From NCBI GenBank assembly GCA_030704615.1, contig CM060733.1, positions 39,556,001 through 39,620,000 on the forward strand: a stretch of DNA of 64,000 nucleotides. Direction: 5' to 3'. Positions 1-64,000 of this stretch are shown here, one piece after another (positions within the stretch are counted from its first letter, which is position 1; each line of letters starts with the position of its first letter). This stretch comes from Takakia lepidozioides (taxonomy: Eukaryota > Plantae > Bryophyta). The translations under genes were made by a program, and so were the position numbers. The notes under the pieces were generated by a model. That model searched no databases, was not told the DNA's origin, and saw only the letters and a list, made by a program, of their open reading frames with translations.

Positions 1-10
1 CAGAGCTGGA

Positions 11-1105
11 GTGTCTTCTGGTATGTGGGTAAAACACCGATCTCGAGCTTGGTTTGAAGATTTTCTGCTCCAGTATAATGGGTGGTTATCAATAATGAAG
101 ATGAGCTCGGGCACTTTCAATTGGCTATGCCACACCTTGGCACCTGAAATTGAGATGCAAAACACCCATTACCGAAGGCCTCTATCCGTTCCAATGAGGG
201 TAGGGGCTGTGCTTTATAAATTGTTGTGGGCAGCCACTACAATTGAGATCTCAGAGGCGTTTGGGATTGGGAGGTCCACCTTCTATGAACTTATGCGGCA
301 AGTGGTTCCTGCCATTGTGTTGATCCTAGGTCATCACCTCCAATGGCAAGGGGGTCAAACTCTGCAAAATACATTGCTTGAAAATGAGAGGAGGACCGGG
401 ATACCCAATATCGTCGGAGCAATTGATTGTACCCATGTGAGGATTACTGCCCCTTCCACGGACATCAAGTACGACTATTTCAATAGGAAGGGGTACTATT
501 CTATGATACTACAAGGTGTTGTGGATGCGAATGCAAAGTTCGTCGATGTCTACATTGGTCAGCCAGGGAGCATGAATGACGCTCGGGTGCTCCAGATTTC
601 TCCCCTCTTCCATCCAGCTTCGGAGGGCACTCTTTTGCAGGGGCCGAGTGTTAACTTAAGTGATGGACAAGCAATGGCTCCAATCTTGGTAGGTGATTCA
701 ATCTACCCCACCCTCCCATGGCTTGTGCCTAGCTACAAGAGAGCTGCCAATGCTCCACTGCTTTCAAGAGCCAAACGAGCGTTTAACCATCAATTGTCCA
801 AAGCTAGAATCTATTCTGTGATAGCCTTTGGTCGGTTGAAAGGCACTTTCAAAGAAGTGGGTTGGAAAAGCCAGCTTGACCTGAATTTCCTTCCCCATGT
901 GATTCACGCATGTTGTATCTTGTACAATGTCCTGGTTGACTTCAAGGAGGTAGATTTTGATAGCATCTACACAGAGATGGATGCTCTCGCAGCTATTATG
1001 GAGCAGGATCAACTTGCTTACAATCATGAACCAGCCATCGACCGGAGGCTGGTGGATGGTACTGCCTTGAGGGAAAGATTGTGTCAACATGTCTTGAACA
1101 CGTGA
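11..1105 (+). CDS. PIF/Harbinger DDE nuclease (HARBI1-like, DDE_Tnp_4); frame open to the window edge, so probably 5'-incomplete
   Basis: Motifs FGIGRST, GAIDCTHVRI, YFNRKGYYS, QGVVDANAKF, PGSMNDARV, LVGDSIYP, FNHQLSKAR..AFGRLKG, ACCILYN. The usual third acidic residue (R..VE) reads RIYSV, so catalysis may be impaired. Confidence 0.92.
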   Translation: MSSGMWVKHRSRAWFEDFLLQYNGWLSIMKMSSGTFNWLCHTLAPEIEMQNTHYRRPLSVPMRVGAVLYKLLWAATTIEISEAFGIGRSTFYELMRQVVPAIVLILGHHLQWQGGQTLQNTLLENERRTGIPNIVGAIDCTHVRITAPSTDIKYDYFNRKGYYSMILQGVVDANAKFVDVYIGQPGSMNDARVLQISPLFHPASEGTLLQGPSVNLSDGQAMAPILVGDSIYPTLPWLVPSYKRAANAPLLSRAKRAFNHQLSKARIYSVIAFGRLKGTFKEVGWKSQLDLNFLPHVIHACCILYNVLVDFKEVDFDSIYTEMDALAAIMEQDQLAYNHEPAIDRRLVDGTALRERLCQHVLNT

Positions 1106-3854
1106 TCAGATATGTCTTCCCCCTTCAACTGGGCATGTGGTGTCAATTCATTGCAAACATTCGGAGCTTTATTGATGCTGCCAGGCCTAGAAGCTCTGGA
1201 CCAACACCGAGCTAGCGTGTGTGCAGCCGCAACCACAGCAGCAGCAACAGCAACAGGATGCTAAACCTCGATGAGGCTTCTGCCATTTTTTAAATCTGAA
1301 CAGACAGCACTGTTGGACACTTACTTTGTAGCGTCCTATATTTTTTGAACTTACATATTGAGCTTGTGCAAGGAGTAGGGAGTAGTACATGAGTGCATTA
1401 GCTTCTGAGAAATAGATGAGCACCTTTTTCAGGCCAAATGTGCCATCATCCTTCCACTTCCTGATATCCATAGCAGTTCAGAAGTTACAAGGGCTGGCTT
1501 TTGGTGTTGAGTTTGGAAACTGAATTTCGTTATCAGGCTCGTATAAATGCATCCCATGTCCGACAAGCTCTTGGTGTTCATGTGCCTCCCTCAGTTGTTG
1601 AGCCTCTGTTTGCCCTTGATGTTGGGGCAGAACTCTCAGCACCAGTCACAACAAGAAGCTGTAACCTTCCCAGTGACAAAGATTTGTCTTTTCCCAATTG
1701 TGCTGCAAGCAGGCTTCTGTCTGAAGCAGCAGGCAGTGCCATAGAGAACTGTCTCTCTTACAGTACAGCGAATGGACACAGTAAAGGCTTCAGATAAAAT
1801 TTGCTGGGATGTTGTACATTTGCAAAAGAGAGTGTTGGAGTCGAGAGCCATGATCTGCAGGATATGGAATGTGGCTTGAATTTTGTAAATGCCACTGGCC
1901 ACAATGGTCTGCAGGTGCCAGGTAGCACTTCTTTAGGTGGAGGGCATCGCCTTGTGCTGGAAGGACTCACCTGTTTACTACATCAGTTTTTTTAACCAAC
2001 TCAGGTCATTGAGTAGATGTGGTGGAAGTGCCCATAGCGGCAATAAATTTCATGATGTATTGACAGACGATAAGGAGAAAATCAATCCAATCCAATGCTT
2101 GGGAGACGACTGTTTGGATATAGCTAAGACACGATGGAACATGGTTACCCAGGCCTTAACCATTCCTGGGAGATTGTCTGCACAAACTGAGCATTGATGA
2201 CTTGGTAATACCTGAATCTTTGACTGCTTTGGAGGAGTTCTGGAGTATGCAAAGCGAGGCCTTGATTTCTCTTTCCTCCCTCTTCCCAGCAGGTGAGATG
2301 TAGGTTGCAGCTTGGATGAAGGTTGACTATTGTTTTTGTAATATATCTGACAGGAGGTAAAGAAGAGATTGTCTGGTGAGGTTGCAGCTGCTGCCAGCAG
2401 GGCAGGAAGGTGGGGCAACCAGATGGGTTGTGTGGCAGGTAATGGGTGCTGCCGTCGGGCAGCACAAGTGTGGCATTGCACTCGGCTTTTTGGAAGCTGT
2501 TAATGACAGAAGGCCTGACCATCCTCTCCTTCAACTGGAAATGCCCTTGGCAATATCTTTCCTCTATCCTTTGCAATTTGGGCAACTGTAGTTGAACATT
2601 CAATGATGCTTTCCACATCACCTGCTTCTAAAAAAGTGTGTTTCAAGTGAAGTATGACGAGGTTAAACAAAATGAAGGATTCTTGTAAGTAACACCACCC
2701 TAAGATGTAGGTCATAAATCATAGCAGCAAAAAAAACCTCGTTCCTTTCCAGGTAAGTATTGCAAATTTAGGCAAAGGGATACCTCGCATAAATCTGAAG
2801 CTTCCATTTCCCTTGTAGTCACAGGCTATTTTAGTGGAGGCGTATGTTTGGTGATGCAACAGAAAAGATTGTCTAGGGAGCACACCAGTAAAATGAAAGA
2901 AATGAAGGAAAAAAATTCATTACATCCATGGAATCTCAGAGAGAATGACAAGAATGAGCTATATCAGCCAAATTTAATTGGGTTTAAGGAATGGTTTGAG
3001 AGGAAACTTTCTGAATGCAACAAATGGTCACGGAGAAAGGGAGGCTGAGTGCGAGTGACAAGACACATGTGGTCATCTTTTCCAGTTACTATTATGCATT
3101 TTTTACAACAGATGCTATAGCCTGCACTCGCAGCCATGCAGAATACCAACCTTCCCCGTGCAGGTGACATCTAGTAGGGAATTTCCATAGCTACTTGTGG
3201 CTGCAAGAAAAGGCCATAGTTTGATTTTTACACAGTGTGTTGACTGTGTAGAAATCAAATTAGTCCCATTTGTAACTAGCCCTGTTTGCAGCTGCTGAGT
3301 AGGCAGTTTCGAGGATCCCTGAAGCTCAGCAGGCTCTATGCAGATTAATGGAATGTGGGAGGGAGGCTGACCTGAGCTTCCAGAATTCTCTTTACTGACG
3401 AAGCACAGCCACCACAAGATTTGCCCTGCGGCACACATACCCTCATTTGTCCACATAGAAACAAAGTACCTATATAACTTCCACAGAGGGCGGGCCCTAA
3501 GGCAGCTTGCAAGGCATGCCTGGTGCCAAAGGGGATGTAGTAATTGAACCAGAGTGACCATCAAAGAAGAGTAAATTGACAGTAGTTGCAAATACAATGA
3601 TATGCTGTACTTGCTGCACATTTGCGTGCACATCATACTGTTGTGGGTCACCACACAGCATCCACCCACCTACTTCACGCCCTATACATGGGAAAGACAT
3701 TGAGGCCACCGTAGAAGCTATCAAAATTATCGCACATGCACATAAAAAAATGAGTGCACGTGACTCAGAGTATAGTTCACTAGTTTCTTAGTACCCTTCA
3801 CAGTTTCTGCATGTCCCATTGCTTCTCACTATGATGACTTATGCTAAACTACCA

Positions 3855-5490
3855 CTAGTCCTCTTCTCGGTCATTCATCTGGCTGCCACTCCCCTTATCA
3901 GTCCGCTTGTTGGCCAGTTTCCCAAAATGCTCCACAAGCTTCCCAAAGTGTCCAATCAATACACGACAATCAACCGCATTTGCAGTCTCTACATTCAATT
4001 CGTTTTCAGCTTTCTGCAACTCAAAACGGAACATGTTATCCTCGTGTTTCTGTTGGTACGCAAACACACCCTCCTGATGTTGTAGAGCCTTCTCAAACCG
4101 AGCAGCTGCACTCTCTGCTCCAAGAATCTTTGCCATGCCCTCGCTTGCACTCTTGAAAGCATTGATCAAGTCCGTGCTTGATGTCGACTTCTTCTTTTTA
4201 CCAGTTGATTTGGGGAAGGGGGCTGGAGAGGTATTGGTGAACCGCTCTCGACTTGCAGGAGTCGGAGGAGGCCCACGAGGAGGAAGTGGAGTTTCCTCTG
4301 GCTCCCGTCGCTCTTGTGGAGTCTCCATACAGCTATCGCCAGATAGCAGCTCCTCCTCAATTAGCACCTCTTCCACGGATGGTACGACTGCCTACAAATG
4401 CCCATGGTGGAACCCACAAGAAATGAAAGAAATGTAGAATCAACAGCAGCATGTAACCAAAACTATGAGAACTTCTTACAAGAGAATCAGATGTGAAGAC
4501 TGGTCACTGAAATCCTTCCCTATCCTCTGTCTAGGGTAACCTACTAGTGGTCTTCCAGCTGTCACATTCCATTTCAGATCTGAGAAGTGCTACACAATTA
4601 GGCTGGCGCCACTCTATGGCTTATAACTTCAGGGCATTGTGCTTAATGGACGAAAATAGCACAATTTGAAATACCTATAAGATTGGACAGAGCGGATGCT
4701 GTATTGATAAGAAAATCTAGGATTTTGCACAAGAGGCCAAAACCCAGTGTATGGATGGAAAATTCAAAGAGAGGACACACAACCCACTTGTTAGTGCCAG
4801 CAAGGACCAGTGGCACAGGAACCTAAGGCCCCAAATAAAGAGCTGACAGATCAAACTGAAGGTCATCACTTCACCCGGCCATGCAGCCAGAGAACAACCA
4901 GGCAGTGCAAAAGGGAGCAAAGAGAGCCAGACAAGGTGAGAAGCTTGACTCGTCAGAAAAGGGGACTTTCCCAGGAGCAGATTTTTGAGAGACACCACAC
5001 CTGAGGGGAGAACTCTTACCATGGAATTTGCTGTCGATTTAGGTTGATTACAAGCACGCTCAGACAAAAAATCCATGTCGTCATAGAGATCCTTCAAAAA
5101 GTACTTTGGAAGCCCGGTAGCTACACGCTCCTCAGAGGAGAGCTTCCAATAATCCTGAGTCCCAGCTGAGTGTAGTTGATGATCTTTTATCTGTCGGTAC
5201 AACTTGAGAAGGAGATTCCATTTGCATAGGCAAGAGGGGCCATCTCGCCCACAAACACCTTTGCTGACCAAGAATTGTACGATCTTTTCCCACGTCTCCT
5301 TGTCAGCAACCATATTCCCTCGTGGATGCTTAGCTTTCCAGATTTCCCACTCCATCCTCTTTGCGACAGCCAGCCAATGCATCTCTTGTTCAGTCCAATT
5401 CCCGAGCCTTGACTTTTTCTTTGGTCGGCTCTGAACTTCGGAAGGCTCCACACCGACTGGACCCGCCTCGTACGACGTTGTAGACGTCAT
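3855..5490 (-). CDS. Harbinger accessory Myb/SANT (trihelix-like) DNA-binding protein, 2 exons (5490-5020, 4391-3855), ~335 aa
   Basis: NWTEQEMHWL...WEKIVQFL...RDGPSCLCKWNLLLKLYRQIKD...YWKLSSEER..GLPKYF. GT donor at 5019 and AG acceptor at 4392 join the two ORFs in phase 0. Convergent with the nuclease gene, as in Harbingers. Confidence 0.85.
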
Positions 5491-8229
5491 GACAGCTTAA
5501 AGACAATGGGCGTAATGAGAGAGGAAGAGGGAGGATTTCTTGAGTTCATTCGCCTGCTCGTAGCTGCGCGGGGAAAAATCCCTTCACTCCGAGGGATCAT
5601 GCGCGACCATTTCAGGCAACTGCACGGGCACGCTAGCAGGCCTATTTTTCGCAGGCCTTAGCAGGGCTGCGAGCTAACAGCTAGGGCCCGTTGCGGCCCG
5701 GCCCTAAACTAGTTAGCAGCCGTTAAAAATGACGAATGACTCCGATGACATTTAAACAGCTCCTCCCACAAGTGTTAAATCCCGGTCACCTGCTAAAAAT
5801 CGGAAGCTTGAGCTTGCGATTCATCCCGCCCCTGCGCGCAACAAGGCAAGTAGGTGGCCAGCTTCAGCTCTGTTTCCCCCACTTGTCTCTCCCCTTCTCC
5901 CTCCCTGCCTTCTCTCTCAATCCCTCTCATTCTCTTCTTGTTGCTTTCTTGTTTTCTTTTCTCTTTTATTTAGTTGTTTGAGTGTTCACGGGTGGGTGGC
6001 TGCCCGGCAGGGCCATTGCAGCAAATAAAGCATGCAGGGTGATCTGAGAGCTGTCCCTTTTCACAAGTTTTAGGTTTTCACTGTATGTACTGGAACATGA
6101 TGACTACATGTGAAAGTTGCTCTTTTTGTTAAAGACACAACCCTGAGATGTGAGTTCAGGTCTCAGGTGCAGGTATTAAATCTTGAGCAGATCGTGTTGC
6201 AAGCTTGTGGCATTGTCTATTTGAGATTGATATATTGGTTTGATGAGCATTCGGTTGCCATGGGGTTAGTATTCTCAAAGCAGGATTGTTGATGCAGAGG
6301 AATAATGAGCAGGGCTGGATGGAGGGGGGTTTGGTGCTACAATGCCTTGGTTGCATTATTGTGTTCATGTCGGCGGTTTAATATGTTCACGGGCTAAATT
6401 TCCCGGCTACAAGCCATTCCACATTTGCAGATTTAAGTTGTGATTACCATTACCTGTAGGGATTAAAGCACACATCAGCTGCATAACACATTTGAGATGA
6501 GCAGTTTCCTTTAGAGTTCTCATCTCACCAATCAATACCTTAAAAGAGGGCAAATGTGATTAAGAATCTCTTGTTATTATTTGTCCTCGACTTCCGTGTT
6601 TCTTCTGTCAGTCGCCAGAAGGCACAAAGAGGAAAGCCTGCAAGCCTGCAAATGTGCCAGCCCCTGTTACAAAACCATCCAGGAATCAATTACTTGTCTT
6701 TGCTCCTTTCCAATGCCGTCACAAGGACATGTTCCAGGAATATTGTGGTTGGCTAAGTTATTTCTGACCCACTACAAGCACATGCTTCCATGCTCGCCCT
6801 CTCTCTGATTTTGACTTTCAACTTTCCACTGCCAATTTCCTTGCAATTGAGGATGTGAGAATATCACCTTGGACCCATATTTCGATGTACAAATGATGAA
6901 CCAATCTGGAATACTTCCAAACATGAGGCTGGAGGCCTTCATGCCTCAACCAAGATCAATGAACACCCACCTCACCCCCAGACACATGCACCACAAAAAT
7001 AGTTACAAACCTGTAACAGTCTCACGGAAAATACAGCATTCCAGATTAAGGCTAAGCCTAGATTACAAATAACCCAACCAACCTGCTCAATAACCTGAGG
7101 CTTACCCACCATCCATCCAACTCACCAATCATGATTGCCAATTTCACTTCCAAGGGTTGTGGCTTGCATATCCACCAAAAACTTACTAAGTTTGAATTGA
7201 GTTCCAGGAGAGTGGCATGTGTTGTGGTAGAGTGATCTGACACACATTCCAAGACTCCCCAGTTCCAGCTTGGAGAAGTCAATCCTCTCAAGCATCCCCT
7301 TTCTGTGAAATTGTTCAGTTTCCAGAGTGTTGATCACAGTAAACTCCGATCAGCACCCACTAAAAGGTTTTGGACAGCTCGGCCCTCCTGTAATCTCTCA
7401 TATTATAAAGGCTTCCCACAATCATTGCTGACCATGGTCTTCATGCAAGGTCACTCAGCTTGAACAACCGCACTAAAATTATGCCCTGGCAACCTACAAT
7501 TATTATGCAAGAGCACATAATTCCAATGCAAAAGATTGTGAGTCTCTCTGGGCACATCCTTGATTTCAGGAGTAAGAAAAAGCCCTCAACCTGTCACCTG
7601 CACAGATTCCGCGAGGGGGGAAAAGGTGTTGTTTACCTTCCAAAATCGACCATGCAGTGTCCACCAGCTTTATCGTTTAGAAAGTCAGACTGAATTGACA
7701 AAGCCAATAACAAATGTGACTGATATACATCTTGATCTAAAACCATTGCACAAATGTATACTCTGTGCAACAAATTAAGACATCTCCCACAAGAGGTATG
7801 AACTCAGAAAACAGTATTACTGACACTAGCGCTTCCACAAAATAACATTGGGACGACATAGATTGGAGTGTCGTGACATCACAAGGAAGCAAACCATCAA
7901 CTAGGAAATCATTACATGTAAAACGAGATTCACTGTTGATTCACTCTACTTCATGTATGGTACACTGCACGGGGTGTCTCAATGCACCCCACTACAATTA
8001 CAATAATTAAATTACAGAGACCTCCTAGAGGCGGACTGGCATGCTCATCTCTCCCTGATACTAAAGCCTTGGCCCTTGGAAGGCCCATACCTCTGATTTT
8101 GACCGATTGGCTTCATGTTGCTTCCCTGCAGAAGCTACCCAGGAGTCCGCTGTTTCACGGTAGAACACTTACAGAGTAATGTATCTAAGAATGTAGTTTC
8201 CCAAATGAAAAAGGCCTGATAAAGACAAG

Positions 8230-9735
8230 TCAGGCAGGGAGAGCAGACTGGGAGAGCTCTTTCCTCAGCTTGCGACTGAAGGGCAGGCAAGCATCCACAC
8301 TGAGGTCAACAGCAGCCGCCAGAGCCATGAAAACAGCAGCATCTTCGACACAAGCTACGTGGCGCATGGCCAGCTGCACTAGTGGTTTACTGTACTTGTG
8401 CTCCCCCCGAACTGCACAACTCATAACAAACCCTCCCACTACAGGTAATCCCAAGTTAAATGAGAACTCGCCACTACCTTTGGGACTATCCCTTCTGGGG
8501 CTCTCAACCGGGGAAGTGGGTGGGGACACCTCAGGTCTAACACAGCCTGTATCGATCGAGAACTCACCACCCTTTTGGGCACTCAATAGAGTCTCCGCCA
8601 TCAAAAAGCCAGATCCTACACCTGTTACCCCTCCCCCTCCAGCCATGAGCTGGAAGCGGCAGCCCAAACTCTTCCCGCCGCGCTCTCTCCAAGCCTCCAG
8701 CCGGCCCCAGGGTATCCAGTTGTCCATGCCAGGAGGCTCAGGCCGCAAGATGAGCCAGGCTCCTGGATTAGAGCGACTGACATGGTCAGAGCCTGCTAAA
8801 GGCACGAATGGTGTCACCATAGATGCGGCCGCCACTGGAGAACCGGACAAGTCATGAATCATGACTAGCCAGCCTTTCCTCTCTTTCCTCTCCTTGTCCT
8901 TCTCCCCTGTTGAAGAACTTGACCATCCATTCGTACAACACATATCACTTTGACCCACCCTGCGCGATCATCAAGGAACGCAAGTTCAATAACAATGTGC
9001 TCCATCCTTCCGAATCTCCTCAACTTTTCTGATGGGACAGCCACCTAACTAAACGATGCTTGCACATGAACTAAGAGAAGCACTACAGAGCATTGAAAGA
9101 AAACAAAGCATTCGATGAGCACACATGACCAAGCCGACGACTTACCGTGATCGTGAACTTCTATCTCGACTGAACTTGCAGCTGAAGATAGGCTGCTTTG
9201 TGTTGCCACACACTTGGACAATTTGAGGGCTCAATGCTGTCTCTCCGTCGAATTGAAATTGATATCTGGGATCAGCCTCCACTTTTACACTAAGGTGTAG
9301 CTCTGCTCCCGGCCTCCCTCTCTCTGATTTCCCCTTCCCGACGCAAGTCCAACCGCTATGTAGCAGTATAGGCTTTCCCTCGGCCCATTCCAGGGTAACA
9401 GGCAATCGAAAGGTGCCAAGTTTCTGTCTTCCCGTGAAAACAACCACTTCCAGGCAAGGCGTGGCCCTGCGCATGCAAGAGGGAAGTAACAACTTCTCTA
9501 AGCAAGGCTCATCCAGGTAAAAACTGGCAACGGTGTTGTTCGCGTCAGGGTCACCAGGGGCTGTGGGAGACACTAGCGAAATAGGCACGGTTTGCACAGG
9601 AAAGTGCGGCAGCCGAATCTCACAGAAGCATGGTGATGATGCGGCGTGCACCCCCGCTCGCGATGCTTTGGCTGCAACCGGTATTCTGAGCCCCAAACCT
9701 CCCACGGCCAACCTCACAAATGCACGCGGCTCCAT
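8230..9735 (-). CDS. DUF1005 family plant protein, 2 exons (9735-9146, 8959-8230)
   Basis: MEPRAFVRL...SSPCFCEIRL, DPRYQFQFDGETALSPQIVQV, RKERKGWLVMIHDLSGSPVAAASMVTPFVP, PWGRLEAWRERG, AAAVDLSVDACLPFSRKLRKEL. Canonical GT-AG intron 9145-8960 keeps the frame. Confidence 0.93.
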
Positions 9736-11733
9736 CTCCACATAGCCTACTACCCCTGTAACACTCACCTCCCTCAACTCCTCATCACTTTCCTTTCCCC
9801 TTCCTTCCTTCCTTCCCAACCGTCAGCCAAAAACTGGCCACCCCTCAGCGCAATGTCGGCTTAGACAACAACAACTACCACTTACACTGCGACGCATTCA
9901 AGTCCTCGTACACCTTCCATGTCACCACAGCGCTATGCCACCTTTGGGATGCACTGCGTACAACTCCAGCCGTCAGTGCGTATCCCTTCGCACCACAGCA
10001 AAGCTCGCAGACAGATCTGGCACTAGTGCACAATAAACAAACCTAACAAAGCCTGTCAGCACAAAAAGCCTCACGGCTCACTATCACCCTCCCTTCAGCA
10101 ATGCCAAACGGCTCCCCGGACACTCATCAGACACACACCAGCACTCTAGCTTGGATCTGAGCGATGAGCAAGACAAGCACTCGAGCTTGGATCTGAGCGA
10201 GGCTTCGCGGTGAGCGAGACGAGCAGGCCAGCGCACAGCATGCGAGGCCGCGGCTGGCTTACCTTGCCAGCCTGGCTTCTCATTTACCACCTTTCACCTC
10301 GCCGTCTGGAACGGCTTGCCGTAGTTCGGAATTGTCATCATTGCTGGAATCTACCTTCCGAACGGCTTGCCCTAATTCGGAATTGTCATCATTGCTGTCA
10401 TCTCTGTGCAGGTTTCTCATTCCTCAGTCTCATCTCATCCATGATGAGTTGTTACATCCACAGTTACACGTGGAAAGAGATGGCTCGCGTGACGACGAGC
10501 ACGAGGTTCGTATTATTGGTAAGAAGGGTTTGTGCCCCCAGGATGAATGAATGATAGCTGTCGGAAGGAAGTGGATGGACAGAGTTTGGGGGTCAGTGGT
10601 TGCAGAAGTGCAGACAGCGATGAAGTAGAGCGCCGGCCCTGCCCCACCCATTCATCCACATTTTCTACGCCCCTTCTTACTTCTTCCCCTGCCTTTCATC
10701 CATTCACTGGACGTTAAAGAAACTTTATGCTTTATCCATACTTTTTACGCCCTTCTTACCTTTTTACATCTCATGCGAAGCAGCTTACTGGCACCGGAGC
10801 AAATCTCGGCAGCTATTCCGGCCAGGCTCACTCAGTTAAATGCATATATTTAATTCCGATATCTGAGGTGGATTTGAAAATATATCATTATGGAGCTCAG
10901 GCTATTGATGGAAAAGCAAAATAGAAACGAAAGCATCCCGGCAGCCCAGTCAAAGAGGCAACATGGGTCCTTGATAGGCGGACTTATCGTTTGTTTTTTC
11001 CTATATACTGACATGTATATATTACATAGTTGGTGGAACCGGATGATCTCAGATTTCATTCATCCTGAGATCCCTGCGTTGTCCAAATCTAAGATGCAGG
11101 TGGGGCTCCAGCTCTGCCCTGAATCTGTGCGGCCAGCAGTCCTAAGTGGTGCAAGTTGCATGAACAGCGAGGTGGGTGGGCAGGGTGTGGCCCACTGAAA
11201 CAGAGGGTGCAGGGAAGCTGTGGACAGACTGGACCCAGCCTGACCAGCCAGCCTGCTGCAGTCGCACGGATGGATGTATCTCTGCACGGATGACAGCATG
11301 CGTACATGTGTCATCCTTGATCCATCCATGATGGTGGAATGTGAAGAGAAGGGTGACATGTGATGGTAAGAATGTTGGGATGATGATGATATGTATAATT
11401 GTATTTTTTGTGTATCATGCGTGTGGCAATAATTAGTGGGTAAGGGCAGACGGATGAATTATTTGGAAGGTTGCCCAGAAGTAAGTTATTGTGGGCCGTG
11501 GCAAAAGGGCTCGCCTTTTTGCAGGGAATCTGTTTTGAGTATTTGCCACGTGGCTGGGTGGATGATCGTGGGAGTGGATGGATGAAGGAAAGATCGTCGA
11601 GAAGCCACGTTGCAATATTCCAAGAGCAGGTCTGCCATGATGACTTATGGATGTACAAGATTATGTATGTGCAAGATTGGATGAGAGAGAGTGATGAATG
11701 AGCGGTCCCAATATGGATGTGGCTTGAGCTGGC

Positions 11734-11975
11734 TACGGAAGCCCAAAAAGGCCATACTCGTATACTACCCCGGAACATGGAATATTCTTGAGCCCGGGCT
11801 TAAGATTCCAAAAGCCCGGGACAAGATTCTCTTGCCTGTGGTGTGGTTGAAGAACATGACTCATGTCTTATGTACCCTAAGTAACCCTAGTTGACCAAGG
11901 GTCTAAGTATATACCATGTATTTAACTTGTATATCTTTAAAATACAAATAACTCGTATGTACCTAGTAGTTGTAC
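11734..11975 (+). repeat. Left terminal and subterminal inverted repeat of the IS3EU-like element
   Basis: 24-bp perfect TIR, then imperfect inverted similarity to 28225-28575 (AGCCCGGG / AGAATCT motifs, catgactcatgtc, taaccctagttgacc, gtacctagta). Confidence 0.85.
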
Positions 11976-13010
11976 CTCATAGCAGGAGCACGATGGCTGG
12001 ACCTTGGAATGCCCGAGCTTTCTCCAGGCAGGTTTTGTGGAGAGTCTGAGTAAGATTTTGGTTTTCTCCATCTATTGACAGTGTTGAGTACTCAACACAG
12101 GTGACTCCAAAGACTGTTGCTGATTCGGGAGGTTGGGCATGTATGTCAACTGAAGGCATCATTGAGGTGATTTGCAATTAAAATCCAGTACCTTGCTCTT
12201 GACCAGCTTTTTATCTGGAGATGTTTCTATCCATCATCACTAGCATGCACGCTTTCTCAGTAAGATAAGGTCCTTGCAGACGAGATGGAGATGACATATT
12301 GTGGACCAAGGATCCCATGTTTTCCATCTTACCCTTGAGATTCTGGTAATTCGCCAATTGGTACTCAACATTAGTGTTTAGCCCTGATTCAGTAGTCAGC
12401 AAATCTTGTGACCCCCCCTCGCCGTGTTTATTTGACCAGCTTACTTCAGGTCAGGTAGTGCATGGGTTTTAGTTGGAGAAGGGGTCTCTCCTTTAGAGTA
12501 TGCCTACATGGGCCATCCCCTATGGATTGATGATCTCTGAATGCCTGCACTGGCTTGGATGCTCAACAATTGGGCTAAGGTATGCCCTGTTTTTCATTTC
12601 TTGCCTGCTATAAATACATCCTCCTAATCCCCAGGCCGATTTCTGGTGATCTGTCTAAAGAATGCATTGACAGGTAGGGTCCCACATCAAGATATTTTCT
12701 GGGAAGCTTGACGCTTGACTGGTTGGAGAGGTACCTTAGACACAGGTGATTCAGATGATTCAATGTGGGGGCCAGAGGTAAGACGGTCACCCAAAACTGA
12801 CTACTACGGATGGCAAACCTAGTGGTAAGCCAAGCCCCCATGTGTATGCAAGAGTGTCATGTCAGTCAGATCTGGCTTTGTGTGCAGTGATGTGAACAAA
12901 GGATATGGCATGATTAGGCATTAATGGGTCAGGTTCTTTGCATGCAGGCTTTTGATCGGCTTGTGTAAAATGAGGATGCATTGAAAAGCTGAACCCAGAC
13001 CACAGACAAG

Positions 13011-13339
13011 TACTGCACTGATTGCAGGATGTACTCATCAAGCTTGGAGTGCCCGAGCTTTCCTATAAGCTGATTGCCAGCACGCAGCAACAGTCCGAGC
13101 AGGAAGGATCATATGATACCATCTACTATGCCAGAGCAGGAAGGATCTACATAGTCTCTTTGTCCCCTTGTTTGCCAATAGCAGAGTGTGTGCCCTGGAT
13201 GCATGGCAGGTGATCAACAGCGTCAAAGAGTGGTCTCATGTACTGCACTGATTGTAGGATGTACTCATCAAGCTTGGAGTGCCTGAGCTTTCCTATATGC
13301 TGATTGTCAGCACGCAGCAACAGTGCCCGAGCAGGAAGG
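13011..13339 (+). repeat. ~97-bp direct duplication (13011-13107 / 13241-13339) of an acceptor-led exon-like unit upstream of the transposase
   Basis: tactgcactgattgYaggatgtactcatcaagcttggagtgcc...gagcaggaagg occurs twice. Confidence 0.85.
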
Positions 13340-13359
13340 TTCTCCGTTGTTAGAGTACA

Positions 13360-15541
13360 ATGGAGCCTCAAAGTGACATGGTAGAGTATGTTCAGAGAAT
13401 GCTCAGAGATAGGGTCCCCTTAAAGAACATTGCTGAAGCATTGGGTATCCAAGATCTCAGACAATTGAAGAGATTCATGTCTAAAGCTTTGGGCCATCCC
13501 TTCAGGGTCTACCACCAATTCACAGTGGAAGAATTGTGCCAAAAGATAAGGGAGCTACTTCCGATTGAAGAAAACGGGGTAAATTGGGGTATCAAACATG
13601 TCAAGGTGGCCTTATGTAGGCATAACATCAGGGCTTCTGGACGGAAAGTAGCTGCTGCCGTGACAATCATTTCAGGTTACCATTACGATTGCAGGCGAAG
13701 CGCAAGGCGATTGCAGAGGCTTCAGTACAACGTAACATTGCCAATGGCACTTTGGCATATCGACTATGATTAAATTCTTTGACAAAAATCAAAATCTAAT
13801 AGTTTTCAAGAGTGTTTCCTATCTCTCATGCCCAGCATAGATATGAATATCTTTAGCCCGAAGGACTTGTCCCACTTCGAGTTGTTTCCTTTGGTTAGTC
13901 AATCCTTAGAGGTTGACAGTGCCCAGCCTCAAGCCAGCCCTTTGCATGTTGCCAGCCCCTTGTCGTCTAGGTAGCCTATGGTTGTAGAGAGACAGAGAGA
14001 GGGGGGAAGAGCATTGGAAGTTACAGGGGGGAGACCTGCATAGACCTGCATATAGACGGCACATACACCTTTCTTGTCACTTCCCTTTCAGGATATGGAG
14101 AAGAAATAGCGCACCTGAAACTCAAATGTAGCTATACCTGCAGTGAGGCCTGGAAGTACCCCCCTTACACACTTCTCACCTGCTGCCAAAACTAATGTGG
14201 TGGGTCTCCTGTCCCATTATCAGTTTTTGGCAGGGTGGTGACATCATGCAATGGCAGGTTCCTCCCACCCTGCCCCACTGTCAGAACAATCCTCATTTGA
14301 AGAGCCTTGAGGAGTGCCGTGGCCACCCAAAATCTCTAGGAATGGTTGTGGAAACATATATTGTCGAGGAGATAGACGGATGATGTAGAGTATTGTACAA
14401 TTGTTTTCAGAAAATGCCAAGCACAAAATTTCACAATATATTTGACTTGTTCGTGTTTGTTGCAGCTTATGATAAACTGGTGATGTATGGTCTTCGAGTT
14501 CATGCTGGGATCGATGGTGCTTCCCACTTTGTGCTACGGGCAAAAGTTGCTCGAGATAAGAAAAAACAAACAATCTTTGAAGGATACAATGAAGGTGTCA
14601 TGAAATTTGGACCTCCGTTAAGGATTCGATCTGATTTTGCAGCAGGGCATGTCCTCATCAAGCAACACATTGAGTCTGCACGCCCTGACATGCCCAATGG
14701 TGCCTTTCTGACACGGTCTTCCACCAAAAATCAAAGGATTGAGCATTGGTGGCGACACTTGTGGGAGAAGGTGATGTTCTTCTATAAGAACTGCTTTCAA
14801 GCTATGGAGGACAGAGGTTTGTTGGACAGAGATGATCCATTTCAACTGGAATCTTTTATCGCAATCTATCTTCCCATTGTCCAAGCAGCCGTGGAGGAGT
14901 ATGTGGGCATTTGGAATGCCAACCTTGTTCGTAGGATCAACAAAAATGGGCGTTTTCGTCTAATGCATGTTCCAGCTCGGTATTTCAAGGAGTATGAGCG
15001 TCTCCAAGGGTATAACCATTATCTCATTTGTTTTTTAACTTGTGTTTTGGTTGATCTGGTTCCTCTTCACCACATATACTATCTTCAGAGATGGGTTGAG
15101 CTTTCAACTTCCAGTTTGTAATTTTTGCACCAGCCAGCGAATCTTCAAAAGAGAGAGGGAGAGAGCTGAGAGGTAGGTTACTTTATTTTACATGTGTGAT
15201 GATTGAATTGTGTGTAGGTGGACCAGCCACATTGAGGATTTACATCATTTGGAGATAGCGATCACTTGGGGCCTCGTGGGATGCAACAGTGGATCACGCG
15301 AAATCGAGTTACACCTCCAAAAGTTCCCGAGCTTCCTCCAAATCTTGTTATATTAAGGGATGCAGCATATGAGACTGGAAAGGTCGGAAAAGACTCAGTG
15401 CAGTGCTTTCAGCTTCATTACTACTTATCAGGTTATTGTCATATTGCGACTCAAGCACAGATATATCTGGACAAAATTGATGTCACAGAGGTATGTGCAG
15501 CAAGCCAGGAGGCTCACCAGTTGCTGATTGCTCATAGGTAG
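13360..15541 (+). pseudogene. IS3EU-type DDE transposase (HTH plus integrase core), multi-exon, probably defective
   Basis: Exon A: LKNIAEALG (HTH), RRLQRLQYNVTLPMALWHID. Exon B from AG at 14465: YDKLVMYGLRVHAGIDGASHF, FGPPLRIRSD, SSTKNQRIEHWWRHL, YVGIWNANLVR. Triad is WHID / RSD / RIE. No GT donor follows WHID (gactatgattaa), which suggests a lesion. Confidence 0.85.
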
Positions 15542-17055
15542 ATACTGGCAAGAGTCGCAGCCTTGGAAAAGGCCAAAGAGGTTCATGGTGACTTATCAAA
15601 GCTGGAGCGATAGACCTCGGACCGAGTTTGGACGGAAGAGAGAGAGTTGACAGAGAACTGCAGGGCATCTCACCTTGAAATGAAATCACCATCACTATAT
15701 CAGATACTGAAAGTACGACAGTTGCCCGATTTCTCTCTTTCAAGGACAAAGAGAGATGTGTGGTTTGGTTATTCTTGGGCGCAGGCAGCTGGAGAGATGG
15801 GGAAGGAGTGGGTGGCTACAATAGCAGAAGGGGGTTCGGCAGGAGACTGGCTGAGCAACTCACTCTGCAGTGCAGGACATCAGGCCAATAACCTTGTGCA
15901 GCTCCAACTCACTGGCGCCCTCACTTCCGCCATGTTACTTTGTGTCCTGTGTTCAGTAGCCAGGGCAGTTCCATGTGAACACATTAAGCTGTGCTTGATT
16001 GTGAGCCTGGAGTGGGTGGTAGCTGGAATAGTGAAAGGAGCTTCAGAGAGCTTAGTTGTGAATTTGTCTATTGCAACTTCCATTGAGCTTTGAGGGGCAC
16101 ACTCTGATGCATTCTGGGTTTGTTGTCATTGATTTAGACTTGGCCAGTTTTTGGCTCCTCCATCCCATGCCTACAATGCAACTATCCCAAAGCTCTATAA
16201 TTTGCTGAACAAGTCTGGCTTTGGGTGAAGGGTGATTTGAATTCACTACTCTCCTTTACCTTCAACTTATGGCTTGCTGCAGCAATGGTGGGAGGGGGGA
16301 AGCTCACTACCTATAGTGAACTGCCATAGCTTATGAACTCTGGTTAGGTATGGACATTGTCTGGGTGGTTCTTTTGCCATTATTTCTATAATGCAATTGA
16401 GAGACAGGGGTTAACTATCAGTGGCGAGGGTGTGACAGTGTGGCCATAATTTTGGGAATGCTACTGTTTAGTTTCTGAATACCACAGACATTCTTGCTTG
16501 TTTCAACATAATGCAGCAATGTGAATGGAACTGCCCTTCCCTACATGCTTTTCAATGAAGACAAGGTATTGAATTACAGATCCTTCAAAAACTGTTTACT
16601 CTGCACACCCCAAAGTGAAGAGAAACATGACCTCTTGTCACATCTCCTTTGATGGCGCAGAAGTAATATATCAACGTTGTGCTGGAGTGAAATGTTGAAT
16701 TGAGAAGCTATCCTGGATGACACATTATTATAAGAGTATTTAATTAACTGCCAATTGCAGTTTCAATCTAACTCTGCCTGTGGGTCCTACCCAAATCCAT
16801 AGTCTAAAATCCAGTCTTACCAGCAGCTTTGTTAAGCTGCACCTGGTAAGCAGGTTAAGTACAAGTGCCCTTGATGGTGAGAGAGCACCACTAGACCTGC
16901 ACTCTAAAAGTGAAGGTGTCTTGTCCAACTGAGCTTTCAGGGGAAGGCACAATTCAAGTGAGCTTGATGCCTGGGAAAACGGGCCTTAAAGGTGCCTTTT
17001 GACATCTTTTCTATTCAATCCATACATGCTACAGTGTTGTCCTTATGCACACTTA

Positions 17056-19294
17056 TAGGGAATTCCAAAAAGGCCTTGATGTGAAATGCATCGCAATTCA
17101 CTTGATCACCCCCTAAAAGTGCGCAATTCAATTGAACTAACCCTAATTTGCAATTCAATTGAATTGTCGGCACACGATTCAATTGAATTGGGAATTGGCA
17201 ATTCAATTGAATCGCTAGTTGGCAATTCAATTGAATTGCTGACTACAATTCAATTGAATTGTAATCTATAATTTTTAACTTATTTCTGTATATAATATAT
17301 ATGTATATATTTAAATTATACATATATACATACACAAGTATAAGCTAAAAATACATGTTGCCCGTCTATTCTTGCTGTCCGTCTGTCAATGCTTTGCCCG
17401 TGGTAAGGCTTGAGCCCAAGATAAGCCTAAGGGAGAGCGAGAGAGGGAGAGAGATAGAGGGGAAGTCACGAAGCGCTTGTAAAAGCGGGATTGTCTCTCT
17501 TTGTGGATGTTGGTGCCAATATATGGCTAAGTACATATACCAAACATGATACCAATGTAAGAGTATCAACGTGTAAGAGTTTGATATATTAAACTTATAT
17601 AGAACACACATCCCAACTTCAACATGATACCTTTGTAAGGGTATCCAAATTTTTGATAATTCTCAAGATGAACATATTTTTTGTTTTCTTTGTCCTGGGC
17701 CAGATACTAGTGTTAGGGGACTACATGGTGATGCAGGGGAAGCCTTTCATCAATTGTCAGGTTTGATTTTGTCTGTTTTTTTCGGAGCCAGCCATGTTTC
17801 TTTTGCCAGTGAATCACAGGAAGCTGCTGATCTGTCTCCGTCTCTCCCTTTCTCGCTGAGGCTGAGGGTGGTTTCACAACTCCACAATTTCCTCAAGGGC
17901 ACAAGAAAGAGGGCCAGCAAGAATAGACGGGCAACATGTATTTTTAGCTTATACTCTTATATATGTATAAATATAATTTGAATATATACATGTACATATA
18001 TATTATATTATATATACAAAAAATAAGTTAAAAATTATAGATTACAATTCAATTGAATCGTGTGCCGACAATTCAATTGAATTGCGCACTTTTAGGGGGT
18101 TGTAGGGAATTCCAAAAAGGCCTTGATGTGAAATGCATCGCAATTCACTTGATCACCCCCTAAAAGTGCGCAATTCAATTGAATTGCAAGGGCAATTCAA
18201 TTGAAACTAACCCTAATTTGCAATTCAATTGAATTGTCCGCACACGATTCAATTGAATTGCGAATTGGCAATTCAATTGAATTGCTGACTACAATTCAAT
18301 TGAATTGTAATCTATAATTTTTAATTTATTTTTATATATAATATATAATATATATGTACATGTATATATTCAAATTATATTTATACATATATAAGAGTAT
18401 AAGCTAAAAATACATGTTGCCCGTCTATTCTTGCTGGCCCTCTTTCTTGTGCCCTTGAGGAAATTGTGGAGTTGTGAAACCACCCTCAGCCTCAGCGAGA
18501 AAGGGAGAGACGGAGACAGATCAGCAGCTTCCTGTGATTCACTGGCAAAAGAAACATGGCTGGCTCCGAAAAAAACAGACAAAATCAAACCTGACAATTG
18601 ATGAAAGGCTTCCCCTGCATCACCATGTAGTCCCCTAACACTAGTATCTGGCCCAGGACAAAGAAAACAAAAAATATGTTCATCTTGAGAATTATCAAAA
18701 ATTTGGATACCCTTACAAAGGTATCATGTTGAAGTTGGGATGTGTGTTCTATATAAGTTTAATATATCAAACTCTTACACGTTGATACTCTTACATTGGT
18801 ATCATGTTTGGTATATGTACTTAGCCATATATTGGCACCAACATCCACAAAGAGAGACAATCCCGCTTTTACAAGCGCTTCGTGACTTCCCCTCTATCTC
18901 TCTCCCTCTCTCGCTCTCCCTTAGGCTTATCTTGGGCTCAAGCCTTACCACGGGCAAAGGATTGACAGACGGGCAACAAGGATAGACAGGCAACATGTAT
19001 TTTTAGCTTATACCTATGAATGTATATATGTATAATTTAAATATATACATATATATTATATACAGAAATAAGTTAAAAATTATAGATTACAATTCAATTG
19101 AATTGCGAGTTGACAATTCAATTGAATTGCCAATTCGCAATTCAATTGAATCGTGTGCTGACAATTCAATTGAATTGCAAATTAGGGTTAGTTCAATTGA
19201 ATTGCCCTTGCAATTCAATTGAATTGCGCACTTTTAGGGGGTGATCAAGTGAATTGCGATGCATTTCACATCAAGGCCTTTTTGGAATTCCCTA
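17056..19294. mobile_element. Nested non-autonomous IS3EU-related element, inverted dimer (fold-back), 6-bp TSD CACTTA
   Basis: Ends TAGGGAATTCCAAAAAGGCC and its reverse complement; CACTTA at 17050-17055 and 19295-19300; a third TIR copy starts at 18103; mirror-image ORF pairs whose coordinates sum to 36351; many palindromic CAATTCAATTGAATTG subterminal repeats. Confidence 0.92.
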
Positions 19295-19778
19295 CACTTA
19301 ACTCTTGTTCAGTTAGGACCTACAAAAGTTCCACCCTTCAGCATATACAACGCTCCAGACAGATAAGAGGCACTATCTAACTGTCAACTGCAGCTGGACC
19401 ATTGACACTTGTACACACAACAATTGGGTGGTGGAAGCAGACAAAAGTACTATCAATCTTCATCCAAAATTTCTTAACCTCTTTTGCAAGACTACTAATA
19501 ATAATTATCTTTTATCTCAAAACTCATTTATCAATTTCAGCTTTGAATATTCCATTCATCCATACCAATTTTAATGTAAAAGATTCAAGAAAGCTCATTG
19601 TTCATCTATCAATTTCAACTTATGTAGCTTTGAATATTAAATTGATCCATACCAATTTGAACGTAAAAGATTCAAGAAAGCCTTCTTCCTCTTGCATACT
19701 GATTGTGTGGCCCTTCAGGAGCAGCAAGTCCATCAGCACATTTGTCAGCAGTGGATAGCAGGTCTGTAAGATACTAAG

Positions 19779-22700
19779 ATGGCAACAGAAGACATTGATG
19801 GCTGCAATCAAGAGGAGTCTACTCCACCTTTGCGGGTAGCTGTCTTTCCCAGGGAAATTCAGGCTAGAGGGCAGCAATTTGCCTTCCCCCCACGTTTTGG
19901 ATCACCTACAACACCTTCTACTTCTAGGCCACGTACTCCCCGCCCTAAACAAATTGGCAGGAGGATTTACTTTTGGCCCAGGTCTGCCCAATGGACTCAA
20001 ATCAAAGGCATACTGGTACCTCTTTTGGTTGAATGGCCAAAGGACCTCCCCTCAGTGCTAGTATCTCTTCCTGCATCAACTATTTGGGGAGGGTTCACTT
20101 ACCCAGAGCCATTTTCAGTGGACAGTGTAGAGTTCCAGGTTGCAAAGTCGTTTTCAACTCCTCCAACTGCCTCGGGCCTTTTTTTCAAGAGGTCAAAGAG
20201 ACCACAAGGATCAGCCCCTCATAGGGGCTACATCCTCCAGCCCTACCGGTGTGAGGAGGGAACCTGTTGGGGCAAATTGCCATCCCAGGCCTTTGTCATC
20301 TATTGCCCAGACCCCACTACTATGCCAAGGGAGGGGGTTGCCGCCTATACAGAGTTTCTACGACGCCCCATTGACCCTCCTGGATCTGAAATAGTTGTAG
20401 CTGGGTCCAATCACCTGCAAGCATCTCGTCTTCGACTTCAACGGCCACCTCCATTTCATGGACCTGCAACAACAGACAACTCCGATGATGATTTTGAAGA
20501 ACTGATGCAGGGACGCCCCCGACCTCGGCTCATGGTGACAGGTTCCTCTTCTGATGCAAGTGCATCCCAGCATCCTTCGATTGCTCAAAGAACTGGGCAG
20601 GGTACCTCTAATTCCATCCACTTTCCCTCTGAATCTAGGTTTCTCTTGCATCCAAGTCTAGAGGGAGCTTCACCTGTACATGATTTCGGAGCCACATCTT
20701 CACAGGGAGACAATGACGTTGTCCACTTGGGAGATGCACCCATACATATCGACATCCACCTCTTCAACTTGCAAGAGAGGTGGGTCGAGTGTCAGGATGC
20801 TTACTTTCAAGCCATAAATGAAAAACAAGCCCTGGACAAACATCACGACTCTGACCCTCGTGATGAAGTCAGATCTAAAGCATTTTGGGCCGCCTTCACA
20901 GACTTTGAAAACTTTATGAAAGTATGTCAAGACCTTACTAGGAGGCAGTACCTGACAAGAGGTGTGGTGAGCACTGAGGCTCATCTCACCAAAGTGGTTA
21001 TGCACCCCACTATGAGTATGTACACACCTACTGATATTCGGCGGGAGTTTGAATTGAGGGCCAGGCCTTTCTGGACTAATTGGGATGACTTTGAGGCAGC
21101 AATGAAGCGTATCACCGATGATGTCATACGTGCCAAAGCGAGTTCACTTGTTAACACTTATGGGGGAGGTTCTGTTAGAACAGGCCAGGATCATGCCTTG
21201 GCGCTGTTGGATGTTGACACAATCCTCCAAGATCCTGCCTTCACTAAGTTCACAACTAGGTCTTATGTGTAGGCCAACCACAGAAAACAGGAGGGAGGAG
21301 GAATCTTCTTTACTTGATGCCCGAGAGAAGGTAGATGACGCGTTGCTGGCATATCAACGCTACTATCTTTCTCACACTGTTTTTGAAGGCTACAACCATA
21401 TGCTCAGGACCTCTACACAGATTCAGGACACACATATCCAGGTACATGTGTACTACTATGTGGCATATGCCTACTATGCCACCACTCTGGTTTAAGCCAA
21501 TCCTTGACTTCCTTGCTCAGACTGGTTCATTCATGATGATCAATGCCTACCGCTACTTTGCATATAGGGATAACCAGAAGGTCATTCCCATTGATTCTGC
21601 AATCCTAATGAGCCTAGGGCACATTATTCTGACTACTTTTAATGCCTGTTTTATGCTCTATACGTAGGTACACCAAGGGCGGGAGTTTCTAATATTTGCC
21701 ACACACTGGGGGGACGGTTTGCGCACCAACAAACTCTGCTATAGACCAAAAATCAACTATGTTCACGGGAGTGGAATAGAAGAGATGGGGACAATTGACG
21801 AGAATGGTTTGAGAGATAGTTGGTTGACGAACATTTGGAAACAGTTCTGGTCCCTCCCTTATGTAAGAATACGCTCCCTGCCCACTAGGAAGCCTAGGAA
21901 GCCCCTTCTAGTTTGAAGTGCCCATTGTGCCACAACTAACAGAGGGAAACCCAAAGAGACAAGAAGACAACACAAAAAATAGATAGCGAGAGCAAGATAC
22001 CTTTCATGAAGGAAAGAGATGAGCCAGCATTGGAGGTTGCAAAGGACAACAGTGAGGAGCCAGCCAGTAGGAGGCTGCCACCACTGCCACCACTGCCCCC
22101 TGATGATGGTGGCGTGGTGTTGCCAGTGGCTGAGGTGCCCATACCCATAGCATCACCATGTGCATCTTTAGTTGTGGGCTTCAGACCAAACACGTGAACT
22201 GTGCCTTTGTCACTGGAGAGCCCCAGCCATTGAGCATTTGCTGAGAAAGCGATACTGTAAATGTTTTGGTCAGCTCCTCGCCGAAGCTGCTCACAAAACC
22301 ATAGGGCTCTTTAGTATCTCTACAATAACATACTTCTATATCCCTTCTATGACTGTCAATCCATTGGCATCACAGCCAATCATGGTTGGTTTGCTGTCTT
22401 TCCTGAATGCAACATGGAAAGAAAGATTACAACAATTTTGGTTGGTTACAAGGAGTTCACTCATCTAAGGATCACTTTGTTTTGCTGGCGATGTACTGTT
22501 TAAGTTCCCAATGTGCACTTCACTCTTAAAAGGAAGCGCTCACTTTTTTTTATATCAGAACCAGCAGTTGGGGTGAGACTGACAGATTTCGATATAGAGA
22601 ATTGCATCTACAGAGTGAGAGAAAATGTGGCTGGTGAGGAGGGAGAGGCAAAAAGACAGACTTGTGGATTTCACTACATTTCTTTAATCTCCAAGGTGTG

Positions 22701-23991
22701 CATGTGGACAGTTGCTTGTGTGCATCAAAAATTCAACCTTACTGATATCTTTCATCAGGGACCTCTTTCATCTAGAGGTAGCTTCCAAGAAGGCTAGGCT
22801 GGGGTGTGTTACTAAGTGTTTGGTGTGGGGGTCCCTTGCAGAATCATCAAGGGATATTTGAATATCCTGATAACAACCACGGAAAAATCTTGCATCCCAA
22901 GAATGATGAAGATATCTTGAGGCATGAGCAAGTAGACACGGTAAGTGCCATAATCAGCTACATCTTTAAGTTTTTCAAATCAGCCATGGTAAATTCAACT
23001 TATTTACGTTAATTGTAACTGATGTGCACATTGTGTCATCCACAGGCACAGATGCTAGGACACCTCCTCTTCATGATTGCCTCATGTGGACTGGAGGTGT
23101 CTAGATACTTTTCATTTGCAACACTGCTGATGATATGTGATCAAGTCCCTTCTTCAATGGACTAGTCAAAGGGGGTGTGTCCCAAGCTCCGCGGAGACTT
23201 GGAGCGGGATTTCAGATTGGGACTTCAAAATGGTCATTTCTTCAGCAGCTGCGCAAATCTAAGAACTATGAAGCTGCGCAAGAGATTGTCCACCAACTGG
23301 CTGCAAATGAATTGAACGAGGACCTTGGGTGGAGTTTTGAAAGTTTCAAACTGGATGAAGAAACTTGGCCTTCACAGGTATTGTCTTATATGCAATGAAA
23401 ACAAATGCATAAAAACAATATTTGTGCTTCAATTGCTTTTGATTGATATTTTTTGTCTTGATTGGTGGCTTCTAACAGGTGGAGGATAAGCTAGGAGCGA
23501 TTGTGTACAGTCACCTTTTCAGTGGAAGGGAGACGGTAGGGAAAGCCCTACGCGAGGGCTTTTACATGTCAGTTGCAACAGCTCCAACGTCCCAAGCAGT
23601 AAAGGAGAAATTGAAGGATTGTCTTCGAGACCGTCTGAGCCCCGAGAACCTCAGGGTGGTCTTCAATGGCGCTTGTGCCATTGAGGCACAAGACTTCCTA
23701 AGGAAATGCAACTTTTGCTCGTCTGTGGATAAAACACAGCAAGACTTTTTCAAAAGTTGCATTGAGAAGATGACCTACACCGAGCGATCGCGCCTCTCTG
23801 TCTTCATCACGGGCCTCGAGTACTTTGGAGGCAAGGAGATTACCATCGACCTGTTAAACAGGATGGACGAGCCATGTGTTCAGGCGTCCACTTGTCTTTC
23901 ACAGCTGTATCTCCCTCCTTACAAGGATGCGGACACAATGCTGAGAAAGATGAAGTACTCAACTATGGACACTAGCTATGGGAGACCTTAG
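19779..23991 (+). pseudogene. Transposon-borne HECT-domain E3 ubiquitin ligase gene, multi-exon, with frameshifts
   Basis: Last exon: ERSRLSVFITG...VQASTCLSQLYLPPYKDADTMLRKMKYS..SYGRP (HECT C-lobe with catalytic Cys). N-lobe-like EEMGTIDENGLRDSWL at ~21780 and IFEYP...AQMLGHLLFMIA at 22855-23080. GT-AG introns 22941-23045 and 23378-23478. A 497-aa N-terminal ORF precedes the domain; frame breaks near 21270 and 23165. Confidence 0.8.
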
Positions 23992-24177
23992 ATTTGCGTG
24001 CTGCCAGCACAAAATGGGGAAGGGCTTACCATAGCCAGCTTGTGAGTCGTGTGACTGGCCTTGGCCTCCTTTGACTGCGCATAGAAGGCTGTATACACTG
24101 CCGTAGCCTAGGTTGATTCCCCCACTGTCACCTGTAGCCCTCTACCTTGCAGCACATTGAGAAAACAATTGCTGACC

Positions 24178-24690
24178 TGTAAGCGCTGTTGTGTGTTTCC
24201 ATCCACATAAAACCTGCCACCCCAAATCAAGGGCGTACATAGCATAAGATCATTTGGTAAGCATGGTGGTGTCTGAATCATTGTTTGGGTTACTTGCTTT
24301 CCCCACTGCCAGAAGTCTTTCAGGTGAAGCAGCCATTTGTTAAGGGTCAGGGAGGCCTCATGACATGGATGGAGCTGTCAGAGGCCGTATTCATTGGAGT
24401 CCCACATGTACAGCTCGCCACGCCCTTAGATCACCACACAGAAGAGCAAACTGATCCATAGTAAAAGATATCATAAATAGGAAAGAGAAGAAAAAAACCT
24501 ATAGTACATTCCAATGCATGTGCAAAACTTCCCAGGCCTTTCTCAGCACTAGCCCCATGATGAGGACACCAAGAATGTGACTTACAGGTGATAGCGCCCG
24601 TGTGGTAGCCACCGCAAGAAACCTCCACAACAGCAGGAAGGGCAGGCACTTGGACTGCCTCCCTCTTTCTCTGTGTCTGAGACAAAGTTC
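24178..24690 (-). pseudogene. Captured RCC1-repeat gene fragment (2 exons plus intron)
   Basis: VQVPALPAVVEVSCGGYHTGAIT|gtaagt, then GELYMWDSNEYGL* and QVLCGWKHTTALT. Confidence 0.75.
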
Positions 24691-24856
24691 AAACGTCTCT
24701 CTTCCCCTCAACCCTAGGAAGTAGGTTCCAAGGATCATCTTATGACAGCCCTACAGATAGGTCTAAACAGATAAAACTTCAGCAAACAAAAGGAAGCCAT
24801 ATCCATAAGACTGAGAACAAACATCCAATTGACATGGTCAGAAACCAGTGACCTGC

Positions 24857-27667
24857 CTCATTGCACATTTCACTGGATTTTATGTACTCCCCAAGCTTCT
24901 GCTAACACGCAGCCACATTGAGAAGCAATGAACTCTGCCAAAAATTACTGCCTTGTTAGCGCCAGACAATCCACACTTGCATAATGGTGATCTCTTGCAT
25001 GAATTGCTAAATGCAACTGGCCAAAGATCTCCCACTTTTCTTGAACACACATGCATTACCAAGGGACATACATCTTTATTAGTTCAACCAAATAACAAGG
25101 GAACAACAATCCTAGAAACCAGCAACAATCACCTGGCTCTTTACAAGCTCCTCACCTTCCTCATCATTTTGTGGATTTACATGCTTGAAATCCGTAAGCC
25201 CCAGTTACGGCCATTAGAAGGTGTCCACCTTCAGACTACACTTGAAAGACCAGGTGTGGAAAATTGTTGTGTAGAAGTTTTACACACGTAAAGCAGGTCA
25301 CTAAACTGGTCACTGATTACCTTATCATATTTGGCCTTGGCCACCTCAAACTTGGCTTCCTTGAATAGCCGGTTTCCCTGCACGCACATTTGCAGAGCAT
25401 CACATACAGCATAAAGTCGATCTCATTCAGGCACAGAACATCTCCAGCAATTAGTATGTTGGTTTCCTTGCACCATCACTGAAGACAGCCTAAATCAGAT
25501 CTATACGCTCCTACTTCATACAAGAAAGTAGTAAAGTGAGTATAAAGGCATACCGTGGATTTGATTGTATCCACTTCAGCCATTATTTCTTTGAAATTGA
25601 GGCCTGTCCAATCCTGCCACCACAAAGAGTTAGCTTAAAATTCCGCTCATTGATGTTTATCATTGATAACATGAAGCAATCTTTCTATCTTTCTAAGGGA
25701 CCAGAAACTACCTTTGTAAGGGGCTCACTCCGGTAGTATGACTTACCTTGATACAAACAATTAGTTCGGGTTTTCCAGATATCGTCTAGGAAGCCCTTCA
25801 AACAAGCATCAATCTGCTGTGTGTGAGCAGCCCAAGAGTTAGACTCCGACAGGGCCAGGGCTTTAGGCTCAACCTCAAGATTTTGGAAGTTGGCAAACAG
25901 AGGTGCCAAGACATTGTCCTGAAGAGGGTCACTCTCTGGTGAGAATATCCCGGACACTATCAGAAAATGGATATTGTCTTCAGGTTGCCCACACATCAGG
26001 TGATTACAATCTCCTCTTCCTCTCTGCATCTGTTTATTGTTCAAGGGTAGGGTCCTGCCCTCAGTTAAAATTTCAGTCCAGTGCCAAGGGTAGGTATGCC
26101 CTTGAGATCATCCTTAAGGTCTGCCCATGTCACAGACTGGAAACAAGTTCAGGGAAGTTTTATGCCTAACTTCATTTTCATCGGACAGCCTTTGGGCATC
26201 AGACATGGCTTTGGACACACCCCCCTCCAGGTCAGCTTCATCCAGTAGGGTCAATTCATCAGGACTGATATTCAGATACTTGAAAATCTCATCCACCTTT
26301 TCCCGCCAAGACTTGGCCTGTTTAACAGGACTGTCTAGCTTCCGATAAATAGATTCGATTACCTTAGGGTATCTGGTATTAGGCATGCGATTCAACCGAC
26401 CCCACCATCTGACCTTGAATTCATCACGTCGAGAGCTTAAGAGAGGTACGCCAGATGCACCCCGAACAGCCACATTAGCTGTTCTAGAACAAGCCGACAT
26501 GCTTTCTTTGAGCACTGCGGCCTGAATGGATTCTAGGGATTTAGCATAGTTGGAGTTGTCAACCCACACAGCAGATGCATGCTCCAAGGCCGGCCTTATA
26601 ACATTACAAGGATCAGCACAGGGTGAGTGTTGAGAGGCCCAGTCTCAAGCCTGTCGAAGATTAGCGAATGTACTCATCAGACGTTGCTTGCCTACGCCTT
26701 GTGGCCATAGACTCCACGCCCAGTTTGCGCGAAACAAAAGGGAACAGGCACTACCTTTGTGAGGGGGTCACTAGAGAGAGAGAGGAAAAGAGGAGTGAAG
26801 AACTGCACCAATGGTGTACAATTTTCCTGGAAGTATAGCCCGGCTTGAAAACTATCCAGAGTTGGCTAAAAAAACCTATGAAAGTACCTTCAAAGAAAAT
26901 ATTTCGCCTTCACGATCACAGTCCAGCCATAGCACCGCATCCACGTGCTTCTTGTTGCAGATGCTTACACACATGAGCCTGCCTTCATGCCAGTGTTCCA
27001 TATGTTAAGAGGAAGCAAGTATTCACTCATTATTTCCCAAATATCATTTACATTAGGAAGCCAACTCTGCTACTGGCATCCAATTCATTAACTCCATCTC
27101 ATCTAGCCTTTCCTTAGTGATGATAGAACTGATGACACGTGGCTTGAAGCAAATGGTGTCACTGGATTGAATGGTTGTATCTTTTCCAACCAACTACAAA
27201 TATTATGTAAACAGCAGATTCAAACAATAAAGGGTAACTTTAGTGCAAAACTTATCTACCTATCTATCTGGAAATTCCTTATTTGACAAGTGACTTCATG
27301 GCCTGCAGTGACTCTTCTATTTTGAAACAAGAAAAGCTGATGGTACAATAAAAATGATACAAATCCAGTGGCAGGAATTCAAATCTTTCTATCTTTCAGG
27401 AAGCAATTAACTGGATAAGGCCAACTGGCAGAAGAATTGAGTGTGGGAGAAAGGGTTGATAAGCCAAAAAACCACCAAAAATTGCATAGATTATTCAAGC
27501 ATGGACAGACTGTGGTCTGAGCTGTGAAAGGAAACGCTGGCCCACAGACTCATGTAGATGAGTATAAACAGTAAATGCACTAATGTAAATGGATGACCTT
27601 GCGTGTTTCAAATCCTAACAATTCCACCTCCCATTGCACTGAAGCCCCTTCTGGAAAAACTTCTGGC
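24857..27667 (-). pseudogene. PAS1: Captured genomic fragment of a PASTICCINO1/FKBP72-like immunophilin (5 consecutive exons)
   Basis: Exons 27667-27598 PEVFPEGASVQWEVELLGFETRK; 25613-25554 DWTGLNFKEIMAEVDTIKST; 25377-25321 GNRLFKEAKFEVAKAKYDK; ~25200-25133 DFKHVNPQNDEEGEE; ~24934-24857 LLLNVAAC*QKLGEYIKSSEMCN. This follows the FKBP-to-TPR junction of plant PAS1 as I recall it. One in-frame stop. Confidence 0.85.
25685..26600 (-). mobile_element. 5'-truncated non-LTR retrotransposon 3' fragment (RTEX/L2-like post-RT region plus Cys/His knuckle) in the PAS1 intron
   Basis: LEHASAVW...LESIQ...TANVAVRG..G...LSSRR...VRWWGRLNRM..RYPK, then LRAG.LPLN..MCGQPEDNIHFL. Confidence 0.7.
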
Positions 27668-28224
27668 CTGCACCCAATCAATTTGTTTCCAGTTGCAATC
27701 ATGGAGCAAAAGATAGCATGAGAGATCCCACTCACTAAAGTTTTAAAAATTGACCTTCATCTTTGTAAAGGACGTCAACCGCAATTAGACATCACGAGCT
27801 GGATTGGACACCAGCGTTGAGTTGGGAATTTGTCTGCAATGATTTGAAAGTGAGCCACATAGAAGTCTTCCCAGAAGAATACCTGGGAAACTTTTCATAG
27901 GCGTACTTGGAGACACTGTTAATAAGAGCAAGCTCCCCTGGAAGCATCAGTCGGAGACTCGTTTCAAGTCCTCAGGTACCTGCAAAAGCATACAGACAAC
28001 GGCTCATCCACAGAAGAAGTACATCAATCAATTCAATGTCCACAATGGTCACAACACTTATAGCAAAGACAGAAACTGTAGGGTTGCAATCCTGTAACAC
28101 TTGCTCCGCACCTTTCCTGGAACCAAAGTCACGGGAGAGACAAAAACGATTACCTTTAGAAAAGCCCAAAACTAACGCCTTGTCTGTTAGGGCAGCGAAC
28201 TCCAACTCAACATACACGTACTTG

Positions 28225-28575
28225 AGGTGTACTAGGTACAGGAGAAATATGCAGTGTATATGTTTAGATATACAAGAAGTATACGCTGACCCAAGGTCAA
28301 CTAGGGTTAGTTACGGGACATGAGACATGACTCATGTTTTTCATCCAAGTCCCCGGGATGGGAATCTTATCCAGAATCTTAAGCCCGGGCACTAGAATCT
28401 GTCCCGGGCTTTTGGAACATTAAGCCCGGGATAGAGAATAGTTTAAGAATATTCAAATCTTTTGGCCCGGGGCTAGAGAATATCCTAGAGAATTTTAGAA
28501 TCTTATGCCCGGGCTAGAGAATCTTGTCCCGGGCTTTTGGAAAATTTACTAGTATGGCCTTTTTGGGCTTCCGTA
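28225..28575 (-). repeat. Right terminal and subterminal inverted repeat of the IS3EU-like element, with more CCCGGG/AGAAT motif copies than the left end
   Basis: agtatggcctttttgggcttccgta end; about seven cccggg motifs in 28351-28533. Confidence 0.85.
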
Positions 28576-28585
28576 GCTGGCCACA

Positions 28586-30487
28586 GGCCTCGGCACTAAG
28601 TCCCAAGCCATTTCAGGATAGTGCCGTGGCCCGGGCTCCCGTGCTCATGCCCAGGCTGGCTTGTTCCTGGCTCCCTGCCACCCTCCTGATCGCTGCCCTG
28701 CCTTCTAGCTAGCTCCCTGCCACGTCGTGATGTAGCTAGATTAGATCTAGATGTCAAACGAGATACCATAATCACAACTTTGGGCTTAACCCTTAAGTTC
28801 CCAAGCGACTCACTTTGAATTTGCAGTTGGACCTAATTTTTGCAGATCTAATCTGATGGGGCCACTCCTGAAGCTTTAATGACAAGGGATTTGTCTCGAG
28901 TATGATGCAAAAAACAAAATTGAAAAAAAAACAAAAGCTACGACCTACAAAGAATATCTTAGATCTCTCATTTCCGTTTTGGGCCTGAAAAGGGCTGTTG
29001 ACCGCTGACGTGGCAGGTAAACAAGCCCAAAACAGATTGCACTCCAAAGGCCATTTTTGGCAGAAAATTAGCAATTTTGGAAAAAGCACTTCACCTTGTG
29101 GTGTGTGAGCATTACATACACACATCCACCATTGGCTTTTAAAAAATTTGTAGAAAAAAAAGTACTTCATTTGGAGGCACATTTTCTCTTGTCAATTTTG
29201 AGATGTAATTGCATGCATAGCAACCATAAGTGAAAAAATCAGTTGGACCTGCAATTTAGTGGGGTCATAGCCAACTCCACTATTGATTTGGAAATGGTGG
29301 GTCTTGGGGCAAGCAAAATTGGATAAAGCTAGGTTTTGATTTGGTCAAACCTATTTCTTTCTCACTTTTTCGTTGGGACCTAATATTTGAGGTCCGGGCC
29401 AACGCTATAATCTCACAATTTCCACGGTGGACTTGGCTCATTTTTTGGTATGTCATGCATAAATGAGCTGGGCCCATTGCTATAAGGCTGGAATCTGGGG
29501 ATGATTTTTGGTAGGTTTCTAGGGGCAATTTACTCCAGCTGGGTACCCAAAATTGGTAAAAAGTCAAAAAAGGGCTTGGGAACTTAAGGGTTAAGCGGTT
29601 CTGCCATCCGAGCTGCCATCTAGACTGGGTTGTGGGGTGAAGAAGTCTGCTTGCAAGCAGGGTGCAGGCAGTGGAACCACTCATAGTTGCAACCCATCAA
29701 AGTTCAAGCTGTACATGGCCTTGGGAGTCAGCCCTCGGGATCAAGCTTGTCAAATAAGGTAATCTACGAGCCCGCTGCAGGTATCAATGAGATGAAAACA
29801 CTCGTCAACAGAAGACGTAGAAGGACGGGACGGTTGGACCTCGGTTGGTATGATCGTGTCAATCTAATTCCTGGAGAGTGCATGTCGAATTCGGGGGCCA
29901 TCACCCTTTCTCGTCCAAGTCCAGACTCCAGACATCTTGAACATGAGGTCAATGGACTAACAGAGACGTCCAGATTCATAGTGCACAGTTTCTGAAGTGG
30001 GAGCTGTTGATAGCTTCACATCCATCCTGCACGTCTGACTTATCACACTCTCTAACTCGGAAAAGTAGTAAAACTCTCTAAAGTTGGTCTTCCTCCAGAT
30101 CTTGGTGACATATCTGTTCCCGACTAACCGGTCGAAGAAATAACTTCGTGCTCTTGAAAATGAGTCCTTCAGAATAAAATGCTTATAGACCCACCGGGTA
30201 ACGGGTTCTTCTTCAAGCGAGTGCGTTGGCTTCCATCACTGCCTCCTTATGGGAAACTGGGACCTGACAAGAGTAACCTCTTGCAGTAATAACTTGCTCC
30301 AATATGATCGGCCTGGTGTTGGGCGTCGACATCAAGCGGAGCCCGCGGGCCAGCAAGAGCGCATGGGCACGTCGCAGGGGGAGCTAACCTGGCAGCGGGG
30401 CCAGCCAGCAACCCAGCCCGGGCATGAGGACGGGAGCCCGGCCCGCGGTACTATCCTGAAAATGGCTTGGGACTTAGTGCCGAGGCC
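28586..30487. repeat. ~95-bp GC-rich inverted repeat pair (28586-28680 / 30390-30487)
   Basis: ggcctcggcactaagtcccaagccatttcaggatagt is exactly complemented by actatcctgaaatggcttgggacttagtgccgaggcc; imperfect similarity continues for ~60 bp. Confidence 0.8.
28790..29590. mobile_element. piggyBac-like non-autonomous element (801 bp)
   Basis: TTAA|CCCTTAAGTTCCCAAGC ... GCTTGGGAACTTAAGGG|TTAA: 17-bp perfect TIR, CCC..GGG ends, TTAA on both sides. Confidence 0.82.
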
Positions 30488-33400
30488 CGGCCGGTTCCGC
30501 CGGGGAACGCCCCCTCCGGCTGCCTGTGGGAAGGGACGTCAAATCCTCCCCACCCCTCAAAGCCTCCCCCTCATCCGCACTGGCTCCCAGTGCAATCCAT
30601 GAACTGCATACATAGAAAAGAAGGGAAGCGAGAGACGAGAGACAAGGAAACAAGAAACTGTCCTTAACAAGCAGTATCCAATAAGGGATTCTGTAAGATG
30701 TTAGGCAGGTTATATATATATAGTACACGAAGTAACGAATAAGCAAACAGTGTAGTGACTGATATGCAGTTTAACACTGCAGTTCTTGCATTGCGTCTTG
30801 TGTCATGCCCTCTGCCTCAGCTAGTCTTGTCTTGAGCATGGATATCTGCACTCGTACCCCAAACCCGGTCATGCCTTTTGGTAGATACACCACTTCTAAC
30901 ATCAATTCCTCTGGCATGTATGTAAATAACCTTCAGCATGTGACCCCACTAACTGGAGAACAGGTGATTCCATAGAAAAGAAAGAACAGGAAACAGCAGG
31001 AGGCCAAAAAGACCAAAGGGAAAGGTAAAGCTTTGCCAGGAATGAGAGAGAGCATCTCCCAGAAGTGTGAGCTTTCACTGCCAGTTTCGTTCATTCGTTG
31101 GGGTCTTCAGAGCCGTTTCAGAGTGGTAGGTGTATACTATAAAACTCGAAGATCCCACAAAATGGTATGCTTTAGCTTGACTGGACGAGTCCAAAACCAG
31201 CCGGGTTTGAGTTAATTATCTGAGCGATAAACTTGTTTTTGAAACGTTGGTGAAATGTTTGGAAGCAGACAAGGCCTGGATCAAGCTAAAGAAGCAATGT
31301 CATCAGAGTTGGATTACTTTGTAGACATTTTGGGATCACAGACTAATAGTAATTTGCCGATGATAGAAAATTGCAGTGTTGAGCTTCCAGAGGTGAACTG
31401 AAGGTGACCTTGTAAGAGATGTAAGCGCACTTGATGGTTTAAGATGTGAGGAGTCCCAGCACAGCAACAAAACCCCAGTTGGTGACAAGGCATGTGAGGA
31501 CAGGACAATGGATATAAAGGATGAATCTGACTGGAAGGTGGTCAAGGCTGTGAAGGGCATTGAAATGTCTACGGGAATGATCTTACCTTACTCAAAGATG
31601 GTGCAAATAGTGGACAGCGTGGACTAAGTTAGAGAGCAGATCGTGGAGAAGATTAAATCAACAGGCTCTAGCAATGGAAAGCATTTGTCTTCATTCAGAT
31701 TGGGCACAAAAAGAATGCTGCGGGTGAGCTGGAGAATAAAATCACTCCGAGCGTGGGGTGGAGGTTTCTGAGCAGGCACCTTGCAATGGTAAGAAGCAAT
31801 GAAAGTGCTAAGCTGGTAGGTGGTCGACAAATCAGGAAAACGAGGTCAGTGAGCGCCACTTCTGCTGCTCTTGTGGTTCAGCCTGGTGATTCAGGAGGTG
31901 CGCAACTAAGTCAGTGCCGTTCTGAAGGGAGAGCGACAGACGATCAGAACAAGAGTAGATTCTTGATGCGTTCTGGCTCAGGCGCAGAAAACCTGGCGTG
32001 TGTATTGCAGGGAGGAACGGGGACAGCTGTGAATAGGAGGTGTGTCTTTCTGTACTGTCCTGAAGGGAGCTTGAGTAGAGTGTTTTGGTACGCGAGTCAC
32101 TGCCTTATAATAGCCATTGGGTTATCTGATTGCCGGGACTCATTTCTGCCACCAGAGCTGAGCATCTTGTCCTTCTTTTGACAAAGTTGCTTCAACGGTA
32201 TGCTACTTATGAAAGACCATTCCATCTCTGATGCAGATGGCTGTGGTCTCTCCCCTGATACCCTGAATGCCACATGTTCAGCTCTGATTGCTCTTCTTAA
32301 AGCACCCTGTTGTTCCAGCGCTCCATCAATTATGAAGATGCATAAAAAAGCCATGACAAATGTAGAAGATGGAGAAACCATTCAAACCATCTTTAAAACC
32401 TTCACTCTGATTCTTCAAGATGAATGCCTGGCAAGTAGAGCTCTGTTTGCCAGAAAGCTAGCCTCGCATTCTGATTTAGTCTTAGTTTCGAGGCCATGGC
32501 TCGATTTCCTTCAGAGCAACTGAAGCAGACTGCTCACAAGGTCATCAGCGGTTTGGTTGACCAACTTACCTCATGTGGACAACTCATCAGAGGAGCTATA
32601 CCAAACTTGCCCTCTGATCCCACAGAACCAAACCCACATGTATCAGAAATCCATCCAAACTATGGCAGAAAGAAATGGAATTGAGACTGGAGACAATTGG
32701 GATTGATGAAATTCTGCAGTCCCATCTGGAAGCAATGAAATTGAGATTGCAATTTTGGTCTGATGGCAGGTCAGCCCATGCAGCGCCTCCAAGAAGACTC
32801 ATGCTCAGACCCTGCCCACCCATCCCCACTATGAGACCCAGTATCTGTTTCACAGCAGCACAACCGAAACCGCCACCTCTGTGAACTATGTTCTACTGAA
32901 TAGATGAGAAAGAAGCACCTTGAGACTTTACATAGTCGATGATCTCCCCAAGCATTGGTGTCTTGTCTGTCTGCATGTGACTCGACCCAACAGTGCTTTC
33001 AGCCACTCAGCGATCCGTTCTCTTTGCAGCTGCCATCCACTCCAGCACTATAAAAGTGCTTCCCAATGTTGGCATCATTAGCTCGCCACGTGAAGCATCC
33101 TCAAACTGACTCCAGAAGCCTACGCACACCTCAGTGAGAAATATGTTCCACATGCAAGCTCAGTTTGCGTAGCTACTAAGGGAAACCCCACTCATTGTAG
33201 AAATGAAAGGTTTCATAGGAAAGAGAACACATCCTTACCACAAAAAAAAGGTGGACCGAGGAGCTCCCAAGTTGACGAGCTCCCCCCCTCTTCCCTGCAG
33301 GTTTCGCAGTCGTGGAGTCAAGCAGCTCCCACGAGCTCCGTCCACCATAGCCGCGTGGAAGACGGGCGGGCAGCCCGAAGTATTTTTCTTTGCCCTCCTG

Positions 33401-33715
33401 TTAACAAACTGCTGCGCGGCAGTTTGTTAGCAGCCAGGTGCGGCCGCCGCCCAGTTTCCTACCAGACCTGCTAGCTAACCGGCGCGATAGCTACGGCTAC
33501 TGGCCTGCTAGCTAACTGGCAGGTGCGGCCGGGCCCTAAGGTTGATTGTTCATCTCCAAATTGTCTAGCCGATATGCCAATTTTGTTACAGGAATACCAC
33601 AAAAACCTCACTGTTAGTGGGTAGAGATAGGGTAACCTGGGAAAGGAAGTACTGTCCAGAACAGTGAACCCCAATAACCTGGAAGATTTATGTTTGTTGC
33701 TTGTTTCTCACATCA

Positions 33716-36301
33716 TTACCAATAATCCCCACAAGAACACACCCCATTCTTGAAGTGATGGAAGCGATTTGAATCCCTGGCATAAATTTCTCGCCCCACA
33801 ATCATAGAGATGAACTTGGTGGCTGTGTGACAATCACCACACACCCTAAGGTTCTTGATTATGCGTATAGGTGTCCCAGGGGGTGTACTTATGAGCCCAA
33901 AAGCAATGGCCAGCTTTTCGCTGTGGTGGCAGAGAGCCTGTTCTTTTGTCTGCAGATCCACATCATGCAAGACCAAGCTTGCATCTGGCGAATACCCGGC
34001 CTCCTTTATCTGCCCAGTCACTCTGTCCAACTCAGCATATATCTCCTCTGATTGGGGGTGGGATCTATCTTCTGCAACAAATGTGTGCATAATGTTCTTG
34101 ACTTGAATCCAGCTGCGGCCTGGCTCCTTCTTCACACTTCTGTCCGTCATCACTTTCCTCACTTTCGCTACATCATCCCACCTCCCTGCTACAGAATAGA
34201 TGTTTGAAAGCTGCACATACACTGAAGCATTTTGTGGTTCCAACTTAAGGATACATTCTGTGGCGCGTTCTGCTAGTTCCACATTGCCATGCATCCTGCA
34301 AGCACCAAGCAAGGCCCCCCATACTGGAGCATCTGGTTCAAATGGCATTTTGTTGATCAAGTCCTCAGCCTCATCCAAGTACCCCGTGCGGCCAAGAAGG
34401 TCAACCATGCAACCAAAGTGCTTTCCTGTTGGTGTGATGCCATTGTATAGACCCATAGAACTAAAGTAATGACAACCTTCCTCGATTAGGCCCCCGCGGC
34501 TGCATGCCAAAAGTACACCAAGAAATGACACGTCGTTTGGCTTCACCCCTTCTAGATCCATCTCTTCGAAAAGGTGGAGGGCCTCCTCAAAAGGCCCATG
34601 TTGCGCATATCCAATAATCATCGCATTCCATGAGACCACGTCTCGTCCCAGAATTTTGTCAAACACTTTCCTTGCATCCTCCAAACTGCCACACTTTGCA
34701 TACATGTCGATAATGGCATTCTGCACACAGACATCTGATTCACATCCAGATTTTACAATGCAGTCATGGACCCGCTTGCCCTCTTCCAGGGCTGAGAGAC
34801 TCGCACACGCATTCAAGACATTAATGAAAGTGACCTCATTAGGCTTCACACCTCGTTGTTGCATGAGCTGAAAAAGTCTGATTGCCTCTGCACCATGCCT
34901 TTCCTGAGAAAATCCTGCAATCATTGCATTCCAGGAGATCAAATCTCGGATAAGTATTTTATCAAAAACTCTGCAAGCATCCAGTACACTGCCGCACTTG
35001 CAGTACATGCTGACAAGGGCAGTGCCCACTCGGACATCTGACTCGAATCCAGATTTTATAATGCACACATGGAGCCCCTTGCCTTGTTCCAGGGCTACTG
35101 GGCTGTCACATGCATTCAGGATGCTCACAAAGGTGATTTTATTTGGTTTAACAGTTTGTTCCATTTGCCAAAATAATTCAAAAGCCTCTGCACTATGCCC
35201 TTCCTGAGCAAGTCCTGCAATCATCGCATTCCATGAGACCACATTTCGCACAGGCATTTTGAAGAAGACTCCCCGAGCATCCACCAGTCCCCCGCACCTG
35301 CAATACATGCTGACAAGGGCATTTCCAACCTGAATATCTGACTGAAATCCACCTGTATTGATTTTTGCATGGACCCACTTCCCCTGTTCCATAGCTGCGG
35401 GGGAGGCACATGCATTGAGGATGCTAATGAAAGTGACCTTGTCAGGCTTCACTCCTGCTCCATGCATTCTTCTAAATAGCTCGAATGCATCCACACTACG
35501 CCCTTGCTGAGCAGATCCTGCAATCATCGCATTCCATGAGACCACATTTTGTTCAGGCATTTTGAAGAAAACTTGGCGCGCTTCCACCACACTCCCACAC
35601 TTGCAATACATGCTGACAAGGGCAGTCCCCACTCTGACATCTGCCTCCAGTCCAGCTTGGATGATCCTCTCATGGAGCCGCTTGCCCCGTTCTAAGGCTG
35701 CCGGGCTAGCACATGCATTAAGGATGCCCATGAAGGTGATCTTGTTTGGATCCACGCCTTCCTGTTCCATTTGCTCAAAGAGTTCAAATGCACCTTGCTC
35801 ACCATTACTTTGCTGAGCTAATCCTGCTATCATCGCATTCCATGAGATTATATCCCGTTTCGGCATCTCGTTAAACACATCTCGGGCATCCTTAACACTC
35901 CCGCACTTGACATACATGCTGACAAGGGTATTTCCTAGAAAAACGTCTGGCTTGAATCCACTTTTGATGATGTGGGTATGGACTTCCTTGCCGTCTGCTA
36001 AAGCTTTCGTCTTAGCAAACCCTTGCAACAGACGAGCACAGGTATCGGAATACGCCCGGAAGCCTTGTTCCTGCACTCGATCCAAAACGTGGAGTGCTTC
36101 CTTCTCCTTGCACCCCACGCTCACATCCCCGACGGTTCGAGATGTACCGCCTCCCTGCGTTTTTCTACCCCTTCCAATAGCAACAGTCAAAATGGTGGCA
36201 GTGCCAAGATTCCCGTCCTTGCTCCGACTATGATGCTGAACAAGACAAGTGTTCCAGACTTGAAATCCCCCCTCCCTGCACGATACACATCCGACGATCA
36301 A
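33716..36301 (-). CDS. PLS-class PPR protein with E1/E2 and DYW deaminase domain (organellar C-to-U editing factor); true start uncertain
   Basis: Repeated P-L-S triplets (VVSWNAMIAG / PNKITF.SILNACAS / DVRVGTALVSMYCKCG), PG box KKEPGRSWI, HSEKLAIAFGL, KNLRVCGDCH, terminal HHFKNGVCSCGDYW; uninterrupted ORF. Confidence 0.95.
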   Translation of the reverse strand: MIVGCVSCREGGFQVWNTCLVQHHSRSKDGNLGTATILTVAIGRGRKTQGGGTSRTVGDVSVGCKEKEALHVLDRVQEQGFRAYSDTCARLLQGFAKTKALADGKEVHTHIIKSGFKPDVFLGNTLVSMYVKCGSVKDARDVFNEMPKRDIISWNAMIAGLAQQSNGEQGAFELFEQMEQEGVDPNKITFMGILNACASPAALERGKRLHERIIQAGLEADVRVGTALVSMYCKCGSVVEARQVFFKMPEQNVVSWNAMIAGSAQQGRSVDAFELFRRMHGAGVKPDKVTFISILNACASPAAMEQGKWVHAKINTGGFQSDIQVGNALVSMYCRCGGLVDARGVFFKMPVRNVVSWNAMIAGLAQEGHSAEAFELFWQMEQTVKPNKITFVSILNACDSPVALEQGKGLHVCIIKSGFESDVRVGTALVSMYCKCGSVLDACRVFDKILIRDLISWNAMIAGFSQERHGAEAIRLFQLMQQRGVKPNEVTFINVLNACASLSALEEGKRVHDCIVKSGCESDVCVQNAIIDMYAKCGSLEDARKVFDKILGRDVVSWNAMIIGYAQHGPFEEALHLFEEMDLEGVKPNDVSFLGVLLACSRGGLIEEGCHYFSSMGLYNGITPTGKHFGCMVDLLGRTGYLDEAEDLINKMPFEPDAPVWGALLGACRMHGNVELAERATECILKLEPQNASVYVQLSNIYSVAGRWDDVAKVRKVMTDRSVKKEPGRSWIQVKNIMHTFVAEDRSHPQSEEIYAELDRVTGQIKEAGYSPDASLVLHDVDLQTKEQALCHHSEKLAIAFGLISTPPGTPIRIIKNLRVCGDCHTATKFISMIVGREIYARDSNRFHHFKNGVCSCGDYW

Positions 36302-36619
36302 TGCCTAATTTTGTTGTCGAGACCAGCTTCTTCCCTGTTCATTCTGTGTGATCGAGACTGCAGAGAAGAGGGATGGAAGTAAAGCATACCGAACACTCCG
36401 GAGTCGGCGATGGCAGCCCATCGCAGCAGTACCCCCTGGTAGATGTTGAGCACGGACTGTGGTGCATGGTTGATGCTGCGAGCATCCTCTTGTTCACAGA
36501 TCTCTCAAACAGACACTGCACACCTCGCTGCACGGAGTGGTATATACAAAACATTCCCCGTTCTCCCAACACATCAAAGGGACTCCAGAAAAAAAACAAA
36601 TTCTTACTCGGCTACTTAA

Positions 36620-36969
36620 GGGCCGCTTTACACTAGGGCCCAAGCCCAAGACCAAGTGAGAACGAAGCATTCCCATTGGCCGAGGCTTGAAAATTGGGCC
36701 CAACTGCTTTACACTACGGCCCGAGCCCAAAGAAAATGGAAGTGGGTCATTTGCCTACATGGCACAAGTTTTGGCACCAACTTCTTGGGCTGCACCAAAA
36801 AAAAAGGAACCCTCCTAAGAAGGGAGCCCCAACCAACTCTCACCCAAGAAGTTTGGTATTAAAATAGACTATTTTTGTGCAATCATGACTGTTAAAGTTG
36901 GCCCACGACCAGCCCAAGAGTGGTAGAAATTGGGCCAGGATTTCCTTGGGCCCTAGTGTAAAGCGGCCT
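36620..36969. mobile_element. Tourist/Harbinger-type MITE (350 bp) just upstream of the DYW-PPR gene
   Basis: TIR ggccgctttacactagggcccaag / cttgggccctagtgtaaagcggcc; TAA at 36617-36619 and 36970-36972. Confidence 0.9.
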
Positions 36970-37269
36970 TAAGTATGCGTGGCCCTATGATCCAGCAAGA
37001 TCTACACATGATACCTGAATTTAATTATTTTATTTTTTGAAATTAATTGTTTACAGCCTGAAATTCTAGCGATGACCGAAGGTCGGAAGCTAGTTTAGCA
37101 TAGAGCAGGAATAGGGTGCCATAGTGCCATGTCATCATCGCCACGTTTCGTCGACACGTCATCGTAGCCACATCATCGTCGTCAATTTCTTTGGAACCTG
37201 CCCAAAATTCCCGAAAAGCAGTGCGGGGAAGGGCGTGCTCGATTGCGGAGGGGTTTCACGCCATGTGGT

Positions 37270-37827
37270 GAGGGCATCTTCTTCTTCGACCTATTTCAGC
37301 CTGTTTTGCCTCTCATTAGACTCGGCCCTGAGATGCCTATTATCAGAGTCGTCCCTAAATTATGATGTTGAACTCTGCAAGGTAGCTCATTGGTGGATCT
37401 ATGGTGGTTTTTGAGTATTTTTAACATGTTACTGCCAATGTGGCAACAAGAAAGTATTGAAAATCAGACAACAGAGATGAGGAGAAGCTCTGGAATGCTC
37501 ACCTCAATGATGACCGCGGCTTCTGAAAGAGGATCAAGAGAGGGAGTCCACAATGCCTCTTCTGGCACTTCTGCGCATGTGAAGATGCTTTGTGAGGTAG
37601 GCAGACTGACAGAGGCTCTCTGCACAGATAGCTGCAGGACCAGGGATAGAGGGTGGGTCCAGATTCATCTAAGAGGGCCTGATTTCAAGCTCCAGATCAC
37701 CTTTGATCCCCTGTGGAAGGACAAGTACAAGAAACAGATGGTCAACTGCAACCCGCAACGACAGCGGTCAGACACTGCTAATGAAGGCACCTTCTTCAAC
37801 ACATTTCACCCTATTTTTCCCTCTTAA
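37270..37827 (+). repeat. Dispersed repeat containing a PPR N-terminal fragment; paralogous to 45475-46012 inside the CACTA element
   Basis: Shared blocks cttcttc.acctattt..gcctgtttt, gtgggtccagattcat, cactgctaatgaagg.accttcttcaaca.atttcaccct. VKMLCEVGRLTEAL is a typical PPR N-terminus. Confidence 0.75.
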
Positions 37828-37829
37828 TC

Positions 37830-39352
37830 CATTTGGCTTCTCAGGAATCCTGACTGGCATACAGTGTATGCCCACCATCTCTGGAAGCTTAAACTTTAAG
37901 ACTTGTGCCAACTGCTTTTGGGCAAAATTAGTGTATGACCTCAGTTCATCGTCTGTATAGCTGAGTGGGGTGCCAATGACCTTGGAAAAGTGTAGCCACT
38001 TTCTGGCTTCATGCCCTTTGGAAAAGATGTGATCAAAGCCCAAGATCTCCTTGGCCAAGTTCTCCAGAGCAAAAGTAAACCAAGAGTGGAGTTGGGGATT
38101 CTTCTGAAGCATGATCTTTACATCATACAGATATGTGTGTGGTGGAATTGGGGGTAACGTCCAATGGTCCCCATTGAAATAAGTCTGAAATCTCATCTGC
38201 ATCTTCTGCTACTCATTGTGGTAGCGTAAAATAAAACAAACAACATAATACAGTCCACAACCCATGACCAAACTAGGTACCTCATTGGTCTTGGTGTAGA
38301 TGTACCCATGAACAATCTGGAAGGCAATGAATTCCTTCAACATGGTTCCTGCTTCAGCCATTACCATGCAAAATGGTGATCTTCAATGGGTCTGTCATTT
38401 GGAAGAATTTTAGTCCGAGTTGCCACTGGCAACCAGATGCGCATAATCTGGTAATAGTGTGCCAAAGACTCCGGAGGACTGAATTCTTTCCAAGCCAAAT
38501 CCATAACAATGGGAATTTGGTTGAAGGGCAAAATCATAGCCCTATTGTATTCAAGTTCAGCAGGAGTAGTAGGTGGGTTAAAAGAAACATCACCCCAAAC
38601 CTCAGAGAGTGAGTGTTGCAGCTATTGTATCAACACTGTCGACATGTTGTGGCTGCTGTGATGTTGTTGCCACAGTCCCCCTTGGTGTTGGTAAGTCCGG
38701 CACTTCCTGTGTTGAAGATTGGAAAATCAAAGTCATTGCCTGCAAATAAGTAGCCATAAGCTATTCCTCAGGAACAAAGGCTCTTTTGTCATTGTTAGAG
38801 CTCAAGTCATCCACTTGAGTCTGCAGTCCTTCTACATCCTCTTGTAACTCAGCTATCCAACTATAGACATTGTCTATAATGGTTGTGGCAATGTTCTACA
38901 CCCGTAGCCTGAGATCATTCATCTCGTCTTGGGTGAGCTTTCTTGGTGCTTTCCCTTCCACCGGCCCTTGTGTTAACCACTCTTGCAAAAGATGATTATC
39001 TACCAAGTTCCGAGTAGTAGCACGGAGATCTTGCTCCTCCTTGAGTCTGTACGCCTCCAATTGCTATTGCAAATTCTCCATGCGCTTTGCATGAGGCTCA
39101 ACCAGAGCTGCATAGGCAGCTGACAGATTATTGGCTTCTTTCCATGGCCTTTCACTCACAGAAAGTTCATTCTCCCGCACTGTAATTGTTTGCTGCAATT
39201 CATAGATGTATCTGTCCTTCTAGGCATCGACCTGGTGCAACTGCTGAATGGTATCCCCATTGCGACAGATAGGAACCTTCATGTCAGCAATGAGTTTTCC
39301 TTGCTCTGTTACCTGTCTCCGCTGGTGCTACTGGTGTAGTCTGTGACTGCAT
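37830..39352 (-). pseudogene. Extra sense ORF downstream of the Gypsy integrase (coiled-coil N-terminal part)
   Basis: One long frame (IQQLHQVDA*KDRYIYELQQTITVRENEL...IAELQEDVEGLQTQVDDL) broken only by TAG codons, followed by ORF 37768-38202. Confidence 0.6.
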
Positions 39353-42300
39353 CTTTGTTTCAAAACGCAAATCATGCTGCAATGGTCTATCATGGATACC
39401 ACTGTATCCCTTCAACTTATTGACATTGACTCTACCAAGCATTTCTTTGTTAATGGTTTGTAACATATCTGTGTTGTTATTATACATCTTCTGTATGATA
39501 TATGGTCATTTCCACGGTGATTTAAGCTTAGAAGCTTTAATCTTTCCCTTCTTGTGCAACCATAGTACCAAATCACCGGTCTTAAAAGTCTTCAATTTAC
39601 CTTCATCAAACTGATCATTCATCTTCATCTGAATTCTGGTCATGTTATCTGCTGCATCCGCACGTACTTCTTCCACATGATATAATTCATGTTTCCTTAT
39701 TTTAATTGAATCCTCCAATTCCATTCTCCTTCCCCATTCAGTTCTCATGGTAGGTAATAAGAATTCCACTGGAAGTAAAGCTTCAATGCCATAAACTAAT
39801 TGGAATGATGTATACTTGGTGGTGACTTTGTACGAAGTCTTGTATGACCACAAAGCTGTCAACAGCTTTGTATCCCAGTCTATCCTGTTCGCATTGACTA
39901 TCTTAGCCAATATAGTGCACAGTATTTTGTTGGTGGCCTCTGCCTGCCCATTGCCCTGTGGGTAATAGGTTGTACTCTTCCTGTGCACAATCATGAACTC
40001 TTTAGTCAACAGTTCAATGGTCTCATTAATGAATTGACTTCCCTGGTCACTGATAAATTCCAGAGGACAACCAAATCTTGTATGAATGGTCTCATATAAG
40101 AACATTTGTCTCTTAGAGCCTTAGCTTCCTCCCATTTTGTGGTATAATCAGTGGCTATGATTATATACTTGTTTGTAGTATTTTCCTACTGGTAGTCTCT
40201 TCTCCAAAATGACATCCAGCCACTCTTTTATAAACTTCTTCCAAAACTTTATTTACCTCATGGTGGTACAAGCATCGTTTAAGAACTCCATCAGGTCCTA
40301 GCTTATACAATCTTCCACCTATCATAGTGTATGGTAATGCCTTGATAGCTATTCTTTTCCTCTGCTTCTTCCCATAACTGGGTGGGCACTATCCATGAGT
40401 AAGGTGGTATCTGATTGGCCACTGCCAATCTAACCAATCATCTGCACTTCCCTGCATTTCCACTGCAAATAAACTCGCATCAGGCAATTGATCGTCTACT
40501 CCTATGGCAGGTTCTCCTGTTGAAAGGCGTGATAAGTGATCTGCCACAAGATGCAAATGTCCAGACTTGTAAACAACTTTGAATCCAAACTCGTGCAAGA
40601 TATCAACCATCTTGCTATCCTGCCACTTATCAAGGGCTTGTTCACCAGATAAATCAAAGCCTGATGATCCACATAGAACATAAACTTCCTTCCCAGCCAG
40701 TAATGCCTGAACTTCTTGACTGCATAGATCACTACCAAAGCTTATCTTTTCAGTAGTGTTATAGTTTCTTTCAGCACCGTTCAACAATCTGCTAGCATAG
40801 TACAAAGATGAATCTATGTTTCCTGTGACATTTTAGGCTAACACAACTCCCAAAGCTTCTCCCGAGGCATCACAGTGTACATGAAATACCACATGCCAGT
40901 GAGGGTTAATCAACACATGTGTAGTTGTTACTGACATTGTAAGTGCCTCAAATGCCTGCTGGCATTCAGCTGTCCATGCAAACACTGCATCCTTCTTCAA
41001 AAGCTTGCTCAATGGTGCTGCCATCTGTGCATACCGTTTGATAAACCTTCTGTAATAACTGGTTTGTCCAATGAATCTCCTTAGAGCCTGAATATTTACT
41101 AGTGGTGGGGATGCTTTAATGGCCTCAGTCTTCTAGGATCCACAAGCAGTCTTTTCTTACACACAATGTGTCCCAGTAGTACCCCTGAGTTCACATAGAA
41201 AGTACATTTTTTTGGATTCAGGCCAAGACCTCTCATCCTGCATCTGGCCAAACATAATTCCAACTTCTACAAGTGCTCATTCTCTAGAGCTGTACACATT
41301 GAAATCATCTAAGAACACATACATGAATTCATCCAAATACTCATGGAAAGATTCACTTATCACTCTCTGTAAAGTTGCTGGTGCATTACAAAGTCCAAAA
41401 GGCATGACTTTGTGTGCATAAGCACCCTAGTCTGTGATGAAAGCAGTCTTTCCTTGGTCTTCTTCAGCTACTTGTACTTGGTTATACCCATTGAAGCCAA
41501 CCATGAATGAGTACATCTCATGGCCTACCACAGTGTCCAGTACAGCTTCTGTGAATGACAAAGGAAATGGATCTTTTTTTGTACAATCATTCAACTTATT
41601 ATAGTTCACACAAACTCTCAGTTTGTCATTCTTCTTGGGAACTATCATAATGGGTGATAGCCAAGTTGTATACTCTATCGGGTTATATAAACTTAGCCTC
41701 GGCCAACTTCTTAATCTCATCCCCAACCTTCTATACATAGTTGGGATTCATCCTGTACCTTGCTTGTTTGATTGGTACTGACCATGGTCCAGTTGAATCT
41801 TATGCTGACAGATCTCAGGTGGTGTCCCTTTTAGAGCTTCATAGCTCCAAGCAAATACATCTCTGTATTTGATAAACAAGCTCTTAGCTTCCTCAAAGAA
41901 TTATGGCTCCAAGTCCGCCCCAACTTTCACCATTCTTGGTTCCTCCTCAGTTTCCACATTAACTTCTTTCGCCTGCTCTTCAGCTGTGATTGTCCATCCA
42001 GCCACTACTTCATCCTGTAAACTCACAGTGGCTGGTTCCTCTAAGATTTCCATTTCTTCCTCTCTTTCTTCATATAAATATGGTGGGTAGTGGCTTGTTT
42101 CCCCCTCAATTGGTGTTGTTGTTACTGTACCACAACATATACCCTTTAAACAACTTAGTCCTCCCAGCTGCATTTCTGCAGCCTGCTCCCACTATGGGTG
42201 TGCAGCAAACAGAGTAGCCTCCTACTCTTTCAAATCCTCCCACTACAACACACCCTATGTAATTTCGACGATTTAGTTTGACGCTGGCGTTGACTATTGT

Positions 42301-43770
42301 CACTTTCGACTGTTCCAACCATTTTGCAGTCAAAATTTATATTAAAATATTCGAGGTGCTAGACAACCGTGAAAATTTTGACTGTAATGAGAGATTTTGA
42401 CTACCTAAAATGAGCTGACTGAGACAACCAGTTAAGCAATGGCATGTGTATTCACAATATATAAACTATATATAACAATATATACGTGGATAATAAAAAA
42501 TAAAAACATTTAACTATTTTTTCACTGACCCAGCACATCAATAGTAAACTAATCGTGTGCTGGTTAAGGTTAGTGAAACAAAACAACTGAATTATCTGAA
42601 TGAATGATAAACAAACGCCTTGCTGGCAGCTATTGGATGAACGTATGAAAGGTTAGTGAAACAGAACAATTGAATTATCTGAACGAATGATAAACAAATG
42701 CCTTGCTGGCAGTTGTTGTTGGATGAACGTATGAAATATAATTTGTGTGCACTGGATGAACGTATGAATGAACAATAAAGCAAACGCCTTGCTGGCAACT
42801 ATTGGATGAACGGAAAATTAAATGGATGGATGGATAGATTGATGGAAAACCCAAAATCCATCCATCTACGATACATTCATCCAAATAATTCAAAATGGAT
42901 TTAGGGTTGCGGGATTGCGTTCAGCGATGAGTAAGTTACGGGACTTGATCGTTTTGCTGTGTTTGCGTGGGAGGATCTGCAGGATATGCAATAGCTTGGG
43001 TGGACAACCGCATTCGCAAGGTGTGGCTTTTCTTAATGTACGATGTGAAGATGTTTGTCCATCCTGCAAATGTGGGCTCTTAGTACCATGATTTGGTATT
43101 CTTCCTGATGTTTACAACGTTCTTGGGAGAGTCGGCTTGGTCTTAGCAGGCCGTGTTTCAATCTCCGCCCGCTCAGCTGCATCGTGGTGGTTCTCGCAGA
43201 CCAATCCTCTCGCAGACCAATCCGACATTACCTGACTACAGACACAAGCAGCACACACAAGAGGTGGTCAGTCACATCCTCGATGGGTCATGACACAAGG
43301 TCGAGGACAATGTGGTGTGTCTCTCTTACGAGCGCCATTTGCTCAAGACAATATTCAAAGTTTGCATTGACGTGTTCTTCATGGCAAGCTCTTTGCTAGC
43401 GATAGTCACATAACTCGTTCTGGGCCCTGTTAAATTACCTCTGTTGCGGAGGAAGGAGTTCTTAGAAAATCACTGGAAAGGGTACCATGCCATTGCATAT
43501 TTTCACACCACTTGAGAAAGCTCTACAACCATCCACATGCGGGTCGAAGTTCCCACTGGAGGGTGTTTAGAAGGTCTGAAAATTGGTAGTAAGCCATGTA
43601 CATGTTCTGATTTCCTTATCAATGATGGCATATGAATGTAGCTGAAGCCAGGGTTATGCAGGGTGGGTGAGACAGTTCCCCGAACCCCAACTGTGGGCTA
43701 GTATAAAATCAATCTGGACTGGATCTGTGTGAGTGCATTCTTTTTTACACTGAGAATATTTTGCAAGCAG

Positions 43771-43869
43771 GAATTCACAGAATTTCAAGGTGTCGAGGAG
43801 ACTATCTCTTTCATATCTGACTACATGAAGATGCATGGGCCCTTTGATGGCCTTGTTGGTTTCTCTCAG
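43771..43869 (+). pseudogene. Isolated exon of an FSH1-family serine hydrolase inside the CACTA element
   Basis: AG|EFTEFQGVEETISFISDYMKMHGPFDGLVGFSQ|GT; GPFDG..GFSQ(G) nucleophile-elbow motif; 99-nt phase-0 exon. Confidence 0.8.
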
Positions 43870-46164
43870 GTAATCACTCCTTCCATCTTTTCTACCTTCT
43901 TTACAAAGTCCCTTTGCCATATACTAGATGGCAGGGACTTACCCATGAGTGTTATGCATTTACCTTTACATGGACGTTGTAACCTTGTAGCCATAGGTCC
44001 CAACAGTTGGGAGTCCTCAATGTTGGTTGACAATCTAACTTGGAAATATTTGAGCTGGATGCCCTGCCTGGCAGACTGGTGGTGACTGTTTTATGGGTTG
44101 TTGCCAAAAGCTATGGTAGGTGGTCTTGTAGTTGGCAAGAATGAGGTGGATAATGAACTTTATCATGAGAGAGTGTACTGATAAGACATTGTTTGCAGTA
44201 GCCTTGTGGCCATAGATGCGCGCACATTGTGTGTGAGAGAGAGAAGGAGAGAGAGAAGGTAGAATGTGCTAGTTGAAAGGAGAAATACAGGTTTAGAGAG
44301 GGATCAAGCAGATCTCACTTGTTCCTTCTCTTCAACCACTAGATCTATCAAGTAGGAGATTACCACAATTAGCCAATGAGGACTTGAAGGGAACCCACAC
44401 CAAAATACACCCAACCTCTGCCAAAGATGAAACACTTGCAGTGCCCCACCATTGCCACGAGCTGTTTTGTCTCTATGCAACGTTTGTTGTTTTTTTATCC
44501 AAAATTTCATGTCTGGGGGTCCTTGAGGCCCCCTGTTTTGGGAATATCATGCTTCTCACAGTTGCTTGTGCGAAACAAAGTAGATTCACTGTGCTGCAAG
44601 TAGGCCACAGATTTGGCTCATTGACTAACCTGCTTTGAGGCATACTATGTGGGGAGATACTTACCTGATTTCACTCACAAAATGGGCAGGAGTTAAGTTT
44701 GAGAGAGCGTAAGAAATTTGGGAGCTGAAGAATATTAGCACAAAGTGTCTTTATACAACATACATAAATGTACATTGTTGATGTGTAGCTGTAGAAAAGG
44801 ATGCAGGAGATAATCAGGTCTATCAGATAATATTTCACTTCTCTTTATTACCCTTGACTCTGATGAACTCAATCGCCCTGGTCCTAGAGGGGTGCAATGG
44901 CCTACCCAGGATGTCAAGTTAAACTCTGTTCCAAGGCCGTCGTGTTACTGACAATACGGGTTGTCTATTGATGTGTAGGGGGCAGTCCTGTCCACAGCTC
45001 TTGCAGGCCTTCAAGAGAAGGTATGTTTCTCAATGACCTAAGGCACCTTCTTCGACGTCTTTCAGCCTGTTTTGCCCGCTCATCAGACTCGGCCTTGAAT
45101 TTGCAGCACGGAGCAGAGCAGGCATGAATTTTGTAAAGATCCTTCATGATGGTGCGACAACCGCAATCGCAAGGTGTGGCTTTTTCTTAATGTACGATGT
45201 GAAGAAGTTTGTCCATCATGTAAATGTGGGCTGTTGGCTCCTGTTAGTACCATGATTTGGTATTCTTCCTGATGTTTACAAGGTTCTTGAGAGAGAGCTT
45301 GGTCTTAGCAGGCCGTGTTTCAATCTCTGCTCAGCTGCACTGTGGTTGTTCTCACAAACCAATCCGACAGTTCCTGACGATGGACACAAGCAGCACACAC
45401 AAGAGGATCTTTGGGTTGATGGTCTGTCAAATCCTCCATGGGTCATGACACAAGGTCAAGGTCGACAATGTGGTGAGGGCACCTTCTTCTTCAACCTATT
45501 TCTGCCTGTTTTACCCTCTCATCAGACTCGGCCCTGAGATGCATATTGAATTCTGTAAGTTAGCTCGTTGGGTGGATCTGTGGTGGTTAGGAGTGACTTT
45601 GACAAGTTACTGCCGACGTGGCAGCAGGAAAGTATCCAAAAACAGATAACATAGATTAGGAGAAGCTCGATGGTGGATCTATGGTGGTTTTGACATGTTA
45701 CTGTAGGTAGGGTTAGGGCGTCAGTGTCAGCTGCTTCAGCTGCTAGCTGCAGCAAGGCAAGGATGTGTGCATGATTTGTGCAGAGGTCTGGATAGCTGAA
45801 GGAGCAGGGATAGAGTGTGGGTCCAGATTCATCCAAGAGGGCCGAATTTCAAGCTCCAGATTACCTATGATTCCCTGTGGAAGGATAGCTACACGAAACC
45901 TGCATGGGTAGATGGTGAACTGGAAGCCACAGCACCAGCGGCTCAATTGATAAAATCACGCACTGCTAATGAAGGTACCTTCTTCAACAGATTTCACCCT
46001 GTTTTTCCCTCTTATCAGAATTGGCCCTAAATTTTCATGTTGAATTCTGATACTTTTCTGACCCCAGGCAATGGCGGGACAATCGAGGCAAAAAGGTGAA
46101 TGCTTGTTGGATTACAAAGAGTAGCAGATGCAATTGACCATAGGAACTAGTGTGATAAGTTGAC

Positions 46165-47040
46165 ATGTATGCCCTGGTGGACATGTATGCCCAATGTGGG
46201 TGCATTGAGGATGCAAAGCAAGGAACTTATGTGTACTCTGTTTATATACTGGGTTGGCAGGGAGGCTTTGGAGATTGTGAATGGGTGATGCTTGTAGGGT
46301 ATGCACAGCAGGGACTTGGTATGGAGGCTTTGGAGACCTATGATCAAATATTGATGGGGGAAGGGGTGAAGCCCAACCACATCACGTTGCAGCATACTGG
46401 TACTTCACAGCCATGGCGGCTCTCTCAGCCCCTCCATTTTTTTTTCTTTTGGTTTTTTTGGCGCTGGGAGAGAGCAGCAGCTCTGCTGTCTCCTTCCCCT
46501 TGCTTATGCCGATCATTAAAGGGGAAATTGTCATTCTGAACTCTGCCTTGGTGGACATGTATGCCAAATGTGGGTGCAGCAAGCCTGATGTGAAGGGAGA
46601 GTTTGACAATATGGCTGAACGAGTTGTGGTATTTTGGAGTGCCATGATTGCAAGGTATGTGCAGCATGGGTATGGGATTAAGGCTTTGGAAACATAAGAG
46701 CAAATGATGTGGGAAGGGATGAAGCCAGACCAGGCCGTCATGTTCATTTGTTTTTGTAATATGCATATGCGAGCCTAGCAGCCCTGGGAAGGGGCAAAGA
46801 GGTTTATGGTGACATTATCGAAGCTGGAATTGTACCAGATGTCATTCTGAACATTCCCCTGGTGTACATCTACGTCAAATGTGAGCCTGGCAGCCATCAA
46901 AAGGGCACAAAGGTCCATGATGACATCGTCAAAGCTGGAGTTGTCACTCTAAACACTGCCTTGGTGGATATGTATTTCAAGGCAGCCCTGGAAGTGGATG
47001 TCACTTTGGGTGACAAGATAGCTGGCACCACCATTCTCTG
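46165..47040 (+). pseudogene. Degenerate PLS-PPR fragments inside the CACTA element
   Basis: ALVDMYAQCGCIEDAK, ALVDMYAKCG, WSAMIARYVQHGYGIKALET*, TLNTALVDMY; frameshifts and stops. Confidence 0.85.
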
Positions 47041-48225
47041 GAACTACCTGAATTTATTCTCAAAATGATTTCTAATGTTCTCTTGACATGTCCACGATAG
47101 TGCTGGACCTAGCTGCACAGCAGATTATCCTTACTCAATGACTTCAGTTGGGCAGTGATCTATGGATATGGCAACATGACCCTCGTTTTGAGCCATCCAA
47201 ATGTATATGGTTCCGACGTGTATTTGTATTCTATGTTTTGTTGTATTTGTAATATATTTTCAATGCAGTGCAGCGAGTCAAAAAAATTAAATACAATATC
47301 CACTAATTCACATACGTACAGATATAACCTAAAAGTAAATGAAAAAAGCGAAATAACAGTAATAAACCAAAAAATAAATAAAAAGCCTCCCAATTCATAT
47401 ATATGTTATATTATATTTATATGTATATATGTATATACATTTCCAGAGTGAAACATATTTACTAAAATGTGTCCTCTTTTACTGCTTCACAGTAGAATAT
47501 TACAATATACAAAGTCAAGCAAACTCACTATCACTGATTTACAGTCAAACTGTATACTAAACATCATGGAACATAGTCAATATGTTCCACTTCAGTTAAA
47601 CCACTTTACTACATGTCATGCATCCACGTCACTTTGCCCTTAAGCCACTTACTACACGTCATGCATCCACCTTATAATTCAGTTAAACCACTTTACTACA
47701 CGTCATAGCCACATCATAGCCACGTCGCATCCACGTCATACTGTGCTGCCTACACGTCACCCCCTAGGTTTTACTGTCACATTTCATTGTCAGAACCTGG
47801 CATCTGGATTCGATTGCTTGACTGAAACGACTTGACCTTTGTCACGTATGTTCGACTATGGAGGCTGGGAGTAAAAATGTCGCAAATGACTAAAAAATGA
47901 GTCAAATACAAAGTCGAAAAGCCCAGTTTGTATTGTAGTGTCCCCTCCAGTCATATTCTCTGACTCCTCGAGGTCTTCTGGTAGCAGGTAGCCTACTAGA
48001 TTTCTTAGTGGTGACCTGTATCTTGTGCTTCCCATTATGCACAGTTAGTAACTGGGAATTCCAGTCATGGAATACCCTGGCCTGTTTCAGCCACGGCCGA
48101 CCCGGTAATAAAGAGTAAGCTTCCATGACATCATCCATTTTCAACACAGTCACTGTGATCTTAAAGATCATCTTCTGAATCAGTATCTTTACTCCTCTTA
48201 TCAGGCCTAATGGCTGTACACTTAT

Positions 48226-50103
48226 ATGAGTGAGGAAGAAGAAATCCAGAAGAAGAACTTGGAAGATGAAAACATAGAGAAGAATTTGGAAGATGAAGAG
48301 TATAAAGAAGTAGACCCAACAGTTGAGGTTGAGACTACAACCAGAACATCCCAACCTATTGGACCTGGATCAAGTAGAGCACTTGGATCACAGACCAACA
48401 AAGGTGTCGGCTCAGGGGGATCAGGCGGGCAGCTTGGATTTGGCTCTAGGGGGACAGGGAGTGTGGGAAGTAGTGCAACTGGAGCTGAGGGTACTGCAAG
48501 TACAGGGGGGCCAGTAGCAGGGAGTGCTCAGGGGCCAACACCTGGTGGGAGTTCCACCACTACAAGAAAGCAAGTGAATTGTATGCAAGGTTTCCTAATA
48601 ATCATTTCCTAACCTGTAATGGCCTTAGTACAACATTCCAAAACACGTTCAGGACAAGCAAAACTGAGGATGAAGTGTATGGAAGTTTACAACAGTTAAG
48701 GCAAAAGAAGCATGAAACTGTTGAAGAATATATAGAGAAGATGGAGTTGATGATGAAAAAGCTGGCTGCTGTACCAGCACCAAGATAACAGAAGACCTGG
48801 TTTGTGAGTGGACTAAAACCTGAATTACAAAAGAAAGTGAATATGCTACCCCATAATACAGTGGATGAGGCATTCGAAACAGCCAACAGAATTGAACAAT
48901 TGAGAATGCTCAGGAGAGATAAAAGGGAAGATGAGGACTCTAAAGATGAGTCAGATGAGGAAGAATAGCAAGAAGAAGGAAAAGCTGAAGAGGGACAACT
49001 ATGAAAAAAAATTGGAAGAAATCTTGAAAAAATACGCCACAGAGACTGCAACACATTGGAGGAAATGTGTTTAGTGTGCAAAGTGTCAAAATGAAGGCCA
49101 TACCACAGCTAAGGCACACATGAAGGAGAAACACTATATTATTTGTAAAATGGATAACCATTCTACTGAGAAAAGCTATTACAATATAAGGATAGCTACA
49201 AGAGAACCTAGGCAAGTGAGGGTGCATCAAGTGCAACCACAGACAAGAAGAAACAATGACCATGACCACTATGGTAGCCTTGGTGGATATAACAATGGTA
49301 TGGTAAGAAGAGGTAATCCAAAAAGAAACTACCAAGGCAATCTCAGAGGCAACTATTAGGGTAATCCAAGGGGGAATTACCAGCCAGGAATCAGGATTAT
49401 AGAAATAATCCCAGAATAGATCAAGGGCGAGGACCCAATGGTGAAGAACTGTGTTACTATTGTAACCAGGCAGGACATCGCAAAGCAGCCTGTCCATTCT
49501 GGATCAGACACCAGAATGAGATGAGAGCTCATGTGCATGGAGGCCTGGTAGTGGCAACTCACATGGTTATGCCATGTGTTGTACTAGAAGCTGTAAGTAC
49601 AATGATAGTTACCAGAAGCAAAGCTAAACTATTACCTCCAGCGGATAAGGAAGAAGATGTTAATGAAGATGGCAGCGATGTGCTTGCAGATGATGAGGCA
49701 TGGAGAGATGAGAATGAACTGCACAAGGAAGTGGCTGATACCATAAGGGAAATGCAGAAGGATACTGATATCCCTATGGCAGATTCTTCTAACTCTGAAG
49801 GAGAAAGTGAAGAAGGTGACGATGAAGTGAAGCAAGAGGCTCTTGCTTCACGGGTGCAGGATAATGAAGGGGCTTTGGCTGAAGTAATATGCCAGTCCAA
49901 AGCTGAGATTACAATTGGGCAGCTATTGGCTGTGGCACCCCATTGTAGACACAGGCTGTATCACGCAATTAATCAGATTGCTCATGTGACAGAGAACACA
50001 GACCTGAACATCAAGGTGACAAGTTATAATGTGAAACCTGAAGGTCCAGAAACTGTCATGGACTTTGATGATTCCATGCCAGTAATCCAATTGAGAATTG
50101 TTG
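48226..50103 (+). pseudogene. Gypsy gag to protease-N-terminal segment, opposite in orientation to the adjacent pol
   Basis: LQQLRQKKHETVEEY, WFVSGLKPEL, CYYCNQAGHRKAACP zinc knuckle at ~49450, ITIGQLLAVAPHCR, MPVIQLRI. Confidence 0.8.
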
Positions 50104-52799
50104 GAGAGTCTGAACTCTCCATTGGCTTTGCCACATCTTCCTCTCCTTCTTTTGGTCAAAGCACACTAATAGGACCCAAAAAGGATGTCACAAACTGTTT
50201 TCCAGCACATATGACGCAATCGATCCAAATTTAGGATATCGAGTTCAGTATGAAACGACAGACACATTATATCATTGGAAAGCCCTGTTCTTGTCATGCC
50301 CATATAAAGTTTTTTATGATTTGACAAGTTTAAGGGGTCCTAAAGGAGTCTTGAATAGCACAAGGTTCAAATGTCTCAAAATGTTGTAGTCCTTCATGAC
50401 TCATTTTCACACCCATAACATGTGAAGGTCCTATCAGGGATTTTCATGTGCTTATATAAGGTATGGAAGAATGCAAAAAAGACAGTAAACCTTCAAAACA
50501 AAAAAAACCCATTATCATAGGAATTTTCTACTACGCGGTATGCATACTTAGGGGCACCAAACTTTGGTACTACTAAACCTCAAAATTTGAACATAGTTCT
50601 TTCACCAAAAGTGTTTAGTTACTGAAAATGAAGAAGGTCATGTCCTTGAAATGGCTACAAGGTCCTCCAATTTTGAATTTGAGGCCAAAATGAGTTCTTA
50701 TAAATAGTGTATCATTTATTGTAAATTATTTTAAAATTAAAAATATATCAAATAAACTCCTAAAAATTATACAAGCATCTGCAGTACCGAAGTAGGCATC
50801 AAACACACCAAACCCGGCTTGGATGCGATGAAGGGAAAACAAATGGTGGCAAACGGAAGTCGAGTTAGTATCGTAAACTCAAAATTAGTGGTGTACGAGC
50901 AAAATTGGAGGTGTACAAGAGGGTGTATGAGCATCCGATGGATGGGGTTGAGGTCCCACTATCATCTGTCAATTTCATCACGTTTTCATCGCAACATGTC
51001 ATGTCCACGCGCCGCGGTGTAACGCGCCAGCAGTCAAAATTTAGTTATTTTCAGGATTGTCAGTGGTACGCATTAGCATGCTTTCACCCCATTATCTTGT
51101 ATTTCAGAAACTGGAGTTCCTGCTCTTAGTGTTCCATGCCAACTCTGATCAAAGAATTTTGTCAAATCTTTAACCCAGGGATGTACCTCAGATCTTTCCC
51201 TTCGTGGCTTCTTGTACCATATCCCTTAATCTTTCTTGTAAAGAATAAGAAGGAGTGGCATCCAACTCTGGTTCTTCTAGTATGCATATGGGTGATGTAC
51301 TCTCTGGTCTTAATGGTGTGAGAGGTCCAGATGATTCCCCTATGTCTATTCCTCTCTCCCAAAGATATGGATAATTAACTTTCAAATAACTTTATCTTTT
51401 TGCTGAATACCTGTGGAGTCTAGCTTCTCTTTCATCACTCATGACCCATATCATTCACGTCTTTGATGAGGTAATAACCACAATTCTCTTCTGTAGTATC
51501 TCTCGTATATGCTTGGATTTGTTTCAAGCTTTAATGCACCCTTGGCTATACTAGAAGAGTCATGACCTACAACTAGTGTTTCATGGGGGTGGGTCAAAGC
51601 ATGTTCAGGTGTCTCATTTTGCTGTTATAGTAACAGATGTATGCAATCAAGGACTATGTATACTTCTTCTTTGAATCTGAAGTAGGAATATAACACCACA
51701 AGATTGTTACATATATGACAAAGATTCTAAATCACTTTACAGATTGCAAATTGACCAAGATTAGGCTGTCATGCAAAGTCCTTTTGCGTGATGTAACAAT
51801 TCCTTCAATTAAACATAACACACTAGAGGATGTTGATAGGACTTGGAGATGTAGACTAATTGTCATGTACATTGACTCCATCTAGGCTTTAGATGTCTGG
51901 GTACTACTTCATGATGGACTTAGAGGATCCTTGGGTGCAATGACCCTCTACTAGAAAATAATCTAACCAATTTGTTCCATGTAATGACACCTTTTGGAGC
52001 ACCAACGAAAAGGACATGAAATCTTTGTCAAAATGACACAATGTCTTAAGAGAAAGTGTAAGGCTCCAAGCATATAAAAGCACTATGTACTAAATTGCAT
52101 GACCTGAGCCTCCCCTCATGCACATATTCATCATTTTTCCTGGTTGATTTCATTTGAATTAAATTTGATTTAAATATATATATAACAATGACCAATGATC
52201 TTCTGTAAATTTCATCCTTGGACGTTATAATGAATCCTTATAATTTTTTTTTATGAAATCTAACATGCAGTATGGCTCCAAATCGCAAGTCCTTTTTCAC
52301 AGCGCTGGTACGTTACATGCTCCAACCGCCATGGAAGTTGAAGTGGAGCTCCATGCAAATGAGTACAAAGGTGAGAGAGACAACAATAATGAGCCCTCCA
52401 ATCTTTGAGCGCATGCCAGCCTTGTCTTCTTAAGTCCATGTGAGTCGAGCAGACTTAAAATGCCGTTCGCGGCGCTCGCGGGATGACAACCACCGGTGGT
52501 TACAGGTGACATGAATTTTAACCTACGACTCTAGGTAATGAAGATGATGATGATCGAATGGCAACAGGCCACGTCCCAAACACACTTCATTGCAGCTCGT
52601 GAGCGTCCGAATTAGACGTTCTTTTGGCGGTGACTCCACTCCTTGCTGCTGGACTCGTCTCTCTTCACCATCGTCCTTCGACTTCTCCCTGCGGTTTGTC
52701 TTCAGTGTGCATGCTTATCATCTCTTTTCCTACGTAGTCATAGTGTGTTCAGAGTATGAAAGGTCCTTCTTATGTTAGTGTAGTCATTCTACTTCTGTA

Positions 52800-55700
52800 G
52801 ATCCAACAAACATTTGGCCCAGGGTTCATTGTTGTGCGAGGGTTTTCAAATTAGCACTCTCCGATATCTTCACTGGAAACATCTGAAGTGGGAAAAGTAC
52901 TCCAGAGCTGACTATAGCGCGTAGGGGTCCTGATGGAGCGATGGGCTGAAATATATGCCACCATCTATATGCCACCATCCAAAATAATGTGTTGGGTCTC
53001 CAATTTGCCAAAGGATTTGTGGCTCAGCGGAACAGTGGAGTGCTGATTGATTGGGCAAGGTCTGCGAAGTACAAAGATGTCACCTCTCATGAACCTTCCT
53101 GTCCAGGGATCATGGAAAGACAAAATGCGTTTTTGTCTGAATTAAGGCGAACCAAGAAGTGGCCCAAGGTGCGGTCTGGCATGACTCGACAACCTCCACC
53201 AAAAGTTGCGGTCAACATTGTCAACCGGTCAAATCCCATCGACCACCACTCCCGGTTCTCCACACTACTGAACACAGAGATTGAGGACATACAAGAGTTG
53301 GTGGCCATGAAAGAGAAGGAAATCGAGGCTGCAAACAAGAAGATCTAGAACTACACTGGTGTACATGATACTGAACTGGAGAAGGTCAAGGTGTTGCGAG
53401 CTTAGATGCGGGATAGACAATCGCTGATGGAGCGTGAGAATGTTGCTTTCAACTCCAAAAAGTCGGAGCTCCATACTCGAGAATCCGCCCAGAGAGACAT
53501 AGGCAGGCGGCTGGAGCAATGCCAAAGTGTTTTGCAGGAGGCGCTAAGGCACCATGACCCTAATGCTGAAAAAATTGTGGACTTAAAGGTGCAAGCGGAG
53601 ACGATTCGGAAAAGCTTGCACTCCCAAACTGAATGTGTTGCCCAACTACAAAGCGAATTGGCAGAGGCAATGGTCTTGCAACGTTTTTACCTTAAGCATG
53701 TGCAAGAGATCGAGGGAAGTTATAAAGATGCCTCTAGTCTTCTCGAAGACCAGCAAAATCGAATTTCGAAGGCAACACATGTCAAGGAGGTTTGCGAGAA
53801 GGAGAAGCAATGTTTGTGTGGTACTTTCCAGGAGAACCTTTCCCTTACGCATTCATCATTTTTGCTGATGCTCTCGAATGTTTGTGTATCCGAATTCCAT
53901 TTAGGCAGTGATAGTAACGCTAGCATCATTCTTGCCGTGGAAAGTACATTTTGTTGCTTTGCCATTGGATTAATGTTGTATTGTGAAATATACTTCACAA
54001 AATTTGTGTGAATGAGGTCACCCTTGCTTAGTGCAGTGTGAAAGGGGAAAGAAGTCTGTGATCCCAAACATGATATGGAAATTAACATGATATGGAAACA
54101 AGTTTGTACCAACATTTTTGGGCTCTCACTTGGAGCTCATACAGAAAACTCTAATTGTTCGTACAGTACCAATGTGTAAGCATATAGGGATTGCCTCTAA
54201 TTTGTCAGGCAGATTCTCATAAAAGTATGGTCGTAGTTTGTGTGACTCTGACTTCTCTGTCTGCACTCAAGAACTCCATCTCAAAGCAGCAACCTTTGCC
54301 ATAGAGTGGTGATCCGACACACTTGAAATAGAGAGCATGCCCTTCAGGAAACTGAAGATATACTATACACTGCAATAGGATCATTTTTCTTAGGCAATAG
54401 TGAGGTAGTGACATATGGTCTGTACACTTTTTTGTTTGTCAGCTCCTTGTATTCAGGTTGTAACAGTGGATGTTTGTGTGAACTGAGACTAAGCATTGTT
54501 GGGGTGTGGCAGAGCAAATCCAGAAGATGAAGGATGGGACACATGTAAAGACCGTGCCCATGCCCATCCTTCATCCACCATGCCAGACAACGCCACAAGC
54601 CACCATTGCATTGAATGCATGTCCTGTTTGCGAAGGATGGTATCTTTAGTGGGATGTGGTGGCCCTATCCTGCAGATGCACATATCACCCCTACTGTCTT
54701 GGAATGCATCTACAAGGCTCAAACAAGTGTGCCCGTGTTTCATGTGGGCAACTCCTCCATCCTGAATGGTGAAAATCGTTTGGGTATGGCCCCATGCATC
54801 CTGAAGTGAAGGCCAGCCCTGCTGCTCTTCAAGTGCCTGCAAAACGACGAAGGTGGATGCAAATGAGGAAGGCCCGACAGGAATTGAAAGGTATTTTCCT
54901 TCTTGTGTGTTTTAGAGCTTGCAAAGGGTTTTTCATTTATTTACCAGAATGTTGGCAATGAGCTTCAGGTGTTTGCAGGGTCAGGGATGACTGAACTTCA
55001 GGTGAGATTTACATATGAGTTATGGCAAGTCATGCTGCTCACTTTCCAGATTGTTAGCAATGAACATTAGGCGTATGCAAGGTCAGCTATGACAGTAGTC
55101 GATTTTTTTTTTTTGACATATGATTTCTGGCAAGTCATGCTGGTCCCTTTCCAGGTATGGTTAATGAATTCAGTTGTTTCCAAGGACAGCGATGAGAGTA
55201 GTCCAGTTTTTTTCTGCCCTATGAAATATGGCAAGTCATGCTGCCCCCTTTCCATTGTACTTCATTTCCTTTACTGTAGGATCTTTTCCGGCTGTCATGG
55301 CGTTAGTGTGGAATTCTAACTCCTTTCCAGTTCATGAACTCATTACAGATCCTCAGGTACTACAAGTTTGGCATCTCATTTCTGGTCATGAGTGTTGCTT
55401 AGGGTTGTTTTCCGTCATGTTGTGTCATTGTTTGTAGTTTCATGTTCCTTCAGGTCATGTAAGGGATTGGGTTCATTGTATCATGGGTGTCATAGAATTT
55501 GTCATGGTATAATATGTCATGCTTGATGTAGGGCACTCCTTTCAGGTCATAATGTCATTCCCTTCCATTCCATGATGTCATTTTCATAGATCTCATTTCC
55601 TTCATTTCATTAACATGGCATGGTGTTTAGGCTTCATTACAGGTCAGGACGGGCACAGCCTTTGACATAGATCGGCATAACTGGAGAGTGGGCATGGTTG

Positions 55701-57260
55701 CAAGGAATTGAGAAATGACATAACATAATTAAACCCTGTGCATTGTTATTTAATTGCAGGTGATGGATTACCAGCAAAGCAAGAAGCTTCCAGCGGAGTT
55801 GCATCTGAGCATCATATTCCGCCTCTTACCAATGTGTTGCAGGCTCAACTTACATTTGAAAAGGACACTCCATGTGGTGGGGATGGTCTGATACAACCTG
55901 AGACCCAGCTGGCACATGGACCTGTTGTCACCACACATTCATCTGAAAGGAGCTCATACACTGCCACAGGCTCTGATTCAGACAGTAGCCACTCAGAGCA
56001 TGGACAACCAAGGTCAGGACTGAAGGCCTCACCTAAGGCAGTCCACATGCCACTTGAGCTTCATCCTCCTCCCACTGAAATCCTATCACAGGCTCCAACA
56101 CTTATCACCCTACTAGCGGCCACAGCTGCTGTCAACATGGGATTGACGAACAAGGACGGGAAATCGGCTGTGGTTCCACCATTACCTGAGCAAACAGTGG
56201 TTACAGAGGGAAATCCCCCCACCTACATGGAGCCAGTAGCAGTTCAAGGGGTGAAAGATAGGCACAAGGACCACAAGCATAGGAGTGATAGAAAAGAACA
56301 CCGCCACCATCGAAAGAGGCGAAAGAGCAGTGATGAACGGACATTCCCTTCCTAGCTGGAGTCTGAGCTTGAGGGTATTGCTGTCACCCCTCACAAATCC
56401 TAGAAGTATTTCAATTGTAGGTGGATTTAGGATTGGCTGTACAACATAGGGAGCACAGCCGAAATTTTGATGTGACCATTCTCCTATGTGCAGGTCATGG
56501 CATGCTTCCGAATACTTCTAGGCACAGCCTCCCATTGAACACTGCCACAACAGCCTTTGCTGAAGGAGTTGAGAACATTGGGTCAGCTTTCACCCCAATC
56601 TCGGGAAGTACATCACCTCCTCCACTCTTGGCAACAGTAAAAATTGAGAAGTGCAGTCCTGAGACAAAAGTTAAGGTAAAGATGCATGAAAGCAAGGGTA
56701 TGGATTTTGCACCTACCAAGAAGTCTGAATCAGAGAGTGACAGTAGTAGTAGTAGCGAGGTTCAAATCTTAAGCAAGAAGGTCGTATCATACAATGGTTC
56801 AAAAGTGATGTTGGAGAATGGGGGGGAAAATGTGATCTTCAAGCAAGATTGTCGCTCCGAAAAAAATTGATACGTGAGTGGGACAATACCAGACAGTCTG
56901 GCTTAGCAATCCAGGTTCAAGGTGCTTGCACCGTTCTCGGGGTTACTACTCCCTATATATACTTCTGTGAATGTTCGTGGGGGTTTCATCGTTACACCTA
57001 TCCTAATGAGTGATGGAATTGCAGTTGACACCATTACACCAGATGGGCTTGTGAAGGCCATGTCCAAGCACTCACACAGCCCACATCACCATCAACATCA
57101 TCTGGTCATGCATTGCGCTCGCAAAATTCCGCTCCTGACAAGCCCAGCAACAACTTGTCAGAAGTTCAGGGTGCTTCTGGCTGAGATGTTGAATCTCGGC
57201 ACAAAAAGAAGAAGAAGAAGCCCCAACGTTGGAAGGGGTATTGCTAAGTTTGCATTATAG
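52800..57260 (+). pseudogene. Unknown multi-exon gene relic (coiled-coil, Cys-rich and low-complexity segments), convergent with the Sola-like transposase
   Basis: ORFs 52989-53348 and 53406-54011 are one frame separated only by two TAG codons; heptad-rich; AG acceptors precede coding-like blocks at ~52801, 55760 and 56494. No recognisable domain. Confidence 0.45.
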
Positions 57261-57899
57261 GGCAGTCCAGGGTGTGTAGGGGGGCTACTATAAGGGAGCT
57301 AATCTTTTGTGTAGGATTGAGGGGAAGAAGTCCCTCTTGTATGGCTGCCTATTTATGCTGCGGTGCTTGCAGAGAAAGAATTCAAGGACCTCGCGACTGG
57401 ACAATGAACAACCTTAAAGAAGGATACTGGTTTTTTCAGGCCCAATGAATTTTTGGATGTCATGATTCTCTGTATGATGATCGGTAATACCTCAGGTTCC
57501 TTCATTTCATGCTATCCCTACTAGGATCATAAACTCCATGAGTACACACTTGCTCATGGCCATTCTATATAGAGTTTTGAAATTGCGAGAAGATGGCAGT
57601 TGTAAGGGAGATTGGACTTAGCTGTTCACAGAAGGGACACAACCTCACGATGTGCTCATCGTTGGCCCCTTCAGAAATGCACCAACAGAGATACATTCCC
57701 TCCTCGCACCATGATGGCCATCACCCCAACCTCCATCTGCAATGATTCATCCTCCAAGACCCTCCATGTGGTGGAATCTCCAAGTCTTGCCTGCTTCTGA
57801 TCCAGAATTTGCCAAAGCCATCGCTTCTGCAAACCCTTGCTCCAACCTTGAGCTTGCACCACAACCAGCCTTTCCTCCAGGGTCATAAGGCACACTCAG

Positions 57900-58520
57900 T
57901 AGGCACAATATTTTAAGCTCAAAACAATTCATGCTCCATACCTCGCCAGAGCCATCTTTCAGCTCCCAGACTCGCTTTGCCTCCATTGTTTGGTCTTGGA
58001 CATTGCAGTCCTTGTATCCCAAGAATAAATAGTCTTTTTTTCCGAGAGCAGTCCACCATAGATATGTGCACCCCTTCTGCTAGTACATGGACAGATGGGT
58101 GTCTTGCTTGCCTCGAATTGCATGGATAGGATGTGGCCCATGAGAGCGAGGCAAAAGCTTTTGTCCCAGTCACCCTCTGCTGACTCTGCCAACACAGCCA
58201 ACCCTGTCTTGAGTGCTTCAGTCACCCATTCCATCAACACATGGTAATGCGGAACATCCCTCTCATGCCTGATTTCATACTGTTCACACATCTTGTCAAA
58301 CTCATCACCCCATCTGCCCTTTTGCATGAAACTATAACTCCAGGGCACCCATGTTGCACCAAGAGCTCTCCCTCCAGAAACTGAGACGTGAGGGAAGACG
58401 TCGGGTCTGCCATTGGGCTGACTCCCACCTCTCCAAATTGATGGTGAATGGACAACAAGGCATACTTGTTGCCTAGCTTTGTTTTCATAAGAGTACCTGC
58501 AATTCCAACATACACAAGAT
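57900..58520 (-). pseudogene. Highly degenerate Gypsy integrase fragment
   Basis: VGIAGTLMKTKLGNKYALLSI...SQFLEGELLVQHGCPGVIVS resembles the integrase GP..T..GN.Y.L / HG.P..I.D region; DWDK...ALM. Confidence 0.55.
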
Positions 58521-58929
58521 ATGTTATTTCTTTAAAAGAAGCGTAAACAGGCTGGCTGGACGATGATCCAAGGTTCCCATACTTGTACTCTGGCCTTCTG
58601 GCAACGTCATAGGATTGGGCCTCATGTTAGGATAGTATCCTTTCTCTTTGCTGTAGTGCAAGCGAGTGCTTTTCTTTGAGTTGACATGGGTGTCTCGCCT
58701 TCCACCATTGTTGCATTGACCATGCCTCTGCAGACTATTTGATGTTGTGACAATCATATGTACCTGTGATCCAGCCACCAAAGCACTCTTATCTGTCCTC
58801 TCATGTTTACCCATACCAGCAACAACAGAATCATGCACCACCCCACCCTCTGGGTGATGCCCATCCCTTCCTTTGAAAGTTGCACCTCTGATTGAGCCCG
58901 CTGGCTCCTTGCGCATGGATCTGATCCAC

Positions 58930-59195
58930 TCTCCAGATCCTCCCTCATGACCAGGCTGAGCATTTCCTGCAATCATCGCATTCGATGACACCACATCTCG
59001 TTCATCCCTACAATCACACACTCCCTGTGCATCTCTGATGCTCTCACATTTGGCGTACATGTTCATGAGGGTGTTGTTCAGATTGGTACTTGGAAAAATT
59101 CCAGCCCCCATGATATCAGCATGGACCTCTTTGTCCCTTCCCAAGGCTGCCCGGCTTGCATATGTATTGTAAACGCAAAGGGGCGACACCTGCTT
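58930..59195 (-). pseudogene. PPR fragment, 3' part (continuation of 61022-61351)
   Basis: ASRAALGRDKEVHADIMGAG..NNTLMNMYAKCESIRDAQ..RDVVSSNAMIAG. Confidence 0.8.
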
Positions 59196-59921
59196 GGGGG
59201 TCGGAAGTTCGCAGGGTTTTTTGGGATGTTGGTCGCGATGATGTTGAGTGGGGAAAGCGGTGGGACTGCAGCGTTGTCAAGGGAAGTCAGAGCATGCATA
59301 GTGTTTATGCAAGTGACCTCATCAATCCTACTAACATAAAGACAAGAGACATGTCTTGCTTTTGCGCTTCATGTTTGGATGGACATTTCCTGAAATGTCA
59401 GAATGCCTCACATGTCAATCCCTGGAAACCTATGAAGCTTCAACCAACAGACCTTGTAAGTGTGCGCTAGACTATCCTTGAAGCTTCGGATGATGAGGCT
59501 GAGTTTGGTGGGGATGGCCAATCCCTTGCAGCCATTGTTCAGGTTGGGGATAACTTTGTCGTGAATGCTGAACCTAATAATGTTTGGGGAGTCAACTTCT
59601 ACATTATCCAGTCTGACATGCCCTTGCACATTGTGCAAGCAGTTTGAGGACCATTGGGGTTGCAAGTGGCATGCAGGTGAACATGTTGTCCGAGGGAGGT
59701 GGTATGAGCCGAGTGGGAATGGGCAGAAATATTACATTCTGCTAGAGGATAAGCCTCATGCCTATGTGTTCTCTCATCTCATCAGGGCTGCAATGTTTCA
59801 GATGCCCCCAGGGTTGCATAGGGTGAAAGGGAACAGAGTAGTGTATGAGCTTGGTGGTGACACCCTGTCACAAATTAGGAGTTCGATAGAACAATTGGAT
59901 GGTCCTGATGATGGATTTTAG
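59196..59921 (+). pseudogene. Sola-like transposase, C-terminal part (inside the inverted segment)
   Basis: EVRRVFWDV...VKGSQSMHSV...TRDMSCFCASC...C.N..HVNPW. Confidence 0.7.
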
Positions 59922-61021
59922 GATGTGTTTCTGAACTCCCTTTATCCACATAGGTTCAACATCATAGTTTGACATTATGAGCCTTTTGGTCATCATAGCA
60001 TTTTGGTCATGCAGTCCGTTCTTGCCATTATGAAGCAGTTAAGTATTGCTAATGATGACTGTAATATTTATGAGATAGTAAGACTGAACATAGTGGACTC
60101 TTTCTGTGTACTACTGTCATAAAATGTACATGTCTGCCAGTTCTAAGTGTTATCATACCTTGTGTTATCATACCTGTGTGAAGTACTAATCATGTGGGCT
60201 GCAGACAGTCTATTGGCTGCATTGGGCAGCAATTCCCGCAAGGGAATTTGAGGTTCAACTCCTCAATAGGCTTCCTCCTCAATTTGAGATCAGTGTACCT
60301 ACTTTCGCTTTTATAAGATTTTTGTGGAACATGTATGATGCCTCCCTACTTGTACAAATTACTTGACCGAACATGCAATTGGGTGGATGAAGCAAGGACA
60401 GGTGGAAGGCACAGATCTAACCCAAGTCTTCAGTTTTGAAATTGATCAACCTAATGAAGAGGGGAGAGAAAGTGAGGAGGAATTGCTGACAGAAGTGATT
60501 GAAGTACCTTCTTCGGGATTGGAGGATGTGCCATTGCATGTCGAAAACAAGAAAAAACATCAACCAAGAGTCAGTCAGAGTTGCATAGACTACGAATTGG
60601 ACAGGCATCCTGCCAAGGGAGAGAGTGAGGGAACAGTGAGAAACCAACTTACACTTTTGAAGATTAATGAGAGCACTAAACTGAGTAAGGGAGCAAGAAG
60701 GCATGGTGACCAAAAGGTGTGCCACAGTTTGCCACCAACAATGCAATTGAAAGGGGAACGGCCTACTGTTGAGAGCAGCAAATTTGGGTCAAGAGGGCCT
60801 GCAGCAAAGGGAACGGGTCTTGCTCAAGACCATTTATTGCAGCCCGCTGGAATGCAAAGGCTGAAATGGCCAAAGAAGGTGGAGGTACTAGCTATGTTCA
60901 AATCACTATTGGTCAAACCGGGGCAGCTCAAGCCACTCTTTACTGGTGTGAGAGAAGATAAGAAGACTGGGTGCCTCATGTCACTATAGAATTATCACAG
61001 ATTTGGGGGTCAAGTTAGCAA

Positions 61022-61351
61022 ATGCAACAAGAAGGTGCAAAGCCAAGCAAGATCACCTTCCTGAGCATACCTGCAGATGCATGCGCTAGCCTAGTAGACC
61101 TGGAACAGGGCAGGCAGGTCCACCAAGGCATAAGCAAAGCTGGATTTGAGGCAGATGTCCATGGGGGAACAGCCCTTGTCTATATGTATTGCAAGTGTGG
61201 GAGTCTGGAAAATGCACACCAAGTGTTTGATAGGGTGTTCAGCCAAGAAGCGGTCACATGGAGTGTCATCATCACATGATATGTCCACCATATGTGTGGG
61301 ATTGGGGCTCTGGAAACCTGTGAGCAGATGATGTGGGTGGCAATGAAGCCC
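61022..61351 (+). pseudogene. PPR fragment, 5' part (inside the inverted segment)
   Basis: KPSKITFLSI..ACASLVDLEQGRQVH..GTALVYMYCKCGSLENAHQVFD, ending ALETCEQMMWVAMKP. Confidence 0.85.
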
Positions 61352-62530
61352 TGCCTTTGAGTAGGAAGAGGGAGGCCTACCTCCTCCCAACCTCATCCTT
61401 AGGAATGTAACAACATCGGTAGCACTTTGAAGTTTCACACCATGTGGGACAAGTTGTTCGGCACAGAGCTGGCGCTTCACCACGGCACCAGCTTTATCAT
61501 GCTCTCCCTTTCCATGGCCAGACCCAAAAAAATTCCACATCATAGGTTTTCTGGTCATCATAGCGTATCTAGTAGCATAATACCAACACCTAGCTCCCTT
61601 GAATTGGGCTGCACAGGACCATACAATGTGTTGTCCCCACTCGACACCAATCTCAAGCAAGTGATTGTAGTGTAGATTGAAGAAGTGCTGGACAAAGAGG
61701 GTGTCATGGGTTCCATCATTGGACACGTAGTAGTGAATCTCTTTGATGAGGTGAGTGCTTGGTTCTTCAGGATCTGCTAGGGGATTTTTCCGGTACGTGA
61801 TGTGTACAAAGATGGCAATCTGAAAACTAAACCAGTGTTGCGATTGCACCTCATTTTGATCCTGGAAAGAGTAGTTTTCAGCGAAGTCGACAATTGAAAG
61901 AATTGCTCCATCTGGCAAGTTCTTTAGGCAATCCTTGAATTGTTGTTCCTGCCAACGGGCAGTGAAGTTGTGCTTGATGAAGCTCTTGAGCTTTGGCCTT
62001 CGGTATTCCAAAAGTTCAGATGGGCTGGTTCTTTTCTAGAACAGTCTCAGTGCATACCGAGGCTCACCCTCCTTGGTCTTTCCTGAGAGCTCCTTCCCAA
62101 AACACCTCCACTCAACCATGGTACCTTCCCTAATATCTAACTCCTTTGGACAGACCCTCAATTTCTGAACTCCACATAGGTCACACTCACCTCTCAAGCA
62201 CTTCTTTTTGTGCCACTCATCTGAATCCTTCTTAGGGCAAACAACTGATTCCCACATGGAGGTCACACCTTGGAATTGGAAAGACAAGGCATTGCAACCT
62301 CCTTGTGAGCGATGGCACATAGCCTTACAAACACATGCACAAGTCGTATCGTGCACACCTTTGGTCGCGGTTCTCATGTTGTTGTAGCCGACCTTAAGCT
62401 CGTCCATTTCAATTTGAGACTTGCAACAACATACATTTCTGTCCTTCAATTTTTTCACAAAGTAGGGTCTCAATCTCTCAAACAACCGCTGCCTTATCTT
62501 CACTGTAGGGTTTTTCTGCTGAAATCGCAA
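61352..62530 (-). pseudogene. Sola-like (probably Sola2) DDD transposase, N-terminal and core part
   Basis: LRPYFVK...CCCK, KKCLRGECDLCG, VDFAENYSFQDQNEVQSQHW, W(SDG with DG lost)CAAQFK, FFGSGHGKGEHD.AGAVVKR; TAG stop at 62036. Subfamily call rests on recalled motifs. Confidence 0.75.
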
Positions 62531-64000
62531 AAAGAACTCAGCCTGCCAACCAGCAGCTGCACCATGTCAGAAAATCCACAAAGAAGGTTGGGTACAAATT
62601 GTAAGCGCAACAACATTACCAGAATAGCACAGATCAATGGGGAAACTGTACTGACAACACTGTAAGGACATTCAAGATGGATGCTGTGAAGGGAAATGTT
62701 TGCTCTGCAGGGCAAAATACAAAAACATGACAAGTCTCCTCCAACACACAGAGACAACAATGAAAAAAAAGAAATGGTTAAGCCAACATCAGGGGTTGCA
62801 TGATGCTCTGTGTGACCTCTCAAAAGCAACCTCTCAGATTGAAATGAAGGCAAAGTACAATGGTAGGGATGTTGACAGTAGTGAGTCTAGTAAAGAGTAC
62901 GGATATGATGGAATGACAAATGTCCTTGACTAGGATCAATGAGACAATGAAAGCATCTGAAGGACTTAAAGAGAAGGACATGACAGAAGGGCATGTTAAG
63001 CACTAAGAAAATGACTGTGAAGTGACCTTAGGATGCATTGTTGAAAGGAAGGTATTGTGTTGCAGGACAAGGACACAAGTAATAAATATGGATTGGAAGG
63101 ATAATAGTAGACCAATGACTATGCTTGCAGGACCTCAACATCTCAGGAACTACAGGACCCATGAATTACTAAATAAGTAAAGGATATGACAATTGAATGA
63201 CTCAACAAACAAAGGACTAAACAAATCAAAAGCGTACGTGAAAGGTCTCAGCAGTCAAAGGACCAAAGTATGACAATAGGATTGTCAAACATTAATGAAA
63301 CATGGAAATTGACATCACTGTCCAGAATGACTTGAATACTTCAAGGACTATAACATGCACGAAAGGATAAATCAATGTGCAAGTCATGCATTTAGACTAG
63401 ACAACCAAACATCCACTAACAGTTTACATGTAATCAACACTCCTACTCCAAAACCAGTACATTGCAACTCTTCCACTAATAAACTGAGCACAAAGGAGGT
63501 TAAGGCAAGATAGAGGCAGCGAGCAGGTTGTGGACATACCTCTTCATATCCTCAAAAGGATCTACAACACACTTTCAATGTTAAGTTTGACTACATAAAC
63601 AGTCTCATGAGGATTCATATCGCTGCTTCATACAAGATACCATACATACTAACAACATATGTGACTAATCTAACAGTACAGTAGATGGACTCATGGCAAT
63701 GACAATTGCAAAAAAGAGGGTGGGCATCATAGCAATAGGGCCTATGAATCCATGCAATTCAATACAAAGTGATTGAACTATGACTTAGGTATAGTCCATG
63801 CACTCTCACTGTCATGTCCTGTATATCCACACAAATATAGTAAATGAGCAGAGAATATTACCAAAGAAAATAGTGAATCATATTTGAAAGGCCTCTTAAC
63901 AGATTTCAGTCATGAGATGCAGCACTTCAGTCTCATTTTCTCTTCTGTGAAAACTAGAACTAAAAAAGTGATGATGTATATAAGGTCAGGATGAGCCACA

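Follow-up and report, generated by a model that had tools for sequence, protein, structure and literature searches.

A putative HECT ubiquitin ligase as the likely conserved second gene of a GingerRoot/IS3EU transposon decayed in Takakia lepidozioides

Does a gene for a HECT-type ubiquitin ligase lying inside a DNA transposon of a bryophyte belong to the element, or is it a captured piece of the host, and what could such a ligase do for a transposon? We addressed this in a window of 64,000 nucleotides from Takakia lepidozioides (contig CM060733.1, positions 39,556,001 to 39,620,000), which holds one copy of the element and whose DYW-PPR and DUF1005 genes are those of a land plant. The copy spans 11734-28575 and carries a transposase gene and a HECT gene on the same (+) strand between its ends. 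Its left terminal inverted repeat (TIR; 11734-11758, + strand) begins with TACGG, resembles the ends of four related loci (L001, L002, L016, and L021), and is matched by the right TIR (28551-28575, - strand), so that the termini read TACGG...CCGTA, i.e., TA..TA ends. The initial annotation had described exact 24-bp TIRs; the exactness and the TACGG start stand, whereas the length is 25 bp. The perfect 6-bp target site duplication (TSD) GCTGGC that it reported indeed borders both ends (11728-11733 and 28576-28581). No exact inverted 20-mers arose in 20 base-shuffled versions of the window. Past the exact 25 bp, the ends match at 74-76% over ~130 bp more, with indels (the left subterminal region, 11784-11921, being complementary to 28270-28398), and patchy similarity reaches about 190-250 bp. 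Besides, CCCGGG-cored motifs are confined to the element ends (two left, seven right, none inside) and are possible transposase-binding sites. An Rfam scan of 11-31 kb of the window gave no match.

The transposase gene starts with an exon (13360-13765, +) that contains a weak HTH and terminates at WHID with the first catalytic D; the intron behind it starts with AT, a noncanonical donor, where five related loci have GT. Exon 2 (14466-15009, +) holds the rva_4 core with RSD and NQRIE, the second D and the E, some otherwise conserved positions being altered (the E63 and G86 columns of alignment A2). Exon 3 (15218-15541, +) covers the C-terminal region at 42-51% to relatives and is apparently frameshifted near 15260. 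The D, D, and E positions are present, and every motif named earlier for an IS3/integrase-type transposase (WHID-YDKL-HAGIDG-RSD-NQRIE) was found on the + strand, with a Pfam match to rva_4 at E=1.6e-27. The Pfam search of the transposase returned nothing besides rva_4 and the weak N-terminal HTH, with HHCC, GPY, and reverse transcriptase absent, and viral contigs searched with the transposase profile yielded no match. In a quick tree, which lacks Repbase and GingerRoot sequences, matches shorter than 110 aa, and most matches after P0110, the transposase joined moss-type sequences and then Coccomyxa with supports of 90-94, and Gypsy integrases lay far outside on very long branches. An origin as an LTR retrotransposon was rejected on this ground and on the absence of long direct terminal repeats.

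The multi-exon HECT gene announced in the initial annotation was recovered as five exons on the + strand, within the element boundaries. Exon 1 (19779-21441, +) encodes a conserved N-terminal domain of ~150 aa with a basic NLS-like stretch, followed by a low-complexity linker and a helical region, and has a frameshift at about 21220-21256. A putative N-lobe, the part that would hold the E2-binding subdomain, starts in exon 2 (21668-21862, +), recognized by motif resemblance only and alone without a Pfam match. Exon 3 lies at 22842-22940 (+); exon 4 (23046-23377, +) has an in-frame stop at 23163-23165 and a frameshift near 23220; and exon 5 (23479-23991, +) encodes the C-lobe, with the catalytic Cys at 23893-23895. 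This Cys aligns with the catalytic Cys of UBR5 and also with that of WWP2, and the residue at -4 from it is aromatic (Tyr). Searches and folds were run exon by exon, without joined spliced models; the Pfam HECT profile (PF00632) matched at E=9e-12, with 45.7 bits against a cut-off of 23.9. The HECT of this lineage is very divergent, reaching 38-55 bits in Pfam over the C-lobe only, and Foldseek ranked HECT structures first at a nonsignificant E of 0.1 or worse (model pLDDT, 66). For the N-terminal domain, Pfam and PDB sequence searches came back empty, and the fold searches gave only nonsignificant beta-grasp-like matches at E of about 0.5. In this copy, the HECT gene bears two frameshifts and one stop. 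The copy is decayed: neither the transposase nor the HECT protein can be made from the present sequence. The element had been called complete, which holds for its boundaries, with TIRs and TSD located, and not for its genes, both of which are broken. Since the ends are intact, the copy could still move in trans.

TA..TA ends, a 6-bp TSD, an rva_4 DDE transposase, and two genes agree with the initial assignment to the IS3EU type, and the superfamily as published (PMC10045372, PMC8232023, and PMC12730594) shares TA..TA ends, the 6-bp TSD, a DDE transposase, and two proteins, the ends of fungal IS3EU being TAYGG..CCRTA. The further proposal of an undescribed plant lineage in a superfamily not known from land plants had to be abandoned: plant IS3EU-type elements of Selaginella and mosses, i.e., of lycophytes and bryophytes, are published as GingerRoot (Cerbin et al. 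2019, PMC6839031), which groups with IS3EU at 99% bootstrap, and the two have been merged (PMC10045372). GingerRoot appears to be this lineage, and the plant family was thus already catalogued. The transposase core is identical to the printed GingerRoot core Sl-GR-005 at 52 of 115 positions without gaps, as counted by eye against the printed peptide. Both occur in a non-seed land plant and have TA..TA ends, a GC-rich 6-bp TSD, and an integrase-like DDE core, and they may share a long TIR region: the GingerRoot TIR measures 100-150 bp, and here the exact 25 bp pass into the imperfect stretch described above. Furthermore, GingerRoot elements are 3.9-12.9 kb in size (PMC6839031), and this copy, at 16.8 kb, is larger because of nested and captured DNA.

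The nested part is a noncoding element at 17056-19294 with TA..TA ends, an exact 81-bp TIR like the outer TIR, and the 6-bp TSD CACTTA. An additional internal left end at 18103 divides this 2.2-kb element into two mutually inverted units of ~1 kb, and it is probably a nonautonomous relative of the outer element. Captured host exons, together with a probable LINE fragment, make up about 4 kb of the - strand at 24.4-28.2 kb. They comprise part of an RCC1 repeat (24584-24655, -; Pfam E=5.6e-4, slightly short of the curated cut-off) and five exons of a probable FKBP-TPR multidomain gene (25130-27980, -), four of which have clean AG/GT borders. These exons find only poor matches, to wheat FKBP73 at E=0.8 and to TPR proteins at E of 0.02-1.2, and we take the gene to be PAS1/FKBP72-like. 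One of its introns contains the fragment (25688-26644, -), probably the 3' part of a LINE retrotransposon by motif resemblance only, without a Pfam match. Host exons captured together with their introns are also a feature of GingerRoot. Neither the nested element nor the - strand cargo was mentioned in the initial annotation. A host gene broken up by two unrelated TIRs was considered and rejected, as the TSDs match and no further FKBP exons occur past the right end.

The element family, its ends, and gene capture are already known, and the HECT gene as a second gene seems to be unreported. IS3EU elements are described as encoding two proteins (a description cited in PMC8232023), and in the accessible papers the second protein is named for rust fungi only, as an alpha-kinase, plus TET/JBP, fungal IS3EU elements carrying genes of both kinds (PMC12730594). 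Unlike these, the second gene here is a HECT gene. The GingerRoot paper mentions neither HECT or ubiquitin nor a second core gene (PMC6839031), and in the literature searched, exclusive of Repbase and Kojima 2019, we found no report of HECT with IS3EU, GingerRoot, or transposons. Like the host HECT ligases (UPL1-8; subfamilies I-VI; Marin 2013, PMC3712016), the predicted protein has a C-terminal HECT domain with a catalytic Cys; unlike UPL, it is far more divergent, multicopy, and located inside transposon ends, subfamily IV, which is short and absent from angiosperms (PMC3712016), standing outside this direct comparison.

Is the HECT gene then only another host fragment, taken up once from a UPL gene by this GingerRoot copy in the way of its FKBP and RCC1 cargo? 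Host fragments are borne by 29% of the GingerRoot copies of Selaginella (PMC6839031), and this copy has its own. However, the related loci largely refute such a one-off capture, which we consider very improbable. This second gene, or a HECT-like gene, adjoins the transposase in five of seven distinct loci reached via the transposase (L001, with the N-terminal part only, L002, L016, L018, and L023/24), and the transposase is present in four of five informative loci reached via HECT (L003, L004/5, L010-13, and L021), the moss-type loci coming mostly from few samples and hence not being independent. L016 is a complete 9.8-kb element with TIRs, the TSD GTGCTC, and both genes, which contains stops, several relatives being likewise broken; in L021, paired ends lacking a matching TSD enclose both genes. 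All five HECT exons have homologues, in preserved order, inside other elements, and between diverged moss-type elements dN/dS is about 0.08-0.17 for the HECT exon and 0.05-0.09 for the transposase, which indicates purifying selection on the HECT gene. The catalytic Cys is kept in 14 of the 15 sequences that extend to its column. None of at least 25 HECT relatives (word-seeded, length-limited search) bears a UPL name, and the ARM, IQ, UBA, and ubiquitin domains that mark UPL subfamilies were sought in the HECT N-terminal region without success. The FKBP/RCC1 cargo, unlike HECT, is missing from every related locus compared. Judged from these comparisons, the HECT gene is a standing, conserved second gene of this transposon lineage.

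The pairing probably also extends beyond plants, to an alga and a fish. In Coccomyxa, a HECT gene flanks the transposase, and in a medaka element, which has paired ends but no matching TSD, an internal gene carries HECT motifs: an N-lobe consensus found in 0 of 200 shuffles, and a C-lobe-like last exon bearing a Cys. On these two features we take it to be a probable HECT gene; its exons, searched singly, had no significant Pfam or PDB match. No HECT gene was seen at the Daphnia and amphioxus transposase loci, and a search for paired TIRs and TSDs around these two loci and the Coccomyxa locus found none. Whether the land-plant, algal, and fish lineages each acquired HECT independently is close to an even question, and we lean slightly against it. 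In hhalign, plant and Coccomyxa HECT align only weakly (E=0.002, with a probability of 14%), plant and medaka HECT gave no match, the orientation of the genes is not constant, and fungal lineages hold other enzymes in the second-gene slot, all consistent with separate acquisitions; against this, the land-plant and Coccomyxa transposases group together (SH-aLRT of 94 in the quick tree), a grouping compatible with common ancestry within the green plants.

We consider it likely that the locus is a once-autonomous, now decayed GingerRoot/IS3EU cut-and-paste transposon with a conserved HECT second gene encoding a putative E3. By the established chemistry of DDE enzymes, binding of the transposase to the TIRs would be followed by excision of the element and its reinsertion via a 6-bp staggered cut. 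In intact copies, the HECT protein would work in the nucleus as an active E3: ubiquitin received from a host E2 would be loaded onto a protein, to the benefit of the element, and the conserved N-terminal domain would pick the target. Later, host exons would have been added to the 3' end of this copy, a nonautonomous relative would have become nested in it, and its coding capacity would have been lost. As a tentative judgement, the target may be a host repressor of the element, so that the ligase would serve counter-silencing, a reading supported by the precedent of TET/JBP and alpha-kinase genes in fungal IS3EU (PMC12730594). VANC of VANDAL and TET/JBP of fungal transposons are likewise retained nontransposase second genes with a proposed counter-silencing role; by analogy only, HECT would act via protein ubiquitylation, whereas those act on DNA methylation.

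Ranked behind counter-silencing, and in our view rather unlikely, is a ligase that ubiquitylates its own transposase, either limiting its level or stripping the stable postinsertion complex off DNA. The ligase is always encoded beside the transposase, and a self-directed benefit would stay with the element; an AAA-ATPase gene convergent to the amphioxus transposase would fit remodeling, if part of that element. A tight enzyme-substrate pair should, however, resist what is seen in Ceratodon, where the two genes lie head to head, with no right element end found within the locus, and derive from different sublineages (83-86% identity to L016 for the transposase and 39-57% for the HECT gene), which implies that modules were shuffled. 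Some role other than counter-silencing or self-targeting is similarly doubtful. In Harbinger elements, the second protein is an accessory transposition protein, and a HECT fold retained as a scaffold or as such an accessory would accord with the extreme divergence from canonical HECT, the N-lobe undetected by Pfam, and the pLDDT of 66. We hold this noncatalytic role to be improbable, as the Cys and the -4 aromatic are kept in plants, in Coccomyxa, and apparently in medaka. The boldest form of the counter-silencing reading, in which an active HECT is an old, widespread, undescribed core gene of IS3EU/GingerRoot in green plants and fish and removes a host silencing protein, is an unlikely one at present.

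IS3EU/GingerRoot elements are described as poorly characterized, and the conserved HECT identity makes the role of their second protein directly testable. If HECT targets host silencing proteins, this would be a new transposon counter-defense route via the ubiquitin-proteasome system. Furthermore, what is annotated in mosses, algae, or fish as a divergent, lineage-specific "HECT gene" may in fact belong to a transposon.

The GingerRoot/IS3EU transposon at 11734-28575 (the element; 16,842 bp) is delimited by inverted ends and a flanking duplication. The ends form an exact inverted repeat of 25 bp, rather than the 24 bp of the initial annotation, with TACGG as the first bases; the annotated boundaries and the 6-bp target site duplication (TSD), GCTGGC, present on either side, were confirmed. 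No exact inverted 20-mer occurred in shuffled versions of the window. Inward of the 25-bp terminal inverted repeat (TIR), the ends stay similar, more weakly, and the CCCGGG-cored motifs in the element are confined to the vicinity of both ends. As annotated, an IS3/integrase-type transposase and a HECT gene lie inside these boundaries, with Pfam matches to rva_4 and HECT, respectively. The transposase (13360-15541, three exons) shows the transposase motifs and matches rva_4 with E=1.6e-27. Immediately upstream of its start is a 105-bp direct duplication (92%; 13007-13110 and 13237-13342).

The proposal of an undescribed plant lineage of IS3EU, a superfamily that the annotation knew from animals and fungi only, did not hold. 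Plant members are already in print as GingerRoot, which occurs in lycophytes and bryophytes, with 77 intact copies in Selaginella lepidophylla, and whose hallmarks are TA..TA ends and a GC-rich 6-bp TSD (PMC6839031); Kojima and Bao united it with IS3EU at 99% bootstrap (PMC10045372). The window's transposase core was identical to the printed GingerRoot core (PMC6839031) at 52 of 115 positions (ungapped, counted by eye), and the named protein closest to it comes from the moss Ceratodon. A quick tree placed the transposase with moss-type sequences and next with Coccomyxa, at SH-aLRT values of 90-94 that fall short of the tool's mark of 95; Gypsy integrases lay far from this group. Thus, the lineage is already catalogued, and the element belongs to a known superfamily with earlier reports from plants.

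The second gene, a HECT ubiquitin ligase gene (19779-23991), has five exons with canonical splice sites and matching phases; in exon-by-exon searches of the window gene models, its last exon (23479-23991) matched Pfam HECT with E=9e-12. The catalytic Cys, aligned with those of the known HECT ligases UBR5 and WWP2, is kept in 14 of the 15 sequences reaching that column. The conserved N-terminal domain contains a basic, nuclear localization signal-like stretch; its structure model (pLDDT 71) gave no significant fold match, and no domains of host plant HECT ligases (UPLs) were detected in the N-terminal region.

On the minus strand, the element's 3' 4 kb carries five exons of an FKBP-TPR gene (weak tool support), which we take to be PAS1-like, an RCC1 fragment, and what is probably part of a LINE. 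Unlike the HECT gene, this cargo was not found in related loci, and it fits ordinary GingerRoot capture (29% of the Selaginella copies contain host gene fragments with introns; PMC6839031). All five HECT exons have homologues adjoining the transposase, in the same order, in related loci. A complete 9.8-kb moss-type element (L016; TSD GTGCTC, ends beginning with TATGG) encloses both genes, as do the paired ends of a second moss-type locus (L021). The annotation had proposed checking co-occurrence, and the genes were indeed linked: a HECT second gene or HECT-like gene adjoins the transposase in five of seven distinct loci reached by the transposase only, and the transposase is present in four of five informative loci reached by HECT, the moss-type loci in both counts being non-independent, from few source samples. 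Between pairs of diverged moss-type elements, dN/dS was 0.08 to 0.17 for the HECT exon, near the 0.05 to 0.09 for the transposase; one very close pair gave 0.43. None of the 25 HECT relatives recovered by a word-seeded, length-limited search bore a host UPL name. Because of the homologous exons, the selection, the kept Cys, and the lack of UPL names or domains, a one-off capture of the HECT gene is very unlikely. In Ceratodon (L002, 2019-3280), a GingerRoot-type left end is followed by a DnaJ fragment and then by a HECT gene and a transposase, head-to-head and of different sub-lineages, implying that modules are exchanged.

The window copy is decayed. Its first transposase intron, which separates the first catalytic residue from the second, starts with AT (GT in five relatives), and exon 3 has an apparent frameshift. 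The HECT gene is interrupted by a stop at 23163 and by frameshifts near 21240 and 23220. Between the two genes is nested a non-coding, non-autonomous element (17056-19294; 2,239 bp) with its own 81-bp TIR, a 6-bp TSD, and TA..TA ends resembling those of the outer element; it consists of two mutually inverted units of ~1 kb with many palindromic repeats spaced 24 bp. A further TIR-bounded element (~28584-30480; ~1.9 kb) begins a few bases from the right TSD, with inverted arms (28611-28663 and 30409-30461) that extend outward; a clear TSD was not found. Elsewhere in the window are a PIF/Harbinger-type element with a DDE_Tnp_4 transposase and a convergent Myb/SANT gene (11-1105, plus strand; 3855-5490, minus strand), a DUF1005 host gene ~2 kb left of the element (8230-9822, minus strand), a PLS-type PPR gene that looks intact and includes E and DYW domains (33716-36301, minus strand), several PPR fragments (~46100-47000, 58500-59200, and ~61000-61230), and LTR retrotransposon fragments, including a Gypsy-type integrase (39506-40105, minus strand; 47900-50200). 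The DYW-PPR and DUF1005 genes mark the window as land-plant DNA. Open reading frames at 61091-62530 (minus strand) resemble another transposase type, with a cysteine-rich stretch and then a D-rich core, and had no confident Pfam match.

Architecture, gene linkage, selection, and the catalytic residue were shown by the analysis. By the known chemistry of DDE transposases, the element would have moved by cut-and-paste with a 6-bp stagger. Intact copies would encode a nuclear E3, the conserved N-terminal domain of which may choose the substrate. A host repressor ranks first among candidate substrates, as a tentative choice; the element's own transposase, ranked second, is a somewhat less likely target, and other or non-catalytic roles of the HECT protein rank below both.

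Beyond land plants, Coccomyxa has a HECT gene (Pfam E=1.6e-11), weakly similar to the plant one, directly upstream of the transposase; no TIRs were found around this locus. An 11.3-kb IS3EU-type element in medaka (L023, 8429-19694), with long inverted ends and TATGG termini, contains a transposase and a convergent second gene whose HECT features, seen at motif level, are an N-lobe motif and a last exon bearing a Cys; its exons, searched singly, gave no significant match. A small zinc finger of the C2HC type, which looks like a ubiquitin-binding finger, lies ahead of these motifs. No HECT gene was seen at the Daphnia and amphioxus loci, where the rva_4 transposase adjoins a weak RING-finger gene (L017, 12166-13266) and an AAA-ATPase gene (L025, 4852 and 16557-21539), respectively; these candidate members may be alternative IS3EU second genes. 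Rust-fungus IS3EU elements carry alpha-kinase and TET/JBP genes (PMC12730594). IS3EU elements have been described as coding for two proteins (PMC8232023), and we found no report in the searchable literature of a HECT identity for the IS3EU/GingerRoot second gene, which Repbase may already annotate. From these HECT, RING, AAA, alpha-kinase, and TET/JBP neighbors, therefore, the second slot of the IS3EU superfamily seems to hold various enzymes, HECT ligases among them.

Follow-up and report, generated by a model that had tools for sequence, protein, structure and literature searches.

Within the window, a 64,000-nucleotide stretch of Takakia lepidozioides DNA, lies a 16,842-bp transposon at 11734-28575 (+) that encloses a dead copy of a HECT ubiquitin-ligase-like gene. 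The same element holds a transposase gene, nested inserts and several captured host exons. The features are as follows:

11734-11921, +: left TIR and subterminal repeats (inverted-repeat comparison)
13360-15610, +: integrase-type transposase, damaged, about three exons (13360-13764, 14466-15010, about 15218-15610); Pfam rva_4 at E 2e-27
17056-19294, no strand assigned: nested non-autonomous TA..TA element; 81-nt perfect TIR, 6-bp TSD CACTTA
19779-21441, +: ligase exon 1, comprising a beta-rich domain at about aa 60-200 and a helical domain at about aa 305-490, with a low-complexity linker between them, and the run-in to HECT; from related loci
21668-21862, +: ligase exon 2, start of the HECT N-lobe; collinear with L001
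22001-22286, -: captured ATG18/WIPI-like WD40 exon, within ligase intron 2, spliced into antisense RNA; WIPI4 structure at E 3e-5, RNA joints
22842-22940, +: ligase exon 3; collinear with L001
23046-23377, +: ligase exon 4, with a stop (TAG, 23163) and 4 nt lost at 23219; L001 alignment, read contigs
23479-23991, +: ligase exon 5, end of the N-lobe, then the C-lobe, which bears the catalytic Cys and the -4 Tyr; PF00632 match (frame 23476-23988)
24030-24213, -: captured exon, unassigned; RNA joints
24586-24676, -: captured RCC1-like exon; RNA joints, RCC1 at E 9e-4, below the cut-off
25554-25613, 25321-25377, about 25133-25200 and about 24857-24934, -: captured TPR/PAS1-like exons; RNA joints, TPR matches weak (best E 0.017)
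26888-27010, -: captured topoisomerase-III-like Toprim exon, joined to a TPR exon in one RNA contig; Toprim at E 0.098 and TOP3B at E 0.16, both weak
28270-28575, -: right TIR and subterminal repeats (inverted-repeat comparison)

The element begins with TAC and ends with GTA, has a perfect TIR of 25 nt with patchy subterminal similarity further in, and is flanked on both sides by the 6-bp TSD GCTGGC (among the lengths of 2 to 11 tested, the only other flank repeat was 2 bp long). Its transposase and ligase genes stand in tandem on one strand with the transposase upstream, and 485 bp separate the nested TA..TA element from the ligase ATG downstream of it. The transposase triad is DD35E, with a D-E spacing of 35; the intron-1 donor reads AT here versus GT in the related locus L009, and stops lie in the last exon. 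TA..TA termini and a 6-bp TSD are the stated marks of IS3EU (Kojima and Bao 2023, PMC10045372), and the same ends and TSD, together with an integrase-type DDE, are given for GingerRoot, known from Selaginella lepidophylla, mosses (Bryopsida) and lycophytes (Cerbin et al. 2019, PMC6839031). All of these marks, as well as TIRs and captured host fragments, are present in the window element. Given its TA..TA ends, 6-bp TSD and integrase-type DD35E transposase, the element is an IS3EU/GingerRoot DNA transposon, with the DDE domain compared to published sequences by eye. The window as a whole is plant-type DNA; among its other genes are one for a PPR-DYW protein (33719-36304) and one of DUF1005 type.

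The ligase gene: HECT domain, lesions and N-terminus

The gene model has five exons and encodes about 940 aa (937 aa with X at the breaks). As a previous sequence-only reading of this DNA had recognized, the introns are GT-AG; there are four, all in phase 0. Three were set by collinearity with L001, an intron-poor relative with an uninterrupted 376-aa HECT frame that served as the reference for exons 2-5, and the first was set by a second relative, L005. Since L005 passes directly from exon 1 to exon 2, a candidate 60-nt exon at 21521-21580 was rejected.

The HMMER check against Pfam HECT (PF00632) proposed in that reading gave a match to the last exon at E 9.2e-12 and 45.6 bits (cut-off 23.9), and the C-lobe described there, with its ASTC..LYLPPY and YGRP C-terminus, was borne out. 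An aromatic residue four positions from the C-terminus is a hallmark of HECT domains. Of the 19 relatives covering its column, 18 have the catalytic Cys, and of the 17 reaching the end, 14 have the -4 aromatic; both counts omit the row of the window gene, four rows ending before the column and the misaligned P0012, and the second also omits the truncated P0008 and P0026. Both residues are retained in relatives down to about 25% identity. Over 236 columns, beginning at L001 residue 100, a family profile matched six ordinary HECTs at 99.3%, and it matched 75 solved sequences at E<=0.01; L001 as a single sequence gave weak matches to solved HECTs (best E 0.006). The Pfam model was covered only at positions 172-303 of 306, even with the intact L001 frame. 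The claim of a recognizable N-lobe start held in part: residues 1-100 of the L001 frame fall into the expected register when aligned, yet with a score of 15.5 they stay within shuffles (maximum 17.0 in 50).

A C-lobe search of 1.84 billion representatives returned 47 matches, the best five at 44-48% identity, and the names of the best relatives that we looked up were uninformative. No C-lobe relative was found among longer proteins (0 of 258 candidates), the family patterns found none among 63 candidates from viral contigs and 53 from prokaryote genomes, and a plasmid search gave no match of note.

Read contigs from four runs (at most three samples from three studies), aligned to 19350-25700 only, identified the lesions in the window copy. 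All four runs are longer than the window copy by 8 nt behind 21252 and by a net 39 nt at 20919, so the window copy carries an 8-nt loss and a 39-nt in-frame loss. All three runs covering the site have 4 extra nt behind 23219, again a loss in the window copy, and by frame arithmetic these 4 nt rejoin exon 4. Exon 4 also has the stop TAG at 23163, a third lesion; with two frameshifts and this stop, the frame is not open and the window copy is a dead pseudogene. The copy had been called frameshifted near 21270 and 23165, which was right in that it is broken; the first lesion is the loss at 21252 rather than at 21270, and the one near 23165 is the TAG, separate from the 4-nt loss downstream. Restoring the 8 nt brings the N-terminal ORF and the HECT run-in into one frame, so the two form a single exon, which makes the N-terminus part of the ligase; splicing of an N-terminal ORF to HECT exons, as had been supposed, is not involved.

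The 497-aa ORF at 19779-21269 matched no Pfam family at E<=0.1. This agrees with the claim that it lacks ARM, IQ, UBA and UBL features: none of the ARM, IQ, UBA or ubiquitin models hit the N-terminus at that threshold, where a remote fold match could still exist. There was also no SAM match on the N-terminus, no RING, PHD, TET or RNA:DNA hybrid-binding domain in the element frames scanned with Pfam, no chromatin-reader domain or host target, and no PDB sequence match for the N-domain profile. The best match of the N-terminus to related loci scored 72.4 bits, whereas 100 shuffles reached 26.9 at most. No homologue of the whole ORF turned up in 7,995 candidates (273-870 aa), and the N-domain profile found three of 397 candidates, all of L005 type by sequence. 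Judged by the secondary structure of a low-confidence model, the N-terminus has a conserved domain at about aa 60-200 that is probably beta-rich, joined by a linker to a helical domain. The structure prediction and fold search that had been proposed ran at a pLDDT of about 34 (34.9 in AF2 for the 491-aa N-terminus alone, 33.4 for the first 202 aa with nine alignment rows) and returned no fold match (best E 0.18, best Z 4.1), models of such low confidence being uninformative on fold novelty. The label "novel" is apt in that neither Pfam nor PDB gave a match, while a new fold goes beyond this evidence.

A trypsin-like (S1) fold for the N-terminus was considered as a lead. Atlas comparison of residues 1-215 of the N-terminus gave a best value of 0.86 to an unnamed entry, and that of the relative P0070 pointed to a trypsin-like fold at 0.92, although just 88-100 of 256 features were in common. 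In hhalign, the N-domain scored 0.2-0.3% against eight bacterial trypsin-like domains, within shuffles and with a narrow, mostly HtrA-type profile that leaves the lead unsupported, and no GxSGG-type nucleophile motif occurs in alignment A7.

Related loci and captured host exons

A metagenome scan yielded ten loci from 162 pattern matches. The transposase was matched in 4/10, the N-terminus in 3/10 and both in order in 2/10, L004 and L010, which are one element. These two carry the transposase N-terminus, residues 66-196 and 306-445 of the ligase N-terminus, and HECT, in the order and on the strand seen in the window. L005 has the N-terminus and HECT, L008 and L009 have the transposase and a C-lobe remnant, and L003, with 4.7 kb upstream, has a C-lobe match only and no transposase; the L001 and L002 loci are too short to show linkage. 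L003, L009 and L010 were searched for a TIR pair, and none turned up. Since seven of the ten loci represent just three copies from a single family (87-93% alike), the linkage of transposase and HECT outside the window amounts to one independent case. When the whole element was compared in translation with L009 and L010, the transposase and the ligase gene were all that they had in common; no captured host exon matched in either.

Divergence was estimated in blocks chosen by tblastn, a choice by protein similarity that lowers pN. Against L001, L002, L005 and L010, pN was 0.33-0.38 for HECT and 0.43-0.44 for the N-terminus at saturated synonymous sites (pS 0.78-0.97). By dN, the N-terminus (0.64-0.67) exceeds HECT (0.43-0.52), which exceeds the transposase (0.38-0.39), and identity by codon position between the window gene and L001 is 0.61/0.70/0.39. 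The close pair L005 and L010 differs by dN 0.045 and dS 0.055, and six of 20 listed coding changes among read differences are synonymous versus 22% expected (p=0.28). The suggestion that dN/dS be compared among copies thus had a divided outcome, near neutral between close copies (about 0.8) but with the deep pN values of 0.33-0.44 standing at saturated synonymous sites. From these sequence comparisons we conclude that selection kept the ligase gene over the long term and that the closely sampled copies are now decaying. In one distant family the order transposase, N-terminus, HECT has survived past saturation of synonymous sites while the captured exons are missing, and for this reason we regard the gene as a core gene of the element, as opposed to recent cargo. 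Its identity as a HECT-domain gene and its core status are both very probable. That it was a long-resident element gene had been proposed from the window alone, and its place between the TIRs, the order kept in the distant family and the lack of cargo exons there all agree.

The captured exons lie on the opposite strand from the ligase. X5 and X6 are putative RNA runs from two studies, and they alone among the four runs contain joints with plus-strand CT..AC ends, which correspond to minus-strand GT-AG introns. Eight listed joints or loose ends read this way, several of them in both studies. The antisense order is Toprim-like, TPR (PAS1-like), RCC1-like, unassigned and ATG18/WIPI-like, followed by the N-terminal ORF at 20463. 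A putative antisense RNA with captured host exons thus crosses the ligase gene, and its source may be sister copies. Neither of the two paths built for this chimera had a long frame (the longest, in the second path, was 123 aa). The proposed check of RNA junctions showed no sense splicing: none of the four ligase introns is among the 13 listed joints in putative RNA, and contigs cross the ligase intron donors unspliced. X5 and X6 leave 23590-24013 uncovered, a gap that says nothing on expression. The neighboring capture named PAS1 in the sequence-only reading corresponds to the captured TPR exons, for which PAS1 is a fitting name; their TPR matches are weak. A DNA contig of 4,943 nt aligns to the TPR region over 398 nt, with 29 substitutions and 42 gap letters. 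Based on this alignment it is likely the parent host gene of the TPR exons, and the match fits a recent capture.

Proposed function of the ligase and comparison with known systems

HECT ligases take ubiquitin from an E2 onto the catalytic Cys and pass it to a substrate. As predicted from sequence, intact ancestors of the window gene would have made an active ligase of roughly 950 aa that took ubiquitin from a host E2 onto this Cys, and the N-terminal domains would have chosen the substrate. Because the ligase was kept together with the transposase, it must serve the element, likely by using the host protein-tagging system to aid the element's own movement. The phage Mu transpososome is cleared by protease-driven removal, and by this analogy we rank the element's own transposase first as the substrate, which may have been removed after strand transfer or held at a low level. 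We therefore read the locus as a dead HECT gene whose intact ancestors encoded an active ligase that would have tagged its own transposase, a tentative first choice that stays just short of probable. The element family would later have taken up host exons, which now appear to be transcribed as spliced antisense RNA across the ligase.

The same core gene could instead have encoded a ligase that sends a host protein of silencing or defence to degradation, its quickly evolving N-terminus acting as the receptor for that substrate. We consider this possible if somewhat doubtful. The N-terminus does diverge fastest, although such divergence fits weak constraint equally well; fungal IS3EU elements carry TET/JBP genes proposed to counter methylation (Kojima 2025, PMC12730594), and GingerRoots are described as methylated (PMC6839031). 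Against it, our searches turned up neither a host target nor a chromatin reader. In its most specific form, a bryophyte GingerRoot HECT E3 outside the six plant subfamilies would use an N-terminus of undescribed fold to recruit a host silencing factor for destruction, and this version we hold to be unlikely. If true, it would be a virus-like ubiquitin counter-defence in a plant DNA transposon, and the antisense host exons would be a route by which the family lost its ligase weapon.

It is improbable, in our estimate, that the gene is an old captured host HECT, for example from the domain-less plant subfamily IV, carried as passive cargo. GingerRoots do capture gene fragments (22 of 77 elements; PMC6839031), the window element carries several captures, close copies drift neutrally, and subfamily IV is described without named N-terminal domains (Marin 2013, PMC3712016). 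The published captures, however, are fragments of 84-1,654 bp with 79-98% identity to the parent (PMC6839031), whereas here a whole gene has been conserved as protein past synonymous saturation and kept where cargo exons are absent. In addition, a tree with groups assigned by us, and with no named UPL in it, places the close relatives apart from the six ordinary HECTs (support 90/82). We give as little weight to an accessory protein of HECT fold that kept the Cys and worked as a scaffold or binder. The partial Pfam coverage, which persists in L001, and the N-lobe start score within shuffles would suit such a protein, but the Cys and -4 aromatic persist in relatives down to about 25% identity and the profile match reaches well into the N-lobe. 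Our preferred reading remains a ligase directed at the element's own transposase.

Neither the class of element nor its capture of genes is new; a HECT gene in IS3EU/GingerRoot is what we did not find in print. The words HECT, ubiquitin and ligase do not occur in the text of the GingerRoot paper and one supplement (PMC6839031), and HECT and ubiquitin are absent from the main texts of the two IS3EU papers (PMC10045372, PMC12730594) and the 2023 supplement, where Repbase entries might annotate a second protein. A literature search for IS3EU with a HECT domain found none, the matches to IS3EU and ubiquitin being off-topic by title, and we found no published transposon-borne HECT, which Repbase, subscription journals or bioRxiv supplements might record.

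In its TA..TA ends, 6-bp TSD, integrase-type DDE and captured fragments the window element resembles GingerRoot, and by eye its transposase core follows the DDE query printed in that paper motif by motif (PMC6839031). At 16.8 kb it is larger than the 3.9-12.9 kb given for GingerRoots, an excess due partly to nested inserts, and its captured exons are spliced in putative RNA, whereas little expression is described for the GingerRoots of S. lepidophylla (PMC6839031). The TAYGG..CCRTA ends of rust IS3EU match the TACGG..CCGTA of the window element, and second genes, TET/JBP and alpha-kinase, occur in IS3EU as well (PMC10045372, PMC12730594). With a ligase such as this one, GingerRoot would gain a second core gene, and a direct test opens of whether the host ubiquitin system was used on the element's own transposase or against host silencing; the window copy is dead, and the uninterrupted HECT frame of L001 offers material for assays. 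Like plant UPL1-8 of subfamilies I-VI (PMC3712016), the window gene has a C-terminal HECT domain with a catalytic Cys; unlike subfamilies I, II, III, V and VI it has no ARM, IQ, UBA or ubiquitin matches, and it differs from plant UPLs in being transposon-borne and about 940 aa long. Plant HECTs are said to have evolved very conservatively and to fall into six host subfamilies (PMC3712016), to which a transposon-borne clade that kept its Cys and has an unassigned N-terminus would add a selfish HECT lineage.

A putative antisense RNA chimera within the main element

In two studies, contigs that are putatively RNA join the captured exons of about five host genes in a spliced antisense chimera (window 19516-27010, minus strand), with alternative joints present. 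Such a transcript might act to silence the ligase gene or the genes from which its exons came. The following broken frames lie inside the same IS3EU/GingerRoot transposon:

25688-26644, minus strand: broken frames

In these frames we see a likeness to LINE 3′ ends; a Pfam scan of them gave no match, and they are left out of the putative antisense RNA. In both putative RNA runs, the match of the long contigs to the window ends at 21353 with 55 letters left over; exon 1 of the ligase gene may be interrupted by an insertion in the copy that is transcribed.

Nested and neighboring mobile elements

Upstream of the broken HECT ligase gene lies a nested element:

17056-19294: a TA..TA element, non-autonomous, whose TIRs are perfect over 81 nt and whose TSD is 6 bp long

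Its architecture is that of an inverted dimer with subterminal repeats of 24 bp, and the sequence of this non-autonomous copy points to recent GingerRoot-type activity in the Takakia genome. A second inverted-repeat pair (28576-28663 and 30409-30461) starts immediately past the right TSD of the main element, which from this pair seems to have landed in the end of another TIR element.

Beyond the main element, the window holds:

2-1102 and 4720-5496: a DDE-like frame, with a Myb/SANT frame convergent to it
33719-36304, minus strand: a PPR-DYW gene whose 862-aa frame is intact
39509-40832 (minus), 49365-50231 (plus) and 61094-62566 (minus): LTR-retrotransposon remnants and one more transposase-like frame

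The first pair is presumably a PIF/Harbinger element, the Myb/SANT frame having a Pfam match below cut-off (E 8e-4). Weak Pfam matches to rve, RNase H and zinc knuckle mark the retrotransposon remnants, and the transposase-like frame listed with them had no Pfam match at cut-off. Inside the main element, an 88-nt piece, duplicated at 13007-13324, is 76-80% similar to the PPR gene at ~35500, and by this resemblance is probably a captured PPR fragment.

The first ligase intron

In L003, a metagenome locus with related HECT sequence, a repetitive K/P/M/R-rich frame (3506-4620) has a HECT C-lobe remnant directly downstream. When loci were compared at the position of the first ligase intron (window 21442-21667), L001, whose HECT frame is uninterrupted, was found to have an acceptor, and L005, with N-terminus and HECT, was found to have no intron. 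An identical 7-nt word spans both splice sites of the Takakia intron, a likeness to insertion-born introns.
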